64,000 bases of DNA from positions 1,600,882 through 1,664,881 of the forward strand of contig OZ241858.1 of NCBI GenBank assembly GCA_965203035.1, read 5' to 3'. A model generated the notes under the pieces. That model was not told the origin of the DNA. It made no database searches and was given only the letters and a program-made list of their open reading frames with translations. The translations under genes and the position numbers were made by a program. The stretch is from Candidatus Spongiisocius sp. (GTDB taxonomy: Bacteria > Actinomycetota > Acidimicrobiia > Spongiisociales > Spongiisociaceae). This document shows positions 1-64,000 of the stretch, piece after piece (the stretch's first letter is position 1; the number at the start of each line of letters is the position of its first letter).

Positions 1-774
1 ACTCCCGACTTCACCACGGTTTTTCCCGACGGGAGCAGCGTCGCCGTCGAGGTCACGATGCACACCGACTCCGGCCGCCGGCAAGTTAGCTCCGCCCGCT
101 ATCGGTCGGTCGATGCCGGTCTGCGCTACGACTGGTATGTCCACGTGCATGACCAGCGCTTTTTGAACGACTACGACGGCGAGAATTCGTTTCCCGTCAA
201 GAAGGTGGGAGCCATCCTGGCCGCGGTGCTGGTGGACGTGGAACAAGAGGATTGCGAGCTTGACGATCTGGCCCGTATCGGAGAACGCTGCGAGCGAGAG
301 ATCGACGGTAAGTGGCAGTGGGCCAGGAATGATCTCCTCGATCAGTTGCCGCCGCTCTCCGTGTCCATCCGACACAGGGGCCTTGCCGAGGGTGACCGAG
401 GCAGGGTCCACCTGCATGTTTCGACCTCCGTGTTTCACTTCTCCAAGGTGACCGCCGTATCTGCCCTGATAACCGCCGTCCAGCAGCGCATCAATGACAA
501 ACAGGCGAAGGACCAGTGGGGCGACACGGCTGATCCGAAGTGGTTGGTGGTCGTGCTGGATGAGGGTGAGGCCGCGACGCAACTTGTCGGCGTGACCGAG
601 TTCGACGACGAGGACTTGGACTTCAACGAGATCGTGTTCCCTGAGCTGGACGAAGTCTGGGTTGTCGCGTTTGACGACGGGAAGATCACGGTCCTCCGCT
701 GCGCGAGGTCTGGCCCGCCGTGGCGCCTTTACCGGAACCTTCGGGTAGATCTCGGTAGCAACTCGGACACATAA
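1..774 (+). CDS. hypothetical protein, 5'-truncated by the window edge (frame open from nt 1); convergent with drmC
   Basis: ORF track 58..774. The same frame is open back to position 1. No recognisable motif. Sits at the distal end of the DISARM locus. Confidence 0.4.
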   Translation, partial: TPDFTTVFPDGSSVAVEVTMHTDSGRRQVSSARYRSVDAGLRYDWYVHVHDQRFLNDYDGENSFPVKKVGAILAAVLVDVEQEDCELDDLARIGERCEREIDGKWQWARNDLLDQLPPLSVSIRHRGLAEGDRGRVHLHVSTSVFHFSKVTAVSALITAVQQRINDKQAKDQWGDTADPKWLVVVLDEGEAATQLVGVTEFDDEDLDFNEIVFPELDEVWVVAFDDGKITVLRCARSGPPWRLYRNLRVDLGSNSDT

Positions 775-1000
775 GCGACTGTGACAACAACACAGAGCCA
801 TCCATTGTCGGTCATTGCTCGACAAGGTAGGCGGCATGTGTTGGGTGGTTTTCGCGAAACAGCGCGGCTGCGGCGATTCCATTGACAGCTTTGACAATCT
901 CCTCATGCTCGATCCTGATCGATTGAGCGGCGGGAGCCACAAGCGTGACGAGGCTGCACCGCTACTACGACCCGTCAGACGTGCCGCTATGAGAGTTGGC

Positions 1001-1789
1001 CTAGGAAGTCGGGAGGGGGCTGAGTAGGCGGGTGTCGATTAGGGCTTGGAAGTGGTTGGCGACGCTGGTGGCCAGAACTCGGTGGCGGATCAGGACGCCT
1101 AGCTCGATGTTTCGGTCGAGGGCGGCGGCGGTGAGGTTGGCGGAGGTGATGAAGACGGCCTCGTCGTCCACCACCACGGCTTTGGCGTGGAGTACGCCGG
1201 TGGGGCCTTCCGGGTCTAGGGAGCGGGGGTCGTAGTAGACGGCGGGCTTGGACGTGCCGGGCCAGTCCTTTCCCCAGAACTGGTCGGTGAAGCGACGGAC
1301 GAGTTGGTCTTCGGAGGTCTTGTCGCCACGGGCGCGCTGGATGTTCAGCAGGATCGTGACTCTCAGACCGGGGATGCCGTCGAGGCGTTGGGCCAGGTGG
1401 GCGAAGGCTTGGGGGCCGTCGAAGTAGGCGTAGGTGCTCACCCACACGGACCGCTCGGCGTTGTCGAACAACTCCTCGTAGACGCGGCGGGTGTCGCGGG
1501 CGTGCAGGCCCGGCACCTCGGGGCCTGACCACACCAGGTCGGGCGACGGAGCCTTGGCGGATGCTTGCTCCACGGAGCGAATCCACGCTGCAACCGCTCG
1601 CCCCGAGATTCCGAGACGTGCGAGTTGGTTGATCTCGCTGATTATCTCCTCAGCACCATCTCCGATTCCAACCTCGGATTCGAGAGACAACCGGCTTGGG
1701 CGATCAGGGAGAAGGCCATAGTCGAAGGCGTCGGCGAGCTTCCGCAATAGATTCGAGGGAAGCGCCTGGATGTGGTGGCCCGCGAACAT
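1001..1789 (-). CDS. drmC: DISARM DrmC, phospholipase-D-like (HKD) nuclease
   Basis: Single HxK(x4)D..S.N motif 'HAKAVVVDDEAVFITSANLT'. Start ATG at 1789 overlaps the drmB stop by 1 nt. The N-terminal extension in the 327-aa track ORF is Arg/Pro-rich GC artefact. Last gene of a drmD-drmMI-drmA-drmB-drmC arrangement. Confidence 0.8.
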   Translation of the reverse strand: MFAGHHIQALPSNLLRKLADAFDYGLLPDRPSRLSLESEVGIGDGAEEIISEINQLARLGISGRAVAAWIRSVEQASAKAPSPDLVWSGPEVPGLHARDTRRVYEELFDNAERSVWVSTYAYFDGPQAFAHLAQRLDGIPGLRVTILLNIQRARGDKTSEDQLVRRFTDQFWGKDWPGTSKPAVYYDPRSLDPEGPTGVLHAKAVVVDDEAVFITSANLTAAALDRNIELGVLIRHRVLATSVANHFQALIDTRLLSPLPTS

Positions 1790-3612
1790 CAGCTCATAGG
1801 GAAGAAGGCGGCGTCTTCGTGGCCGAGTACCGGCACTACGAGCGCCCTGTCGAGGTAGTCGTTGCGCATCTCGCAGGAGGTCTCGGCGATCAGGGTGCAT
1901 CCGTGACAGGCGGCGCCGTGCAGCCCACGCTCCTCGAAGTCCTGATGGGCGGTGTGCTGGGCGCAGATCGGGTCGTTGGAGCACAGCTTGCCCATCTCCA
2001 GAGCGTGGGCGAGGTGTTGCTCGAAGTGGCGGGCCTGCTGGACGAGGCCGCCCAGCGTTCCCTCGGCATCCGGACTCCCCGTGTAGAGGAGGATGCCGTA
2101 GTTGCCGGACTCTACGTACACCCGCTCACGGATGGAACTGGCCGGGTATCCGCAGCGCATCGCCATCGACTGGATGAGCAGGTGAGCCAGGGTATGCAAC
2201 AGGATGTACGGGCCGCCGGGGAACCCATCCGGCCCCTTACCTCGGCTTTGCCGCCAGGCCTTGTGGCCGTCCAGCAACTCGTTGATGCGGTCCTTGACAG
2301 GCGGGCGCTTCAACCAGGCATCGACCGCTGAGGGGTGCAGATGGGCGAACACGCCCTCTCCCCGGTTCTCGACGGCGGGGAACCATTCGGGTTCGATGGC
2401 GAGGTCGGCTCGTTCCACGTCGGTTTCGTACTCGCCGTGGATGTCCCGGACCGCCGCCTCGAAGCGGGTGAAGCCGATCAGGGCTAGAACCTCGCGCAGC
2501 CGGTGGAGCTGGAACACCGACTCGACTCCGCTGCTGATCCCGGAGTCCGGGTGCCTCCAAACATTGTCCGGCAGCCGCCGGGCGTGGAAGTCAGGATCAA
2601 CCGGCACGTCATCGCCGAACCCCTCGGGCGCGCTGAGTATGGCCTCGATCTCGGCTTCCTTGATGGACCGGTCGGATCCGGTCCCGCTGCGACGCTGTTC
2701 GATCGCCCGCATCACCTCGGCGTCGGCGAAGGGGCTCAGCGCCTCGGCAATCTTCGGTTTCCCCTTGATGAAGCTGAGGTGGAGAGGTTCAAGCACGATC
2801 TGAAGGTCGTCCCAGAGGTCGTTGACCACCCGCTCGACGGCAGTGCCCCGGTCTGGCAGGGAGAGGATGCCGACTACCTGGGGAAAGTAGGCGTTGGAGG
2901 CCGTACGGATGAGGAGCCGGCTCGGGTGGTTGCAATCCTCGGCGGTGTTCAGGCCGAGCCAGGGCCGTGTGCCTCGACAACCACCGAGCGGCCGGGTACT
3001 GATATCCGTGGCCTCGTAGAGGCGTCGCGACTTGCGACACTCGCACCGGACGACCAAGTCGGCCAGGTCCCCGGTGGTTCCTTTCTCGTCGAGCCAGAGT
3101 TGACGCCCGCAGCGTTTGCCTCGGCCGTGCACGAATCCAATCCAATCGAGGTCGTCGACGTGTCCCCTCGGGCAGGCCCGTACGAATCGGGTGGGAACCA
3201 CGGATCGACCCTCGTAGCGCCCCTTATCGTCGAGGGTCCTCCGATGCACGAGCCGGCGGGAGCGGGTCCGCCCCTTCCGAGCGGAGGGCTCGGCCCCACC
3301 AGCGCCGGACAGGTTGGCTTCCTGCACTACGAACCACTCGGGGAACCGCCACGCGCCGATGCCCTGTCCCGACGCCCAGGGTTCGGACGGTTCGGGCGGG
3401 GGAGCGTACATCTTCGGCGCCGGCACACCCGTGATGAGCCGGAGAAAACCGGTGAGCCGCGCGTCCACGACCTCGGTAAGGCCGGCCGGGCTCGGCCAGG
3501 TATCGAGGCCGCCGACGATGGCGGCATGATCGGGTAGGTCGATCAGCGCACCCGGCCCGTAGGTGGTGATCACCTGGCTCTGGCGGATCTGCCCGTGGGC
3601 CTTGGGACTCAT
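1789..3612 (-). CDS. drmB: DISARM DrmB (DUF1998-type, C-terminal Cys cluster)
   Basis: ~607 aa from internal Met 'MSPKAHGQIRQSQVITTYGPGALIDLP'. C-terminal 'CAQHTAHQ...CHGCTLIAETSCE' zinc-ribbon-like cluster typical of DUF1998. Lies between helicase drmA and PLD drmC. The track ORF N-terminus (3612-3837) overlaps drmA and is an artefact. Confidence 0.75.
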   Translation of the reverse strand: MSPKAHGQIRQSQVITTYGPGALIDLPDHAAIVGGLDTWPSPAGLTEVVDARLTGFLRLITGVPAPKMYAPPPEPSEPWASGQGIGAWRFPEWFVVQEANLSGAGGAEPSARKGRTRSRRLVHRRTLDDKGRYEGRSVVPTRFVRACPRGHVDDLDWIGFVHGRGKRCGRQLWLDEKGTTGDLADLVVRCECRKSRRLYEATDISTRPLGGCRGTRPWLGLNTAEDCNHPSRLLIRTASNAYFPQVVGILSLPDRGTAVERVVNDLWDDLQIVLEPLHLSFIKGKPKIAEALSPFADAEVMRAIEQRRSGTGSDRSIKEAEIEAILSAPEGFGDDVPVDPDFHARRLPDNVWRHPDSGISSGVESVFQLHRLREVLALIGFTRFEAAVRDIHGEYETDVERADLAIEPEWFPAVENRGEGVFAHLHPSAVDAWLKRPPVKDRINELLDGHKAWRQSRGKGPDGFPGGPYILLHTLAHLLIQSMAMRCGYPASSIRERVYVESGNYGILLYTGSPDAEGTLGGLVQQARHFEQHLAHALEMGKLCSNDPICAQHTAHQDFEERGLHGAACHGCTLIAETSCEMRNDYLDRALVVPVLGHEDAAFFPMS

Positions 3613-3614
3613 CG

Positions 3615-6600
3615 TCAGGAGTCCGACAGGGATGCGGTGAGCGGCTTGATGTGCAGGTTCACGTCCGGCTCCACGTCCCGCAGCGAGCGGTTGGCGCGGA
3701 ACTTGCGCTGGTGGGGCGAGTCGAACTCCTCCTCGAGTATCTCCCGGAGCAGGCGTCCGGGGCCCCTGCCCGACTCGTACTTCTGGTACTTCACGGCGCT
3801 GTTGACGATCTGGTAGTGCTCCACCACCGCCAGCCACGAGTCGAGCAGATCGACCACCCGGGCAGCCACGCTCTGGCGCCGATCCTCTCGCTCCGCCTCG
3901 TCATCCAACGGTTGGCTATCCACTCGTTCCTGGAAGAGTTCCCGCAGCCGTTGCTCGACCGCGGCCCGCACGGTCGTGAGCGAAGTGACACCGCCGGGCG
4001 GCGTCAGGACCGGTTGGGCGTGGCGGGCGTATCCGACCAGCGCGCCGGCCATGCCCCGGTCGAGGGCGCGCGCCGAGAACGGCGTGACGCTCGACGCCTC
4101 GACGGGCCGGTAGAAGGTCTCGTGGTAGTGGCGGAACCGTTCGTAGTGGGACCGGTCGCGAGGCTTGTGGACGTTGAGCAGCGTGACCACCAGTCCCGGC
4201 TTGCGGTCGTCGCGGCCTACGCGGCTGGTGGCCTGGATGTACTCGGCGTGGGTCTTGGGCTGGCCGAGCACCACCATCAGCCCGAGGCGGGGAATGTCGA
4301 GGCCCACCGAGATCATGTTGGTGGCGATGGCGCTGTCCACCCGATCCCTCTCGTGCGCGCCGCGCCCGAGGCGGCGCCGTGCCTCGGCCACCTTGGCGGT
4401 GGGAACCCGAGACGTCAGCTCCACGACCTCCGAGAAGGTCCGGCGATCCCGGAACAGGCCCTCCTGGTAGTTCTGGCCGATGCGCCTCCGTCCCCCGGAG
4501 GCCTTGACGGTGTTGCGGACCTCCTCCTCGAGGATGCGCCTCGCCCCACCCAGTTCGCGAAGGCTGTTGAAGTAGCCGAGCACGGTCATGTACGGATCGG
4601 CCGGGTTGTCCTCGTTGCGGTGCCCGCCGGAGTCCCGGTAGGCGCGCTCGGCCGCTCCCATGAGGGCCAACCAGACGCGACGCATCAAGGTCTTCGGGTT
4701 CCGGCCCGGTGACGCGATGCCGAGATAGAGCCGGCCGGGTACCTGATCGTTCGGAACGATCTCGGCGAAGAACGAGTCGCGCCGGTCCGGTCCAGGAGGC
4801 GGGAAGATCCGGGTGTTGGATCGGGCGAACAGGGCTTGGATCTGGTCCTGAGCCTGGCGCACCGTGGCGGTGGAAGCCACGATCTTGGGCAGCACGTCAG
4901 GGGTGGAGGCGTCTCCCTGATGATCGGTACCGGCGGCCCGCACGCACAGCGCCTCGATCACAGTCTCGTACAGCCCGGCCATGGTGCCGAGGGGCCCGGA
5001 TATCAGGTGCAGCTCGTCCTGGATCACCAGGTCGGGCCCGGGGAGCGGCCGCCCGAGGGGCTGGCCCTGCTTCGGGTCGGCGGCGCCGTAGAACCCGGCT
5101 TCGTCATAGCGATCCGCCCCGCCGAGCAATGCCCCGGTCTGGGCCGTCCACGGAAGCGAGGCGAACTTGTCCACGGTGGCGATCAGGAAGGCGGGAAGGC
5201 GGCGGTAGATGGGCTCGTCCACGCCCAGGATCGGCAGAGGGCGGTCCCCGCTGAAGTCGCACTCGAAGTCGGCGCAGACGATACGAAGCTCGGTCGGTGT
5301 GTCATCGTCGGGCCTTAGATCGAACGACGCCGGCTGGAAACGGGTGTCGCACCACGGGCAACTCTCCAAGGGGATGGGCAACGGCTTCCCCGTCGGGTCG
5401 GCCTTGAACCGGATGGTCTTGGACCGGGCCGAGTCCGACCGCCCATCGCCCTTGCGGCCCATGATGTTCGGGGTAGCCGCCTTGCCGACCCACAGGCCGA
5501 TCTCGAACGGCCAGACTCCGTAGCGCTCAGGGTCAGCCTCGCGTTCGAGTTCGAGCGCGCAGACGAGACCGGCCGCGCGGGCTAACTGGTCGAGCGTGAG
5601 CAGACGCAGCGTGTAGCGCATGATCACAGCGACCCCGGCGCCGTGCCTGCCGTCCTGGCCGGGGTTGCGGAGGCGCCTCAACACTATGGAGAAGGCGGCA
5701 AGACCCAGGTATGCCTCGGTCTTCCCGCCGCCGGTCGGGAAGAAGAGCAGGTCGACGATCTTGCGATGGGAGTGGTGCGGGTCGCCGAGGCCGGGAAGGT
5801 TCAGCAGGATGAAGGCCAGCTGGAACGCCCGCCATCGCGGGGCCGGCTCGTCAGGCCCGAGCCGCTGGCGCAGGGCTCGGGCCACAGCACGGTTGGCCAT
5901 CCTGAAGGCGTCGAGGGCATCAGGATCGTTAGCGAGAAACTCGATGCCGCTCTCGATGCGGGCGGCGGCGATGCCGGCGTGACGCAGCAGCTCCTCTGCG
6001 GTCTCCCGACGGTCGCCGTTGTGCGCTCCGAGACCGTCGCGCTGCGCATCGATCCAGGATCGATAGTGGTCCACGAGTGGGTTCAGCGCTGCGGAGGCAT
6101 CCTCGCCGTCGGCCAGAGCGCCGAGGGCCTCCATCGACAACTCAACCTCCGGGATCTTCACGGGCTCGGTCTTGGCGACGGTCGCGCTGGGGATCCAGGC
6201 CGTGCGCAGCAGGCGGCAGTCCCCATGGACCATCTCCCACTCGGCGGACACGCCGTGACCGACGGCGTACTCGGGCGTGTCGGCGTAGTGGAGGTCGGCA
6301 ACCCGGTCGTCCCACTCCGCAGCCGCCATCCCGCGGGGGTCGGGCCGGGGAACGAAGGACTCGTTGCATGTGACTTCGAGTTCCGCCTGGAATGCGTAGG
6401 CTCGGTCGGCAACTCCGGCACCAGCCGGCTTGCTCGGGACGGGCGGCCGATTGTTCACGAGAAACACCGACACCGACCGGGTTCCACGGGGGAGAGCGGC
6501 TAGACGGCGGCCGTGGATCGGCCTGGAGACGACATGCAGCCGCAGACCGCCGGACGCCGGAACCCGGTGATCGGGAGGGTCCGAGAGGTCCACCCGCACG

Positions 6601-7100
6601 GTTCGCTCCTGCGCCCTCCTCCGCCAGACGGATAGCGGTTTGCCTTCCGCATCCTCCCCCTCGCCAGGCGTGTAGTCGCCCCAGCGAACCGTCACTTCGA
6701 GTGCGCCGGTGTCCTCGGACACGAGGAAGCTCAGACCAATCGAGGACGGGAAGAAGCCCTTCTTCGCCGCCCGCCGTTCGTCGGCGGACTCCTCGACCAG
6801 CCCGGCGGTGTCCGGGACCTCGTCGAGGGAGTCGTCCTCGTCAACGTCGCTCCGGTCCTCGAACGGCGTGTCCGACGGGATCAGGAACCCGGTCAGGTAC
6901 CAGTTCGACGGTCTCCTCCAACCGGGCAGTAGTTCATCGGCGAGGTCGTGACCGGCGCCTGGTCCCACAAGGTCGAGCTTCAGCGCCTCGACCAGGTACT
7001 CGCGCACCTGCGCTGAGTCGGCGAACGCGAGTGACGACGGTGGGGAGTCAGCGATCATGCGGATGTACTGTAGGCAGAGCGCCTGACACGGAACAGCCAA
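3615..7100 (-). CDS. drmA: DISARM DrmA, DExH-box helicase (1161 aa)
   Basis: Walker A 'FFPTGGGKTEAYLG', DExH 'VIQDELHLISGPLGT', C-terminal helicase motifs. TTG start at 7100, with an in-frame stop 2 codons upstream. Confidence 0.8.
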   Translation of the reverse strand: MAVPCQALCLQYIRMIADSPPSSLAFADSAQVREYLVEALKLDLVGPGAGHDLADELLPGWRRPSNWYLTGFLIPSDTPFEDRSDVDEDDSLDEVPDTAGLVEESADERRAAKKGFFPSSIGLSFLVSEDTGALEVTVRWGDYTPGEGEDAEGKPLSVWRRRAQERTVRVDLSDPPDHRVPASGGLRLHVVSRPIHGRRLAALPRGTRSVSVFLVNNRPPVPSKPAGAGVADRAYAFQAELEVTCNESFVPRPDPRGMAAAEWDDRVADLHYADTPEYAVGHGVSAEWEMVHGDCRLLRTAWIPSATVAKTEPVKIPEVELSMEALGALADGEDASAALNPLVDHYRSWIDAQRDGLGAHNGDRRETAEELLRHAGIAAARIESGIEFLANDPDALDAFRMANRAVARALRQRLGPDEPAPRWRAFQLAFILLNLPGLGDPHHSHRKIVDLLFFPTGGGKTEAYLGLAAFSIVLRRLRNPGQDGRHGAGVAVIMRYTLRLLTLDQLARAAGLVCALELEREADPERYGVWPFEIGLWVGKAATPNIMGRKGDGRSDSARSKTIRFKADPTGKPLPIPLESCPWCDTRFQPASFDLRPDDDTPTELRIVCADFECDFSGDRPLPILGVDEPIYRRLPAFLIATVDKFASLPWTAQTGALLGGADRYDEAGFYGAADPKQGQPLGRPLPGPDLVIQDELHLISGPLGTMAGLYETVIEALCVRAAGTDHQGDASTPDVLPKIVASTATVRQAQDQIQALFARSNTRIFPPPGPDRRDSFFAEIVPNDQVPGRLYLGIASPGRNPKTLMRRVWLALMGAAERAYRDSGGHRNEDNPADPYMTVLGYFNSLRELGGARRILEEEVRNTVKASGGRRRIGQNYQEGLFRDRRTFSEVVELTSRVPTAKVAEARRRLGRGAHERDRVDSAIATNMISVGLDIPRLGLMVVLGQPKTHAEYIQATSRVGRDDRKPGLVVTLLNVHKPRDRSHYERFRHYHETFYRPVEASSVTPFSARALDRGMAGALVGYARHAQPVLTPPGGVTSLTTVRAAVEQRLRELFQERVDSQPLDDEAEREDRRQSVAARVVDLLDSWLAVVEHYQIVNSAVKYQKYESGRGPGRLLREILEEEFDSPHQRKFRANRSLRDVEPDVNLHIKPLTASLSDS

Positions 7101-7112
7101 CCCTCAGGCAAG

Positions 7113-7143
7113 GCACCCTCGTGTCCGCGCTCACGGCGAGGGT
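7113..7143. promoter_or_regulatory. perfect 8-bp-stem hairpin (caccctcg N15 cgagggtg) immediately upstream of the drmA start; possible operator or 5' structure
   Basis: Seen directly in the sequence. Lies in a ~200-bp divergent intergenic region between drmA (-) and the plus-strand small-protein operon. Confidence 0.25.
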
Positions 7144-7306
7144 GTTAACGAGATGCCGGGATGTCAACCTCTAAGGTTTTTTGGCGTTCTACTATGTCGA
7201 GCCACGATTGGCACAGGTAGAGAGTAGTGTACGATAGAGCAGGGGCACGCTGGCCAGCGGCCCGGCACCGTGATCCATGCGGATGGCACGTTCGAGGAGG
7301 TAGAGG

Positions 7307-7507
7307 ATGACCACGACATATCACATGACGCGTGAGGAGCTGTGGCAGGAGATGGAAGCTCGTCTTGAGGAGGAGCGGATGACCGTCGAGGAGTTCCGCG
7401 CCGAGGGCGAGGCGGACACGCTCACCGATGCCGAACTACGCGAGCTCTGGTTGATGTACAGGCCACTCCTGTTCGACGATGAAGAATCCCACTGGGAGGA
7501 TCGCTAG
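7307..7507 (+). CDS. small acidic protein P1 (66 aa), paralog of P2
   Basis: Shares 'EGEADTLTDA' and the flanking pattern with the next ORF. Strongly acidic. Its stop overlaps the GTG start of P2. Confidence 0.5.
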   Translation: MTTTYHMTREELWQEMEARLEEERMTVEEFRAEGEADTLTDAELRELWLMYRPLLFDDEESHWEDR

Positions 7508-7695
7508 TGGCCGAAGTAAGGATCGTCACGAACGAACAGATGATCGAGGAGGTCAAGAGCATCCTTGAGGCTGAGCACATGACCTTCGAGCGTTTCGTCT
7601 CCGAGGGGGAGGCAGATACGCTTACCGATGCTTTCCACAGGGATCTATGGCTCGACTATCGCGAGTGGATCCGAGACTGGATCAACGACACATGA
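7507..7695 (+). CDS. small acidic protein P2 (62 aa), paralog of P1
   Basis: GTG start overlapping the P1 stop. 'FERFVSEGEADTLTDAFHRDLWLDYR' aligns with P1. Its stop overlaps the ATG of the next gene (ATGA). Confidence 0.5.
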   Translation: MAEVRIVTNEQMIEEVKSILEAEHMTFERFVSEGEADTLTDAFHRDLWLDYREWIRDWINDT

Positions 7696-8387
7696 CACAG
7701 TCGTTACTCCGTCCGGCCTCCGAATCCTTCGCCGATCGACTCAACAGAGTGGTCGCGGCAGCGCTAGAGACCGATCTGCGGTTCGTGGCCAGCGTGGCGA
7801 GCAACGGTAGGCGTGCGAACGTTCGAGCCTCCGCAGTTCCGAACCGCAGATCCGACGGGTTCCCTCTGGTTCGCCTTAGCGACATACCTGGAGCACCGGC
7901 GATGTTTCTTCTGCCGAGGTTCTTCGTCGAGATCAGTCCTGAGACCGCCCGCCTTCGGGTCGCGACCTCCACCATTGGGTTGTGGGTGGACATCACCGGC
8001 GGCCGCAAGCCACCACGTCCGTTGATACGGGTCGAATACGATCGTCGACTCGATACGGGCCATGGGGCGGCCGCGCATGTTCATGTTCACGCTCACTCGC
8101 CTGAACTGGCCTGGCTTTACGGCTCCAGCGGTCTGGCTGCCCCCAATCTTCATGCTCTGCACTTCCCGGTTGGTGGTAGGAGGTTCCGACCGACACTCGA
8201 GGACTTCCTGCTCTTCCTGGACAGGGAGAACATTTTCACCCATTTCAAGGAAGGATGGAAGACCACCGTGCTGCGATCACTTCGAGAATGGGAGGAAATC
8301 CAGGCGAGGTCGACGGTACGGCAGTATCCCCGATTGGCAGCCGATGCCCTGCGAGATATGGGTTATAGAGACCTGAGGTGTGGTTAG
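7692..8387 (+). CDS. hypothetical protein P3 (~231 aa, His-rich segment 'HVHVHAHSPE')
   Basis: Internal Met of track ORF 7647..8387, coupled to P2 by an ATGA overlap. No recognised domain. Third gene of the plus-strand operon embedded in the DISARM locus. Confidence 0.45.
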   Translation: MTQSLLRPASESFADRLNRVVAAALETDLRFVASVASNGRRANVRASAVPNRRSDGFPLVRLSDIPGAPAMFLLPRFFVEISPETARLRVATSTIGLWVDITGGRKPPRPLIRVEYDRRLDTGHGAAAHVHVHAHSPELAWLYGSSGLAAPNLHALHFPVGGRRFRPTLEDFLLFLDRENIFTHFKEGWKTTVLRSLREWEEIQARSTVRQYPRLAADALRDMGYRDLRCG

Positions 8388-8830
8388 CAGTCGGACTGAT
8401 TCGACCATCGTTCCGTCGTGTTGTACGCAGAGAACAAGGCGGGAAAGAAGCCCTTCTTCGCCGTCCGCAGTTCCTCGGCCAATTCCTCCGCTAACCCGGC
8501 TTTCTCCGGCACCTCGTCGAGGGATTCGTCCTCGTCCAGGTCGCTGCGGTCCTCGAACGGCGTGTCCGACGGGATCAGAAACCCGGTCAGGTACCAGTTC
8601 GACGGTCTCCTCCATCCGGGCAGTAGTTCATCGGCGAGGTCGTGACCGGCGCCGGGTCCCACCAGGTCGAGCTTCAGCGCCTCGACCTGGTGGGAGCGCA
8701 CATCCGACGAATCGGCGAACGTCAGCGACGACGGCGGGGAGTCAGCGATCATGCGGACGTACTGTAGGCAGGGCGCCTGACACGGAACGGCCAACCCTCA
8801 GGGAGGCATGCACGGGCCACCGCTGCGGCA
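8384..8830 (-). pseudogene. degraded 5' copy of drmA (first ~115 codons plus ~10 nt upstream), roughly 85% identical to authentic drmA by eye
   Basis: Track ORF 8384..8794 translates to 'MAVPCQAPCLQYVRMIADSPPSS...GFFP', matching the drmA N-terminus, then diverges to a stop. Nucleotides 8700-8830 align with 7020-7120. Confidence 0.7.
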
Positions 8831-8892
8831 CGGGAGTGATGGCCGACTATCTAGAGGAATACCGAGGCCGCCGCCTGGGAAACCCAACATCA

Positions 8893-9336
8893 TCAGCGAC
8901 CGGCAGCTCTGGCTGCCTTTTCGATCCAAGTGCCAAGGTTATCGTAACCCTTATGCCATTTCCAAAGATAGAAGGGGTAACCGCGTGGAATCCTGCCGCA
9001 ACGCGAGCTAGTTTTCCCGGCGAGATCTTTGATCTTACTTATATCGACCCCCAGAAGGCCATTGCCACGTTCTTTGCTCGCCTTGATCTCGTACTTGACC
9101 CATTTGCTCCTGCACGTGTGCGACCCCACAAGAACTACTGTGACCGAAGTTCCCTTCAGTTGTTCATCAATCCAGTTCTTGATCGCCTCGTCTCCGCGCT
9201 GTTTGATCTCTTCGAATTCGGCCTTGTCAATGAATCCGGACGCTTCCTTGCCCTGAGTAACCCAACTATTGCGGACAACCATCGCTCGCGAGACATCGTG
9301 GTCGTACTCGAAACTGAAGAATACCCGGCGAGCCAT
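8893..9336 (-). CDS. TIR-like domain protein (DUF1863 / ThsB-like), 147 aa
   Basis: 'RVFFSFEYDHDVSRAMVVRNSW...SVTVVLVGSHTCRSKWVKYEI' matches the DUF1863 TIR-like pattern (FISY..D......W......S..V.vL.S......S.WV..Ei). Local GC ~50% versus ~68% in flanking DNA. Confidence 0.6.
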   Translation of the reverse strand: MARRVFFSFEYDHDVSRAMVVRNSWVTQGKEASGFIDKAEFEEIKQRGDEAIKNWIDEQLKGTSVTVVLVGSHTCRSKWVKYEIKASKERGNGLLGVDISKIKDLAGKTSSRCGRIPRGYPFYLWKWHKGYDNLGTWIEKAARAAGR

Positions 9337-9355
9337 CTATCTTTCTCCTGTACGA

Positions 9356-9751
9356 TTAGCTGACTAGAACAGCAACTAGAACACCTATTGCTACAGCCAT
9401 ATAGAAGCTGACAAGTGTCACAGAGAACATCGAGGAGCGCCATGCCAGTTTCGTGCCCTTGAATCGGTTTGTTCTCATCGAGAAGTCGATCTCCTCAGGC
9501 TGCAGGAGACGCACGTGATCGTACAGAGCACGGTACAGTCGTTCTTGGCGAAGGAAATAGGCGTCTAAACCCCAGAACACCAGCGTAGGGAGAAGGCCAA
9601 CCAGCGCCCAGTCGCTTTCGCCCTGCCGCGAAACCAGCACGAGTAGGGCGGAAACCAGCACGACGCTCCACCCCTTCAACATGAAGGAGTTGAAGGCCAT
9701 GCGGTTGATGACACCCTGGATCAGTTCCAAGTGCTTCAGCTTGGATTCCAT
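9356..9751 (-). CDS. small integral membrane protein (~131 aa, 3 predicted TM helices); possible SLATT-like effector
   Basis: Start chosen at 'MESKLKHL' with GGGAGGG 6 nt upstream. Hydrophobic segments 'WSVVLVSALLVLV', 'WALVGLLPTLVFWGL', 'FSVTLVSFYMAVAIGVLVAVLVS'. Sits 19 nt upstream of the TIR-like gene on the same strand, in the same low-GC block. Confidence 0.55.
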   Translation of the reverse strand: MESKLKHLELIQGVINRMAFNSFMLKGWSVVLVSALLVLVSRQGESDWALVGLLPTLVFWGLDAYFLRQERLYRALYDHVRLLQPEEIDFSMRTNRFKGTKLAWRSSMFSVTLVSFYMAVAIGVLVAVLVS

Positions 9752-9844
9752 CCACACCCTCCCGGCGGCGAACCTCATGCGCCTGACGTGACTGCGACTC
9801 CGGCGCGTGAGCCCAAGTCTAGTGACTGCTTTGCCAGAGGTTAC

Positions 9845-10180
9845 GGGGCGAAGGGATCGCTGTGGACGGAGCGGGACGAGTCTCCGGCGCTGGGAACGCC
9901 GTGCCGGATTTGGCGGTCTTGGTGGGCTTGGCGAGGCCGGCGCGGGCTGCTTCGGCGGTGCGTTGGGCGTTGAGTTCCAGGAAGCGAGCCAGCACCTGGT
10001 CGCGGACGGCGTCGGGCCATCGGTAGCGGTAGGACTTCTTCGTCCTGCCCGAGGTCTCCCCATCGGTCTCGTAGTCGAGCAGGTGCTCGCAGTCCGTTGG
10101 GATGTCGGTCCAACCGTGGGCGTCAAGTACTGCTCAATCCATGGCGGTGCGCAGACGACGGAGTTCGTCGATCTCGGGGA
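9845..10180 (-). pseudogene. degraded 3' copy of drmMI (last ~100 codons) with an in-frame TGA
   Basis: Minus-strand translation '...AVLDAHGWTDIPTDCEHLLDYETDGETSGRTKKSYRYRWPDAVRDQVLARFLELNAQRTAEAARAGLAKP' matches the drmMI C-terminus. Nucleotides 9930-10180 align with 13870-14110. Confidence 0.65.
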
Positions 10181-10562
10181 TCGTTCGAGTGTTCTCAGCG
10201 ACTGCACGCAGGGCCCACCCTGACGCCGCGTGGCTCGTGCGTTGTGACGCCCGCGAGCGGATGTTTGATGTGGTGCTCCCGATTCTGGTCGACATCGCTG
10301 GCAGCCGAGACGTCGATGTGACCCCGGCCCCGTTCTGGCGACCCACCCAGACGTCGCTGTACGGCGACCGGGTCACCTAACCCGGAGAGATGGACCTGCT
10401 CGTGCGTCCCAGAACGACGACAGCCCGAACCCACGGCCCCGCGGCCCTCGGCCTGTAGGCCAAGACGCGGCCACTTCCCCACGTAAGGAGACCAGAATTG
10501 CTACTCCGTCCACCCCCTGCAAACCCCTCGATCCGTGAAGAGTCAGCGCTAGTCTTCGACGA

Positions 10563-12058
10563 GTGACCGAAGGAACACTGTCTGAGATCGCTGCTTGGCT
10601 GGACGAGGAGGCCGACTGCCAAGAGTTCTTCAGCCGTATTAGTGTTTCCCTCAACCGGCGCTTCGAAGTAGACGATCCGCTGGCTCCTCTCCCGTGGGCC
10701 TTCGACTACAGGCTTCTTGCGAGGTCCGACGAACGGTATGAAGGTCATGGTCCCTTCGGCCCGCTGTTGGAGACCACTGATGGACAACATCCGCCCCCAC
10801 TTGACCAGATTCCTGAAGAGGCAGTTTCTCTGTGGGAGAAGCTGAGCGGACTTGTCACGCATCCGTATTTGAAGGCGCGCCTGAACGACCTGATGTGGGA
10901 GCGACGCTGGTCTGACAGCCCCCACTTGTACGCTGGTACAGCTATCGATGCATATCTGGCACTGGGTCCTCCGGTAGCCGACGGGATGGAGTATGTGAAC
11001 GCTCTCTCTCGCGCGGCTGGGCTGGCACGGCAGATCAATGATGGTCAGCGGCGCCAGCTCGTCGTTGAAGCCGCTCTGCGCCGCGCCCAGGCAGAACTTG
11101 CCGGTGCCGAAGCGAAGCCAGGGATCGCCCTCCGTCTATTGGACGTAGTCCTCGATGATGACGGTGAGGGAGTCAGGGATAGAGTGGCCAGCTTGTTGGA
11201 GCAGGCTAACAAAGTATTCGATGATCCGTGGATTAGGAATAAAGTCATTGACCGGCAGATAGCTTTCTCATCTGGTGAGCGAGAACGGCGAAAGGAGCTG
11301 GAACTCCAAAAGGTCAATACTTGGATCCGGCGCGCCTCGACCGAAACCGGAATGAGGCGGCGGATTTTCTTGATGAGCGCACTGGAGCACGCCCGCACTT
11401 ACGGCTTCCGTGGCCAAGCGGAGCAGATCCGGCGGGAGATACAAGAGATCGAATTCAGTGAGGACAGCATGCAGAGCATCTCTGCCACAGTTGAGGTGCC
11501 AAGTGACGAAATCGAGAATACGATCTCTCAGATCAGCTCCGCTGGTACGTGGGCTGGCTGCTTGGATCGCCTGCTGTTCTTCGGGCCTCTGAGTGGCAGT
11601 CTGAAAGAGAATATCGAGCATGTCCGCCAGCAAGCAGAACAGTTCGTGGTCCAGCACCTGGTCCCCTCTGAAGTCTTAGGTCCTTGGAATGAGACTGTTT
11701 TCGTTGCTCATACTGAAGAACAGAAACAAGAATACAATCTGTCTAATTTTGAATCAATAGGTATCCAGATGAATAGCTATATCGTGGCTGCGGCTCTTGA
11801 GGCTATACAGGTCACCCACGGAATTCCCGCGAAGGACGAATTAGAGGACTTCTTCTCGACACCTTTCATTGACGAAGGCACCGCCGAACGGATAGCGGCG
11901 AGTGTCCTGCACTATGTCGTAGGCCAGTTTGATGAGTGTATCATGGTTCTTATTCCTCGGATCGAGAGGACAATACGGCAACTCATCCGCGAGATTGGTG
12001 CGCCAACCTGGTTGGAACCTAGATCAGGCGGATTCGGGAAACAGCGTTCGCTATACCG
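10563..12058 (+). pseudogene. N-terminal ~498 codons of a ~577-aa gene interrupted by ISL3 insertion (GTG start)
   Basis: Track ORF 10563..12122. Its last ~20 codons read into the IS inverted repeat. The ORF resumes after the 8-bp target duplication at ~13499. Confidence 0.6.
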
Positions 12059-13490
12059 GCTCTCCGCGTTTCAGTGGGGAGTGAGGGTGGTCAATAGGTC
12101 CCAGTTGGGTTTGCCGGCGTAGAGGAGGGCGCGGATTCGGTAGTTCGCGAAGTTGCGGAACCCGAAGGCTGTGCGTTTGACGCGTTTGATGAGGTTGTTG
12201 AGGGCTTCGGTGGGTCCGTTGGTCACGCGGGAGATGTGCCAGTTGGTGATCTGGGGGGTCCAGCGGGCGATGGTTCGTCCTAGTCGGTTGATCTCTGGTG
12301 GACAGGATTCGTCTTGGAGGTCGTCAGCCAACTGGAGGGTGTAGGAGAGCGCGGTGGCGATGCTGTCTATCTGGTAGATGCCTCGGACGGTTTCTTTGGC
12401 GTGCCAGGCGGTGCGGACTTCGCCGTGGGGGTCACCGGCGTCCAAGAGGCCACGGAGCCGTGTTTGGCCACCGTCGCTGATGCGTTCGGATGCGGCGGTG
12501 AGGAGCCGCCGTATCCGATACAGCGGATCGCCTTTTCGGCCTCTGTGCCCGAGGGTTTCGTTCTGGACCCGGCGCCGGACTTCGTCGAGCCGCTGGTTAG
12601 CCAACCGGATGACATGGAACGGGTCTGCGACTTGTGAAGCGTGGGGCAGCACCCGGTCATATGCGGTCCGATAGGGGCCGGAGAGGTCCAACACCGCCCA
12701 CAGGATCTGATCCCGCCATTCCTGGGACTGTTCCCGAAACCAGGATGCGGCGCTTTCTGCTGTCCTGCCAGGGACTATGTCCAACAGCTGGCGACCTCCC
12801 ACATCGACCACAGAGGTCGCCCACTGGGGGATACGCCACCTTCCCTGACGCCAGAACAACGTCTCATCGACCCCCACAGCTTCCACAGCCCCGAAACGGG
12901 AAGTGTCGGCTTCCAGCAGCGCTTCACCCCACCTTGCCACCTCTCCGTTGACCGTATGCCACCCACAACCCAACTCCGCAGCGACCTCTTGGACCGAACG
13001 GCCCAACCGCCCCACCTGGACGGTCGCCCACCTGGCCGCCCGAGACGTCAACAATCCACGCACAGGCGCAATCCCCGCATCCTGTTCGATAAACGAGCTG
13101 ACCGCACACTCAGAACTCGGGCACATCCAGCGCCGCTTCCGCCACCGCAGACGAACCGGCCGACCGAACGCCGGCAGATCCACCAACACCACCGTCCGCT
13201 CGCCCTTGGACCACACCCCTCCGCCACAGCCCCCACACATCGGACGGGACAGGCGAGACCCGATCACAACCTCCAACGGCGCCCCATCGCCCCCGTCGTC
13301 GATCCCGACCAACTCCACGTCGCCCAGACCCACCAACAACTCACACATGCGCGTAGGATCAGCTTCCACAGGGGTCCTCCTGCCTCGGATGTCATTGCTG
13401 AACTCCGATTATGGAGGACCCCTCCTCACTTCTAGTGGATTCCGAACCCCCGCACAGATCCCCCCACTCCCCACCCATTCGCGAAGAGCC
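12058..13490 (-). mobile_element. ISL3-family insertion sequence (~1.43 kb) with 8-bp target-site duplication GCTATACC
   Basis: Terminal inverted repeats GGCTCTCCGCGTTTCAGTGGGGAGTGAGGG (left) and GGCTCTTCGCGAATGGGTGGGGAGTGGGGG (right, reverse complement). GCTATACC repeated directly at ~12050-12058 and ~13491-13498. Confidence 0.85.
12071..13369 (-). CDS. ISL3-family DDE transposase (432 aa, GTG start)
   Basis: Characteristic C-terminus '...TNGPTEALNNLIKRVKRTAFGFRNFANYRIRALLYAG' plus the 'GVDE' region. Confidence 0.9.
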   Translation of the reverse strand: MEADPTRMCELLVGLGDVELVGIDDGGDGAPLEVVIGSRLSRPMCGGCGGGVWSKGERTVVLVDLPAFGRPVRLRWRKRRWMCPSSECAVSSFIEQDAGIAPVRGLLTSRAARWATVQVGRLGRSVQEVAAELGCGWHTVNGEVARWGEALLEADTSRFGAVEAVGVDETLFWRQGRWRIPQWATSVVDVGGRQLLDIVPGRTAESAASWFREQSQEWRDQILWAVLDLSGPYRTAYDRVLPHASQVADPFHVIRLANQRLDEVRRRVQNETLGHRGRKGDPLYRIRRLLTAASERISDGGQTRLRGLLDAGDPHGEVRTAWHAKETVRGIYQIDSIATALSYTLQLADDLQDESCPPEINRLGRTIARWTPQITNWHISRVTNGPTEALNNLIKRVKRTAFGFRNFANYRIRALLYAGKPNWDLLTTLTPH

Positions 13491-13498
13491 GCTATACC

Positions 13499-13734
13499 AA
13501 CTCCTTGTCCATCTGGACGGCCACATGGACAAGGACTGGCTCAGGTACCTCAAAACTTTGCTTGTCAACCCGCTCGGCCCAAACCTGCGCAACGTGCATA
13601 TGCACGGTTTGGCACAACAGGGAACACGTGAACAGGCTGCAGTGCTAATCCATGCGGTCGTGTTTCTCGCGTCGTTGCGAGTGAGTATCCAACCGGGGGA
13701 CGGTGCTGACGTTGAGGGAGATAGCATCCACTAG
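13499..13734 (+). pseudogene. C-terminal ~78 codons of the IS-split gene, carrying an Rx4H HEPN-like motif 'NLRNVHMHG'
   Basis: Reading continues '...RSLY|QLLVHLDGHMDKDW...' directly after the right target duplication. Part of track ORF 13411..13734. Confidence 0.5.
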
Positions 13735-13769
13735 CCTGATTGATTGGTCGGTGTCCGCGGTGAGCCAGA

Positions 13770-16700
13770 CTAGAGGTCGGTCTCCCACAGTGTCCTGGAC
13801 GTAGTGGTGCCGGTGAACGCCCCATCAGAGCGCCGACGCTGCGGCGCGTTCTCCCCACTCATGGGCTTTCTGAGGCCGGCGCGGGCTTCTTCGGCGGCGC
13901 GTTGGGCGTTGAGTTCTAGGAGGCGGGCTAGCACCTCGTCGCGGATGGGATCGGGCCAGCGGTAGCGGTAGGGCTTCTTCTTTCTGCCCCAGGTCTCCTC
14001 GTCGATTTCGTAGTCGAGTAGGAACTCGCAGTCCGTGGGGATGTCGGTCCAGCCATAGGCGTTCAGCACAGCTCGATCCATGGCTGTGTGCAGACGACGG
14101 AGCTCGGTGATCTCGGCATCGTTCTCGTAGGGATCGTGGAAGCGGTTGTAGATCTTGGTCATCCCCTCGCCATAGCGAACCATGAGCGCCGCCCGGAATT
14201 CATAGTACTCACTGCCGACTGCTTCAAAATCGTAGCGGCTCCGCCAGTTCTCAGGAAACGGAAAAGTCTCGAAACAATCCGACGGCGTATAACGCAGGTC
14301 GTCCTTCATTGAAGATCCAAAGAATAGTGCCCAAGCTTCGTGAGGTCGTGCCTGTAGAGCGGAAAAGGCGGCGTAGTTCTCGACCGGATAGACGTTTAGC
14401 GTGTGTCCATACACCATATTTGACGGCAGGAACGCAAACTGTACATGGTTGCTAACCTGAGAGTTAGCTAGTACACGCGCTAATTTGTCGACTCTGCTAT
14501 AGAGTTCCTTTGCATGATGAACGAACTGCCACCAGATGGACGCTCGTTTGCCATGACCTGACTTACTGATTCTCGCCGACTCCATCCGCTCTGGCCTAAC
14601 TGACTCCTCTATAATCGAAAGGAGATGAGGATATAGGTAGCGGCATTCCTCCAGTGCCATTTCTCCGAAGTTAATTACGAATCGGTGATGTGATTGTGTC
14701 GCGCTAGTGTTAAGTTCCTTGCCTCCAATATAAGGGAATATCACGTTGCCATAGTGGGGATTCTCTCTCAGGAGATCTCTCATTGTCTCTATCGGTGTAG
14801 CAAGGCCTCCGCGCCCTGCATCGTCGAAGGAAAACCCGCCAATCCCAAGAATATAGCTGCCAACGAAGCTACTTCCTATATTGGTTCGAAGAGGTAGTGG
14901 GTCATCGTGGCCACCTCTATTGGACAAGAAGGCGGTAATCTTGTCAACGACCTGCCCATCTATGTATCTATGACCGCCGTATTGGCCCTTGCTGATGTGG
15001 ACGATACTCACGACTACTGCGGCTAGCCCCGGCCAACTGACGCGTCGACGAGCGTTATATATCTGACCGCCCTTCTTACAGATCCAACGTAACCCGCTGG
15101 CACGTGTATCTCCTTGGGCAATAGTGTTGGTGGCGATTAAACCTAGTGTCCCATTCCGGCGGATCAGATCGTAGGATCGCCGATAGAAGTGAGCGACTAC
15201 ATCGCACTTACCTGTGCTCTCAGGATGGGTCAGCCTCAACCACTGTGTGTAGCCGCGCACGTTAGCGTTGACAACTGTGTTATGGCCACCGAACGGTGGG
15301 TTGCCGACTATGGTGTCAAACCCTGGGTTGGGCCGGTCGAAGACTTCGGGGAACGCAATCTGCCAGTGGAACGGGGCAAGTGGTGGATCACCGTACCGTA
15401 GTTCGGTCAGCCATCCCTTGTACTGACCGGCGGACCCGTTGAGCACCGCGGACGCGAACTTCTTGCGGCGCTCCTCCCGAGCCTTGGGCTTGGACTCATC
15501 GAAGAAGGCGGCCAGTACCAGGTCACCGAGCATCTGCACCTCGTCCGTCTCGTCCCGCGCTTCCCGCCACCAGGCTCGTCGTTCCCAGTCGGACACGGTG
15601 TCATCCGCCTCGCGGATTCGACGGCGCAGATCGTTGGCGCGATCGAGGTGTTCCTGTCCTCGCAGTGCTTCGAAACCGGCCTGGAAGATGGGGGCTTTGC
15701 CCTTCCAATGGAAGGTCCGTGTCTGGGGTATCGAGAGTCCCACCAGCGAGTCGCCGTGTCGCAGGGCGTGATCCAGGAAGGTCAATGGATGGTCCTTGGC
15801 CAGGGTGATCAGCCAGAGTGACAGCTTGGCGAGATCCACGGCCTTGGGGTTGCGGTCCACTCCGTAGAGGCAGCGCTGGGCCACCAGCCGCCGGGCGAAG
15901 ATCTGCTCGTCCTCGTCGGGCGGGATCTCGGGCATGGCGTCGTGGGCGCGCCACGATTCGATGAGTTGATCGGCGAGTTGGCGGCAGGCCTCCACCAGGA
16001 AGGCAGCCGATCCCATGGCCGGGTCGCACACCTTGAGGTCGAGAATCTGATCGGGACGGACCGGGCCGCCGGCCTCGGTAGCTAGCCGATCCAGGATGGG
16101 TTCCAGCGCCTTACGGACGATGGGCTCGGTGAGCTCGCGGGGCGTGTAATGCGAGCCGGACTTTCGGCGTTCCTCGCTCGGCTGCAGCACCATGGCGCCT
16201 GCCGCTACCAGGTCCGGAGTGGCGTTGCGATCAAGAACCGAATCGAGCGCCGCATGCATCTCGTCGAGGGAACCAGACTCCCGAACCGCCTTACCCACCT
16301 TTGTGGTGAGCGTGCGGTCGGTACGGTCCCGGATCCACTTGACCCGCTTGGACGGTTCCTGTCCCAGTAGGGCTTCGAGGTTCACCGTGGCGGGAGCGCC
16401 ATGCTTCTTGGTGGCCTTGATGGCAACGCTCCGGCCTGAGGCGGTCTCGAGGCGGAAACCCATCATGGTCTCGTAGACCGAGCCGATGTGCTCCACATCA
16501 AGCGCCCGGTAGGAGATGCGCTCGGCGTCCAGGACGATGAGCTTCTCCAGCACCCGGTGGATCGTGCCGTCCCCGATGCGCGGCGGCTCGATCCTCTCCA
16601 ATGTCTGCCGCGGGCCGAAGTCACGGCCTTCGAGGAACGGGTAGCGATCGGGGCGGAAGAGATCGCCGTACTTGGGCGCCATTGACATCTGCCCGGCGTT

Positions 16701-17834
16701 GGCGCCGTCGTGGACCATGCGCCAGAGGGCCAGGAGTTGGGCGTAGGCGCCGTAGCGCTGGTCCATGGTGTCCGGGTGCTGGGAAGCGTCGGCTCGCAGC
16801 CGCTCGTAGAGACCGGACACCGAGTAGGCGCCCAGGAAGGTCTCGTCCTGGGGCAGCAGGTCCCGCTCCTCGGCGTACAGCAGGTAGACGAGGCGCAGTA
16901 CCACCGTCAGCAGTCCCCGGTAGATCTCGTCGGGATCCTCCGCAAGCCAGCGCCCGAGCAGCCGACCTTCAGACGCGTCATGAGCGGCCTGGAAGCCTCG
17001 CAGCAGTTCGTAGAGTGCGTGGAGCACCTGTTCGGCCAGGCGCTCGCTCACCTCGTTCTGGAACTTGCGGCTGTCCTCCAGTAGCGCCGCCAGGCGCTTC
17101 TCCCGCGGCACGCTTAGCAGGCGCGTCTCTCCGAGAAGCTCGCGCATGGCTGAGCAGATCGGTCGGCCTGCCGTCTGGACCATGTCGCTCACCTGGAAGT
17201 CCAGCCATCCCGAACTCTCACCCCGGGGCGCGGAGACGAGGCGCAACGTTCCGCCATTGAATAGGAGCCCCGCTGGAACGCCCGTGTTTCGCAACAGCCG
17301 CTCCATCCGGCCATGAGGTGACAGGTCCAGACCGCCGCCGGAGACAGCGCGGTCCAGGTCCTCGCCGGGTTCGCACACGCTGACCAGCAGTTGCCATGGA
17401 GAGGGTTCGTCCTCTTGCTCGTCACCCTTAGGAACGGCGGGCCGCACCGGAGCCCGGAGCGGTTCGGAGCGAACTGCGAAGTCGGGCCGGAACGCCTGGC
17501 CGGATTCCGGCAGCGGAAGCTCCAGGTCCGTGGGGATCGGCGCCTCAGCGGTGCCGGCATAGCCCTTCGGGGAGAACCTCCAACCGAGCACTTTCGCGGC
17601 GAACTGCCGGAAGTCCGGAAGTTCGGTCGTGGTGCCGGCCGGATCGGGAGCGCCGTTCTCAACCCACTCGCGGAGTAGCTTCTGGCCTGGGATATCCCGG
17701 AGGTTCAGGATCACGCCCGCCTTCACGAGCGCAGGCGCCGACACCACCAGGCCGGTAGGTCGGACGAACCCGATCCACTCCAGATGGTCGATTACCCGCT
17801 GGTCACGCTTCGCCATCAGTTGGTCTCCGGCCAC
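13770..17834 (-). CDS. drmMI: DISARM DrmMI, N6-adenine DNA methyltransferase (Eco57I-like), ~1350 aa
   Basis: Motif IV 'TIVGNPPFGGHN' and AdoMet-binding region. Large size typical of DrmMI. The start region overlaps the drmD stop (alternative start 17816). Confidence 0.85.
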   Translation of the reverse strand: MAGDQLMAKRDQRVIDHLEWIGFVRPTGLVVSAPALVKAGVILNLRDIPGQKLLREWVENGAPDPAGTTTELPDFRQFAAKVLGWRFSPKGYAGTAEAPIPTDLELPLPESGQAFRPDFAVRSEPLRAPVRPAVPKGDEQEDEPSPWQLLVSVCEPGEDLDRAVSGGGLDLSPHGRMERLLRNTGVPAGLLFNGGTLRLVSAPRGESSGWLDFQVSDMVQTAGRPICSAMRELLGETRLLSVPREKRLAALLEDSRKFQNEVSERLAEQVLHALYELLRGFQAAHDASEGRLLGRWLAEDPDEIYRGLLTVVLRLVYLLYAEERDLLPQDETFLGAYSVSGLYERLRADASQHPDTMDQRYGAYAQLLALWRMVHDGANAGQMSMAPKYGDLFRPDRYPFLEGRDFGPRQTLERIEPPRIGDGTIHRVLEKLIVLDAERISYRALDVEHIGSVYETMMGFRLETASGRSVAIKATKKHGAPATVNLEALLGQEPSKRVKWIRDRTDRTLTTKVGKAVRESGSLDEMHAALDSVLDRNATPDLVAAGAMVLQPSEERRKSGSHYTPRELTEPIVRKALEPILDRLATEAGGPVRPDQILDLKVCDPAMGSAAFLVEACRQLADQLIESWRAHDAMPEIPPDEDEQIFARRLVAQRCLYGVDRNPKAVDLAKLSLWLITLAKDHPLTFLDHALRHGDSLVGLSIPQTRTFHWKGKAPIFQAGFEALRGQEHLDRANDLRRRIREADDTVSDWERRAWWREARDETDEVQMLGDLVLAAFFDESKPKAREERRKKFASAVLNGSAGQYKGWLTELRYGDPPLAPFHWQIAFPEVFDRPNPGFDTIVGNPPFGGHNTVVNANVRGYTQWLRLTHPESTGKCDVVAHFYRRSYDLIRRNGTLGLIATNTIAQGDTRASGLRWICKKGGQIYNARRRVSWPGLAAVVVSIVHISKGQYGGHRYIDGQVVDKITAFLSNRGGHDDPLPLRTNIGSSFVGSYILGIGGFSFDDAGRGGLATPIETMRDLLRENPHYGNVIFPYIGGKELNTSATQSHHRFVINFGEMALEECRYLYPHLLSIIEESVRPERMESARISKSGHGKRASIWWQFVHHAKELYSRVDKLARVLANSQVSNHVQFAFLPSNMVYGHTLNVYPVENYAAFSALQARPHEAWALFFGSSMKDDLRYTPSDCFETFPFPENWRSRYDFEAVGSEYYEFRAALMVRYGEGMTKIYNRFHDPYENDAEITELRRLHTAMDRAVLNAYGWTDIPTDCEFLLDYEIDEETWGRKKKPYRYRWPDPIRDEVLARLLELNAQRAAEEARAGLRKPMSGENAPQRRRSDGAFTGTTTSRTLWETDL

Positions 17835-20800
17835 AGGTATACGAGACCCACCGGCTCGACCCGCTTCACGTGCACGTCGTAGAAGTCGCGCACCCGGGCC
17901 GGCTCGCCTGCCAGATCCTCGTCGAACTGGGCGAGCCTTCTGCGCCAGTGCCGGATGTCGGCGTTGAGCTGCCTCGTTTCCTGGGCGTTGAATCCGAAGG
18001 TGAGTTGCTTCTGGTCGCGTTCGTAGCGTTCGAGTTGGGCGACCACTTGGGCACGGTGCCGCTCGAGGGTCTCTCGCAGCGACTGTTCCTCCCGCTCCCC
18101 GCGTTCGGCAAGCCGTTGCTCAGCTATTGCCGCGAATTCCGCCGCCCGAGGCTCCAGTTGCGGACGGAGATCAGCGATGTCTTGGGCGGCGCCAGCGAGC
18201 AGCCTACGGCGGATCACCTGGTCGGGTTCGCGGGCGGGGGAGTCCAGTGACTCGTCAAGGAGCCTCATGGTCCGTTCCCGTGCATCCCGGGCGTAGGCGC
18301 GCAGCGGTCCGGAGCGCCGTTCCGGTTCGCTCCAGCGGGCCGCCACCGGCACGATCTGCTCGTGCAGACGCTCGGCGCCCCGGCCGTACAGTGACAGGCG
18401 CCCGAGCAGGATGACGCGCGGGATCGAGTCCTTCGTCTGGGCGAGGCACGCCCGGGACAGATCGTGATAGATGAACCCCTGGGCGCGGAACCGGGCCAGC
18501 AGCCGCTGCGCCACCCGCTGCTCCAGATGCAGGTGCACGGTCTGATCGTCGAGCCGTCCGGTGTCCTCGAACACGACGGGCCGGAGGGGCGCGTCGCGCC
18601 GCCAGTCGGGGACCTTCTGGTCGATCCGGCGGGGCACGCGCAGGGAATCGAGGGTGGAGGTCCAGCTGGGATCGGTGGCTGCCCGCTGCTCCAGAGCGGG
18701 GAACGTCCACACCCGGTGGCCGTTGTCACCGGCGCTCTCGGCGAGTTCCGAGGCTCCGAGCAGGCGGAGGGAGCAGTTGATGGCCTGGCGGAACGGTTCC
18801 GCCGAGAACCGGACCCAATCCCGTGACTTCGCGAGGAGCGCCCGGCAGCGCTCGACCTGGTCCTTCAAGTCCTCGCGCCGTTCGCGGGCCGCCTCTATCT
18901 CCTCGGCGGCGGCAAGGGTGCTCTCGCCCTCGGGAGACTCCGCCTCGATACGGCGCCTCAGGGCGTCCGCGTCACTGTGACGGATGCCATCCCGGATCAG
19001 GCGTTGCTCCACCGCATCCTCGATCACCTTCGGAAGGCCACCCAGCTCTTTCTTGATGGTCTCGGTCTTGCGGACCAGCACTTCGAGCACCCGATCCTCG
19101 ACCCGCTGCGGCAGCACGAAGTAGTGGCAGGTCACTTCCGCGGCCGGTTGCAGCTTGCGGTCGATGCGACCGTTGCGCTGCTCGATACGGCCCGGATTCC
19201 ACGGCAGGTCGAAATGGAACATGTCCCGGCAGCGGGCCTGCAGGTTGAGTCCCTCACGGGCGGCGTCGGTGGCTATCAGGATTCGCAGGGGCTCGTCGGC
19301 CGGGTCGGCGTTGAAGCGGCGCTGTATCTCGCGCCGGCGCGCCGGTCTGGTTCGCCCGTCGATCACGCCTATCCGCTCGTCGGCCCGGTCGGTGCCGAAG
19401 ATGGCCTGCTCCAGGGTCGACTTCAGATACCGCTTGGTGCCCTGCCGGTTCTCAGTGAAGATCAGCACGCGCCTATCCGTCCATGCCGGCGGGGGACCGG
19501 TGAGCGGTGCACCGAACTCGGGAAGCGCCGGGCACTGGTTGCGGCGTATCCACTCGATCAGCCACCGGGTCTTGGCATCCGGAAGGTGTTTGGTCTCGTC
19601 CGCGATCTCCTGCATGCGTAGTAGGAGAGCCTGCTCACGTTCCCAGGCCGTTGTGTCGGGATGTTCCGACGGACGGGCGGCCGCCGTGATCTCTCTGACC
19701 TGGTCGGTCTCGTCGGCGTCCTCATCCTGCCTGGTCCACTCGGCCCTCTCATCGTCGGCATCAGGTGATTGCACGAAAAGGTGCGTTTGGTCGGGGTCGA
19801 TTTCCGGTCGAGCATCGGTTTCTTGCTGGGCTTCCTTCCACTGACGGAACACGGTGCGGCGATGCACCACGAGGGTGCGGGCGAACGCCTCGATCGAAGA
19901 CAGCAACCGCTGCTGCAAGCCCACCACCATCAACCCGGCGGCATGCCGGACGCGGCTGGACTCTGATAGGAAACGTTGCTCGCGAGCTGTCCGGTACTCG
20001 TCCAAGAGGCGGGAGAGCTGCAACTCGGGGGCGTCATCGGGTAGGCCGGCGATCTCGATCCGCTCGACGTTGCGCTTGGGGAAACCGCCTTGGAGCTCGC
20101 GGATGTCCTCCTTGAGGCGCCGGACCATCACGGGTGCAAGGTCGGTCTTGGGACGGGTCACCTTGACGCCGCGGGTGAATCTGTAAGGATCGAGCAGCTC
20201 CAGCAGAGTGGAGAAGCTGTTGGAGTGGCCGTTGTGTGGCGTGGCCGACAGGAACAGCCGATGCTCGAACCTGTGGGCGAGATCACGCACCGCCCGGGTG
20301 AACTTGGTCTCGATGCCGTACCGGCCGCCCGAGGAAGGAGCGGCGTGGTGGGCCTCGTCGAGGATCAGCAGGCTTCCGGTCCGGTGGTCACCCAGCCACT
20401 CCCGCATGGGGTCCGTGTAGGACGGGTCGATCAGCAGCCGGTGCGAGATCAGGAACCGGCTGTGGGTTCGCCAGGGATTCACACCGAAGCCGCGTTCTCG
20501 CCGCATTTTCGATACGTACCGCCGGTCGAGCACCTCGAACACGAGGCCGAACCGGTCCTCCATCTCCCCCTTCCACTGTTCCAACATCGACGGGGGCGCC
20601 GCCACGACTATGACCTTCACCTTGCGGCGCAGCAACAGCTCGCGGGTAATCAGGCCCGCCTCGATGGTCTTGCCCAGGCCTGTGTCGTCTGCGATCAGCA
20701 AGTTGACACGGGGGAGTAGCAGCGCCTTGCGAAGGGGCTCCATCTGGTAAGCGTCGATAGTGATCCCGGCCCTGAAGGGCGCCTGGAACAGGGTGGGATC

Positions 20801-21061
20801 GGTGGCCGTGGTGCAGTTCCAGCGCAGCGTGTTCAGGAACGCCGCGAACTGGTGCGGCGGATCGAGACCCTTGGCGGCCAGGCCGTCCCATCCCGCATCC
20901 TCGATGATCATGCGGTCCGGTTCGTACTCCCAGAACACATCGAGCGACTGGCCCTGGTTGTCGTCGTCCACACACGCCAGCCGCACCAGCGGCGACTCTC
21001 CGGGGTTGTCCGACCTGGCGACCTCTTCCACAATCCAGCGCCGAGATCGAACCTGGACCAA
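17816..21061 (-). CDS. drmD: DISARM DrmD, SNF2-family helicase (1081 aa)
   Basis: 'LIADDTGLGKTIEAG' (Walker A), 'LLILDEAHHAAP' (DEAH), C-terminal helicase 'VLIFTENRQGTKRYL'. Confidence 0.85.
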   Translation of the reverse strand: MVQVRSRRWIVEEVARSDNPGESPLVRLACVDDDNQGQSLDVFWEYEPDRMIIEDAGWDGLAAKGLDPPHQFAAFLNTLRWNCTTATDPTLFQAPFRAGITIDAYQMEPLRKALLLPRVNLLIADDTGLGKTIEAGLITRELLLRRKVKVIVVAAPPSMLEQWKGEMEDRFGLVFEVLDRRYVSKMRRERGFGVNPWRTHSRFLISHRLLIDPSYTDPMREWLGDHRTGSLLILDEAHHAAPSSGGRYGIETKFTRAVRDLAHRFEHRLFLSATPHNGHSNSFSTLLELLDPYRFTRGVKVTRPKTDLAPVMVRRLKEDIRELQGGFPKRNVERIEIAGLPDDAPELQLSRLLDEYRTAREQRFLSESSRVRHAAGLMVVGLQQRLLSSIEAFARTLVVHRRTVFRQWKEAQQETDARPEIDPDQTHLFVQSPDADDERAEWTRQDEDADETDQVREITAAARPSEHPDTTAWEREQALLLRMQEIADETKHLPDAKTRWLIEWIRRNQCPALPEFGAPLTGPPPAWTDRRVLIFTENRQGTKRYLKSTLEQAIFGTDRADERIGVIDGRTRPARRREIQRRFNADPADEPLRILIATDAAREGLNLQARCRDMFHFDLPWNPGRIEQRNGRIDRKLQPAAEVTCHYFVLPQRVEDRVLEVLVRKTETIKKELGGLPKVIEDAVEQRLIRDGIRHSDADALRRRIEAESPEGESTLAAAEEIEAARERREDLKDQVERCRALLAKSRDWVRFSAEPFRQAINCSLRLLGASELAESAGDNGHRVWTFPALEQRAATDPSWTSTLDSLRVPRRIDQKVPDWRRDAPLRPVVFEDTGRLDDQTVHLHLEQRVAQRLLARFRAQGFIYHDLSRACLAQTKDSIPRVILLGRLSLYGRGAERLHEQIVPVAARWSEPERRSGPLRAYARDARERTMRLLDESLDSPAREPDQVIRRRLLAGAAQDIADLRPQLEPRAAEFAAIAEQRLAERGEREEQSLRETLERHRAQVVAQLERYERDQKQLTFGFNAQETRQLNADIRHWRRRLAQFDEDLAGEPARVRDFYDVHVKRVEPVGLVYLWPETN

Positions 21062-21450
21062 CTCACCGACAGCAGGCGGACCCGCAGGGAGGAGCTCTAT
21101 GGAACACCTCCTCTCGCCGCTAGCTCAGACCGCTCGACATCCTAGACCGGGGGTCCGACATCCTCGATGAGGCACCGTCCAGACCTCAGGCCCCGACAAC
21201 CCTTCGAATGCGGGATCGAATCTGCCAACGAGGCCGAAGGCGAACGGACAGGCACCCGGGATCCCCGACGGTGCCGAAGACGGTCTCAGAGAGAGTCCTC
21301 GGCGTGATGACGATCCCTGAACCGGCGACACCAAGAGTGGGTGCCCGACGCGGTAGCAAGGGCAAGGGGCCGAGATCGCCGAAGGAAAAGCCGTCCGGGA
21401 TGCTCAACTTGTAGCCGACGCCAGGAACATTGAAATGGCCGAGGTGAAGG

Positions 21451-21460
21451 GGGGGGGGCG
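21451..21460. repeat. G10 homopolymer tract
   Basis: 'aaggggggggggcgc' seen directly. ~390 bp upstream of the drmD start, abutting repeat copy 1. Confidence 0.9.
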
Positions 21461-21461
21461 C

Positions 21462-21600
21462 AGGCCCGGCTGCTCCCCGTCCGGAGAGGAGCCGGGCCTA
21501 CTTCCTTGGTCTACTGTCCTCGGCGTCCTCATTATCACCTGTCGGGCCCGGATTTCAACCGCGAACCGGCGACTGATCGGCACCCGAGTCGGAATACGGA
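21462..21600 (+). repeat. structured interspersed repeat, copy 1 (candidate sRNA or MITE-like element)
   Basis: Aligns with 31050-31190 (GCGCAGG(C/T)CCGGC..GCTC..CCGTCCGGAGAGGAGCCGG(G/A)CCTACTTCC..GTCTA.TGTC.TCGGC..TC.TTATCACC..GGGCC.GG.TT.CAACC). Stem GG(C/U)CCGGC pairs with GCCGG(G/A)CC with compensatory changes. Confidence 0.35.
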
Positions 21601-21914
21601 CGGGTGCGCGGATTATTGACCTCCAGGTCCGCGACTTCACGGAGTAGCGCCGCGGTGCGGACCGGTACGAAGGATCGGCTATCGGGGATGATGGCCAAAA
21701 TATTTAGTAAAGTAGCTTGACAAACTAATTAGGACAGGGCGAGAATACGGCCCGGAAGGCGGCCGGAGCCGACCAGCCGAGCGCTGGGTAGCTCTCTGGA
21801 CAAGAGGATGGGAATGACGGCCGGAACCCGTATCCACCGGTACGAGTCGGTTTACCGGGACAGACGGTTCCCGGCGCGGCGGGGCGCCCATCACCGACGC
21901 ATGGGGATCAAGGC

Positions 21915-23111
21915 GTGATCGACGGATCAGGCTCCTGGGCACTCCGCCTGCGCAACGGCCAAGCCGTCTTCGACGAGTTCATGCAGGCTGCGCCGTTCCC
22001 GATCTCACGCGCCACGCTGGCCCGGCGGACCGGCCTGTCGAAGCCGACCGTGTCCGCCCTCGTGTCGGACCTCGAGGACGCCGGCGTGGTGAGCCTCATC
22101 CCTCCACCCGAGACCTCCGAAGGTCGGATCGGGCGCCCTGCGACCCCCTACGCGCTCGTTCCGGACGCCGCCCTAGTCGTCGGCGTTGACATGGGGGCCA
22201 CCAAGATCATCGTGGGTGTGGCCGATCTGCTCGGGAGGGTCCTGGCCGAGGATCGCATCGAGACCGCCACCCACGCCGGGGCCGCGGTGGACACGGTCGT
22301 GGGGACCACGACCCGGCTGCTCGAGACCCTCGGCAGCAAGGCCGACCTCCTGGAGTCCGGCTGCGTGGGGGTTCCCGGCGTGTACCGCCCGCGCCTGGAC
22401 CGGGTGGAGATGTCCCCCAACCTCTCGGGGTTCGCCGATCTCCCGATCCGGGCGGCACTCTCCGAACGGCTCGGAGTGCCGGTCACGATCGAGAACGACG
22501 TGAACCTGGCGGCGGTGGCGGAAGCGGAAGCGATGGACGACCTGGGCGGGCTCGACTTCGTCGCGATCTCGGTCGGCACCGGAATCGGCGCCGGACTGGT
22601 GATGGACGGGAAGCTCTACCGGGGGGGACACGGAGCCGCCGGAGAACTCGGATCGATCGACATCTCGGGAGCCGGCGACAACCGGGCGCTACGGCTCACG
22701 TTGGAGGATGTCGCCTCCGCGCCGGCCATCCGCAGGCGGTTCCGTCAAGCAGTGGATAACGGCCTTACCTCCCGCCTCGAGCGCGATGCCGAGGTCTCGG
22801 AGATCCTCCTAGCGGCCTCTTCGGGTGACGAAGCCGCATCCGAGGCTATCGGCATCGCCGCCGAGGCGATGGCGTCTGCGGTGGCATGGCTGTGCTGGTT
22901 CGGCGATCCGGCCCGGATCGTCTTCGGGGGAGGGGTGGGGTCCAATCCCACCTTCGTCGATGCGGTGCGTTCCAGGCTGGACCGTTACCTCGACGTGACA
23001 CCGGAACTGGTTGCTTCGGCACTGGGCAACCGTGCGGCCTTCATGGGAGCGATCTCCACCGCTCGGGCCTCGGTGAGAACCACCTTCGTGCGGGGCCGGT
23101 TGGGCAGATGA
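21915..23111 (+). CDS. ROK-family transcriptional regulator (NagC/XylR type)
   Basis: N-terminal HTH 'LSKPTVSALVSDLEDAGVV' followed by a ROK sugar-kinase-like domain (glycine-rich 'VGVDMGATKIIVGV'). Confidence 0.8.
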   Translation: MIDGSGSWALRLRNGQAVFDEFMQAAPFPISRATLARRTGLSKPTVSALVSDLEDAGVVSLIPPPETSEGRIGRPATPYALVPDAALVVGVDMGATKIIVGVADLLGRVLAEDRIETATHAGAAVDTVVGTTTRLLETLGSKADLLESGCVGVPGVYRPRLDRVEMSPNLSGFADLPIRAALSERLGVPVTIENDVNLAAVAEAEAMDDLGGLDFVAISVGTGIGAGLVMDGKLYRGGHGAAGELGSIDISGAGDNRALRLTLEDVASAPAIRRRFRQAVDNGLTSRLERDAEVSEILLAASSGDEAASEAIGIAAEAMASAVAWLCWFGDPARIVFGGGVGSNPTFVDAVRSRLDRYLDVTPELVASALGNRAAFMGAISTARASVRTTFVRGRLGR

Positions 23112-24394
23112 GGACGATGGTGAGGTCGCCGGCCGAAGTGATCGCCGCCGCCGTCGACGAGGAGAAACTGGTCGGGTCGGTTCTGGAGGCGGTGCGGATC
23201 CCGAGCGTGACCCCGCACGAGACGGCCTTCGCCGGCTGGGTAAGGGATCAGCTCGGTGATGGGCCGTGGAACAGTGTACGTCTGGTGGAGGCGGAACCGG
23301 GACGGCCCAACGTCTACGCCGAGGCGGGTCGGGCAGGGGGCCGGTCACTGGTGCTGGCGGGCCATCTCGACACCGTTCACGCGGACGACTGGGTGCGGGA
23401 GTGGAGCGGGACCAACCGGGCCGACCCGTTCTCCGGCACCATCGTCGACGGCGAGATATGGGCCCGGGGGGTCACCGACCAGAAGGCGGGAGTCTGCTCG
23501 ATCATCGAGGCCGTACGTGCGGTCGACCGGGCGGGTTACCGGCTGGCCGGCCCGCTCACGGCACTGCTGGTTTGCGACGAGGAGTCCGGCCAGTCCGGCA
23601 GCGGGCTCTCCATAGGAATGCGCGCCGCGGTCTCGCACCTGTTCGACGGCCTGGATGTGGCGCCGGACTTCGCCATCTACACCGAGCCGACCACCGGGGC
23701 CGTCTACACCGCCCAGATGGGATTCCTGATCGCCGACATCACCCTGGCCGGCAGGTCGGCCTACTTCGGGACCCCCGAGTTGGGCGTGGATGCGCTGCGG
23801 GCGGGCCACGCGCTCCTGAGCGAGCTATGGGACCACGACGAGGCCCTGCGTGATGAGCCCGGCCACGACCTGCTGGGCGGACGCTTCCTACTGGTCACCT
23901 CCGTCGAATCCGGCGGCAACATCGCGGTTCCGGGCGAGTTCCGGCTGTCCCTCATCCAGAAGCTGCTGCCGGGCGACGACCTCGACCGCCAGGCCGACGC
24001 ATTGCGGGATGTGGCCGCCAAGGTGGCGGACGATCACGGCGTTTCGGCCCAGGTGGTCTTCTCCGCTCCCCGGGACCACCGGGTGGGAGGCACTCCCGAC
24101 GAGGTCCCGGCGGACCATCCGGGCGTCCGCGCGCTGATGGAGTCGATCGAACACATCACCGGTAGGCGCGCCCGCATCGAGGGCGCTCCCTACTGGTCCG
24201 AGAAGCCGTTGCTCCGGGCGGCCGGGATCCCCGGCGTGTACTTCGCCCCCGGAGACATTGCAACCTGTCACACCCCATTCGAAAGGCTCCCGATCCAGGA
24301 GCTGATCTCCGCGACCCGCACCCTTGCGCACTTTGTGGCGTCCTGGTGCGGGGTGGAGCAAGCAGGGAGAGGGCGGCCGGAGGAGGAACAATGA
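23108..24394 (+). CDS. M20-family metallopeptidase / deacylase (ArgE/DapE-like)
   Basis: 'LAGHLDTVHADDW', 'GVTDQKAGV' and 'CDEESG' metal-binding motifs. ATGA overlap with the ROK stop. Confidence 0.75.
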   Translation: MRTMVRSPAEVIAAAVDEEKLVGSVLEAVRIPSVTPHETAFAGWVRDQLGDGPWNSVRLVEAEPGRPNVYAEAGRAGGRSLVLAGHLDTVHADDWVREWSGTNRADPFSGTIVDGEIWARGVTDQKAGVCSIIEAVRAVDRAGYRLAGPLTALLVCDEESGQSGSGLSIGMRAAVSHLFDGLDVAPDFAIYTEPTTGAVYTAQMGFLIADITLAGRSAYFGTPELGVDALRAGHALLSELWDHDEALRDEPGHDLLGGRFLLVTSVESGGNIAVPGEFRLSLIQKLLPGDDLDRQADALRDVAAKVADDHGVSAQVVFSAPRDHRVGGTPDEVPADHPGVRALMESIEHITGRRARIEGAPYWSEKPLLRAAGIPGVYFAPGDIATCHTPFERLPIQELISATRTLAHFVASWCGVEQAGRGRPEEEQ

Positions 24395-25578
24395 AGACAA
24401 GAACCGAGACGATGCGGCTGCGGATGGTCATCGCCACGATGGTGGTGCTCGGCCTGCTGGCCGCGGCCTGCGGCGGTGACGAGCCTGCCGAGGAAACCAC
24501 CCCGACGACCGTGGCTGCAGCCACCACCCAGGCCCCGGCGACCACTGCGACACCTGAGGCACCTGCGGCGCCGGTGGCGCCTGTGACTCGGGGTCCGGGG
24601 GGTGAGGCTGCTACGCCGTCGGGTGAGATCGTGCTCTCGGCTGGTGAGGCGGCTGAGGTTCAGTCAGGTGGTTATACGGCTGCTTTGTTGTGGCATACGG
24701 CGGGTGCTTTTACTGATGCGGTGAGTCAGGGCGCTCGGGATGCGTTTGCCGAGTTGGGTATCGAGGTGATCGCTGAGACGAACGCCCAGTTCGACGCGGC
24801 CCAGCAGGCGAATGATGTCGAGACGGTGATGGCTCAGAATCCTGACATCATCATCAGCCTGGTGCTGGATCCGGTATCCGGCGCCGAAGCGTTCCGTCCG
24901 GCTGTGGATGCTGGTGTCCAGTTGGTGTTCTTGAGCAACGTGCCCGAGGGGTACGTGCATGGGACCGATTATGTAGGGGTGGTCACCGATGACTTGGCGG
25001 CGATGGGTATTGCGGCCGCCGATCTGCTGGCTGACGCGTTGGGTGGTCAGGGGAAGGTGGGTTTCATCTTCCATGATGCTGCCTATTACGTGACGAACCA
25101 GCGTGATCAGGCGTTCAAGGCGTGGATCGAAGCCGCCTATCCCGGCATCGAGATAGTCGATTCGCAGGGTTTGGCGGATCCGGCGGCTGCCGAGGAGATC
25201 GCCGCGTCGCTGCTCACCCGCAACCCCGACCTCAACGGCATCTATGCCCCCTGGTCAGCTGGTCCTGCTGACGGCGTGCTGGCCGCTCTGCGAGCAGCCG
25301 GCGCATCCGATGTAGCCGTGGTGACCCTTGATCTGGACACGAACGTGTCGTTGGATCTGGTCGAAGGCGGCAACATCGTGGGGATCGCCGCTGACGAGGC
25401 CTATGCCCTGGGCCGGACCATGGCCCTCGAGGGTGCTTACGGCCTTCTTGGCAAGCCGGCGCCGCCGTTCACGGTTGTTCCTGCCATCAAGGTCACCGCC
25501 GATAACATCGTCGACGCCTACCGCCAGTCGCTGGCGACCGACCCGCCGGCCGAAGTCATGCAAGCCCTCGGAGGATAA
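24391..25578 (+). CDS. sugar ABC transporter substrate-binding lipoprotein (PBP type I)
   Basis: Lipoprotein signal '...LLAAAC GGDEP'. Periplasmic-binding fold similar to ribose/xylose binders. ATGA overlap with the upstream gene. Confidence 0.8.
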   Translation: MKTRTETMRLRMVIATMVVLGLLAAACGGDEPAEETTPTTVAAATTQAPATTATPEAPAAPVAPVTRGPGGEAATPSGEIVLSAGEAAEVQSGGYTAALLWHTAGAFTDAVSQGARDAFAELGIEVIAETNAQFDAAQQANDVETVMAQNPDIIISLVLDPVSGAEAFRPAVDAGVQLVFLSNVPEGYVHGTDYVGVVTDDLAAMGIAAADLLADALGGQGKVGFIFHDAAYYVTNQRDQAFKAWIEAAYPGIEIVDSQGLADPAAAEEIAASLLTRNPDLNGIYAPWSAGPADGVLAALRAAGASDVAVVTLDLDTNVSLDLVEGGNIVGIAADEAYALGRTMALEGAYGLLGKPAPPFTVVPAIKVTADNIVDAYRQSLATDPPAEVMQALGG

Positions 25579-25615
25579 GCTGTAGCTGCCAGAGTGTCCG
25601 AAGGAACTGCCGGAA

Positions 25616-26614
25616 GTGAAGGCGGTCCGTAAACCGCGACGAGCCGTGGCCGGCTCGATAAGGATGCGGGCACGCCAGGGCGACGACGGCGGGTTTCGAC
25701 AGTACGTCGTTTACCTGGCCTTCGTCTCGATCCTCGCCGTCTTCGCGCTCTTTCTGTGGGACGACGGGTTTCTCAGCGGATCCAATCTGCTGAACATCGG
25801 CCGGCAGGCGGCGCCCATCGCGGTGATGGCGGTGGGGATGGCCTTCGCCCTGGGATCGGCGGAGATCGACCTGTCCGTCGGGTCCACCGTGGCGCTCTCA
25901 TCGCTGGTGGCCGCGGTGGTGGTGGGCGACCACGGGTTCCTGGCGGGCGCCGTGGCCGCGGTGGCCACCGGAGTCGTGGTCGGCCTGGTCAACGGTTTCA
26001 TCACCGTCAAGATCCGGATCCCCTCATTCCTGGTCACCCTGGGGACGCTGGGCATCATCAGCGGGATCGCCCGGAACATGAACAACCTCCAGTCGATGCC
26101 GATCCGGGACGACACCTTCTCGGCCCTGTTCGGCGCCGGTTCGTTGGGTCCGGTCTCGTCCCTGGTCGTGTGGACGATCATCGTGCTGGTCCTCGGCCAC
26201 TTCGCGCTTCACCACCTGCGCTGGGGCCGCCACGTCCTCGCCACGGGAGCCAACCGGGAGTCGGCGAAGGCATCCGGCCTGAACACCGACCGCATCCGTA
26301 TCAGCGCGCTGGTGGCCAGCGCCACCACCGCCGCCTTCGCGGGGGTGCTGCTGGCCGGGAGGCTGGCCATCGGCCGCCACGACCTCGGCGAGAACGACCT
26401 GCTGACCGTGATCGCGGCGGTCGTCATCGGGGGCACCAGCCTGTTCGGGGGGCGCGCCTCGATCGCCGGGGCGGTGACCGGGGCGGTGATCATGGCGATG
26501 CTCAACAACGGGCTGATCCTGATGGGGCTGGAGGTGGCGGACCAGCTGATCGCCCGTGGCGTGATCATCGTCCTGGCGGTGGCTCTCAGCATGCGAGCAC
26601 CTGAGGAAAGTTGA
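25616..26614 (+). CDS. ABC transporter permease (RbsC/branched sugar type)
   Basis: Multi-TM protein with the conserved 'GGTSLFGGRASIAGAVTGAVIMAMLNNGL' region typical of the family. Confidence 0.8.
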   Translation: MKAVRKPRRAVAGSIRMRARQGDDGGFRQYVVYLAFVSILAVFALFLWDDGFLSGSNLLNIGRQAAPIAVMAVGMAFALGSAEIDLSVGSTVALSSLVAAVVVGDHGFLAGAVAAVATGVVVGLVNGFITVKIRIPSFLVTLGTLGIISGIARNMNNLQSMPIRDDTFSALFGAGSLGPVSSLVVWTIIVLVLGHFALHHLRWGRHVLATGANRESAKASGLNTDRIRISALVASATTAAFAGVLLAGRLAIGRHDLGENDLLTVIAAVVIGGTSLFGGRASIAGAVTGAVIMAMLNNGLILMGLEVADQLIARGVIIVLAVALSMRAPEES

Positions 26615-26620
26615 GCGACC

Positions 26621-27820
26621 ATGTTCCTTAAGAAACTGCTGGCCCGTAACCGACCCTTCGTGGAGTCGGCCATCCGGCTCCACCAGGAGGGGAGCATCCC
26701 CGCCAACAGCTACGTCCTCGATCTGGACACGATCGAGGCCAACACCCGCCACTTCTCGAGCGAGGCCCATCGCCGGGGTCTCACCGTGTACGCGATGAGC
26801 AAGCAACTGGGCCGGGCCGGGGGCGCGCTCGATGCGATAACCCGGGCCGGCGCCGACGGTTACGTGGCCGTCGACATGGCCTGTGCCCGGCCCATCGTGG
26901 CCGGCGGGCACCGGCTGGGCAACCTGGGGCACCTCGTCCAGATGGCGCGGGCGGAGACCAGGGAAGCCGCCGGCATGGCTCCCGATTACTGGACCGTCTT
27001 CTCCCGTCACAAGGCGTCAGAGGCCTCCGGGGCGGTAGCCAGGCTCGGACGCACCCAGGACGTGCTGCTCCGGATATGGAACGAAGGCGACATCTTCTAC
27101 CCCGGTCACGAGGGGGGCTTCCACATCGAAGAGCTATCCGCCGCCATCGCCTTCGTGAACGGATTGGAGGGACTACGTTTCGGCGGTCTCACCACGTTCC
27201 CCGCCCTGCTTTACGACAAGGACTCCCGGAAGGTGGCGCCCACACCCAACGTAGACACCCTCGCCCGGGGCGTGGAGGTGGCTGCCGCCACGCTCGGAGA
27301 CGGCACCCGCATCGAGGTGAACGCTCCCGGTACGACTTCCACGGCGGTCCTCGATCTGCTGGCTGACATCGGGGCCACCCAGGTGGAGCCCGGCCACGGC
27401 CTGACCGGGTCGACGCCGCTGCACGCGGTGGAGGAGCTTCCCGAACAGCCCGCCGCCCTCTACCTAACCGAGGTCGCCCACCTGCATCAGGGCGTCCCGC
27501 TGTGCTTCGGCGGGGGTTTCTACGTGGACCCGGTCTTCGACGCGTACGACACGCGGGCGCTGGTGGCGGCCGACCCCGAGGACGTGTCCACCGAGCCGGT
27601 GCCCCTCGACATGCCCGATCCGGCCGGCATCGACTACTACGCGAGGTTGCATCCGCCAGCCTCCCGCACCGTAGAGGAAGGCGACACGGTGATCTGCGGG
27701 TTCCGTGTCCAGGCCTTCGTGACCCGTGCCTGGGTGGTGGGTGTGACCGGCGCCGGAACCGCCACCCCGGCGGTGGCTGGTGTATGGAACACCCTGGGCG
27801 ACCGGGTACGGGAAGGGTGA
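26621..27820 (+). CDS. alanine-racemase-N-domain (YhfX-like) putative PLP enzyme
   Basis: Size and architecture resemble YhfX/alanine-racemase-fold proteins. Encoded between permease and ATPase genes. Confidence 0.5.
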   Translation: MFLKKLLARNRPFVESAIRLHQEGSIPANSYVLDLDTIEANTRHFSSEAHRRGLTVYAMSKQLGRAGGALDAITRAGADGYVAVDMACARPIVAGGHRLGNLGHLVQMARAETREAAGMAPDYWTVFSRHKASEASGAVARLGRTQDVLLRIWNEGDIFYPGHEGGFHIEELSAAIAFVNGLEGLRFGGLTTFPALLYDKDSRKVAPTPNVDTLARGVEVAAATLGDGTRIEVNAPGTTSTAVLDLLADIGATQVEPGHGLTGSTPLHAVEELPEQPAALYLTEVAHLHQGVPLCFGGGFYVDPVFDAYDTRALVAADPEDVSTEPVPLDMPDPAGIDYYARLHPPASRTVEEGDTVICGFRVQAFVTRAWVVGVTGAGTATPAVAGVWNTLGDRVREG

Positions 27821-27822
27821 CA

Positions 27823-28596
27823 ATGACAGTGCCGGCACTCGAGGTCCGAGACCTATCGAAGGCGTTCCGGGCTGTACAGGCTCTGGACGGCGTCTCCCTC
27901 GAGCTTCATAGGGGGCGGGTCACGGCGCTGCTGGGCGACAACGGGGCCGGCAAGTCGACGCTCGTGAAGTGCCTGGCCGGGATCTACCAGCCCGACTCCG
28001 GGACCATCAGCATCGACGGGGCCCAGCATCGGATCTCCTCACCCGATGTGGCCCGATCGTTGGGTGTCGAGTCGGTGCACCAGGACCTGTCGCTCATCGA
28101 CACGCTGGACGTGGCCGAGAACCTGTTCCTGAACCGGGAGTACACGCGGGGTGGGTGGTTCGGATCAAGGTTGGGACTGCTGAACAAGAGGCGCATGCAC
28201 GAGGAGTGCGGGGAAACCCTGGCCCGGCTCGGCATCGCCATCCCGTCGCTGCGGCGCCCGGTCGGCCTGCTGTCAGGTGGCCAGCGGCAGGCGATCGCCA
28301 TCGGACGTGCAGTGGCCTGGGGCCAGCGGATCGTCCTCCTGGACGAGCCCGCCGCGGCGCTCGGTGTCGAGCAGGCCCGCCGGGTCCTGGACCTGATCCG
28401 GACGCTGCGGGACTCGAACGTGGCGGTGCTGCTGATCACCCACAACATGGACCGGGTCACGGCGGTGTGCGACAACGCCGTCGTGCTGCGTCGGGGCAGC
28501 AAGACGGCCGAGGCCGACATCAGCCAGGTGACCCAGGACGACCTGGTCGCCTTCATCACCGGCGCGAGAACCACCGAAGTTTCGGCGCGCGAATAG
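27823..28596 (+). CDS. ABC transporter ATP-binding protein (single ABC domain)
   Basis: Walker A 'GDNGAGKST', signature 'LSGGQRQ', Walker B 'LLDEP'. Start 'MTVPALEV' is 3 nt after the upstream stop. Confidence 0.8.
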   Translation: MTVPALEVRDLSKAFRAVQALDGVSLELHRGRVTALLGDNGAGKSTLVKCLAGIYQPDSGTISIDGAQHRISSPDVARSLGVESVHQDLSLIDTLDVAENLFLNREYTRGGWFGSRLGLLNKRRMHEECGETLARLGIAIPSLRRPVGLLSGGQRQAIAIGRAVAWGQRIVLLDEPAAALGVEQARRVLDLIRTLRDSNVAVLLITHNMDRVTAVCDNAVVLRRGSKTAEADISQVTQDDLVAFITGARTTEVSARE

Positions 28597-28622
28597 TCCG
28601 GCTGCGAAGGACTGCTCAGCTG

Positions 28623-29369
28623 GTGGAGGTTGTCGTCGCCTCGAACGCCGATGAGATGGCCGCCAGGGCCGCCGATCTCGTCCAGGCGTTCCTCGATTCC
28701 GCTGCCTCGCCGGTTCTGGGTCTGGCGACAGGTGCGTCGGTGCAACCGCTCTACCGGGAACTGGTCCGCCGCCACCGGGAGGAGTCGCTCTCGTTCGCCT
28801 CGACCCGGGCATTCCTGCTGGACGAGTACGTAGGGCTCGACCCCGGCCACCCGCAACTGTATCGCAACGTCGTCCGCCGAGACCTGGTCGGGCACGTCGA
28901 CCTGGACCCCGCCCGCCTGCACTCTCCCGACGTCGGCGCCGCCGATCTCCACGACGAATGCAGCCGCTACGACCGCCTGATCGGCCGGGCGCGGGTCGGG
29001 CTCCAGATTCTCGGGATCGGGCGCAACGGCCATCTTGCCTTCAACGAGCCCGGTTCGCCCTTCGATTCCCGCACCAGAGTCGTGAGCCTCACCGCGACGA
29101 CCCGGGCCGACAACGCGCGGTTCTTCAGCAGCCCGGATGACGTGCCGCGCCGCGCGTCGACGCAAGGTCTCGGCACGATCATGGAGACCGGCCATCTGGT
29201 GGTGATAGCCCTGGGTTCCGCCAAGGCCGCCGCGGTCAGGGGTGCCCTGCGAGGTCCGGTTACGGAGACCCTCCCGGCCTCAATCCTCCAAACCCACCCC
29301 CGCGTGACCCTGATCCTCGATACCCATGCAGCAAGAGCCTCCGTAGTAAGCGCCAACCGCTGTCGGTGA
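28623..29369 (+). CDS. nagB: glucosamine-6-phosphate deaminase (NagB family)
   Basis: 'LGLATGAS', 'LDEYVGL', 'ILGIGRNGHLAFNEPGS' family signatures. GTG start inside track ORF 27969..29369. Confidence 0.7.
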   Translation: MEVVVASNADEMAARAADLVQAFLDSAASPVLGLATGASVQPLYRELVRRHREESLSFASTRAFLLDEYVGLDPGHPQLYRNVVRRDLVGHVDLDPARLHSPDVGAADLHDECSRYDRLIGRARVGLQILGIGRNGHLAFNEPGSPFDSRTRVVSLTATTRADNARFFSSPDDVPRRASTQGLGTIMETGHLVVIALGSAKAAAVRGALRGPVTETLPASILQTHPRVTLILDTHAARASVVSANRCR

Positions 29370-29448
29370 CCCGCCACCATCGGGCCGATATTCTTCGTGG
29401 AAGAGATGTAACCTTGCAATTCTGGTGCAGTAGTCCATAATTACAAGG

Positions 29449-30624
29449 ATGATTGCCCGACGCCTACAGACGCAGCTGCACGACCTGCTGGCGGATTACC
29501 CGGCCGTTGCTCTGATCGGACCGCGACAGGTTGGCAAGACGACCCTTGCCCTGGAGGTTTCCGAGACCTTGGACTCGGTGTACCTCGACCTTGAATCGCC
29601 CGCGGATCTCGCCAGGCTCTCCGATCCAGAGTTGTACCTCGCGGATCATGAGGACCGGCTGGCCATCCTCGATGAAGTCCATCGCCTGCCGGGTCTGTTC
29701 CAGAGCCTGCGCGGCCTCATCGACCGCGGGAAGCGGAGGGGAAAGCGGACCGGGCGGTTCCTTCTGCTGGGATCCGCCTCGATGGAGCTGTTGCGACAGT
29801 CCGGGGAGACCCTGGCCGGACGCATTGCCTATCTAGAACTCCGACCGTTTGACGTGGTGGAGGTCGGGGCAAGCAACCAAGATGCCCTTTGGGTGCGGGG
29901 CGGTTTCCCGGACAGTTTCCTGGCCGCTGACGACGGCAGAAGCCTTACCTGGCGGGAGAACTTCATACGGACGTGTCTCGAGCGAGACGTTCCCCAATTC
30001 GGCCCGCGCATCCCTGCCGAAACTCTCAGGCGCTTCTGGGTGATGCTGGCCCACACGCAGGGAGGAACGCTCAACGCGGCCGCCCTCGCCCGTGGCCTCG
30101 GCGTGGACGGCAAGACCGTCTCCCGTTACCTTGACCTCATGGTGGACCTTCTCCTGGTCCGCCGCGTGACGCCATGGCGCCGCAACGTGGGAAAGCGTCT
30201 GGTCAAGTCGCCGAAGGTGTACGTCCGCGACAGCGGCATCGTGCACGCACTGCTCGGCCTGGCCTCCAAGGAGGACGTAGTCGGCCACCCCGTCGTCGGT
30301 ATGAGTTGGGAAGGGTTCGTGATCGAGACCCTGCTGTCGTTCGCCCCCGACCGGGCGGACGCGAGCTTCTACCGCTCGTCGGGCGGAGCGGAGATCGATC
30401 TGATCCTGACGCTGCCCGGCAGGGCGCCCTGGGCTATCGAGGTCAAGCGCAGCCTCGACCCGCGGCCACGCAGGGGCTTCCACAACGCCTGCAAAGACGT
30501 GCGTCCGGAGGCCAAGTTTGTCGTCTACCCCGGCAACGAGCGCTACAGGCTCGCCGAGGATATCGAAGCCGTCACCGTTCTCGACCTGGCAAGGCGGGTG
30601 GCGCGTTCGGCCACGCGGCCATGA
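29449..30624 (+). CDS. AAA+ ATPase, COG1373 type (AAA_14 + DUF4143)
   Basis: Walker A 'LIGPRQVGKTT' and the C-terminal DUF4143-like region. Confidence 0.75.
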   Translation: MIARRLQTQLHDLLADYPAVALIGPRQVGKTTLALEVSETLDSVYLDLESPADLARLSDPELYLADHEDRLAILDEVHRLPGLFQSLRGLIDRGKRRGKRTGRFLLLGSASMELLRQSGETLAGRIAYLELRPFDVVEVGASNQDALWVRGGFPDSFLAADDGRSLTWRENFIRTCLERDVPQFGPRIPAETLRRFWVMLAHTQGGTLNAAALARGLGVDGKTVSRYLDLMVDLLLVRRVTPWRRNVGKRLVKSPKVYVRDSGIVHALLGLASKEDVVGHPVVGMSWEGFVIETLLSFAPDRADASFYRSSGGAEIDLILTLPGRAPWAIEVKRSLDPRPRRGFHNACKDVRPEAKFVVYPGNERYRLAEDIEAVTVLDLARRVARSATRP

Positions 30625-31049
30625 GACGAACACGCTGGGTGTCCTGGATCGGTGGCTCGTGCCCCTACCCCTATACGTGCGCCACCCAGCTCACCGGACA
30701 AATCCCGGTCCGTGAGAACGCGAAAATCGCGGGAACACGCTCCTCCTCAGCGGGCCCATCCCCCAGCCACCACCTCCTTCGGTCCGAGCGCGTCCGGCCA
30801 TCCCCGCCCGGGTCCGCTCCCGAGTTGATCCCGGCTCCGGTCCCCTCGACGTCGAATAGCAGGAGACCGGTGGTGTTTGTGACTGCCGGACAGTATGCGA
30901 CGGGTCTGTGACAAGTTCAACCCCCTTGTCCGTGCGGGGCTTGCTCTACCCCGGAGGGCATGGTTAAGGAGCGGGGCAAACACGGGACTCGAGACTCAGG
31001 ATGAGGGGCAGATCGTTGCAAGCGTCGTTAGAAACCGCGCTCCTAAGAG

Positions 31050-31190
31050 CGCGCAGGTCCGGCCGCTCTCCGTCCGGAGAGGAGCCGGACCTACTTCCTC
31101 CGTCTAATGTCGTCGGCCCTCGATTATCACCCGGCCGGGTCGGGATTCCAACCGGACCACCGATACCCGTTCGTCACCGGATGGGCCAAA
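31050..31190 (+). repeat. structured interspersed repeat, copy 2
   Basis: See copy 1. Same orientation. Roughly 80% identity over the first ~100 nt with preserved hairpin pairing. Confidence 0.35.
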
Positions 31191-31399
31191 GTCCAGAATG
31201 TCCATGGTCCTGCCGTTGGCAGCGGTCCTTTCTCGCGAATACAATGACCGCTTGAAAACCCCGGAACCGTCCCTGCTTCGGCAAACGGCCGGGGTTACGG
31301 CTTTCCCGGACAGACGGTGTCCTGCTCCTGAGACCGGAAGCTCACCGTGGACCGACCGGCACCGGCCCGATGGCGGGAGAGGCGGCTTGACCTCAGTCT

Positions 31400-32515
31400 T
31401 CAGGTGACCACTTTCATGACGGTGCTGCGGCCGGGGGAGGTGTGGACCCTTCGGTAGCCCAGCATGACCGGCCGGGCTGCTCCAACGCCGGTGTCCACCC
31501 GGAGGACGGGCGGGTCCAGGAGGCGTACCTTCTCCTCTCCGGCCAGGATCATCACGTTCTCCTCCCCGACCCGGCTGATGACCTCGGGGCTGATCTGCTG
31601 GTTGCCCCTGCCGAGCAGGAAGCCCTGGCCGCCGATCACCCCCAGGTAGATCGTGGCGGGAACGCCCGGTTCCAGCAGGGCGACCAGCTCGGCGGCGGTG
31701 ACGTTGGTGGCGACCATCCGGCGGTTGCGAACCACGTCCACGCCGGCCAGGGTTCCTTCCAGGTCCAGGTGATCGACGATCCGGGCCACGGTGGTTCCGG
31801 GTCCGAGCACGTAGAGGTGGTCGGGCGCCATCTCTTCGGCGAGCTTGCTGCACAGCCGGTCCAGGCTGGCATCGTCTCCCAGCGCGGTGGTGGCCTTGCC
31901 GGGCTGGAGAAGGTCACGGACGAAGGGGACCGATGCGACCGAGAAGCCTGCCACGTGGCCCGGGTCGTCCCCGGCGTCCAGCACCTCTCGCCGGGTCAGG
32001 GGAACCTGGTCGGGTGTGGCCAGGTAGCGGGACGCCATGGCGCCGGCCGCCTCCGGCGTGTTTCCGAACACGGCGGAATGCATCTTGACACCGGTGGGGA
32101 TGCCCACTACCGGAACCTCGGTACCGACCACCCCCACGATGTCGCGGGCTGTCCCGTCCCCTCCGGCGAAGGCGATCAAGCCGGCACCCTCCTCGAGCAT
32201 CCGGGCGGCTACCTCACGGGTGTCGGCCGAGGTGGTCGGGTCCGACCTCACCGGTACCACGACAGGGGAGAGCCCGGCTTCTCGGGCGGTCTTCTCGCCC
32301 ATGGCGCCGGAGCCTGTTATCACCGGCAGGTCGGGTATGGCCTTCGCCAGCAGCCTGACGGCTCGGCCCGCCCGGCGGTGGGCGATGGGGACCGCTCCGA
32401 GGGCGGCGGCCTGCCGGTAGGTCTCGCCGTCGGTGCCGTGGAGGCCCACCGACCCTCCCATTCCCGCGATCGGGTTGACGATCAGGCCCAGCCGCATCGG
32501 GTTCGCTCGGTCCAT
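31400..32515 (-). CDS. ATP-NAD kinase-family protein (COG3199-like)
   Basis: 'LIVNPIAGMGG' and 'GGDGT' motifs. Start chosen at an internal Met; upstream part of the track ORF is uncertain. Confidence 0.6.
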   Translation of the reverse strand: MDRANPMRLGLIVNPIAGMGGSVGLHGTDGETYRQAAALGAVPIAHRRAGRAVRLLAKAIPDLPVITGSGAMGEKTAREAGLSPVVVPVRSDPTTSADTREVAARMLEEGAGLIAFAGGDGTARDIVGVVGTEVPVVGIPTGVKMHSAVFGNTPEAAGAMASRYLATPDQVPLTRREVLDAGDDPGHVAGFSVASVPFVRDLLQPGKATTALGDDASLDRLCSKLAEEMAPDHLYVLGPGTTVARIVDHLDLEGTLAGVDVVRNRRMVATNVTAAELVALLEPGVPATIYLGVIGGQGFLLGRGNQQISPEVISRVGEENVMILAGEEKVRLLDPPVLRVDTGVGAARPVMLGYRRVHTSPGRSTVMKVVT

Positions 32516-32649
32516 GAACCCGGAAGGTAGTGGTCTGCCTGCGAAACAGCTAGGCCATTCCGCAGACAGACCACCAGCGGCGGACCGCTGGATGAGTAGT
32601 TCCAGGGGGTTCACATCATGATTCCATTAGCGTGTCCTATCCCTGACAG

Positions 32650-33048
32650 ATGGACCCCCGAAAACTCAAGGAGGAACCGATGCCGGAAGTCATAGCGGAG
32701 GGCGCCTTCGACCTGGGCGACTATGAGCAGGAGTTGTCCGCCGCGCCGGAGAATCATGCTGTCGGCACCAAGCTCCTCTACGAGAACGACCGGGTGGGAG
32801 TCTGGGAGGTGCGACTCCACCCGGGCGAACGGGCTCCGTTCCACATCCACGACCGGCCCTATTTCTGGACGGTTGTGGATGCGGGCACCGGTCGGCAACG
32901 CTCCGGTGACGGCACCTACGCGATCCGCCGCTACGAGGTGGGCGACACCCAATTCGGGAACCACTCGCCGGAGGAGTCGATGATCCACGATCTCGAGAAC
33001 CGTGGCGACACCGAGATACGATTTATTACGGTAGAACTCTATGAGTAG
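32650..33048 (+). CDS. cupin-domain protein
   Basis: Small beta-barrel protein with 'HIHDRPYFWTVVDAG' cupin-like motif. Confidence 0.55.
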   Translation: MDPRKLKEEPMPEVIAEGAFDLGDYEQELSAAPENHAVGTKLLYENDRVGVWEVRLHPGERAPFHIHDRPYFWTVVDAGTGRQRSGDGTYAIRRYEVGDTQFGNHSPEESMIHDLENRGDTEIRFITVELYE

Positions 33049-33163
33049 AGCATTGTTGACATAACCGCCGACGATCATTGGACCATGGACTCAGCGGGAC
33101 TGAAAGCGCCTACGCACTCGCTCGCTACGATCCGGTAACAGCCGACCGGAAGGAGCATGGACA

Positions 33164-33685
33164 ATGGCCGCGAAACTCTACGAGTTCCTCGACGTATCGG
33201 CCGGTCTCCAGCCCGGCCAGTTCGGAATCGGAAGACGCAGCGAGCTAGAGAGCTTGAACGACTTGGATCCGATCTACAAGCGTTTGCTTGATGAGTCGGT
33301 CACCGCGGTGGTCAGCGTGATTGCGGCGGACGGCAGGCCCAGCCTTACCCCGATGTGGTTCGGTTACGAGGACGACAAAGTGTTGCTCAACGTCGCCGCC
33401 CATCGGAAGAAGACTGCATGGATCAGAGCCAATCCCGAAGTCTCGCTGATCCTTGTCAATCCTGACAATCCTTATCACTGGCTGTCCATGAAGGTGACGG
33501 TATCTCGAGAGATCTCCGAGAACGACCCGGAAGATGGCGCAAGAGCGACCGAGACGATAGACGCGGCCTGGGTCAAGTACACCGGCGCCGAGCCCCCGTA
33601 CGGGCTGCGAGATCCTTCGATCGATGAGCGCCGGGTGTTGTTCGAGTGTCGGGTGGACAAGGTTTCCACCTTCGGCCAGCCCTAA
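33164..33685 (+). CDS. pyridoxamine-5'-phosphate-oxidase-fold (PPOX-class) protein
   Basis: 'PMWFGYEDDKVLLNVAAHRKKTAWIRANPEVSLIL' typical of the split-barrel PPOX / F420-dependent family. Confidence 0.55.
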   Translation: MAAKLYEFLDVSAGLQPGQFGIGRRSELESLNDLDPIYKRLLDESVTAVVSVIAADGRPSLTPMWFGYEDDKVLLNVAAHRKKTAWIRANPEVSLILVNPDNPYHWLSMKVTVSREISENDPEDGARATETIDAAWVKYTGAEPPYGLRDPSIDERRVLFECRVDKVSTFGQP

Positions 33686-33730
33686 CAGCAGTCTCACGTC
33701 CGGTCGGGTCCGGCGCCGACCGCCCCTCTG

Positions 33731-34936
33731 ATGAGCCACATGCCCCGGGTCGCGATCGTGGGGGGATCGATCGGCGGCCTGACGGCGGCGCTGGTGTTGG
33801 GGGACCTCGGATGCGACGTGAACGTCTACGAACGGTCCACCGCCGAGTTGGAGGCCCGGGGCGCGGGGATCGTCCTGCACCCGGTGACCGTTCGCTACTT
33901 CGAGGAGCGCCGTCATCTCGACGCCGCCCGGGTCTCGGTAAGTCTGCCGTGGCTTCGGTTTCTCGACCGGGACGGCTCGGTGGCGCACGAGGAGCGCACC
34001 AACTACCGGTTCAGTTCCTGGAACACGCTGTACCGCAACCTCCTGGCGTGCTTCGACCACAACCGTTACCACCTCGGCCACGAGATGATCGATGTTGAAC
34101 AGGATGACAGGCGGGCAAGGCTCCGGTTCGCCAACGGAGTAACCACCTCGGCCGACTTGGTGGTGTGCGCCGACGGCGTCTCGTCGCGATCCAGGGCGAT
34201 CCTTCAACCTCATGTCGCGCCGCGCTACGCCGGCTACGTCGCCTGGCGGGGCACGATCCCGGAGTCGGAACTATCCCCTCCGACCTTGCGCCGGCTCGGG
34301 GATGCCATCACCTACCACCTCACCGCCGAGGGACACGTCCTCATCTACCCGATCCCGGGCCCGTCCGGCGAGCTGACGCCCGGACGGCGGACCCAAGGGT
34401 TCGTCTGGTACCACAACTACGCCGACGGAGATGAGCTGTGTGACCTGCTCACCGACCGGACCGGGCGCCGTAGAGACTCGTCGGTGCCGCCCGGACGCAT
34501 GCAAGACCCGCATGTGGCCTGGGCCCGCCGCTACGCCGCCGCGACCTTTCCGCCGGTGATCGCAGAGGTGGTCACGCGCACCGTCGATCCGTTCGTCCAG
34601 GTGGTGCTGGATGTGGCCGTGCGTGGGATGGCCTTCGGCAGGGTATGCCTGATCGGAGATGCGGCTATCTTGGTGCGCCCGCACGCCGGCGCCGGAACCG
34701 CCAAGGCCTGCTCCGACGCATGGGCGCTGGGTGACGCCCTCCACGAGGCCGGCGGAGACCCGCAGACCGCGCTGGCTGCCTGGGCGCCTCGGCAGTTGGC
34801 GGTAGGCCATGCCCTGATGGAGCGGGCGCGCTGGATGGGGGACGGAAGCCAGTTCCGCCACGACTGGACACCGGGGGACCCTCGCCTCCGGTTCGGCCTC
34901 TATCAGGCCGGAGACTCGGTCTTCGACACGCCGTGA
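33731..34936 (+). CDS. FAD-dependent monooxygenase
   Basis: N-terminal 'VAIVGGSIGGLTAALVL' FAD fold and 'LIGDAAILVRPHAGAGTAKA' motif. Confidence 0.75.
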   Translation: MSHMPRVAIVGGSIGGLTAALVLGDLGCDVNVYERSTAELEARGAGIVLHPVTVRYFEERRHLDAARVSVSLPWLRFLDRDGSVAHEERTNYRFSSWNTLYRNLLACFDHNRYHLGHEMIDVEQDDRRARLRFANGVTTSADLVVCADGVSSRSRAILQPHVAPRYAGYVAWRGTIPESELSPPTLRRLGDAITYHLTAEGHVLIYPIPGPSGELTPGRRTQGFVWYHNYADGDELCDLLTDRTGRRRDSSVPPGRMQDPHVAWARRYAAATFPPVIAEVVTRTVDPFVQVVLDVAVRGMAFGRVCLIGDAAILVRPHAGAGTAKACSDAWALGDALHEAGGDPQTALAAWAPRQLAVGHALMERARWMGDGSQFRHDWTPGDPRLRFGLYQAGDSVFDTP

Positions 34937-34958
34937 ATCGAAAACAGGTGGGCACGCC

Positions 34959-36713
34959 CTAGCCCCGATTCTTCATGGGGTTGGTGGTGGGGGTGGGTGG
35001 TTTGACGCGGGAATGCCCTTCTGGCCTGCGATTATGGGCTGTGCGAAGTAGTCCGTGATCACAGTCAGGAGGGCACCCGTATGGTGAAGGTTAACAGCAG
35101 TCTGGCGTTGGGGGTTGAGGTTGGTGGCGGCAGCCAGGTCGGCCATGTGGGGTTGTGGCTTTTGGGCCGGTTCGCGGATCGTTTGCGGGTGGGCGAAGTG
35201 CTGTCGGAAGCGTTCGGCACCTCGGGTGTGACACATGATCGGGGCCGGTTGCTGGTCCATTTGATGTTGGTCCTTGCTGGGGGTGGGGAGGCTTGCACGG
35301 ACATCGAGACGTTGCGTTCCCAGCCTGGGTTGTTCGGTCGGGTGGCGTCGGACTCGACTCTGTACCGGACGCTGACCGGATCTGATGAGAGCCTGTTAGA
35401 GACCCTGGCCGGGGCGATGGCTCGGGTCCGGGAACGGGTGTGGGCCGACTTCCCCGAAGACGAAACCGTAGTGTTGGATGTTGATTCGTCGGTTCATGAG
35501 CTGCATTCTGAGAACAAGGCGGGCGCCGCGCCCACCTACAACCGCAAATACGGGTTCCATCCTCTCTATTGTTTCGCGGACTGGACGGGGGAGCCGCTTT
35601 CGGTTCGGCTACGGCGAGGCGACGCCGCCCCTAATAAGGTTTCTGATTTGGTCGAGGTGCTGGACGCGGCTATCGCGGCGTTGCCTGAGCGGATGCGGGT
35701 GGGGCATTCGCCGGGTGACGACCCCGAACTGGTGGCGTATCCGATCCGGGTCCGGGCCGACTCCGCGGCGGGTCCCGCGTTCGCTACCGAATGCCGCCGC
35801 CGCAACGTCGGGTTCAGTTTCGTCGCTCGAGCTTCTGACGGGATCGCCGAAGCCCTCAGCCACATCCCTACCGACGACCCAGCCTGGGCACCTGGCCTTC
35901 CCCAACCCAAACCAGCACAGCCCAGCGCGAACACCGCAAAGGTCGCCAACGACACAGAAACTTCCCCGCCTCGTGCGCATGTGATCGAACTCCGCGGCCA
36001 CGTCAAAGCCATCCGATGGCCCAAACAAGGACTGCGGCTCATCATCAGACGCGAACCCAAACATCCCGGAGCGCGACGATCCCTACTCGACTCCGACAAC
36101 TACCGCTACTGGGGACACTGGACCGACACCACAGCCACCGCTCCCGAATCCGACCGTGACATGCGCGCCCACGCCCGAGTCGAGACCCACATCGCCCGCA
36201 TCAAAGACCAAGGCGGCAACCGCTTCCCATTCGCCCGCTTCGCCCCCAACCGGCTCTGGCTCCACATAGTCGCCCTCGCCGACACCCTCGTCCGCTGGTT
36301 CCAGAAACTCTCCCTACCCCAACATCACCCCCTCGCCCGAGCGAAACCCAAAACACTGCGCTGGAACCTATGGCACATACCCGGGATCATCACACGCCAC
36401 GCCCGAAAAACCACCCTCCGAATACCACCCACCTGGCCCACCGCCACCCTCATCACCACCACCCACCAACACATCCACACCATCTAAACCAACCCCCACC
36501 CCCAACACCCCCTGAACCCTGAACCCACCACGCCCACAACACCCACCCCACCTGTCCTCGAACCGCGAACCGAACCGAACCAGCCCCCTCAACCCACCCC
36601 ACAACCCCCACAACCCCCAACAACCACCCGACTAACCCACCTCAAACCCCCCACACCCCCAACCCTGAACCGCCCCGGGTCTACCCCCCGGACACATGAA
36701 GAATCAGGGCTAG
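34959..36713 (+). mobile_element. IS1380-family insertion sequence (~1.75 kb)
   Basis: Terminal inverted repeats CTAGCCCCGATTCTTCATG (left) and CATGAAGAATCAGGGCTAG (right). Transposase inside. C/A-rich low-complexity tail at 36490-36690. Confidence 0.8.
35081..36487 (+). CDS. IS1380-family DDE transposase (468 aa)
   Basis: 'VLDVDSS', 'YNRKYGFHPLYCF', 'AHARVETHIARIKD', 'NRLWLHIVALADTLV' are typical of IS1380 transposases. Confidence 0.8.
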   Translation: MVKVNSSLALGVEVGGGSQVGHVGLWLLGRFADRLRVGEVLSEAFGTSGVTHDRGRLLVHLMLVLAGGGEACTDIETLRSQPGLFGRVASDSTLYRTLTGSDESLLETLAGAMARVRERVWADFPEDETVVLDVDSSVHELHSENKAGAAPTYNRKYGFHPLYCFADWTGEPLSVRLRRGDAAPNKVSDLVEVLDAAIAALPERMRVGHSPGDDPELVAYPIRVRADSAAGPAFATECRRRNVGFSFVARASDGIAEALSHIPTDDPAWAPGLPQPKPAQPSANTAKVANDTETSPPRAHVIELRGHVKAIRWPKQGLRLIIRREPKHPGARRSLLDSDNYRYWGHWTDTTATAPESDRDMRAHARVETHIARIKDQGGNRFPFARFAPNRLWLHIVALADTLVRWFQKLSLPQHHPLARAKPKTLRWNLWHIPGIITRHARKTTLRIPPTWPTATLITTTHQHIHTI

Positions 36714-36934
36714 TACGTAGCGAACTTGACCGGCAGGGCTCACTTCTGGCTGCCGGCGCAGAGTCCGTTGTCGAGATCGGTCGAAGTGTCCGTCGTTTCC
36801 GGCAAACCCGAAACGGACAGGGGTAATGGGATTGGAGCCACCCCCATCGGTAGACGGCCGATGGACGCGCGGCAGCCTTCCATCGGTAAAGTTAACGGCC
36901 AGCAAGATGAGCGCGAGACCGAAGGTGTGATGGA

Positions 36935-38332
36935 GTGAACAGAGCCCACCCCTACATGGCCAATTCCACGGAGGAGGCCAAGAAGCACATGCTCAACGCG
37001 ATCGGCGCCGCCACCGTCGATGAACTGTTCGAGCAGATACCCGACGAACACATAACCACCCGGCAATTCGGGCTGCCCGAGCCCCTTGCCTCCGAGGTGG
37101 AACTCAAGCGGCATCTGACCGGGGTGCTCGGGAAGAACGAGCACTGTGAGGACAACCTCAGCTTCCTGGGAGGCGGCACCTGGCAGCACCACGTGCCTGC
37201 CATTTGCGATGAGATCTGGACCCGCAGCGAGTTCCTGACCTCGGTATGGGGTACAGGCTCATCCGACCTGGGCCGCAACCAGGCCTGGTTCGAGTTCGCC
37301 AGCCAGCTGGGGGAGCTGGTGGGAATGGAATTCGTGGGCCTGCCCGTCTACAGCTGGGGCGCCGCCGTGGGCCATTCGATGCGGATGGCGACGCGGATGA
37401 CGGGACGGGGCCGGATCCTGGTTCCCGCCCTGATGGATCCACAACGACTGGATGTGGCCCGGACGTACGCCGGGTTCCCGGAACAGGAGGGCCACATCGA
37501 GATCGCCTATGTGGGTTACCACCCGGCCACCGGCCGCATCGACCTGGCCGACCTCGGCAGCCGTCTTGACGAAGGAGTCGCCGCGGTCTACTTCGAGAAC
37601 CCCGGCTACCTGGGGGTGATCGAGGACCAGTCCGCCGAGATCGCGCGGATGGCCAGAGCCGCAGGGGCTGAGACCATCGTCGGCGTCGATCCGACCTCGC
37701 TGGGCGTGATCGTCCCGCCCTCCGATTACGGCGCAGACATCGCGGTCGGGACCACCCAGCCGCTCGGTATCCACATGAACGGTGGCGGCGGGGTCGGGGG
37801 CTTCATCGCCACCCGCGACGAGGAGCGCTACGCCCGGGAATACCCCACCCTTCAGGTCAGCCTCACCGACACCACCCAAGAGGGGGAGCGGGCCTTCGGA
37901 CTAGCCCTTTTCCAGCAGAGCTCGTACGGCTCCCGGGAGGACGGAAAGGACTGGACCGGGAACTCGGTGTACCTGTGGGCGATCGCCAACGCCGCCTACA
38001 TGTCGGTTCTGGGACCGTCCGGCTTCGAGGAGTTGGGCGGAGCGATCCTCCGGAGAAGCCACTACGCAGCCCGGCGGATAGCAGCCGTGCCGGGGGTGTC
38101 GTTGCCCTGGCCGACCGGTTTCTTCAAGGAGTTCGTGGTCCGGTTCGACGAGACCGGTCCTCCTGTGGCCGAGATCAACCGGCGACTCAGGGAACACGGC
38201 ATCTTCGGCGGCCGCGACCTGAGCAGCGACTTCCCCGACCTCGGACAGAGCGCCCTGTACTGCGTGACCGAGGTCCATAGCCGGGACGACATTGACCGCC
38301 TGACCGCCACGCTGGAGGAGGTGACCCGATGA
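36935..38332 (+). CDS. gcvPA: glycine dehydrogenase (decarboxylating) subunit 1-like (GcvPA family, divergent)
   Basis: N-terminal architecture and 'FLGGGTWQHHVP' match GcvPA. The canonical 'YTPYQPE' segment is replaced. Confidence 0.65.
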   Translation: MNRAHPYMANSTEEAKKHMLNAIGAATVDELFEQIPDEHITTRQFGLPEPLASEVELKRHLTGVLGKNEHCEDNLSFLGGGTWQHHVPAICDEIWTRSEFLTSVWGTGSSDLGRNQAWFEFASQLGELVGMEFVGLPVYSWGAAVGHSMRMATRMTGRGRILVPALMDPQRLDVARTYAGFPEQEGHIEIAYVGYHPATGRIDLADLGSRLDEGVAAVYFENPGYLGVIEDQSAEIARMARAAGAETIVGVDPTSLGVIVPPSDYGADIAVGTTQPLGIHMNGGGGVGGFIATRDEERYAREYPTLQVSLTDTTQEGERAFGLALFQQSSYGSREDGKDWTGNSVYLWAIANAAYMSVLGPSGFEELGGAILRRSHYAARRIAAVPGVSLPWPTGFFKEFVVRFDETGPPVAEINRRLREHGIFGGRDLSSDFPDLGQSALYCVTEVHSRDDIDRLTATLEEVTR

Positions 38333-39885
38333 CCACCAACGGATTGAGGAAATACCACGCCGCGGTCTGGGACGAGCCGCTGGTGATGGAGATGGGTCGG
38401 ACCGGTCGCCGCGGGCAACTCTTCCCCGTGGACGAACCCGATCTCGACGCGGTCGTGGGTGGCACCTCCGACCTGATTCCCGAGTCCCTGCGCCGGGGCC
38501 GGTCGGCCGACCTGCCCGAGATGTCGGAGCCTGAGGTCCTGCGCCACTATCTGCATCTCAGCCAGGAGGTGCTGGGGATGATGGGCATCAGCCTGTTCGG
38601 CACATGCACCATGAAGTACAACCCTCGGGTCACCGAGGCGCTCACCCGCCAGCCCTTCGTGGCCGAGACCCATCCCGATCAGGACGTCGAAACGCTCCAG
38701 GGCACGCTCGGGGTCATCCACGGGCTCGACCGGATGCTCCGGGAACTCACCGGGATGGACCAGTTCGTGTTCCAGCCGGGCGGAGGCGCCGACGCCGCGT
38801 TCCTCCATGCCACGGTGACCAGGGCCTACCACGAGGCCCGCGGGGACCTGGCGCAGCGGCGGGAGATCATCACCACCGCCCAGGCCCATCCATGCAATCC
38901 CGCCACCGCCGCGGCGGCCGGATTCGAGGTGATCACCCTTCCCCTCGAAGAGGAGGGCTACGCGTCGGTGGAAGCGCTCCGTGCGGCGGCATCGGAGCGG
39001 ACAGCGGCTCTGATGGTGAACAACCCGGACGACATCGGCATCTACAACCCCCATATCAAGGAGTGGGTCGACATCGTCCACTCGGTGGGCGGGCTCTGCT
39101 TCTACGACACCGCCAACTTCAACGGTGTTATGGGCCGGATCAGGGCCCGGGAACTGGGCTTCGACGCCTGCATGATGATGCTCCACAAGACCTTCGGCGC
39201 TCCCAAGGCGGGCGGCGGACCGGCGGTGGGCGCCTACGGGTGCTCGGAGAAGCTGGCCCCCTACCTGACCGCGCCCGTGGTGGTCAAGGGTGACGACGGA
39301 GCGTTCACCATCAAGGTTCCCGAGCACGCCGGCAGCACCCAGGTGCGGGAGTATCTGGGCAACATCCCGGTCATCATCAAGGCCTACTCGTGGCTCCGGG
39401 CGTTGGGCGCAGCGGGAGTGAAGGAAGCGGCCGACCTTTCGCTGCTGGCCAACAACTACATGGAGACCCGCCTGCTGCAGATCCCCGGCGTGTCGAAGGG
39501 CCTTTCCCATCTGGACGAGTACCGGATGGAGATGACCCGCTACAGCCTGGGCGATCTCACGGAGGAGACCGGGGTCACCACCGTCGACGTAGCCAACCGG
39601 ATGGTCGATTACGGCGTGGATGCCTTCTGGATGAGCCACGAGCCCTGGTTCATCCCGGAGCCGTTCACACCCGAGGCGGGGGAGATGTGGTCGGTCGAGG
39701 ATCTGGACTACTGGATCGACGTCATAGCGGCCATTTGCGAGGAGGCCCGCACCGATCCCGAGCTGGTCAAGACCGCTCCCCACAACCAGCCCATCCACCG
39801 GGTGGTCGGGAGCGGGCTGGACGATCCCGACCGGTGGGCCACCACCTGGCGGGCGTACCGCCGCAAGAACGGGCTCGGGGGCTGA
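38329..39885 (+). CDS. gcvPB: glycine dehydrogenase subunit 2 (GcvPB family, PLP-dependent)
   Basis: 'MLHKTFGAPKAGGGP' PLP-lysine motif. ATGA overlap with the upstream gene. Confidence 0.8.
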   Translation: MTTNGLRKYHAAVWDEPLVMEMGRTGRRGQLFPVDEPDLDAVVGGTSDLIPESLRRGRSADLPEMSEPEVLRHYLHLSQEVLGMMGISLFGTCTMKYNPRVTEALTRQPFVAETHPDQDVETLQGTLGVIHGLDRMLRELTGMDQFVFQPGGGADAAFLHATVTRAYHEARGDLAQRREIITTAQAHPCNPATAAAAGFEVITLPLEEEGYASVEALRAAASERTAALMVNNPDDIGIYNPHIKEWVDIVHSVGGLCFYDTANFNGVMGRIRARELGFDACMMMLHKTFGAPKAGGGPAVGAYGCSEKLAPYLTAPVVVKGDDGAFTIKVPEHAGSTQVREYLGNIPVIIKAYSWLRALGAAGVKEAADLSLLANNYMETRLLQIPGVSKGLSHLDEYRMEMTRYSLGDLTEETGVTTVDVANRMVDYGVDAFWMSHEPWFIPEPFTPEAGEMWSVEDLDYWIDVIAAICEEARTDPELVKTAPHNQPIHRVVGSGLDDPDRWATTWRAYRRKNGLGG

Positions 39886-39892
39886 TTCGAGG

Positions 39893-41620
39893 GTGCGCGT
39901 CGGCGTACCGGGGGTCGAGCCTCCCGCCGAATCGGTCCGGCTGACCTACGAGGGCCGCCCCGTGGAGGGGTGGGCGGGCGACACGCTGGCGTCGGCGCTG
40001 GTCGCTGCCGGCGAGATGGGTTTGCGTGAAGCGGTGGATGGAGGCCGGCGGGGCGTCTTCTGCGGGATGGGCGCCTGCCACGAGTGCGCGGTGGTGGTCG
40101 ATGATCATCCGGGAACGCTGGCCTGCATGGCCGGCGTGGAGGACGGGCAGGAGGTGAGGAGGCAGCCGGCCGCTCCCGGACCTCCGGACATCTCTCCGGG
40201 CGGCCGGCCGAGGAGAGAACTCTCGCCGACCGTCCTGGTGGTGGGTGGCGGGCCTGGGGGCCTCTCGGCGGCTTCGGTCATCGCCGAGCACGGCGCGGAC
40301 GTGGTGGTGCTGGACGAGCGCTCCAAGCTGGGCGGCCAGTTCTACAAGCAACCCCCGCCCGAGCGGGCCATCGACGATTCCCGTATCGACTCCCAGTACC
40401 GGGCCGGGCGCAAATTGATCGCACGGGCAAAGGAAGCCGGGGTCGCGTTCCTCAACGGAGTCACCCTCTGGGGAGCCTTCGCGCCCGACTCGCTGGCTGC
40501 CCGGAGCGATGACTGCGACTGGGTGTTGCGCCCGCAGCGGCTGGTGCTGGCAACCGGCGCCCACGAGCGGCCGGTTCCCATTCCGGGCTGGACCCTGCCC
40601 GGCGTGATGACGACCGGCGCCGCCCAGACCCTGCTCCGATCCAGCCAGGTGGCCCCTGGGGAGCGGGTGATCCTCTCCGGCAACGGCCCGCTCAACATGC
40701 AGGTTGCGGCCGAACTGGTCAGGGCCGGGGTCGAGGTGGTGGCGCTGGCCGAGCAGGCCGATCTCCGGTGGTGGCGCAACCTCGGCAACGGCGCGGGAAT
40801 GCTCGCCGCAGCGCCCGAGCTGGTCGCCAAGGGGTTCTCCTACCGGACCACCCTGGTGCGTGTTCCGGTCATCGACCGCGCCTCGGTGGTCGAGATACGG
40901 GGCGATCAGCGAGCGGAGGCGGCGGTCGTGGCGCGCCTGGACGCTTCCGGTAATCCGTTACCGGGAACGGAGCGGGAGTTCGCCGCAGATGCTGTATGCC
41001 TCGGTTACGGGTTCATTCCCGCCAACGAGATCTCCCGGGCTCTGGGATGCGATCATCGCTACGACCCGGACGCCGGAACGCTGGTCGTGGTCCGCTCCGC
41101 GACCGGACGCACCTCGGTTGACCGCGTCTGGGTAGTGGGAGACGCGGGCGGGATCAACGGCGCCTACGTAGCCACCGCTCTCGGCGCCCTCGCCGGGGCC
41201 GATGTGCTTGCCGACCTGGGAGCCACATCCTCCGACCGCCTCGGCCGGGAGGTGTCCCGCCTGCGGCAAACCCTCCGCCGCCACAGACGCTTCCAGTGCC
41301 ATCTCCGCAGTCTCTATCGCTCCGAGCCCCTGACCACCCAGCTGGCCCGCGACCCCACCCTGGTCTGCCGGTGCGAGTCCGTGACGCTGGGCGAGCTGCG
41401 GGAGGCGTTCACCGGCGGCGGCGGGGCCACGTCGGCCGGCGCGGCCAAGCGCCTGACCAGGGCCGGAATGGGCAAATGCCAGGGCCGCTACTGCAGCCCG
41501 TCAGTGCTGGCCCTTGCAACCGAGGCTGCCGGAGTCCCGCCCGACGAGTTCTCCGGTTTCGCCCCCCAAGCCCCCATCCGCCCGGTGGCAATAGGTGAGG
41601 TGGCAGGAACCATTACCTGA
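39893..41620 (+). CDS. FAD/NAD(P)-binding oxidoreductase with N-terminal 2Fe-2S and C-terminal BFD-like [2Fe-2S] domains (HcnB/OoxA-like)
   Basis: 'CGMGACHEC' N-terminal cluster, 'VLVVGGGPGGLSAA' Rossmann fold, 'CRCESVTLGEL' BFD-like motif. Confidence 0.6.
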   Translation: MRVGVPGVEPPAESVRLTYEGRPVEGWAGDTLASALVAAGEMGLREAVDGGRRGVFCGMGACHECAVVVDDHPGTLACMAGVEDGQEVRRQPAAPGPPDISPGGRPRRELSPTVLVVGGGPGGLSAASVIAEHGADVVVLDERSKLGGQFYKQPPPERAIDDSRIDSQYRAGRKLIARAKEAGVAFLNGVTLWGAFAPDSLAARSDDCDWVLRPQRLVLATGAHERPVPIPGWTLPGVMTTGAAQTLLRSSQVAPGERVILSGNGPLNMQVAAELVRAGVEVVALAEQADLRWWRNLGNGAGMLAAAPELVAKGFSYRTTLVRVPVIDRASVVEIRGDQRAEAAVVARLDASGNPLPGTEREFAADAVCLGYGFIPANEISRALGCDHRYDPDAGTLVVVRSATGRTSVDRVWVVGDAGGINGAYVATALGALAGADVLADLGATSSDRLGREVSRLRQTLRRHRRFQCHLRSLYRSEPLTTQLARDPTLVCRCESVTLGELREAFTGGGGATSAGAAKRLTRAGMGKCQGRYCSPSVLALATEAAGVPPDEFSGFAPQAPIRPVAIGEVAGTIT

Positions 41621-41717
41621 CCGTCCGGTGGCGGCCCGCCCATCTGTCGGGCTGACGGCAAGACGGCGCGCTGTGCGGACCAGCCATACCAGTTGAGCCC
41701 TCGCCCTGTGGTCGGGT

Positions 41718-41945
41718 TCAACCATCGAAGCCAAGTTCGTTCCTGACCTCTTCCGCCGTATGGACACGTTCTCGACCTTCCCGAACCCGTTCCAGAACAT
41801 GTGCGGCCAGGTAGTAGTCCTCCACGTCGTCGAGGCCGCGTTCGATGCTCTCTCGGAGTTGGTAGGACTTCGTCCGACCGGTCTGTGAAGCCAGTAGGTC
41901 AAGACGTTCCTCGATGTCGCGTGACAGCCGGATCGATGTCGGCAC
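41718..41945 (-). CDS. ribbon-helix-helix (CopG-like) protein, putative orphan antitoxin (75 aa)
   Basis: GTG start with GGGAGGA 5 nt upstream. 'PTSIRLSRDIEERLDLLASQTGRTKSYQLRESIERGL' RHH pattern. The rest of the 315-aa track ORF is antisense to the dapA-family gene. Confidence 0.5.
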   Translation of the reverse strand: MPTSIRLSRDIEERLDLLASQTGRTKSYQLRESIERGLDDVEDYYLAAHVLERVREGRERVHTAEEVRNELGFDG

Positions 41946-42149
41946 TTTGGGGTCCTCCCGACGGGATGCTGTTGGCACGTCACTGTATAGACGGTTGTCA
42001 AGACTTCTCCGGCACGGAGAACGTCGTCCTGGCAATACCGCGCCGGGCGCCGGCGGGTTAGAGTGACCGGAGGCCGCCACCGACCGCTTACCGGTTAGCG
42101 GAGACCGGCGGTTCGGAGCAAGGGCATCTGGCGACTCGCGACTGGAGGA

Positions 42150-43085
42150 ATGATGGCCAAGGAGTTTCGGGGCAGCTACACGGTATCGGTCACACCTTTC
42201 ACGGAGGATGCTTCGGGCATCGACTTCGGAGTGCTGAAGAACTTCCTGGACTGGCAGATCGAGGTCGGGGTGCCGGGAATCATCGCGCTGGGCAGCACGG
42301 GGGAGTTCCTGACGGTAAGTGACGAGGAGCGCCGCCAGCTTGTGGAAACCTACGTCAACCACATCGACGGGCGTATGCCGGTGATCATCGGCACCATGAA
42401 CGCCCACACGCCGAATGCCGTCCGCCACAGCCGCCAGGCGGAGGATCTGGGCGCCGACGGCGTGATGATCATCCCGCCCTACTACTACACGCCCACCGAC
42501 GACGAGATCTTCAGGTACTACGAGGCGATCGACGCGGCCATCTCGATCCCCATCATGCTTTACAACAACCCGGTCACCTCCAATGTGGACATGTCGGCCA
42601 AGCTCCAGGCCAAGCTGTGCTTGGAGTTGGAGTCGGTGCAGTACGTCAAGGAGTCGAGCATGCATCTCTCCCGCGTGCCGGAGGTGATAGAAGCCTCCGG
42701 GGGGCGGATGAAGGTGTACGCCGGGGAGTGGGTTGTCGACTCCTACCTCCTGGGTGCGATCGGGTACGTCAACCCGTTCGGCAACTACCTGCCGCGGGCT
42801 TCAGGCCGCATCTTCGAGCTGCTCGAAGCGGGCCGTATCGACGACGCTCGGGCCATCTGGCGCCCGATCGACCGGATCGAGCACACGATCGCCGAAGGAC
42901 ACCCGACCTACGGCCACCAGTGCTACTCCAAGGCGCTCGCGGCCGCGGTCGGTCACCCGATGGGTGACGTGAGGGCGCCTCTGACCACCTACGCGGAGCT
43001 GGGCGAGGAGGGCCGCGAACGGATGGCGAGGTTGATGCCGCTGGTCGAGGAAGCCGAGTCGCTGGCCACCTCGTTCGGTCTCTAG
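42150..43085 (+). CDS. dihydrodipicolinate synthase / N-acetylneuraminate lyase-family aldolase
   Basis: 'GIIALGSTGEF' and 'YNNP' motifs of the DapA family. Confidence 0.8.
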   Translation: MMAKEFRGSYTVSVTPFTEDASGIDFGVLKNFLDWQIEVGVPGIIALGSTGEFLTVSDEERRQLVETYVNHIDGRMPVIIGTMNAHTPNAVRHSRQAEDLGADGVMIIPPYYYTPTDDEIFRYYEAIDAAISIPIMLYNNPVTSNVDMSAKLQAKLCLELESVQYVKESSMHLSRVPEVIEASGGRMKVYAGEWVVDSYLLGAIGYVNPFGNYLPRASGRIFELLEAGRIDDARAIWRPIDRIEHTIAEGHPTYGHQCYSKALAAAVGHPMGDVRAPLTTYAELGEEGRERMARLMPLVEEAESLATSFGL

Positions 43086-43106
43086 ACAGACCACTGACGG
43101 CCTCGA

Positions 43107-44078
43107 GTGGGAGGATCGGACTCCCCGGCCGGTCATGAACGTGGCCGCGGCCGCATCGGCGTAGTCGGCGGAGGGTCGATCGGTGTCGGTTGGGCCATCG
43201 TCTTCGCTCGCGCCGGGCACCTCACGACGGTGTTCGAACCGGAGGAGCGTAGGCGCCGGATCCTGATCGGAGAGGTGGAAGTCCGGCTGGGCGAGTTGGA
43301 CGCCTTCGGTCTCCTTGACGAGTCACCCGCCGAGATCGTGGCCCGGCTGGCGGTCACCGGCGATCTGGGCGAGGCGCTGGACGGCGCCGAACACGTCCAG
43401 GAGTGCGCCCCGGAGTCCCTCCCGCTGAAGGTCGACCTGTTCGAGAGGATGGACGCGCTGGCCGACTCCACCACCACGCTCGCCAGCTCCTCCTCCACCA
43501 TGACCACGTCCGGTATCGCCGCCGGGCTTCGCGGCCGGTCTCGCTGCATCCTCGCCCATCCCGGCAACCCGCCCTACCTGATCCGGGTGGTCGAGCTGGC
43601 GCCGGCGCCCTTCACCACCCCGGAAACGGTGGATTCGGCCCGCGATCTGTTCTCGCGCGCCGGGATGCTGCCGGTCACGGTCCACCAGGAGATCGACTGC
43701 CTCGTGTTCAACCGGCTCCAGGGCGCGCTGCTCCGGGAGGCCCTGTGCCTGGTCAGGGACGGGGTGGTCGCACCGGCCGATCTCGACCTCGTGGTCAGTG
43801 AGGGATTGGCCCGCCGGTGGTCGGTGATCGGCCCCCTGGCGGTCGCCGAGTTGAACACCCGTGGCGGCATCGTCGCCCATGCCCGGTTCATGGGACTCGC
43901 GTACGGCCGGATCGGGTTGGAGCGCGGTCAGGAGGACCCGTGGGCGTCCGACGTGGTCCAGCGGGTGGCCGAGGACCTGGAGTCCAGATTCCCGGCGTCC
44001 CGCCGGGACGACCAGGTGCTGTGGCGCGACCGGGAGCTGATGCGACTCGAGTCGGAGCGGCGCGGCCGCTCCGGATGA
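43107..44078 (+). CDS. 3-hydroxyacyl-CoA dehydrogenase-family NAD-binding protein
   Basis: 'IGVVGGGSIGVGWAIVFARAGH' Rossmann fold and C-terminal 3HCDH-like domain. True start is probably internal. Confidence 0.65.
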   Translation: MGGSDSPAGHERGRGRIGVVGGGSIGVGWAIVFARAGHLTTVFEPEERRRRILIGEVEVRLGELDAFGLLDESPAEIVARLAVTGDLGEALDGAEHVQECAPESLPLKVDLFERMDALADSTTTLASSSSTMTTSGIAAGLRGRSRCILAHPGNPPYLIRVVELAPAPFTTPETVDSARDLFSRAGMLPVTVHQEIDCLVFNRLQGALLREALCLVRDGVVAPADLDLVVSEGLARRWSVIGPLAVAELNTRGGIVAHARFMGLAYGRIGLERGQEDPWASDVVQRVAEDLESRFPASRRDDQVLWRDRELMRLESERRGRSG

Positions 44079-44196
44079 CCACGCGCCTCGTTGAGGTGAA
44101 CCACCGGCTCCGGGCCGGCGCCTCTTAGGACTCGGGTACCGATGGGATCGTGAGAACGCGAAGAATAGGGGGTTCTAAACCAGCGATTAGGATGAT

Positions 44197-44514
44197 ATGT
44201 TCATGGACATGGACGCCATCACCAACCTGCTGATCTCGCTGGTCGCCGGACTCGCCGGCGTAGTGCTGATCTTGCTGCGCTCCGACATCAAGCAGCTTCG
44301 TGCCGAGTTGAACGGGTTCCGAGCCGAGATGAACGGCCGGTTCGACACCGTGCTGGCCACGCAGAAGGAGCATGGCGAGCGGTTGGCAAGGCTGGAGACC
44401 CTTGTCGAGATCCTCATTGGACCCTTCCGCTCCGGCGTCACCGATCCCGAGACCGGGGAGCAGCCAATGCTCGCGTTCCGCGGCCGACCGCCGGACGAGG
44501 CTGAAGAAGCCTGA
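44197..44514 (+). CDS. small membrane-anchored coiled-coil protein
   Basis: One TM 'LLISLVAGLAGVVLILL', then heptad-like 'IKQLRAELNGFRAEMNGRFDTVLATQKEHGERLARLETL'. Confidence 0.4.
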   Translation: MFMDMDAITNLLISLVAGLAGVVLILLRSDIKQLRAELNGFRAEMNGRFDTVLATQKEHGERLARLETLVEILIGPFRSGVTDPETGEQPMLAFRGRPPDEAEEA

Positions 44515-44606
44515 TCCCGGGCTTGTCGAACCCGGGCGTTCGACGACCCGCCGGTAGCCGCCAGAACGGGGAGTGTTGAGTCGTTCGGATACCTTCGGGT
44601 TACCGA

Positions 44607-45356
44607 TCAGGTCAGGTTGGTGATCCGGACCTGGGCCTCGGCCAAGTGGAGCGAAGCCACCATCGGGTCGATGCACACGGCATCTATCAGGTGGGCGACC
44701 TCCCGGATCATGCCTCCCCATATGGTGCAGCCGAACAGGATGGCTTCCACGGGCCCCCGCTCCAGCATGGCCCGGGCAGCCGGTACCCCATGCTCATGAA
44801 GCTGGCGGCGGAACCGGTCCTGGACGATCTCGGCGGTGACCTCCAGGTTGCCGATCAGGCTGTCCTCGCCCTCCACGTGCATCGGCACGAAGGCGATGTC
44901 GCTCACCGCGTCCGACAGTCCGTAGGCCCGGAGGTTGCGCCGCACCCAGTTGGCGGTGGTCTTCCAGTCGTGCTCGTCGGGGAAGAGCATCCCGATGTTG
45001 AGGCCCCGCCCGGCTGCCAGCGCGGCGGCGGCCTGAAGAGGACCGATCACAGGTATCTTCACCGACCGCTGCGCCTCCATCAGCGCGGGGTCCGAACAGC
45101 ACCCGATGATGGCGGCGTCGGCGCCCTCCTCCTCGGCCCGGATAACCGTGGCGATCAACTCGTTCATGTAAAGCGGCACCGGGGAGAGCATCGGGCCGGT
45201 CAGTTCCGGCGGTAGGTCAAGGTGGACCACGTCGACGAAAACGCCGCTCGATGCGTGCTTCTCGAGCACCGAGACGGCACGCGGGACGTGGATGTCGATC
45301 CCTATCGGTTCGATGAAGGTGATCTTCATTCCGGCCTCCTGGAGTTGTCTGGCCAC
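44607..45356 (-). CDS. Asp/Glu/hydantoin racemase-superfamily protein
   Basis: Two-Cys racemase-fold pattern ('IIGCCSDP', 'ILFGCTIW'). Confidence 0.65.
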   Translation of the reverse strand: MARQLQEAGMKITFIEPIGIDIHVPRAVSVLEKHASSGVFVDVVHLDLPPELTGPMLSPVPLYMNELIATVIRAEEEGADAAIIGCCSDPALMEAQRSVKIPVIGPLQAAAALAAGRGLNIGMLFPDEHDWKTTANWVRRNLRAYGLSDAVSDIAFVPMHVEGEDSLIGNLEVTAEIVQDRFRRQLHEHGVPAARAMLERGPVEAILFGCTIWGGMIREVAHLIDAVCIDPMVASLHLAEAQVRITNLT

Positions 45357-45447
45357 GGGAGCACCGCCCCGCTTTGGATACAGTTCACTCGAATCTTATC
45401 GTTCGGCCCCAACAGCCGCGGCATGAAACCACCCGGGAGGTGAAGCA

Positions 45448-46212
45448 ATGGGACAACCGCTCGAGGGCAAGGTGATTCTGGTGACCGGTGCCTCGAGGGG
45501 CATCGGTTTCGAGATCGCCCGAGAGTTGGGACGGGCCGGCGCATCGGTGGTGGCCCAATACTCGCGGACGAGGCACGGGGCCGAGGCGGCAACGGCCGAG
45601 TTGCCACCCGAACGCAAGCTCCTTGTGCAGGCCGACTTTTCCGAGCGTAGGGCGGGAAACACGCTCTGGGATCAGGCGGTCGCATGGAAGGGCCGGGTCG
45701 ACGTGCTGGTCAACAACGCCGCGATCCTTGCCGAACTGGATTGGGACGGTTCCGAGGACGAATGGGACCGGATATGGCAGGCCACCTGGCAGGTGAACGT
45801 CGTCGAACCGGCCCGCCTCACCCGCTCCGCAGTCCGTCATTTCGTCGAGAACGGTGACGGAACGGTGATCAGCCTGTCCAGCTGGCTGGCCTATCGGGCC
45901 GGCCGAGCTGCCATGGCCGCCTACAGCGCCTCCAAGGGAGCGCTGACCGCCCTGACCAAATCGGTGGCGGGTGACTACGCGCGCCAAGGGGTGGTGGCGT
46001 TCAACATCGCTCCGGGGATGGTGCGAACCGACATGTCCATCGACGCCGCCGAGCAATTCGGTGGCGAGGAAGGCACCGCCGACCAGCTTGCCATGGGGGA
46101 GTGGATCCCCCCGGTGGAGATCGCCCGGATCGTGGTGTTCCTGTCTAGAGGTGACTGCCGCCACCTGTCCGGCGCCACCATCGACATCAACGGCGCCAGC
46201 TACATGCGGTAG
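45448..46212 (+). CDS. SDR-family oxidoreductase
   Basis: 'VTGASRGIG' cofactor motif and 'YSASKGAL' catalytic YxxxK. Confidence 0.85.
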   Translation: MGQPLEGKVILVTGASRGIGFEIARELGRAGASVVAQYSRTRHGAEAATAELPPERKLLVQADFSERRAGNTLWDQAVAWKGRVDVLVNNAAILAELDWDGSEDEWDRIWQATWQVNVVEPARLTRSAVRHFVENGDGTVISLSSWLAYRAGRAAMAAYSASKGALTALTKSVAGDYARQGVVAFNIAPGMVRTDMSIDAAEQFGGEEGTADQLAMGEWIPPVEIARIVVFLSRGDCRHLSGATIDINGASYMR

Positions 46213-46341
46213 GAGGGGACCGAAAAAACGTCCGGTTGGCCCGGTAGTCGGCAATGAAACTCCAGGTCAAGCCATCGCGGGCCAACCCATCCCCGTCTTT
46301 TCAGCACCCTCCTCGCCGCTCCGGATGGACGACCCGGACTC

Positions 46342-47265
46342 TCAGCTCGCCTCCACCGCCAGCACGCGGGCGGGGTTGGTGTGGGTGATGTGGTGGATGG
46401 TCTCCTCGTCGACGCCTTCGTCGCGCAGCATGGGCAGGAAGCTGTCGATGAGGTGGCGGTAGCCGTGGCCGCCGTTGGTCATGAGGCGGGGCCGGGCGGG
46501 CATGTCCTGAGCCACTAGCAGGCGGTCCCCGTGTCCGCGCCGGATCAGCTCGGCGAGGAACCGGGCCCGCCGGTGGTCGGCGTTGATCCACTCGATGCCT
46601 ACAAGGTCGAACTGGATGTAGCAGCCGGTCTGGGCGATGCGTTCCAGTTCGTCCATCTCCAAGGTGTTGTCCAGGTGGCCGAAGATGACGCGGTCCGGCG
46701 GCACTTCCTCCTCCTGCAGTATCTCGTGGAACAGGAGGGCGGTGTGAGGAGGGGTGTGGGTGGTGATCGCCAGGCCGGTTGCGTGGTGGGCCCGGGCCGC
46801 GGCGCGGATCACCCGCTCCTCGACTCCCTGGACCCACCGCTTGTCGATACCGATCTCCCCGATGACTCCGGGACGGATCCCGGTATCGGCCCAGCCGTTC
46901 TCGATCTCGTTGACCATGTACTCGGTCAGCCGGCGCGTGGTCCACTTGTCGACGAATTCGGGGTAGTAGGGCTCCCTGTAGAAGCCGACGCCCATCAGGA
47001 TGTGCACGCCGGTGGTCTCGGAGACCCTGCGCAGTGCCTCGGGTTGACGTCCGATGTGTTCCAACCCGCAGTCGACGAGGGTGCCGCCGCCCGCGTCCTT
47101 GTAGAAGCCGACTTCCTCCGTCATCTGGACCTCGTCGGTTATCGGCATCGCCACCCAGCGGTGGCGCGCCCACGAGATGTCGGCGAATATGTGATCGTGG
47201 GTCTGGGTGTGGCCCAACTCGTCGGGCGCGACCGGTCCGCGAACGGTCATTACCTGTAGCGCCAT
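46342..47265 (-). CDS. phosphotriesterase-family protein (PTE-like lactonase/hydrolase), paralog D
   Basis: 'GHTQTHDHIF' binuclear-metal HxH motif and TIM-barrel PTE pattern. ~75% identical to 55081..55995. Confidence 0.8.
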   Translation of the reverse strand: MALQVMTVRGPVAPDELGHTQTHDHIFADISWARHRWVAMPITDEVQMTEEVGFYKDAGGGTLVDCGLEHIGRQPEALRRVSETTGVHILMGVGFYREPYYPEFVDKWTTRRLTEYMVNEIENGWADTGIRPGVIGEIGIDKRWVQGVEERVIRAAARAHHATGLAITTHTPPHTALLFHEILQEEEVPPDRVIFGHLDNTLEMDELERIAQTGCYIQFDLVGIEWINADHRRARFLAELIRRGHGDRLLVAQDMPARPRLMTNGGHGYRHLIDSFLPMLRDEGVDEETIHHITHTNPARVLAVEAS

Positions 47266-47346
47266 GCTCTCTCCCTGCGAGGCCGACCGGGCTGTTGCTT
47301 CGACCCTACCCGACCCGACCTACCGGCGGGGTGGTCACGGCCCGCG

Positions 47347-47922
47347 TCAGCCGCACAGTTGCCACCCGAAGAATTCGGTCATCACCGCCGATGCCTCCCG
47401 CACCCCGTCTCTTGCGCCGGCGATCAGGTCCGTGTTGCCCGAGCGCCACCCTTGCGCCCCCCTCTCGAAGCTGGTGGCATAGAGTCGGGTGCCCTCCCGG
47501 ATCGAGAGCAGCAGGTCCACGACCTCCCGTGGGGGCACTCCCATCAGATCGAGTTCTTCGACGAGTTCCGCGAGCTGCCGACCGGCTTCCGACAGCCGCT
47601 CGGCTACGTCGGCCGGATCGACGGCGTCCGGCGCGGAATGGAGGAGGTCCGCGGCCTCCTCGACGATGGGTTGAAGCCGGTTGAAGACGAACCGGTCGAG
47701 CCTGATCGTGAAGCTGTCACATTCCCGGGTGGCATCGCCTGCCTGCATGCCGGCGGTGGCCTGCGCGCTCGCCGGTCGGGTAGTAACCGTCGTGGTGGAC
47801 GGATGAGTTGTCTCCGGGGCCGCAGTGGATGCGTTGGTAGTTGTCGATGGAGCCGGGGCGTAGCAGGCGGTTCCCGATAACGCGAACACGAGAGCCAGAG
47901 CGGTTGGGGCCCTGATGTTCAC
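47347..47922 (-). CDS. secreted hypothetical lipoprotein
   Basis: Signal/lipobox 'ALVFALSGTAC', then a Thr/Ala-rich linker. Confidence 0.45.
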   Translation of the reverse strand: MNIRAPTALALVFALSGTACYAPAPSTTTNASTAAPETTHPSTTTVTTRPASAQATAGMQAGDATRECDSFTIRLDRFVFNRLQPIVEEAADLLHSAPDAVDPADVAERLSEAGRQLAELVEELDLMGVPPREVVDLLLSIREGTRLYATSFERGAQGWRSGNTDLIAGARDGVREASAVMTEFFGWQLCG

Positions 47923-48017
47923 GTATCACCCGGCTTGATGGCGGATAGCGGATCGTATTCCGGTCCCGGCGGGAACGGACGGCCCCTGGCTTCGTGGGGG
48001 CCTCCTGCCCCTGATTC

Positions 48018-49400
48018 CTACTGAGGCTGCGCTTCCCGTTCCAGCTCCAGGAAGGTCGCGCCGACCGCTTCGGCCATGAAATCTGCTTGACGGATGGTCA
48101 GGCATAGGGGAGGGGTGATCCTCATTACGTGGCCGGTGCTGGAGATCACGACACCCCTGCGGAGGAGTCCGCGCAGGGCCGAGCGGATGAAGTCGCCGGA
48201 CACGGGGGTACGGGCGGCCCGGTCGGTGACCATCTCGATACCGATGGCAAGGCCCAGTCCTCGCACGTCGGCCACGTTGCGACGGGACGAGAGGCGCGCT
48301 GCGAGTGCCTTCATGAGGTGGTCGCCGACGCGGGCGGCATTGTCCACCAGTCCCTCGTCGAGGAGGGCGGTGAGGGCTGCCGTCCCGGCCGCACAGGCCA
48401 GCGGGTTCCCGCCGAAGGTGCTGCTGTTGTGGGTAGGTTGCGCGCCGGGGCCGGCGTTCATGACCGGGCGGGAGCCCGCCACGATTCCGAGCGGGAAGCC
48501 GCCACCGATTCCCTTACCGAGCAAGAGGATGTCCGGCACCACCCCGCCATGCTCGTATGCCCAGAGACGGCCGGTGCGACCGCCTCCGGTGAGGATCTCG
48601 TCGAAGATGAGCAGGGCGCCGGTCCGGTCGCAGAAGGACCGGAGCAGTTCGAGGAACCGGGTGGGGAGGGGGATCATGCCGCCGGCTCCCTGCATCGGCT
48701 CGATGATGACCGCGGCCGGAGGTGCCGACAGCACCTGAGAAGCGACCCGTTCCAGATGCCTGCCGCACGCCTCGATTCGATCCACACCGGGCTGGTGTGG
48801 GGACTCCATCGGATCGGGAGCCACCGCGTGCAAGACGCCGGGCAGGAACGGGCCGAGGCCCTCGCGTCCCGCTCCTGAGGTAAGGGAGAGCGCCCCGAGG
48901 GTCCGGCCGTGGTAGCCGTTGTGGAAGGCAATCACCTCGTGCCGGCCGGTGGCGGAGCGGACGGTCCGGAGTGCTGCCTCCACGGCCTCGCTGCCGGAAT
49001 TGGCGAGGTGGAAGGCGTCGAAGTGCGGTGGCAGGGTACTTTTGAGGAGTTCGACGAACCGGACCCGGATATCGGTGGCGAAGTCGTAGAAGTGGGTCAG
49101 CAGGCGGGCTTGCTCGCCCAAAGCCGCCGCCACCGCGGGATGTCCGTGGCCCAGGTTCATCACCACGGTGCCCGCGCAGGCATCGAGCAGCCAGTTGCCG
49201 TCAGCGTCGCGGATCATGGCGCCGCGCCCTTCGACCAATGCCAGTTCCGACCACAGCGATCCGGCGGAGTTGCCGGCCGCCAGCAGGCTCTGATCCTGCG
49301 CGAAGACGGCTCTGGATACGGGACCGGGTACTTCGGTTAGGAGAATGGGAAGCTCGGGGCTGACCGGCAGGTCGCTTGTCTGGTTCATCGTGTCACCCAT
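48018..49400 (-). CDS. class-III PLP-dependent aminotransferase
   Basis: 'FDEILTGGGRTGRLWAYEH...LLLGKGIGGG' PLP-lysine region. Confidence 0.8.
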   Translation of the reverse strand: MGDTMNQTSDLPVSPELPILLTEVPGPVSRAVFAQDQSLLAAGNSAGSLWSELALVEGRGAMIRDADGNWLLDACAGTVVMNLGHGHPAVAAALGEQARLLTHFYDFATDIRVRFVELLKSTLPPHFDAFHLANSGSEAVEAALRTVRSATGRHEVIAFHNGYHGRTLGALSLTSGAGREGLGPFLPGVLHAVAPDPMESPHQPGVDRIEACGRHLERVASQVLSAPPAAVIIEPMQGAGGMIPLPTRFLELLRSFCDRTGALLIFDEILTGGGRTGRLWAYEHGGVVPDILLLGKGIGGGFPLGIVAGSRPVMNAGPGAQPTHNSSTFGGNPLACAAGTAALTALLDEGLVDNAARVGDHLMKALAARLSSRRNVADVRGLGLAIGIEMVTDRAARTPVSGDFIRSALRGLLRRGVVISSTGHVMRITPPLCLTIRQADFMAEAVGATFLELEREAQPQ

Positions 49401-49554
49401 GTCTGGCCTTTTCGGTCATGCATGCTCGAACCTCCTCCCTTACGGGCCGGATCCGACCGAGTCAACCAGAAGCATGCCGCAATAACGTGGATGGGGTTGG
49501 CCTGTCACGCCTCGCCCGGGGTTCGGCTGCCCGTTGTCGGGCCGGCGGAACACT

Positions 49555-51141
49555 TCAGCACGCTCCTAGATCATCGATGCCGACCGTAGCCTCTATGAGG
49601 CTGGGCTCGCCGGATCCGAGATGTTTCCTCAGGGCGGCCTCGAGTTCGTCGGGCGTGTCCGCCCGGGAGGCGGCCATGCCGAAGGCTCCGGCCGATGCCA
49701 CGAAGTCGGGTTGCTCCAGATCGATACCGAACCGGCGTCCTTCGCAGAGGATGTCCTGCGCCTCGGCGATGATGCCATAGGCGCGGTTGTTGTAGACCAG
49801 CAGGCACACGGGCAATTCGTGCTCGACGGCTGTGGCCATCTCTCCGAGTGTGAACAGTGCCCCGCCGTCTCCCATCACCGCCAGCACGGTGTCATCGGGC
49901 GCGGCGGCCTGCACGCCGAGGGCGGCGGCGTAGGCCCACCCGAGAGTCTGGAAGTTCCATGTCGTCATGAGCCGTCGCTCCGGTCCCAGCGATACGGCGC
50001 CCGGGATCCATCGCATCGCCATGGTCACGTCACCGCAGATGGTGGCTCCGGCGGCGGGGAGCACGCGGTCGATCGGATCGGTCCAGGGATGGGAGACGGT
50101 TGCCGGTTCGAGGTCCGGCCGCCGGCCGCCTGACTTCGGACGGGTGTGGCCCATCACCTCTGTGAGCGACGCGAGGAAGGATCCGACGTCGGCTTCGATG
50201 GCGAGATCCGGCTCGTAATAAGCCCCCAGACTGGCCGGGTCGATATCGACATGGACCAGCTTGCCGTCGATCCTGAGGGTCCACCCGGCAGTGGAGGCCC
50301 ACCCGAAGCTCGTTCCCAACGCCACCACCAGGTCTGCCTGTTCCACCACTGCCCGGCCGGCGGGGTTATCGAGCACGCCCACCCAACCGCTCTGTCGCGT
50401 GACCGCCGCGCGGCCCGGAACAGTGGTGACCACCGCCAGATCGGCGGCGTTCAGGAACCTAGCGAGTTCCTTCTCGGCCCGGCCTCGCACTATCCCGGCG
50501 CCTGCGAGCACGATCGGGCTGGTCGCACCGCCCAGCAGCCTCGCCACTTCCTCGAGCTCCGCCGTGGTAGCCACGCGGGGTGCCGGGTTGGATCGATTTC
50601 CGCTGCTCCTCCGGGGCGCCTCCGATGCCTCGAGGGCAGCCCGGCTGATGAGGACGACACCGGGCTTGGGCCGCCCCGCCCGGCAGGCCGCCAACACCTC
50701 CGTGACTGCCGGAGCGACCGATCGGGGGTCGTCGGCCCGGACGACTTCGGCTCCTGTGGCTTCCGCCAGCGCGGCCTGGTCGAAGGCCTCGTGGGGTAGC
50801 CCTACCGGATGGGAACGGCGCTGGCAAGGGTTGTGGTCGCTGGCGATCACCACGACCGGCGACGAGTCTGCGTAGGCGGTCTGGAGCCCGGTGACCGCGT
50901 TACCCAGCCCAGGACCACCCGTGACTATCACCACTCCCGGTTCCCCCGACCGTCGGGCGTACCCGTCGGCCATGAAGGCGGCGGCCTGCTCGTTGCGGGC
51001 CACGATGGACCGGACACGGCCCTTCCGGGCGATGGCGTCGTAGATCTCGACCGTGTAGCTGGCTGGAATACCGAATACGGTGGTGATCCCGGCGTCGCGC
51101 AGCGCCGAGAGCACCGCGTCGCCGCCGTTCGGAACGGCCAT
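49555..51141 (-). CDS. thiamine-pyrophosphate enzyme (acetolactate synthase / sulfoacetaldehyde acetyltransferase family)
   Basis: N-terminal TPP pyrimidine-binding fold 'GIPASYTVEIYDA', central and C-terminal TPP domains. Start at internal Met; its ATG overlaps the upstream PTE stop. Confidence 0.75.
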   Translation of the reverse strand: MAVPNGGDAVLSALRDAGITTVFGIPASYTVEIYDAIARKGRVRSIVARNEQAAAFMADGYARRSGEPGVVIVTGGPGLGNAVTGLQTAYADSSPVVVIASDHNPCQRRSHPVGLPHEAFDQAALAEATGAEVVRADDPRSVAPAVTEVLAACRAGRPKPGVVLISRAALEASEAPRRSSGNRSNPAPRVATTAELEEVARLLGGATSPIVLAGAGIVRGRAEKELARFLNAADLAVVTTVPGRAAVTRQSGWVGVLDNPAGRAVVEQADLVVALGTSFGWASTAGWTLRIDGKLVHVDIDPASLGAYYEPDLAIEADVGSFLASLTEVMGHTRPKSGGRRPDLEPATVSHPWTDPIDRVLPAAGATICGDVTMAMRWIPGAVSLGPERRLMTTWNFQTLGWAYAAALGVQAAAPDDTVLAVMGDGGALFTLGEMATAVEHELPVCLLVYNNRAYGIIAEAQDILCEGRRFGIDLEQPDFVASAGAFGMAASRADTPDELEAALRKHLGSGEPSLIEATVGIDDLGAC

Positions 51142-52148
51142 CAGGCCATCGTCAGAAGGTCGGCCGGGTTGGTGATCATGCACCGATCGAGGACCTCGAC
51201 GGGGACGCCCTCCTCTTCGGCCAGCGTGCGGAACCCGGTAATCAGATGGGCGAGACCCGGACCGCCGTTGACGGTCAGGTGCCGTTTCCGGCACAGGTCG
51301 CTCGCCAGGATGACCCGGTCGGTCATCCCCTCGTCCGCCAGCTGTCGCAGCGCCCGGGCGCGGGCGCGGTCGGTGGCCAGCTGGACGCCGAGCGTCTCCG
51401 TGTAGTACTCGTACCCGATGGTGTCGAGCTGGGCGTAGGCGCCCCGCCCGATGATCCCGTGGATCAGGGCCAGGTCGGGTTCGGTGTCGTCGAGGTGCCC
51501 GATGGCGATCCGTTCCGGAGGCAATCCCATCGAGGTGAGAACGTCGATCTGGTCCAGGGCGTTGCGACCCAGGTACGTGTGGGTGGACACGGCCACTCCG
51601 GTCTCCACGGCCGCAATGGCCGAAGCTCTGAACACGGCCGTCTCTCGTTCGGTCATCGGTCCCGTGTAGGTCCCCTGTTCGCCGATGATCCCCGCCCGGA
51701 TGCCCGTACCGTCCACACCGTGCGTGATTTCCCGGACCATTATCCCGGCGATTTCCTCCTCGGTCAGGCCGGTTATGCGGTCGGGATGGAACGGCTCGTG
51801 GTAGATGCCCGTCCCCAGAACGATGTGTACCCCGGTCTCTTCGGCCGCGCCTACCAGGGAGGTCGGGTCACGCCCCATTCCCATCGGGGTCAGGTCGACC
51901 AGACACGTTCCGCCCGCCTCGGCGTAGGCATGAAGCTCGGGCAGGGTGTCGGCTATGGACAATGTGTGATCACCGTATCGCTCGGCGGTCTCGCTCCATG
52001 CCTCGTGACCCTGCTCCTCTGCGCCGAGCGCCAGATGCGCGTGGGCATTGGTCAGTCCCCAGGCGGAGGCAGGCACGTCTCCCAGCACCGTGCGGATCCG
52101 ACCCCTCACGCTCGGCCCGCCGCCCGGCGGCTCCGGTCCGGCGACCAC
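51141..52148 (-). CDS. phosphotriesterase-family protein, paralog C
   Basis: 'TNAHAHLAL' HxH motif and 'GIIGEQGTYTGPMTERE'. Paralog of 52192..53157. Confidence 0.8.
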   Translation of the reverse strand: MVAGPEPPGGGPSVRGRIRTVLGDVPASAWGLTNAHAHLALGAEEQGHEAWSETAERYGDHTLSIADTLPELHAYAEAGGTCLVDLTPMGMGRDPTSLVGAAEETGVHIVLGTGIYHEPFHPDRITGLTEEEIAGIMVREITHGVDGTGIRAGIIGEQGTYTGPMTERETAVFRASAIAAVETGVAVSTHTYLGRNALDQIDVLTSMGLPPERIAIGHLDDTEPDLALIHGIIGRGAYAQLDTIGYEYYTETLGVQLATDRARARALRQLADEGMTDRVILASDLCRKRHLTVNGGPGLAHLITGFRTLAEEEGVPVEVLDRCMITNPADLLTMA

Positions 52149-52191
52149 GCGCTTCCGGGAGGATCGGGCCGTCGGGTCAGGGATGGCAACC

Positions 52192-53157
52192 TCACCGCAT
52201 GGTCAGAACGGTCGCCGGGTTGGTGATCATGCATTGGTCGAGCACCTCCGTGGGAACTCCCTCTCCCACAGCCGTCCTGCGGAACCCGTCGGCGAGCACT
52301 ACCAGTCCGGGTCCGCCCCTGGCCTGAAGGTGGCGTTGCATGCCGAAGTCGCTGGCGAGGATCACCCGCTCGGCCAGTCCTTCCTCCGCCAGACGCAGCA
52401 GTTTGCGGGCCCGGACCACGTCGGTGGTCATCTGTATCTTGAGCCGTTCGGTGAAGTACTCGTACCCGATGTCGTCGAATTGGGCCCACGCGCCCCGACT
52501 GATGATCTCGCGGATCAGTTGCAGGTCCGGCTCCCCGTCGTCCAGGTGACCGATGACGATGCGGTCCGGCGGCAAGCCTTGCGAGACGAGCACGTCGATC
52601 TGGTCGAGGGCGTTGAGGCCCAGGTGGGTGTGGGTCGTGACCGCCATCCCGGTTTCCATGGCTGCCATCGCCGAGGCTCTGAACACGACTTTCTCCCGTT
52701 CGGTCATCGGCCCGGTGAAGGTGCCCTGCTCGCCGATGATCCCGGCCCGGATGCCGGTACCGTCGACTCCCACGGTGATGTCCCGGATTAGGATCTCTGC
52801 GATCTCCGTGTCGCGCAGGCCGTCCATCGATTCGGGATGATGGGTCTCGTGGTAGATACCGGTGCCCATCACGATGTGCATGCCGGTCTGCTCGGACGCC
52901 CGCACCAGGGCTGCAGGGTCGCGGCCCATAGCCGCGGGGGTCAGGTCCACTACGCAGAAACCTCCGGCGAGGGCGAAGTCCTCGACCTCCGGCAGGCTGT
53001 CCTCGATGGTCATGATGAGTTCCGACGCGTCCGTCGTGTCGAAAGGCGGCTTGGAGGTGTCCGCACCTCCGACCAGATGGGCGTGGGCGTTGGTGATCCC
53101 CCAGGGTGCGGAGGGAACGTCGCCCAGAACGGTTCGTATCAGGCCCGGTTCGCTCAC
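52192..53157 (-). CDS. phosphotriesterase-family protein, paralog B
   Basis: 'TNAHAHLVGG' and 'GIIGEQGTFTGPMTEREK'. Roughly 65% identical to paralog C by eye. Confidence 0.8.
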   Translation of the reverse strand: MSEPGLIRTVLGDVPSAPWGITNAHAHLVGGADTSKPPFDTTDASELIMTIEDSLPEVEDFALAGGFCVVDLTPAAMGRDPAALVRASEQTGMHIVMGTGIYHETHHPESMDGLRDTEIAEILIRDITVGVDGTGIRAGIIGEQGTFTGPMTEREKVVFRASAMAAMETGMAVTTHTHLGLNALDQIDVLVSQGLPPDRIVIGHLDDGEPDLQLIREIISRGAWAQFDDIGYEYFTERLKIQMTTDVVRARKLLRLAEEGLAERVILASDFGMQRHLQARGGPGLVVLADGFRRTAVGEGVPTEVLDQCMITNPATVLTMR

Positions 53158-53206
53158 TTCGATACCTTCCTCGCTCGATCCGTGCGGGTTGGGCGGGTGT
53201 TGGAAG

Positions 53207-54886
53207 TCAGGTGGGACGGCCCCTCTCGGTGCCGGCGGCCAGTATGTCGTTCACATCCCAGTGGCCCGATCCGATGATGCGCGGATACGGCGTCACCGGC
53301 AGCTCCAGCACCCAGGTGCCGCGCTCCTCGAGCGCCCTCTCGAGCATGCCGGGAAACTCGTCGGGGTCCGTTACCCGCTCGGCCCGGGCGCCGAAGGACC
53401 TAGCGAGGGCCACATAGTCGAGGTCGTACGGTACCCCCTCAGAGTCCTTGAAGTAGGTACCGGCGTCACGTCCGTAGTGCTTGGTCTGGTACAGAGCGAT
53501 GGAGGCGTAGCCGGTGTTGTTGGCGATCAGCCATACCACGTCGATCTTGGCCGCCACCGCGGTGGGCAGGGCTGCCAGGCAGGCCATCACCGCCCCGTCA
53601 CCCACCAGGGCGACGACAGGCACGTCACGGCGGGCCAGCCGCACCCCGATCGGTGCGGCCACCTCCTGGCCCATCGTCCCGAAGCCGCTGGCGACGATCT
53701 GGGTTCCTTCCTCGAGGAAGGGGTAGTGCTGCCCGATGGCGTGGCGGATACCCACCCCGGTGACCAGGATCGTCTCCGGCGGCAGCAACCCGCGCAGCAG
53801 GGTTCCCAGGTAGGCCGGCTCGTAGGGGAAGCTCGGCGTGGTTCGAACCTCGTGGAGGTCGTCCGCCCAGGACTGCTTGGCGCGGGCCAGTTCCGCGTGC
53901 CAGCCGTCCCAGCGGCCTCCTCCGTTCAAGCGACCTTCCAGCGCCGCGGACAGGTCCTCCAGGGAGCGGCGGGCATCGCCCACGAGAGCGACATCGGTGG
54001 GGTAGATCTTGCCGATCTGGTTCGGGTCGATGTCGATGTGGATCAGCCGGCTCGGGGGGATGGGTGTGAAGTAGTCCGGCCTCCAGTTGTTGCAGTCCAT
54101 CTCCGGGAAACGGGTACCGACCGCCAGCAACAGGTCGGCTCTCCTCGCGGCTTCGTTGCCCGGCCTGGTACCGACCACGCCGGTATAGCCGACTGACAGC
54201 GGATGATCTTCGGCGATGGCGCCCTGGCCGCTCATCGTGGTGGCGACCGGTAACCCGAACCGGTCGGCCAGGTGGGTCAGTGCAGCGGAGGAGCGCGAGA
54301 GGATGGTGCCCCCACCCGCGAAGACAAGCGGGCGTTCGGATCCGGCGATCAGGTCGGCGGCCCGCTCGATCTCGGAATGGTCGGGACCGCTACGTCCGGG
54401 GCGGGTGGGTCGGAGGGATGCCACCGATGGCGCCACCCACTCCGAGAAGAAGTCGAGCGGGACCTGCAGCACGACCGGACCGGGGCATCCGGTAAGGGCA
54501 TAACGGACTGCCCGATGGAACTGGTTGGCGAGTTCCGCAGCTCCCGTGGCGAGGATGATCCGCTTGGTAAGGGGTCTGGCGATGTCGAGCTGCGCGTTGT
54601 CTATCGAGTAGGAGAGTTCCTGGAGGGGTTCCTTCCCCACGTAGGCGCTCGGCATCCCACCGGCGATCACCACCATGGCCGAGGAGTCGAGCATGGCATC
54701 GCCCAGCCCGGTCATCAGGTTGGTGAAACCCGGTCCCACCGTCGTGGTGACGACCGAGATCCTCCCGCTCGCCCGGAAGTACGCGTCGGCGGCATGGGCG
54801 GCCACCTGCTCGTGGTAGACCGACACGTAGTCGATCGTGTCGCTGTCCTGCAGGGCGTCGACGAAAGCCAGGTTGCCGTGTCCCAC
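53207..54886 (-). CDS. thiamine-pyrophosphate enzyme, second copy
   Basis: Three-domain TPP-enzyme architecture. Paralog of 49555..51141. Confidence 0.75.
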   Translation of the reverse strand: MGHGNLAFVDALQDSDTIDYVSVYHEQVAAHAADAYFRASGRISVVTTTVGPGFTNLMTGLGDAMLDSSAMVVIAGGMPSAYVGKEPLQELSYSIDNAQLDIARPLTKRIILATGAAELANQFHRAVRYALTGCPGPVVLQVPLDFFSEWVAPSVASLRPTRPGRSGPDHSEIERAADLIAGSERPLVFAGGGTILSRSSAALTHLADRFGLPVATTMSGQGAIAEDHPLSVGYTGVVGTRPGNEAARRADLLLAVGTRFPEMDCNNWRPDYFTPIPPSRLIHIDIDPNQIGKIYPTDVALVGDARRSLEDLSAALEGRLNGGGRWDGWHAELARAKQSWADDLHEVRTTPSFPYEPAYLGTLLRGLLPPETILVTGVGIRHAIGQHYPFLEEGTQIVASGFGTMGQEVAAPIGVRLARRDVPVVALVGDGAVMACLAALPTAVAAKIDVVWLIANNTGYASIALYQTKHYGRDAGTYFKDSEGVPYDLDYVALARSFGARAERVTDPDEFPGMLERALEERGTWVLELPVTPYPRIIGSGHWDVNDILAAGTERGRPT

Positions 54887-55080
54887 CAGACCGAAGACGG
54901 TGTCGATCCCTTCCTGCTCCAGACTGCGGACGAGGGAAGCTGCTCCGGTGATGTCGGTGGGATTGCCCGTGGGGTACTCCTGTCGGTGCAGCGATTGTAG
55001 ACCGGTCCGGGTGAGACTCCTGGGCCGGACACCGAGCGGTTAAGCCCACCCGGCAATCTCTGTCCACGAAGAACCGGGTC

Positions 55081-55995
55081 CTACACGGCCAGCACGCGCG
55101 CCGGGTTGGTGTGGGTCATCGCGTGGATGGCTTCATCGCTGACGCCTTCGGCCCTCAGCATCGGCAGGAACGTCTCGATCAGGTACTGGTAGCCGTGCCC
55201 GCCGTTGGTTTTCAGGCGGGGCCTCGCCGGCATGTCCTGGGCGATGACGAGCCGGTCCTGGTGGCCCTGGAGGACCAGTTCGGCGAGAAACTCGGCGCGG
55301 CGCTTGTCCGAGTTGATCCACTCAATGCCGATCAGGTCGAACTCCAGGTAGGCGCCGGTGGCGGCCACACGCTCCAGTTCGGGCATCTCCAGCGTCCCGT
55401 CGAGGTGGCCGAAGACCACCCGATCGACCTCCACGCCCTCTTCCTGGAAGATCTCGAGGAACTCCAGCGCCATGTACATGGTGGTGTGGGTGGTGAGCGC
55501 CAGCCCGGTCGCCACCTGGGCGCGGGCCGCGGCGCGCAGGACTCTCTCCTCGACCCCCTGGACCCAGGCCTTGTCGAGACCGATCTCGCCGATGATGCCC
55601 GGCTTGACACCCGTATCCCCGACCCCGTTCTCGATCTCGTCGATCATGTAGTCGGCCAGCCTCTGGGTGGTCCATTTGTTCACGAATTCCGGGTAGTAGG
55701 GCTCGCGGTAGAAGCCGGTGCCCATCACGATATGGACATCCGCCGCCTCCGATACCCGGCGGAGCTTCTCCGGATCCCTGCCTATGTGTTCCAGGGTCGG
55801 ATCCACCAGCGTGCCCCCGCCGGCTTCCCCGTACAGGCGCACTTCCTCCGTCATCTGCACCTCGTCGGTGATCGGGATGGCGAGCCAGCGGTGTCTCGGC
55901 CACGACAGATCGGCGAAGACATGGTCGTGCATCTGGGTATGGCCGAGTTCGTCGGGCGATACCGGCCCGCGTACCGTCATCACCTGCCCGGACAC
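55081..55995 (-). CDS. phosphotriesterase-family protein, paralog A
   Basis: 'GHTQMHDHVF' motif. Close paralog of 46342..47265. Confidence 0.8.
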   Translation of the reverse strand: MSGQVMTVRGPVSPDELGHTQMHDHVFADLSWPRHRWLAIPITDEVQMTEEVRLYGEAGGGTLVDPTLEHIGRDPEKLRRVSEAADVHIVMGTGFYREPYYPEFVNKWTTQRLADYMIDEIENGVGDTGVKPGIIGEIGLDKAWVQGVEERVLRAAARAQVATGLALTTHTTMYMALEFLEIFQEEGVEVDRVVFGHLDGTLEMPELERVAATGAYLEFDLIGIEWINSDKRRAEFLAELVLQGHQDRLVIAQDMPARPRLKTNGGHGYQYLIETFLPMLRAEGVSDEAIHAMTHTNPARVLAV

Positions 55996-56024
55996 TCGCT
56001 ACCTTCCGTCAACTCTCTTCGCCG

Positions 56025-56903
56025 CTATCCGGAACGGGCCGCGGCGATAGCTTCCCTCGCGAAGGTGACCCCGCGCCCGAACACCTCTTCGGCATGCTCC
56101 TCGCGGGCGTGATCCTCGAACGCCGCGTACTTGGCTATTCCGTCCTGCTCCATCTCCATCAGCAGTCCCCGGTAGTTGATCCCGTCGTCTCCCACGGCGA
56201 TCGGGATGAACGTGCCCGTATGTGCGTCGGACAGGGTCTCGTACTGATCCTCGGGGCCGTACAGGCTCTCCGTGTAGCGGGCCATGCCCTTGAGATGGGC
56301 GTAGGCGATGTAGTCGCGCAGTATCCGGTACCCGTAGGGCCATGGCTCGATGCCGGCCGCGTAGACGTTGCCTGCATCGAAGTTGACCCTGACATGAGGT
56401 GTATCGAGGGCATCGAGAAAACGAGCCGTTAGCTCCGGCTCCCGCACGACATCGGTCCGCTCCGGATCCTCGTTGCGAAGGTCGAAGTGGTTCTCCAGCA
56501 GCATGGTGATGCCCCTGTCGGCGGCGAGGTCGTGGCAGGGCTCCATGCGTCGCCTGTAACGCTCCACGATCTCGTCGAAGCTCCATGCGGGATTGTGCCC
56601 CGGATAGGTGATGACGAACTCAGCCCCCACGTCGCCGGCCAGGCTGATGACGTCGCAGAGCGCCCGCTGCGTCGCGGCGACGTCATCATTGATCATCACC
56701 CGCCACTTGGCGGTTGCGTTGACACAAACGATACGTACGCCGTATCCGTCCAGGGTTTCGGCCGCGGTGTCGAACCCGTCGTTCTGCGGGTAGTAGACCA
56801 ACTCGATGGCGTCGACACCGAGCCGGCGGCATCGCTCGCCGAGTTGTTCGTAGGTCGGATGCCAACGATTCCAGGACGAGTCCGCGCATATCGCCAATTC
56901 CAT
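56025..56903 (-). CDS. sugar-phosphate isomerase/epimerase (xylose-isomerase-like TIM barrel)
   Basis: Start 'MELAICADSSWNRW' with GGGAGGG upstream. The 566-aa track ORF N-terminus is a GC artefact. Confidence 0.7.
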   Translation of the reverse strand: MELAICADSSWNRWHPTYEQLGERCRRLGVDAIELVYYPQNDGFDTAAETLDGYGVRIVCVNATAKWRVMINDDVAATQRALCDVISLAGDVGAEFVITYPGHNPAWSFDEIVERYRRRMEPCHDLAADRGITMLLENHFDLRNEDPERTDVVREPELTARFLDALDTPHVRVNFDAGNVYAAGIEPWPYGYRILRDYIAYAHLKGMARYTESLYGPEDQYETLSDAHTGTFIPIAVGDDGINYRGLLMEMEQDGIAKYAAFEDHAREEHAEEVFGRGVTFAREAIAAARSG

Positions 56904-56960
56904 GGTTTCGCCCTCCCTCGCAGCCAGCCTGTCGCCCACGCAGGTTAGATTCCCGAGCAC

Positions 56961-58289
56961 ATGAGCGCGGTCAGGATCGTTTCGAAGGCCTGTTTGTCCT
57001 TCATCGTCGTGCTGATCGCGGCCGCGTGCGGGAGCGGGACGCCCGAGCCGGGCGGGACCACGAGTTCTGCCGTCGAAGCAGCGTCCTCCACGTCCGCCCG
57101 GCCCGCCTCCACGGCCGCCACGACCACTTCCGCCCCCGCCGCGACAACCACTGCCGTTACCACCACTTCCGTGCCGCTGGTCTTGACCGTGGAGGTGGTC
57201 CTCACCGACCTGGAGAACCCCCGGGGGATCGGCGTTGATGCGGAGGGTGCTCTGCTGATCGCGGAAGCCGGATACGGCGAGGACGCCGAGCCCCTGATAC
57301 TGCGAACCGGGCGCCTCACCCGCTTCCTGGACGGCAACGGCGACGGCGACTTCGACGATCCCGTGGAAACCGAACGATGGCTGGACAACCTGTTCAGCTT
57401 CAACTCGGTGAACAAGTACGAGACCGGCCGGGACGAGGTGAGCGGAGCAACGGACGTGCTGATACACGAGGACGGTCGCGTGTTCCTGTCGCTGGACGGT
57501 GGCATCGACGAGCGCGGGGGCACGTTCATCCTCTACGAACTGGACGGTGTCGGAACCGTCCTGCGTGAGATACCCCAATACTCGAACATGACCGGGATCG
57601 GGTTCGGTCCTGACCAAAGCAGCGTCTACGCGACGCAGAGCACCCACAACTCCCTGATCGAGATCGACTTGGAGGACGGCGAACGCCGGGAGATAGTTGT
57701 GTTCGACGACCTTTACAGCGGGCAACAGGCTGTCCCGGCCGGTCTGGGAGTGGACCCGACCACAGGCGACGTCTTGGTGGCGTTGTTCTCGGGCGTTGCC
57801 AAGGCAGAGGGACAGGCATGCCGGTTCGTACCCGACGTGATGTGCGACGGCCGGTACCTACCGTTGATTCCCACCGACGCCAAAGTGGTCAGGGTGGATC
57901 CTGGCACCGGAGCCGTTACCGACGAGGTCACCGGGCTGACGGCGGCCTTGGACGTGGCGGTCGACGGGAATGGGAACGTCTTCGTGGTGGAGATGGCCGC
58001 CGACCACGCGCAGCTCTTCCATCCGGGAGTGGACTTGTTCCTGGCCGACCTTCCGGCCCTGCATGGCGGGTATGTGAGGTTCAGCGGCAAGGTCACCATG
58101 CACCCGTCCGGCGGGGGCGAGCCTCGGGTACTGGCCGAAGGGCTCGACCAGCCCACCAACATCACCGTTACCCCCGGGGACGTCCTGTACGTCTCCACCG
58201 GCCAGGGAACTCCGGGCCGGCCCATTCCCGGACCGGAAGGACGAACGGTCATCGTAGGGGAGGTAATCCGGATCACCGGCTACCGGTGA
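56961..58289 (+). CDS. secreted lipoprotein, possible beta-propeller fold
   Basis: Lipobox 'VLIAAAC GSGT', Ser/Thr/Ala linker, then repeated 'DG.G.VFV'-like strands. Confidence 0.4.
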   Translation: MSAVRIVSKACLSFIVVLIAAACGSGTPEPGGTTSSAVEAASSTSARPASTAATTTSAPAATTTAVTTTSVPLVLTVEVVLTDLENPRGIGVDAEGALLIAEAGYGEDAEPLILRTGRLTRFLDGNGDGDFDDPVETERWLDNLFSFNSVNKYETGRDEVSGATDVLIHEDGRVFLSLDGGIDERGGTFILYELDGVGTVLREIPQYSNMTGIGFGPDQSSVYATQSTHNSLIEIDLEDGERREIVVFDDLYSGQQAVPAGLGVDPTTGDVLVALFSGVAKAEGQACRFVPDVMCDGRYLPLIPTDAKVVRVDPGTGAVTDEVTGLTAALDVAVDGNGNVFVVEMAADHAQLFHPGVDLFLADLPALHGGYVRFSGKVTMHPSGGGEPRVLAEGLDQPTNITVTPGDVLYVSTGQGTPGRPIPGPEGRTVIVGEVIRITGYR

Positions 58290-58461
58290 GGTGACGCCTA
58301 AAGACCGGTGTCCGTGGGTCAACCGCTCGCCTACGTGACGGCTTACCACCGTGACAGCTGCAGACAGCCATCTCTGCACATCACGCCTCCGGTAACCCTG
58401 GAGTTTGTTGTCCGATGTGTACCCGCTGGAGAGGTTCCGGCATCATTTGTCAGAGGCGACC

Positions 58462-58740
58462 ATGACCACCACGCGACGTGACAACCGTTGGAGTCTCCGA
58501 GTAGATCCCCGCAGCGATGCCCTCGTGAGCGAAGCAGCGAGGCTTCTCGGAACATCGACGACAGCCTTCGTAGAGGAGAGCGCAGTGTCGCGGGCCGAGT
58601 CTGTGATTGCGGAGCACCGGCCTATCAAGCTCAGTTCCGAGGACTACTCTCGGTTTGTCGATTCGCTTGATGCGGCGCCTGTCGCCATTCCGGAGCTCGT
58701 GGATCTCTTCAACCGCCCGTCTCTTATCCCTGCCCCCTGA
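58462..58740 (+). CDS. DUF1778-family (TacA-like) RHH antitoxin
   Basis: 'RRDNRWSLRVDPRSDALVSEAARLLGTSTTAFV' is typical of DUF1778 antitoxins that pair with GNAT toxins. Confidence 0.6.
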   Translation: MTTTRRDNRWSLRVDPRSDALVSEAARLLGTSTTAFVEESAVSRAESVIAEHRPIKLSSEDYSRFVDSLDAAPVAIPELVDLFNRPSLIPAP

Positions 58741-58849
58741 TCTAGTTGTAACTTACTTTAACACGTGTACTACATGTAATAACACTCTATTGAGTAAAAG
58801 CAGATAATTGAGAGGACTTTTACCGCTATAGCGTAAGGAGTGGCCAAGC

Positions 58850-59400
58850 ATGGCTAACGACTCCCCCACCTTGAGCAAACCGGAACTCAGGCCGGTTCAG
58901 CGGCTGAGCGCTGACGACGACCTCAGCACCTTTGATTGCGGCGTCACTTCACTCAACGAGTGGCTCGCGAGATTCGCACTATCGGATCAGCGAGCCCGCT
59001 CGTCGGCGACATACCTGCTCAAACGCGGCTCACGGGTTATCGGCTTCTATACCCTGGCGCACATGCCATTGGACCAGAGGTAGCCGACACGCGACTCAAG
59101 GCCGGCTTACCGCGCCAACGAGCGGTCCCTGTGTTCCTACTGGCCCGGCTCGCTCTCGACAGGTCCGAGCACGGAACCGGCCTGGGCGCCGACCTCCTGA
59201 AGGACGCCCTAGCCCGCTGCGCCAACGTTGCTAGCGAGGTGGGAGGGCGAGCTGTTGTCGTCGATGCGAAAGACGGCAGCGGAGCCCTCTTCTACCAACG
59301 GTTCGGATTCGCTCCGCTCCCGGGGAACCCCCAGCTGCTCTACCTGCTCATGAAGGATCTGCAGACCTCCATCATTCGTGGAGGGACTGTAAGCGGGTGA
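58850..59400 (+). pseudogene. GNAT-family (TacT-like) toxin gene with a frameshift near 59060-59090
   Basis: The N-terminal 77-aa ORF ('LSTFDCGVTSLNEWL...GFYTLAHMPLDQR*') and the continuing frame ('EVADTRLKAGLPRQRAVPVFLLARLALD...GLGADLL...') together reconstitute a TacT-like acetyltransferase. Confidence 0.55.
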
Positions 59401-59536
59401 GCCGGCGAGTTACAGCCGTTCACCGGCTACCGGTAACACCACGGTTTCCTGTGGACGGCAGCAGGCGGGGCCACTATGTTGTTTGGGAGGTCGCCGACGG
59501 CGCCGCCATGACAGGGAGACCTGAGAGGAGCACCCT

Positions 59537-61408
59537 ATGAGACGAGGTCGAATCCGGAAGCTGTTGGGAGTGATGCTCGCGTTGACCCTGCTTGCCGCGG
59601 CGTGCGGCGGTGGGGACGACACGGCGGCGGAGGATGCGGCCGCGGCGCAGGCGGCGCAGGCGGCAGCGCAGGCAGAAGCCGCAGCAGCGCAGGCAGAAGC
59701 CGCCGCGGCGCAGGCGGAGGCCGATGATGCAGCAGCGGCGCTGGCCACGGCTCAGGCCGATCTGGAAGCCGCCCAGGCGGCAGCGGCCGAGGCCATGGAG
59801 GGTGACGAAGCCGCCCAGGCCGAGCTCGCGGCAGCGCTGGCCGAAGCCGAGGCAGCTCTCGATGAGGCCGAGATGGCCGCCGAAGAGGCTATGAAGGCCG
59901 CCGAGGCCGCCGAGGCCGAGGCAGCCGCAGCGACTACCACGACGGAACCGGCCATGGAAGAACCGGCTGTCATCGAGGTCGTCGTGTCCGAGGACAGCGA
60001 CATCTACAACTTCGATCCGAAGAACTCGGCGGGCGGTGAATTCGATGCGCCCGTCTTCACCACGATTTACGAGGCGCTTGCCTGGACCTCCCCCTCGGGC
60101 GACGTCCTGCCCCGTTTGGCGACGGATTGGACGATATCCGAGGACAAGATGACCTACACGTTCAACCTGCGGGAGGGCGTCAAGTTCCACAACGGGGCCG
60201 ACTTCACTGCGCACGATGTCGTGTACAGCGTCAACCGCGCCGTCAGCCAGGGGATCCCGATGGTGCAGCAGCGGGCCCAGAACCTGGAGAGCGTGACCGC
60301 GGTCGACGACTACACGGTCGTGTACCAGTTGAAGCAGCCGTCCACTGCGTTCCTTCTCAACATCGCGGACACCACCGGTCTGGGCTTCTCGTCCATCCTC
60401 ACCTCCACGGCGCCTGCCCACGGCACCACGCCGGTGGGGACCGGTCCGTTCACGTTCGTGTCGTACATTCCCGGCTCGGAGCTGGTGCTGGACGTGAACC
60501 GCGACTACTGGGATCCGTCGGTCTTGCCCTCGTATGACCGGATCCGGGTGAGGATCATCAAGGAGGACGCCTCTATGGTCGCCGCGCTCCGGTCCAAGGA
60601 AGTGGCGCTGATCCATCCCACCGCAACGGCTACGGCCAGGAGCCTGAGGGACGATTCCGACTTCACGATCGTCGACACGGCGTCCCGCACCTTCTGGATC
60701 CATGCCAGCCGGGTGGGAGCGACCCGTGACGAGGCCGTGGTCAAGGCACTATGGCTCTCCATGGACCGCCAAGCCCTGGCTGACATCGCCTTCCTCGGCG
60801 AGGCATTCCCGTGGTCGACCTCCCATCCATCGGTCGCGTACGGCCTCGGGCCCGACGACCTGCCCAACTACCAGCGGGATGTAGAGGAGGCCAAGCGGAT
60901 CCTGGCGGAGGCCGGCTACGCCGACGGAGTCGAGCTCGTATTCACCTATCCGACCCGTGTCCCTTACGAGGACGTGTTCTTCGAGGTCCTCCAGGCATCC
61001 TGGGCGGAAGCGGGGATAACCGTGAACCTCAATCCGGTGGAGCAGGCGGTGTGGATCCCGAAGCTGATCAACTCGGACTACGACCTGTCCGCCACCGATC
61101 AGGGCTGGTACTCGAACCCCTACCGGTACGTCCTGCCGAGGACCGGCTGGCAGGCGCCCCCGGAGGAGATCCTTCCGGAATTGATCCCCGAACTGGATGC
61201 TCTGGCCGCGGCCTCGCAGGACGAGCGGCCGGAGATCTTCCAGCGGATCCAGAGGCTCGAGGCCGAGAACGTCTATCCGTACACCGGGACGGTCTACGCC
61301 AATGCCTCACACGTCTACCACAACGATCTGCTCTCCAACGCAGATCTGGGTACGTACATCACGGGGGATAAGCGGGTTCTCTACCTCTCCCTGGTACCGG
61401 CCGGATAA
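59537..61408 (+). CDS. ABC transporter substrate-binding lipoprotein, family 5 (peptide/nickel type) with a ~110-aa Ala/Glu-rich linker
   Basis: Lipobox 'LLAAAC GGGDD', low-complexity 'AQAEAAAAQAEAAAAQAEAD...' region, then a DppA/OppA-like fold. The 59474..60703 minus ORF is its antisense artefact. Confidence 0.8.
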   Translation: MRRGRIRKLLGVMLALTLLAAACGGGDDTAAEDAAAAQAAQAAAQAEAAAAQAEAAAAQAEADDAAAALATAQADLEAAQAAAAEAMEGDEAAQAELAAALAEAEAALDEAEMAAEEAMKAAEAAEAEAAAATTTTEPAMEEPAVIEVVVSEDSDIYNFDPKNSAGGEFDAPVFTTIYEALAWTSPSGDVLPRLATDWTISEDKMTYTFNLREGVKFHNGADFTAHDVVYSVNRAVSQGIPMVQQRAQNLESVTAVDDYTVVYQLKQPSTAFLLNIADTTGLGFSSILTSTAPAHGTTPVGTGPFTFVSYIPGSELVLDVNRDYWDPSVLPSYDRIRVRIIKEDASMVAALRSKEVALIHPTATATARSLRDDSDFTIVDTASRTFWIHASRVGATRDEAVVKALWLSMDRQALADIAFLGEAFPWSTSHPSVAYGLGPDDLPNYQRDVEEAKRILAEAGYADGVELVFTYPTRVPYEDVFFEVLQASWAEAGITVNLNPVEQAVWIPKLINSDYDLSATDQGWYSNPYRYVLPRTGWQAPPEEILPELIPELDALAAASQDERPEIFQRIQRLEAENVYPYTGTVYANASHVYHNDLLSNADLGTYITGDKRVLYLSLVPAG

Positions 61409-61476
61409 CGGCACGAAGCAATGGTCGGGTGGGTTACGAGCCCACCCGACCATCACCCCCGCTCTCGTTGTAGTTC

Positions 61477-62520
61477 TTGGAAATGTCAGACGTAGAGCAC
61501 GACCGAACCGTCCTGGCCGTCAGGGATCTGGTCACCGTTTACCCGACCCGTCTCGGAGTGGTTCCCGCCGTCGACCATGTCGGGTTCGAGTTACGAGCCG
61601 GTGAGATTCTGGGCATCGTCGGCGACTCGGGTAGCGGGAAGACCACCCTGGCCCGATCACTACTGGGTCTGGTGGCGGCCCCGGGCAGGATCGAGAGCGG
61701 GGAGATCCTGCTGCACGGCCGGGACCTATTGACGTTCTCCGGCGAGCAGATGAGACAGGTCCGCGGCACTGAGATCGCCATGATCTTCCAGAACCCGATC
61801 CGCTCATTCCATCCGGGCTTCACGATCGGTCGGCAACTGACCGAGGCGGTCACCAGGCATCAGCGTGTATCGCGGCGGTCCGCGTGGGAGAAGGCCGTCG
61901 AGGCGCTGACCTGGGTGGGGATGCCGGAACCGGCGATACGTATGAAGGACCATCCCCACCAGTTCTCCGGGGGAATGCTGCAGCGGGTCATGATCGCGAT
62001 GAGCCTGCTAAACGATCCGGCCGTGCTGGTGGCCGACGAGCCGACCACTGCCCTTGACGTGACCATCCAGGCCCAGATCCTGGAACTGATCCAGAGGTTG
62101 GCCGTCGACCGGGGGCTGGGGGTGATCCTGGTTACGCACAACCTGGGGATGGTGGCCAGCATCTGCGATCGCGTGATAGTCATGTACGCCGGTCAGATCG
62201 TGGAGGAGGCATCGGTGGACGACGTGTTCGCCCGCCCCGCCCATCCCTACACCGTGGGCTTGCTCGATTCGCAGCCGGATCGGGCAACAGGCGCACGACT
62301 GGCAGCCATGGCTGGCGGATCGCCGAGAATGACCGACCTGCCTCCGGGGTGCAGGTTCGAGCCGCGTTGCGCCTACGCCGAGGCTGCGTGCTCGCAACCC
62401 CCCGATCTCTGGGAACTGGAGAACGGCCAGACGGCCAGATGCTGGGTCACCAGGCGCCACGGCAGGTTACCGACGCTCCCGGATGGCAGACCGTCCAGCG
62501 GCGAATTCGGGGTTGGTTAG
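61477..62520 (+). CDS. peptide ABC transporter ATP-binding protein (DppD/OppD-like)
   Basis: Walker A 'GDSGSGKTT', 'FSGGMLQRVMIA', Walker B 'LVADEPTTALD', C-terminal oligopeptide extension. Confidence 0.85.
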   Translation: MEMSDVEHDRTVLAVRDLVTVYPTRLGVVPAVDHVGFELRAGEILGIVGDSGSGKTTLARSLLGLVAAPGRIESGEILLHGRDLLTFSGEQMRQVRGTEIAMIFQNPIRSFHPGFTIGRQLTEAVTRHQRVSRRSAWEKAVEALTWVGMPEPAIRMKDHPHQFSGGMLQRVMIAMSLLNDPAVLVADEPTTALDVTIQAQILELIQRLAVDRGLGVILVTHNLGMVASICDRVIVMYAGQIVEEASVDDVFARPAHPYTVGLLDSQPDRATGARLAAMAGGSPRMTDLPPGCRFEPRCAYAEAACSQPPDLWELENGQTARCWVTRRHGRLPTLPDGRPSSGEFGVG

Positions 62521-62528
62521 GCAGCAGA

Positions 62529-63542
62529 ATGGCTCTACTAAGACTCGAGGGAGTCTCGGTTCATTTCCGGCTCCGCAGGCGGGGTCGCCGCGGCGGGGTC
62601 GTGCGCGCCGTCGACGGCGTGGACCTGACCATCAATGAGGGCGAAGTGCTGGGCATCGTCGGCGAGTCGGGTTGCGGGAAGACCACCCTGGGTCGAGTGA
62701 TAGTGGGATTGCAGCGACCCACGTCGGGTGACGTGATAGTGGGGGGTGAGAAACGGTCGCTCCGGCAGCGTCCTGGCGCCAACGCCCGCGCCGACGGGTT
62801 CCAGATGGTCTACCAGGACGCTGCGGGGTCTCTCAACCCCTGGAAACGGATCGGTTGGAGCATCGCCGAGCCGCTCCGAAACGAGGGAATGCGGAAACCC
62901 GAGACACGCGAGCGGGTTCTGGAACTGCTCGAACAGGTGGGGCTCCCCGACTCCCTGATCGACCAGTACCCGGGCGAACTCTCGGGCGGGCAGCAGCAGA
63001 GGGCTGCCATCGCCCGGGCCCTGGCGGGCCGGCCCCGGCTGATCGTGCTCGACGAGGCGGTCAGCTCTCTCGACATGTCCACCCAGGCACAGGTTCTCAA
63101 CCTGCTCAAGGACCTTGCGGAGCGTCACCCGGTGAACTACGTGTTCATCTCCCACGACATCGCCGCGGTCGACTTCATGAGCGACCGGGTGGCGGTCATG
63201 TACTTGGGCAAGATCGTCGAACTCGAGGACGCTCACGACCGAAAGAGCCCTCTCATCCATCCCTACTCCATCACCCTGCGATCGGCGGTGCCCGTGCCCG
63301 ATCCGGTGGTGGAGCGCCGCCGTAACCGCATAGTCCTGACCGGACCGGTCGCCAGCGCAACCGACCTTCCGTCCGGCTGCCGGTTCCACACGCGGTGTCC
63401 GATCGCCCAACCACTCTGCGCCGATGCGGAGCCTGAGTTGGTCAGCACATCGGCGACCAGCCGGGTCGCCTGCCACTTCGCCGGAGAGTTCGACGACCGA
63501 TACGCTGCGGCCCGCGCCGGGACCACGGGCGGCTTGGGATGA
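62529..63542 (+). CDS. peptide ABC transporter ATP-binding protein (DppF/OppF-like)
   Basis: Start 'MALLRLEGVSV'. Walker A 'GESGCGKTT', 'LSGGQQQR', 'LDEAVSSLD'. Confidence 0.85.
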   Translation: MALLRLEGVSVHFRLRRRGRRGGVVRAVDGVDLTINEGEVLGIVGESGCGKTTLGRVIVGLQRPTSGDVIVGGEKRSLRQRPGANARADGFQMVYQDAAGSLNPWKRIGWSIAEPLRNEGMRKPETRERVLELLEQVGLPDSLIDQYPGELSGGQQQRAAIARALAGRPRLIVLDEAVSSLDMSTQAQVLNLLKDLAERHPVNYVFISHDIAAVDFMSDRVAVMYLGKIVELEDAHDRKSPLIHPYSITLRSAVPVPDPVVERRRNRIVLTGPVASATDLPSGCRFHTRCPIAQPLCADAEPELVSTSATSRVACHFAGEFDDRYAAARAGTTGGLG

Positions 63543-64000
63543 TCCTCTTCACCGCCCGCAGGTTCGCCGAGGCGGTTGCCGTGCTGTTCGTGCTGACTTT
63601 CCTGATCTACGTGATCGGAACGATCGTGCCCGGCGACATCGCCCAGCAGATGGCTGGTATCGAGGGCGCCACCCCCGAGCGGATGGCCGAGATGCGGGCC
63701 CGTCTCGGACTGGACCGCCCGCTGATGGTGAGGTACGGGGAGTGGCTGGGCAATGCGGTGCGGGGTGACTTCGGCCATTCGTTGTTCACCGAACGCAACA
63801 TCGCCGCTGATGTCCGGCAGCAGTTTCCGGTCTCGTTGCAGGTGGCCTTCGCCAGCGTCCTGCTCGCCGTGGTCATCGGTATCCCACTCGGCGTGTATGC
63901 GGCTGTGCACACCGGCACCATCGTGGACCGGATCCTGCGCGGTATCTCTCTGGTGTTCTTCTCCATACCGACCTTCGTGTCAGGGGTCCTGTTCGTATGG
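63539..64000 (+). CDS. peptide ABC transporter permease (DppB/OppB-like), 3'-truncated by the window edge
   Basis: ATG at ~63539 overlapping the upstream stop. Translation 'MILFTARRFAEAVAVLFVLTFLIYVIGTIVPGD...' is a typical N-terminus of the family. Not in the ORF track because no stop falls in the window. Confidence 0.7.
   Translation, partial: MILFTARRFAEAVAVLFVLTFLIYVIGTIVPGDIAQQMAGIEGATPERMAEMRARLGLDRPLMVRYGEWLGNAVRGDFGHSLFTERNIAADVRQQFPVSLQVAFASVLLAVVIGIPLGVYAAVHTGTIVDRILRGISLVFFSIPTFVSGVLFVW

Follow-up and report, generated by a model that had tools for sequence, protein, structure and literature searches.

Two adjacent genes in a 64,000-nucleotide stretch of Candidatus Spongiisocius sp. 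DNA (the window) very probably form a type V Thoeris system, composed of a TIR protein (ThsB) and a small membrane effector (ThsF), whose mechanism would follow that of its validated relatives. The pair is a mobile cassette of lower GC content, which lies intact between the drmMI 3′ end and the drmA 5′ end of a diverged DISARM allele. Its homology, anatomy, conservation and genomic context were observed directly.

Both genes are on the minus strand, with thsF first and thsB second. The thsF-like gene (9356..9751) opens with an ATG at 9751, at which its homologues also start, and ends with a stop at 9356; it encodes the putative effector, a protein of 131 aa with three transmembrane helices. 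GGGAGG can be read in the sequence 5-6 nt ahead of the ATG. A spacer of 19 nt (9337..9355, minus strand) follows, carrying an AGGAG Shine-Dalgarno sequence for thsB (8893..9336). This second gene encodes the predicted signal synthase, a TIR-like protein of 147 aa (DUF1863/ThsB_TIR) with the catalytic Glu83. The layout is that given in a preliminary description of this DNA, and all of its elements are present in the sequence. The GC content of the pair is 52.9%, compared with 61.7% for drmMI, 68.5% for drmA and 65.4% for the whole window. The low GC reported at the outset was thus borne out, although the figure of about 50% then given was slightly low and the flanks range from 62 to 68%. In nearly all of 17 other genomes checked, the pair also lies 5-15 points under its flanks. 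Conservation of the membrane ORF was confirmed by a database search, which placed ThsF in a well-conserved family that numbers at least 2549 sequence clusters. With these homologues for ThsF and a Pfam match for ThsB, both ORFs are, judging from sequence, real genes.

The TIR-like (DUF1863/ThsB-like) identity first proposed for the 147-aa protein was upheld by profile searches, in which it matched the Pfam family PF08937 (DUF1863) with E 2.6e-24. It also matched the PADLOC models ThsB1 (E 7.5e-58) and PDC-M50B (E 1.8e-48), as well as the crystal structures of ThsB from B. cereus MSX-D12 (6LHY and 9B7D, E 9e-24). E83 of the window protein aligns with the catalytic E85 of B. cereus ThsB (numbering counted by hand from the alignment). 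In Table S1 of Yirmiya et al., TIR domains whose identity to the window ThsB is about 70%, as judged by eye, are labelled ‘DUF2270 - Type V’; IMG 2642724563 is an example. The same label is given there to members of a second TIR subclass, such as IMG 2638790943, a subclass also met beside thsF genes. The validated B. thuringiensis ThsB (252 aa) and the window ThsB fall into separate TIR clusters. The TIR partners of the ThsF family come from no fewer than three TIR families (ThsB subclass A, subclass B and TIR_2 types), and some loci have several of them. Such a combination of one effector family with several TIR families is a Thoeris pattern, that of sensor-effector logic.

Hydropathy analysis located the hydrophobic segments of ThsF at residues 22-41, 49-67 and 107-131. 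The loop between helices 2 and 3 (67-106) contains nine K/R residues, indicating an N-in, C-out topology. An AlphaFold2 model of the single chain, built on a 29-sequence alignment, is confident (mean pLDDT 87.7); in it, helices 2-43 and 46-82 form a long hairpin and a third helix spans 111-130. Among the residues invariant across the family are K6, H7, E9, Q12, R17, K26, W28, P55 and R81, and further invariant motifs are FWGLD at 59-63 and QERL at 69-72. The invariant residues are mostly found on the predicted cytoplasmic helices, where the polar residues K6, H7, E9, Q12, R17, K26, Q69, E70, R71, R74 and R81 are located. Moreover, dN/dS values for thsF against its orthologues are between 0.06 and 0.19, which points to purifying selection on thsF; for thsB, dS is saturated.

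Profile searches bore out the view that the membrane partner is free of SIR2, SLOG and Macro domains. The window ThsF has no Pfam match at E<=1 (hmmscan), and no NCBIfam match was found for it or for any other of the six proteins searched. A likeness to SLATT proteins had also been put forward. This did not hold, as none of the SLATT Pfam families matched at E<=10 in 29 members of the ThsF family (hmmscan), and identification of ThsF as a SLATT protein was rejected. By hmmscan, PF10028 (DUF2270) gave no match for the window ThsF or 28 relatives; three ThsF relatives have sub-threshold matches to it (E 0.0029-0.15), in register. The validated B. thuringiensis ThsF likewise falls below PF10028 by hmmscan, and the DUF2270 label in Yirmiya et al. 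was derived from hhsearch (bioRxiv 10.64898/2025.12.03.692087). The PF10028 criterion therefore does not discriminate.

It is the homology of ThsF to a validated type V effector that makes the window pair a likely member of type V Thoeris. The window protein is 47% identical to ThsF of B. thuringiensis DAR 81934 over 129 residues (full length, E 1e-44), and hhalign of the B. thuringiensis protein against the window ThsF family alignment returned a probability of 100%. Both proteins match the same PADLOC model, PDC-M50A (E 2.9e-48 for the window ThsF, E 1.8e-48 for that of B. thuringiensis). The B. thuringiensis ThsB retrieved for this comparison is 100% identical to the published sequence (locus L083), and its ThsF is the next gene after thsB (141 aa), identified as the effector by the consecutive IMG IDs in Table S2. 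With adjacent matches to PDC-M50A and PDC-M50B, the window pair is also a PDC-M50 system as PADLOC defines it. The preliminary description had presented the pair as an undescribed module with Thoeris-type logic. The second part of this stood, both proteins being homologous to validated Thoeris components, but the first did not, given the matches to both PDC-M50 models and the homology to type V Thoeris.

PDC-M50 was drawn from the work of Payne et al., in whose Table S8 the cassette CAS_00164 (FAM_00415>>FAM_00416), listed against the number 57, bears the entry “Assign as candidate PDC-M50”; it stands outside the nine candidates (HEC systems) tested in that study (bioRxiv 10.1101/2024.01.29.577857). 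A search of full texts in the literature found no paper that uses the name ‘PDC-M50’, which occurs only in a supplementary table. In the available portions of the Payne and Yirmiya preprints, no cross-reference from either to the other was found.

Type V Thoeris was defined as a TIR gene with a three-helix membrane effector (DUF2270, renamed ThsF), and the systems of B. thuringiensis DAR 81934 and Bacillus sp. 1NLA3E protect B. subtilis (bioRxiv 10.64898/2025.12.03.692087). [quoted passage not shown] Type I Thoeris, which includes B. cereus ThsB, is also reported to use 3′cADPR as its signal (bioRxiv 10.64898/2025.12.03.692087). For the window pair, we infer the identity of the signal, an oligomeric pore and defence activity in the host organism from sequence relationships. 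Upon phage infection, ThsB, with its catalytic E83, would convert NAD+ to a cyclic ADP-ribose isomer, most likely 3′cADPR by homology to validated relatives. In the inner membrane, ThsF would form a ring-shaped oligomer that binds this signal at its positively charged cytoplasmic stalk, and the activated ThsF would then breach the membrane and abort the infection. The signal may differ between subtypes, since added 3′cADPR was not toxic with one of the two Bacillus type V systems that defend and a Vibrio type V homologue gave no defence in E. coli (bioRxiv 10.64898/2025.12.03.692087).

The two proteins could also have other roles, with the TIR protein killing the cell by NAD+ depletion and the membrane protein serving as its sensor or anchor. 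Many bacterial TIR proteins are indeed NADase effectors, and ThsF is without a recognisable enzymatic or ligand-binding domain. However, this assignment of roles is highly improbable. The validated type V TIR on its own accumulates signal on infection, the toxicity of exogenous 3′cADPR depends on the type V system, and the nearest solved homologue of the window ThsB is the signal-producing B. cereus ThsB. Moreover, the ThsF module can be joined to a separate catalytic HIT domain (type XI-like), which fits a signal receiver. A HIT-domain effector of this kind adjoins a ThsB-type TIR on a Mycolicibacterium plasmid, and its C-terminal half is the ThsF three-helix module (PDC-M50A E 1.1e-21; hhalign 98.3%). 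This fusion fits, and suggests, a transferable signal-receiving or membrane unit. No mention of this sharing of the module with ThsF was found in the main text that describes type XI.

A class 1 DISARM system surrounds the pair, with drmD, drmMI, drmA, drmB and drmC all present on one strand (minus) of the window. These are drmD (SNF2 helicase, class 1 DISARM; 17816..21061, PADLOC DrmD E 3.1e-298), the resident intact drmMI (DISARM methyltransferase; 13770..17834, PADLOC DrmMI E 0, 1252.9 bits), the resident intact drmA (DISARM helicase; 3615..7100, PADLOC DrmA E 1.5e-267), drmB (1789..3837, PADLOC DrmB E 1e-77) and drmC (PLD nuclease; 1001..1984, PADLOC DrmC E 4.7e-78). Between drmMI and drmA, 6.7 kb of other DNA interrupts the operon. 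Along the minus strand, in which direction DISARM is transcribed, this gap contains in turn an ISL3-family transposase gene (12071..13369, minus strand; PF01610 E 3.5e-56), the candidate defence gene PDC-S39 / DUF7380 (10563..12122, plus strand; PADLOC PDC-S39 E 8.7e-26, Pfam DUF7380 E 4.3e-11), a drmMI remnant, thsF-thsB, a drmA remnant and an uncharacterised cassette on the opposite strand (7307..8387, plus strand). The last of these consists of two small acidic ORFs and an ORF of ~231 aa, and has no match in Pfam, PADLOC or NCBIfam. Its family has ~206 members; the unit is tandemly repeated in one locus (L085), and in two others (L008, L012) it is also found between thsF and drmA.

The pair had been described as bracketed by a degraded drmMI 3′ end and a degraded drmA 5′ end, and both remnants were recovered by nucleotide alignment. 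The drmMI 3′ remnant, a pseudogene (9819..~10200, minus strand), can be translated in a single frame for the final ~125 codons, interrupted by one in-frame TGA, up to the native stop, which is still present 67 nt upstream of thsF. Its positions 9923-10186 share 84.5% nucleotide identity with the resident drmMI 3′ region (13862-14124). The drmA 5′ remnant (8384..8802, minus strand) spans codons 1 to ~118 and 8 nt upstream of them and then diverges (BLASTP against the resident DrmA), with 88.9% nucleotide identity between 8442-8802 and the resident drmA 5′ end (6748-7108). Compared with the resident copies, dS is 0.55 and dN/dS 0.46 for drmMI, and dS is 0.28 and dN/dS 0.29 for drmA. The remnants therefore stem from a DISARM allele that was once functional and has diverged; on the same values, a recent in-situ duplication was rejected as their source. 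Elsewhere, at locus L048, a drmA 5′ fragment lies between thsF and thsB.

With the operon disrupted and no promoter detected, the pair could be a silent relic of the replaced DISARM allele, no longer expressed in its host genome. It lies between two pseudogene fragments, one of which is the drmMI immediately upstream, and the operon is split by opposite-strand genes and the ISL3 transposase. A scan of 7000-10700 for sigma-70-like promoters and terminators revealed nothing above shuffle expectation near the pair, but actinobacterial promoter types fall outside such a scan. Silencing of this kind is nevertheless unlikely. Neither ORF is truncated, each has a good Shine-Dalgarno sequence, and the family-invariant residues and the catalytic Glu are all kept, whereas decay of the adjacent fragments has already brought truncations and a stop codon. 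When the drmMI-thsF spacers of 12 loci were aligned, only the Shine-Dalgarno sequence and the start codon proved to be conserved, and hence there was no evidence for a shared regulatory element.

Species-representative genomes were scanned for relatives of ThsF, yielding 449 loci, of which the best 80 were kept for analysis of context. Many of these 80 are MAGs of Acidimicrobiia, Latescibacterota, Gammaproteobacteria, Spirochaetia and Binatia, and several are sponge-associated. A ThsB-type TIR is found <=250 nt downstream of thsF in 50 of the best 80 loci. Partners of the TIR_2 type, upstream or downstream, were seen in 8 additional loci of the 80; some are beside a ThsB-type TIR, and one is 2.4 kb from thsF. 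The context is class 1 DISARM in 32 of the best 80 loci, Hma in 13 and neither in the remaining 35, where the copies stand alone or have other surroundings. Genes of type I/III RM systems or integrases adjoin some of these 35 and others are set amid housekeeping genes, with one in a prophage-like region. In 18 of the best 80 loci, drmMI is upstream and drmA downstream of the pair. These 18 genomes, together with the remnants in the window, show that the ancestral site was between drmMI and drmA, as originally proposed; the pair does recur at this site, but not exclusively. With its recombination scars, the drmMI-drmA junction acts like a hotspot for cargo.

Homologues were also found on 133 plasmids, including IncF plasmids of E. 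coli and Klebsiella; in an example from the E. coli IncF plasmids, the homologue lies between IS26 copies. Only 3 of 50,697 phage records carry a homologue, all of them 14-kb Vibrio phage-like elements, and a prophage-only context was rejected. Apart from the pair, the drmMI-drmA gap of the DISARM loci is highly variable, with Gabija-like, Septu-like and toxin-antitoxin-like genes noted by eye from N-terminal sequences.

The cassette is commonly co-oriented with the large helicase/methylase defence operons that host it, in which the position of thsF is often fixed. In 16 of the DISARM loci among the best 80, from several phyla, the end of drmMI is <=150 nt upstream of thsF, and in several loci thsF stays after drmMI though its TIR partner differs or is displaced. 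The order in most Hma loci is hmaA, thsF, thsB, hmaB. In four loci, thsF begins 0-6 nt past the point where the HmaA match ends, and in two the ORFs share 4 nt at the hmaA stop and the thsF start, suggesting translational coupling. These placements, and the embedding of 45 of the 80 best-matching loci, would suit a pair that is functionally coupled to DISARM or Hma in the manner of PrrC, with ThsB sensing the activity of the host system, or its inhibition by phage anti-restriction proteins, as a dedicated back-up. However, we consider this coupling quite unlikely. The abortive-infection back-up layered into DISARM that was first suggested is a fair picture of the layout, but homologues protect B. 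subtilis by themselves. The 35 loci outside DISARM and Hma and the 133 plasmids place the family well beyond these operons, and both TIR subclasses are found in both host systems, indicating promiscuous exchange of cassettes. Moreover, the best 80 loci are the top matches to a DISARM-embedded query, and so the embedded fraction is overestimated. Equally doubtful is the proposal that thsF-thsB docks at a privileged site immediately 3′ of drmMI or hmaA in many uncultivated phyla and is wired to those systems, for example by firing upon a block of the restriction-like system, the conserved drmMI 3′ and drmA 5′ ends acting as homology arms that shuttle the cassette between DISARM alleles. If this were true, the remnants in the window and the L048 fragment would be scars of cassette exchange.

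As a probable type V Thoeris system, the window pair shares with known members a two-gene operon of a TIR gene and a three-helix membrane effector of ~130-140 aa. Unlike in B. thuringiensis, where the TIR gene comes first, the effector gene is first in the window, and the window TIR groups with the DUF1863/B. cereus ThsB-like cluster, not with the 252-aa TIR type. The window pair also differs from published type V systems in being located in a high-GC genome, probably an acidimicrobial one to judge by the closest loci, and embedded in DISARM; in the text of Yirmiya et al., neither ‘DISARM’ nor ‘embedded’ occurs (bioRxiv 10.64898/2025.12.03.692087). Embedding is shared with PDC-M50, a computational candidate only, whose definition was based on cassettes lying within BREX, DISARM or type I RM systems. 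Type I Thoeris of B. cereus MSX-D12 has a homologous ThsB with the same catalytic Glu and probably the same class of signal. Its effector is the SIR2-SLOG NADase ThsA, unlike the small membrane protein of the window; among the genes from drmC to drmD, all of which were identified, none is ThsA-like. The three-helix module is shared with the HIT effector, type XI-like, on the Mycolicibacterium plasmid, from which the window ThsF differs as a bare module with no HIT domain. In type VII Thoeris/CBASS SLATT and type II TM-Macro systems, a nucleotide signal likewise acts on a small membrane-spanning effector. Finally, PrrC in the EcoprrI type I RM system is a similar case of a suicide-type defence gene nested, in the same orientation, in a restriction-type operon, and is cited by Payne et al. 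as an extreme case of embedding (bioRxiv 10.1101/2024.01.29.577857). PrrC is physically controlled by its RM partner, a dependence that the window pair would not need.

The window pair joins two separate preprints, one that arrived at PDC-M50 through embedding and one that defined type V Thoeris by experiment. The embedding in DISARM and Hma and the recombination scars are informative, yet are covered in principle by the guilt-by-embedding work. The understanding of type V Thoeris is unchanged, the window pair being an ordinary, diverged member in an informative context. Type V Thoeris reaches high-GC, uncultivated genomes, with many related loci coming from sponge-associated MAGs, and there it often occupies a fixed position within DISARM and Hma operons.

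The 6.7 kb gap between the resident drmMI (13770-17834) and drmA (3615-7100) of the DISARM operon contains other genes besides the type V Thoeris pair thsF-thsB (8893-9751, reverse strand), which encodes a three-helix membrane effector and a TIR protein. A second candidate defence gene is embedded there on the opposite, forward strand (10563-12122). Its 519-aa product matches DUF7380 in Pfam at E 4.3e-11 and the PADLOC candidate PDC-S39 at E 8.7e-26. An ISL3-family transposase gene (12071-13369, reverse strand) lies between drmMI and the remainder of the gap, and its ORF shares ~50 nt with the PDC-S39 ORF, at the latter's 3′ end. This transposase may have contributed to rearrangement of the locus.

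The gap also holds a forward-strand cassette at 7307-8387, made up of a pair of small, acidic paralogues (ORFs of 66 and 62 aa) and, after them, an ORF of ~231 aa, whose probable start is the ATG at 7692, giving a 4-nt overlap. Searches of Pfam, PADLOC and NCBIfam returned zero matches for all three ORFs. Homologues of the ~231-aa protein number ~206, with multiple copies on several contigs, and the few that are named belong to Acidimicrobiia or to unclassified bacterial MAGs. Locus L085 contains three tandem repeats of the unit (55-62 aa plus 232-236 aa), adjoining ResIII, T5orf172, Fic and PIN genes. In two further loci (L008 and L012) this same cassette sits between thsF and drmA. One possibility is that it represents an uncharacterised module of toxin-antitoxin-like or defence type.

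Other DISARM operons also carry additional genes beside thsF. In a gammaproteobacterial locus (L010), thsF is followed at 10460-11617 by a gene whose product contains a 5-hmdU DNA kinase helical domain (PF18723, E 3.5e-96), a domain usually associated with phage DNA hypermodification. Two Latescibacterota loci (L047 and L048, 10533-12110) have a 525-aa ATPase-like gene splitting thsF from thsB, and in L048 a drmA 5′ fragment (12279-12641) likewise lies between them. This fragment provides a second case of a scar from a DISARM gene end beside the thsF-thsB cassette.

The pair is also found nested in Hma, another type of defence operon, where hmaA and hmaB flank thsF-thsB in L028, L050, L063, L066, L075 and eight more loci. 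The hmaA stop and thsF start overlap by 4 nt in L028 and L075, and between hmaB and hmaC both loci also have a small pair of genes that by eye looks toxin-antitoxin-like. Among 50,697 phage records, three near-identical Vibrio cyclitrophicus PE elements of ~14.35 kb (H41-H43), which were deposited under the label of phages, have a gene for a ThsF homologue at 2207-2491 (43% identity over residues 2-95). They could be elements of satellite type that carry type V Thoeris.

Several ThsF family members, the validated Bacillus thuringiensis protein among them, match Pfam PF24838 ('8xMP, octameric membrane protein family') over the full length but below threshold (E 0.012-0.35). This family may be a remote relative with a ring-oligomer architecture. 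On a Mycolicibacterium vanbaalenii plasmid (L082, NZ_CP126902.1, 2545-3567), a HIT-domain protein adjoins a ThsB-type TIR in a type XI-like Thoeris arrangement. Because residues ~153-330 of this HIT-domain protein form a complete ThsF-like three-helix module, ThsF appears to be a reusable module common to type V and type XI effectors.

Follow-up and report, generated by a model that had tools for sequence, protein, structure and literature searches.

Insertion sequences of the ISL3 family are described in ISfinder as carrying terminal inverted repeats of about 15-39 bp, and an 8-bp target-site duplication is a trait of the family. Class 1 DISARM is defined in PADLOC by the presence of DrmA, DrmB, DrmC, DrmD and DrmMI (PMC9252829). 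The PDC families are phage defence candidates that were defined by their embedding in BREX, DISARM or type I RM systems (bioRxiv 10.1101/2024.01.29.577857). DUF4209 is the C6orf70 HEPN family, which shows a conserved Rx4-6H motif and whose bacterial versions are found in R-M related operons, and HEPN effectors are commonly toxins (PMC3710099); mutation of the motif histidine in HEC-08 abolished defence (bioRxiv 10.1101/2024.01.29.577857). The literature we searched contained no experimental work on bacterial DUF4209, DUF7380 or PDC-S39 proteins, RNase activity and phage defence included.

We analysed a 64-kb stretch of DNA, referred to as the window, in which a PDC-S39-type gene lies in two parts inside a class 1 DISARM operon. 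Very probably, a recently active ISL3-family insertion sequence (IS) transposed into this single-gene defence candidate with the usual 8-bp duplication, the intact gene being a HEPN effector cassette. The two gene parts, the motif and the element are as follows.

10563..12057, + strand: 5' part of the PDC-S39-type gene, codons 1-498 plus one base, with the DUF7380 region and the first HEPN half (ORF and reconstruction)
13499..13734, + strand: 3' part of the gene, codons 499-576 and stop, with the second HEPN half (reconstruction and gap-free homologue alignment)
13588..13605, + strand: Rx4H HEPN motif R529-N-V-H-M-H534 (RNVHMH), conserved in the family
12058..13490, - strand: ISL3-family insertion sequence of 1,433 bp (transposase family matches, inverted repeats and the identical scaffold L007)
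12071..13369, - strand: intact ISL3 transposase gene, 432 aa (Pfam and NCBIfam matches)
12058..12083, no strand: low-coordinate terminal inverted repeat GGCTCTCCGCGTTTCAGTGGGGAGTG, pairing with the other end
13465..13490, no strand: high-coordinate terminal inverted repeat, reverse complement GGCTCTTCGCGAATGGGTGGGGAGTG
12050..12057, no strand: left copy of the 8-bp target-site duplication GCTATACC, abutting the IS end
13491..13498, no strand: right copy of the duplication GCTATACC, abutting the IS end

The transposase matches Pfam DDE_Tnp_ISL3 (PF01610, 3.5e-56) and Zn_ribbon_ISL3 as well as NCBIfam transpos_ISL3 (NF033550, 1.2e-83, 281.3 bits with a cut-off of 180). The 26-bp inverted repeats are imperfect, being identical at 21 of 26 positions, and the duplication is exact: on the + strand of the window GCTATACC occurs twice, both times directly adjoining an IS end, an agreement of 8 bp between two fixed positions having a chance probability of about 1.5e-5. 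This exact comparison of repeats and duplication agrees with the earlier note, which had described one gene as split by an ISL3 element with inverted repeats at its ends and 8 bp of duplicated target. An ENA scaffold from an independent metagenome (L007), exactly 1,433 bp long and bounded by the two IS inverted repeats, is 100% identical end to end to window positions 12058-13490, suggesting a repeat that an assembler failed to place. Transposase type, inverted repeats and 8-bp duplication all conform to the ISL3 family, and the presence of the same element elsewhere in L007 supports its mobility.

Removal of the IS together with one copy of GCTATACC joins 10563-12057 to 13499-13734 in a continuous ORF of 576 aa, close to the restored frame of about 577 aa that had been claimed before, and the reconstructed protein aligns to the intact homologue P0002 (575 aa, 72% identity) with no gap across the junction. 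Window positions 10555-12053 and 13501-14300 are collinear with positions 6374-7872 and 7879-8672 of a related locus, L001, which therefore represents the empty site. The search of relatives for the intact gene and its neighbourhood, which the earlier note had called for, yielded intact orthologues showing the uninterrupted site at 63-72% identity; these lie beside drmMI at the same position in L001 and L003, and the contig of L006 ends before drmMI. In its present form the gene codes for the first 498 aa followed by 21 aa read from the IS, a product lacking R529, N530 and H534, and the 78 remaining codons are orphaned 3' of the IS. The gene is almost certainly a null allele, and its truncated N-terminal fragment could retain some activity. 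Both fragments remain open and conserved in sequence, and an identical copy of the IS exists elsewhere, which suggests that the insertion is recent.

The native upstream region of the gene is gone. In L001 a 58-aa acidic ORF overlaps the start codon of the HEPN gene (GTGA overlap); of this ORF the window retains just the last three codons, and no coupled small partner of the kind forming a toxin-antitoxin pair was detected there. As this region had already been lost, expression of the gene may have been poor, or its function gone, by the time of the insertion. The N-terminal wHTH present in most close homologues is absent as well. An AT-rich patch within the gene had also been noticed. Its GC content is truly lower at 11600-11899 (0.445-0.465, compared to 0.555 for the disrupted gene and about 0.665 in the genome around it), but the patch is nothing special to this copy: the orthologues in L001, L003 and L006 show an equal dip at the same relative position, which is why we reject it as the mark of a foreign insert or of recombination.

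The Pfam run on the reconstructed ORF, proposed earlier, returned two families above their gathering cut-offs, i.e. DUF7380 in the N-terminal helical region (5.3e-11) and the HEPN family DUF4209 (PF13910, EMARD_N) at residues 467-546 (32.0 bits with a cut-off of 22.3). PADLOC PDC-S39 (PDLC05012) matches residues 63-545 at 8e-36, the alignment taking in positions 74-583 of the 615 in the profile. The family comprises 4,199 representatives at E<=1e-3, and conservation was scored on 150 diverse ones. R529 and H534 are kept in 148/150 of these and N530 in 145, the wider set N527, R529, N530, H534 and G535 ranging from 145 to 148, and E468 and R472 (codons at 11964-11966 and 11976-11978) are invariant in all 150. 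With the Rx4-6H motif kept across the family and an alpha-helical bundle seen in the predicted structures, the C-terminal domain is assigned, as modelled, to the HEPN fold of the C6orf70/ERMARD (DUF4209) type. The reading of RNVHMH as a HEPN signature is thereby upheld, DUF4209 being listed as a HEPN family in PMC3710099. A profile search of the PDB returned no solved relative. Conservation and predicted fold together suggest the PDC-S39 family to consist of catalytic-type HEPN proteins, presumably acting as RNases. The earlier note had the IS separating the nuclease domain from the remainder of the protein; the cut instead falls within the HEPN domain, which the predicted model places at about residues 385-556, and by following codon 498 it parts E468 and R472 from R529-N530-x3-H534.

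The surrounding operon and the other contents of the gap between drmMI and drmA are listed below.

17816..21061, - strand: drmD, DISARM SNF2 helicase (PADLOC DrmD, 3.1e-298)
13770..17834, - strand: drmMI, class 1 DISARM adenine methyltransferase (PADLOC DrmMI, 1,252.9 bits; Pfam Eco57I, MmeI_Mtase, MmeI_TRD)
1001..7100, - strand: drmA, drmB and drmC, completing the class 1 set (PADLOC; Pfam MZB, PLDc_2)
7100-3615, - strand: drmA (PADLOC DrmA, 1.5e-267)
3837-1789, - strand: drmB, longest ORF (PADLOC DrmB, 1e-77)
1984-1001, - strand: drmC, longest ORF (PADLOC DrmC, 4.7e-78)
9828..10175, - strand: 3' remnant of a second, diverged drmMI, last ~112 codons, 63% aa identity (direct repeat D1, 85% nt identity; tblastn)
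9751-9356, - strand: PDC-M50A, membrane protein (PADLOC PDC-M50A, 6.7e-48)
9336-8893, - strand: PDC-M50B, ThsB-like TIR (PADLOC ThsB, 7.5e-58, and PDC-M50B, 1.8e-48; Pfam ThsB_TIR)
8393..8794, - strand: 5' remnant of a second drmA, codons 1-144, 73% aa identity (direct repeat D2; tblastn)
7307..8387, + strand: unannotated antisense module (ORFs)

DrmA, DrmB, DrmC, DrmD and DrmMI are all detected, intact and on one strand, and this complete class 1 operon around the gene, together with the PDC-S39 match, lends contextual support to the earlier view of a defence gene. The disrupted gene lies antisense in the drmMI-drmA gap and is convergent with drmMI, the stop codons being 35 bp apart. The gap contains the PDC-S39 gene with its IS, PDC-M50, the unannotated module and the drmMI 3' and drmA 5' remnants, the second drmMI continuing as a weaker tblastn trace (~34% aa identity) to ~10364. 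PDC-M50 (8893..9751, - strand) is a second embedded defence candidate in the same orientation as DISARM. In the module, two small acidic ORFs (7307-7507 and 7507-7695) precede one of 246 aa (7647-8387), none of the three matching Pfam, NCBIfam, PADLOC, PHROGs or PDB; the module has 206 homologous clusters, and the sources naming a taxon are Acidimicrobiia or Acidimicrobiaceae. Rfam and tRNA scans of the window detected no RNA genes.

We do not count the disrupted gene among the DISARM components: no Drm model recognises it, it is encoded on the other strand, and L004, L013, L014 and L016 contain homologues without class 1 DISARM. Homologues such as these, at 50-54% identity, indicate that the PDC-S39-type family is autonomous. 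An N-terminal HTH_20 DNA-binding domain is found in many homologues. The DISARM systems of L001, L003 and L006 are closely related to the one in the window, with 87% identity for DrmD (L001 and L003, where drmD is in the locus) and 80% for DrmA in all three; judged by these identities, the three copies are one closely related DISARM lineage and not independent associations.

In the model we propose, transposition of the IS into the PDC-S39-type gene would have generated the 8-bp target duplication. In the intact 576-aa protein, the N-terminal alpha-helical repeats of DUF7380, which probably serve for sensing or auto-inhibition, would be combined with the C-terminal HEPN domain. By analogy to characterised HEPN effectors, a phage cue would cause the protein to dimerise, bringing two R-N-x3-H motifs together in an RNase site, and the activated dimer would cut cellular or phage RNA, resulting in growth arrest, i.e. 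abortive infection. Recombination with related loci would also have left PDC-M50 and the drmMI and drmA fragments in the drmMI-drmA gap.

That the HEPN gene was auto-toxic and the insertion was selected for neutralising it is an unlikely account, even though toxins are common among HEPN effectors (PMC3710099). Deregulation of the gene is conceivable, as the 58-aa upstream ORF has been deleted except for its last three codons and the wHTH is also absent, but the same upstream loss could equally have silenced the gene beforehand, so that selection is not required. A single recent event is seen, and under neutrality an active IS is just as likely to land in a non-essential gene; activity of the IS elsewhere is indicated by L007, and the DISARM gap is a dispensable, insertion-tolerant target. 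The homologues P0017 and P0018 are also frameshifted just upstream of the HEPN motif, but the shift in P0018 occurs in a contig of 8x long-read coverage with a perfectly conserved downstream frame and is most simply a sequencing error, and we do not take the two as evidence of repeated HEPN inactivation. A more elaborate account, which we consider quite improbable, takes the drmMI-drmA gap of the Acidimicrobiia-type DISARM lineage as a dedicated cassette-exchange site at which the loss of a partner made the HEPN gene harmful and the IS rescued the cell. Antisense cassettes, each led by a conserved acidic ORF of 55-66 aa, would be swapped, stacked and duplicated in the gap, among them the HEPN gene, in the case of L001, and the unannotated family of 232-246-aa proteins. 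Homology arms would be provided by the small ORFs and by the ends of drmMI (3') and drmA (5'), and the small acidic protein would neutralise or regulate its cognate effector encoded downstream; recombination of the PDC-M50 block into the gap would have removed the partner of the HEPN gene, and the IS would have relieved the resulting harm.

The gene might also be non-enzymatic, its HEPN domain serving for binding or regulation like those of MtlR or sacsin-type proteins, and act as an accessory or regulator of DISARM. The closest homologues do share one position beside drmMI, and the HTH_20 domain of many homologues would suit such a role, but the DISARM-embedded copies of L001, L003 and L006 are one lineage, the 50-54% identity homologues lie away from class 1 DISARM, and retention of the R-N-x3-H-G motif with E468 and R472 in nearly all 150 representatives is the pattern of a catalytic HEPN family; we regard a non-enzymatic role as distinctly doubtful. 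Hardly credible is an assembly artefact in which a multi-copy IS was wrongly threaded into the locus. The stand-alone 1,433-bp scaffold L007 in another metagenome does indicate that the IS behaves as a repeat confusing assemblers, but the duplication is exact and one copy of it restores both frame and orthologous sequence, as a chimaeric join would not, and a length of 3.67 Mb is reported for the source contig.

The locus is a clean example of how an active ISL3 element puts a candidate abortive-infection gene out of action, relatives documenting the empty site, and it shows the turnover of embedded defence cassettes inside a DISARM operon, of which the truncated drmMI and drmA ends are footprints. 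It adds conservation and predicted-fold evidence for PDC-S39 being of the catalytic HEPN type and nominates R529, N530, H534, E468 and R472 for mutation; the reconstructed ORF and the intact orthologue P0002 are ready material for testing PDC-S39. Current views are not overturned, as both DISARM-embedded defence genes and IS hits in defence genes are established, and since PDC candidates are defined by embedding in systems like DISARM, the gene described here belongs to a known kind.

Compared to known systems, the operon differs from a plain class 1 DISARM (drmD-drmMI-drmA-drmB-drmC) by the 6.7-kb composite insert between drmMI and drmA. The IS resembles Actinomycetota ISL3 elements such as that of NZ_CP064874.1 in its DDE_Tnp_ISL3 transposase with zinc ribbon and HTH, its length of ~1.4 kb, its 8-bp duplication and inverted repeats of 25-26 bp starting GGCTCTTCG and containing GGTGGGG, and it shares the inverted-repeat core GGCTCTTCG...GGTGGGG with the annotated ISL3 element of this Microbacterium paraoxydans plasmid (L019), whereas its transposase is only ~40-44% identical to those of the closest plasmid-borne relatives. 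The protein is like C6orf70/ERMARD HEPN (PF13910; Anantharaman et al. 2013, PMC3710099) in its Pfam match above the gathering score and its Rx4H motif; unlike eukaryotic ERMARD, a membrane-anchored ER protein of other architecture, it is soluble with a DUF7380 helical N-domain. It shares the R-x4-H motif and the defence-island setting with the HEPN RNase effectors and toxins Csm6, RnlA/LsoA, the HEPN-MNT toxin SO_3166, AbiV and HEC-08, from which it differs by an identity of just 6-16% and by having no CARF domain, MNT or Dmd-like partner here. The gene is antisense to its host system, in contrast to the 96.7% of embedded genes that are reported to be co-oriented (bioRxiv 10.1101/2024.01.29.577857), and, unlike PDC-S39 at large, this copy is interrupted by an IS; its near full-length HMM match and its embedding in DISARM as a single-gene cassette are those of PADLOC PDC-S39 (Payne et al. 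2024, bioRxiv 10.1101/2024.01.29.577857).

Two copies of the 8-mer GCTATACC, at 12050-12057 and 13491-13498, are the only ones on the + strand of the window; they enclose 1,433 bp (12058-13490) that start with GGCTCTCCGCGTTTCAGTGGGGAGTG and finish in the reverse complement of GGCTCTTCGCGAATGGGTGGGGAGTG, 21 of 26 positions agreeing between the inverted-repeat ends. The sole intact gene of this element (12071-13369, - strand) encodes a transposase of 432 aa that matches DDE_Tnp_ISL3 (3.5e-56) and Zn_ribbon_ISL3 in Pfam and scores 281 bits against the NCBIfam ISL3 equivalog with a cut-off of 180. The ISL3 insertion, the inverted repeats and the 8-bp duplication that an earlier note had read from the sequence are all present, and the element agrees with the ISL3 family in every feature that could be checked; an annotated ISL3 element of a Microbacterium plasmid, with inverted repeats of 25 bp, has the GGCTCTTCG...GGTGGGG core in common with it. 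An ENA metagenome scaffold (L007) comprises exactly 1,433 bp 100% identical to 12058-13490 and is bounded by the inverted repeats, as expected of a repeat left unplaced by an assembler. A 25-nt imperfect hairpin (13370-13394/13399-13423) lies directly upstream of the transposase start.

In silico excision of the element together with one copy of the repeat yields an ORF of 576 aa, which bears out the continuous frame proposed earlier. Intact homologues such as P0002 (575 aa, 72% identity) align to it with no gap at the junction, and both flanks are collinear at the DNA level with the uninterrupted orthologous gene in the three metagenomic loci L001, L003 and L006. The restored protein matches DUF7380 (residues 63-164) and DUF4209 (residues 467-546) in Pfam, both above gathering scores, and the PADLOC candidate family PDC-S39 over nearly its full length (8e-36). 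Within the HEPN superfamily, DUF4209 has been assigned to the C6orf70 family, which has a conserved Rx4-6H motif and bacterial members in R-M related operons (Anantharaman et al. 2013, PMC3710099). An exhaustive profile search returned 4,199 family representatives at E<=1e-3, 647 of these at E<=1e-30, mostly 560-600 aa in length. When the 150 best representatives are aligned, E468 and R472 do not vary, and N527, R529, N530, H534 and G535 are kept in 145-148 of 150, with two gaps among the exceptions at every position. AlphaFold2 predicts an all-helical protein (pLDDT 82) with the HEPN domain at about residues 385-556. Family placement, residue conservation and AlphaFold2 models together make the earlier suggestion that RNVHMH is the HEPN motif well supported at the level of prediction.

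The insertion point follows codon 498 and the modelled domain spans about residues 385-556, therefore the element splits the HEPN domain itself instead of separating it from the remainder of the protein, as had been assumed. The 5' fragment retains E468 and R472 and gains a new end of 21 IS-encoded residues; the 3' fragment, 78 codons without a start codon of its own, retains R529-N530-x3-H534. The split gene is most likely a null allele. An ATG within the right IS end opens an ORF of 107 aa (13411-13734, + strand) in frame with the orphaned C-terminal fragment.

A complete class 1 DISARM operon, as defined in PMC9252829, surrounds the HEPN gene, which is on the opposite strand within a composite drmMI-drmA gap of 6.7 kb.

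DISARM operon with the parts of the gap in minus-strand order
21061-17816, - strand: drmD
17834-13770, - strand: drmMI
10563-12057 and 13499-13734, + strand: HEPN gene, first in the gap, tail-to-tail with drmMI
10175-9828, - strand: leftover drmMI 3' end (last 112 codons, 63% aa identity; weak trace to about 10364)
9751-8893, - strand: PDC-M50A and PDC-M50B, a membrane protein and a ThsB-like TIR protein
8794-8393, - strand: leftover drmA 5' end (codons 1-144, 73% aa identity)
7307-8387, + strand: unannotated antisense module, last in the gap
7100-3615, - strand: drmA
3837-1789, - strand: drmB (longest ORF)
1984-1001, - strand: drmC (longest ORF)

The leftover ends repeat parts of the resident genes in direct orientation, with 85% identity over 255 nt and 89% over 107 nt, and the block from drmMI 3' end through M50A and M50B to drmA 5' end (8393-10364) appears to be a segment from another DISARM locus, recombined into the gap. 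Within drmMI, the MmeI_TRD region in the 3' third (14200-15000) has a GC content of 0.45-0.52 compared to about 0.66 elsewhere, a hint that the target-recognition segment was swapped or evolves fast.

The metagenomic DISARM loci L001, L003 and L006 are close relatives of the window locus: DrmA identity is about 80% in each of them, and DrmD identity 87% in the two that include drmD, L001 and L003. These two have their HEPN orthologue likewise beside drmMI and also carry extra drmA 5' fragments; the contig of L006 stops 244 bp past the orthologue, before any neighbour on that side. More distant homologues (50-54% identity) are located elsewhere, adjoining TIR, PIN and NYN genes in L004, a DrmA-like helicase, a C5 methylase and the NYN candidate HEC-09 in L017, and near AbiEii and a methyltransferase in L013, with no obvious defence neighbours in L014 and L016. 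The family is therefore autonomous, and the HEPN gene is not a DISARM component. The next gene after the homologue is the same in L004 (10001-12710) and L017 (8001-10707), an NYN-domain gene (PADLOC HEC-09, 8e-82 in L017); in L017 the two adjoin the helicase, the C5 DNA methylase and a type IV-like HNH enzyme. Such pairing of HEPN and NYN genes may be recurrent. Two further genes, of 432 aa and 132 aa, lie in the DISARM gap of L003 (7745-9530, - strand), neither matching Pfam or PADLOC; the 432-aa product equals the window transposase in length but is unrelated to it.

The antisense module consists of an acidic ORF of 55-66 aa (motif EEFRAEGEADTLTD..LWL.YRPLLFD) followed by a protein of 232-246 aa. 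Besides the window copy, it is found once to three times in each of L001 (4523-5697), L003 (4693-7180) and L006 (4742-9830), and in a separate island, L020 (9837-12969), beside NYN, Fic, PIN and helicase genes, the copies being tandem and diverged. Pfam, NCBIfam, PADLOC, PHROGs and PDB gave no match for it; its homologues form 206 clusters, and the sources naming a taxon are Acidimicrobiia or Acidimicrobiaceae MAGs. It may represent an undescribed toxin-antitoxin-like or defence module.

The AT-rich patch seen earlier at 11.6-11.9 kb is real (GC 0.445-0.465 at 11600-11899), although not particular to the window copy: the dip recurs at the corresponding place in orthologues, so it is a property of the family and unrelated to the IS. 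The whole gene has a GC content of 0.555 compared to 0.665 for the rest of the window; lowered GC relative to the surroundings is typical of horizontally moving defence genes. Elsewhere in the window, about 300 bp (36400-36690) just upstream of a gene starting at 36935 are nearly all C and A on the + strand, the opposite strand being G-rich, with degenerate CCCCACAAC repeats and no Rfam match; GC skew is -0.35 and AT skew +0.37 over 36001-37000.

Both gene fragments being open and conserved, the intact transposase and the identical IS copy elsewhere suggest that the insertion is recent. L001 has an acidic ORF of 58 aa that overlaps the start of the HEPN gene by GTGA, and homology between window and L001 starts just 8 nt before the HEPN start codon (window 10555-10565, L001 6374-6385). 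Only the last three codons of the small acidic ORF (TTCGACGAGTGA) are left in the window, and the 190 bp farther upstream (10365-10554) match nothing among the sequences fetched; the gene therefore stands without its native 5' context. Its protein, like P0002, also lacks the N-terminal wHTH present in most close homologues. Loss of the upstream ORF and the absent wHTH could mean that the gene was deregulated before the insertion, in line with the earlier idea of selection for neutralising a toxic gene; the same two features could equally mean that it was already silent, no selection being needed. We regard it as improbable that recombination has built the gap into an array of cassettes with small acidic ORFs at their head, and that the HEPN gene turned harmful on losing such a partner. 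Two homologues, P0017 and P0018 (L013, about 11500-11900), are frameshifted shortly before the HEPN motif, which is preserved in the shifted frame. These were set aside as evidence, the P0018 contig being 8x long-read and the shifted frame perfectly conserved; the frameshifts are probably long-read sequencing errors at 8x coverage, real pseudogenes being a conceivable, less probable reading.

It is known that IS elements disrupt defence genes and that cassettes become embedded in DISARM. Payne et al. (bioRxiv 10.1101/2024.01.29.577857) defined PDC families by their embedding in BREX, DISARM or type I RM systems and reported 96.7% of embedded genes as co-oriented with the host system, and in comparison the antisense HEPN gene is a minority case. 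In sequence, motif and predicted fold the window gene fits C6orf70-type HEPN proteins as well as PDC-S39, making it a candidate enzyme with a putative role in defence.
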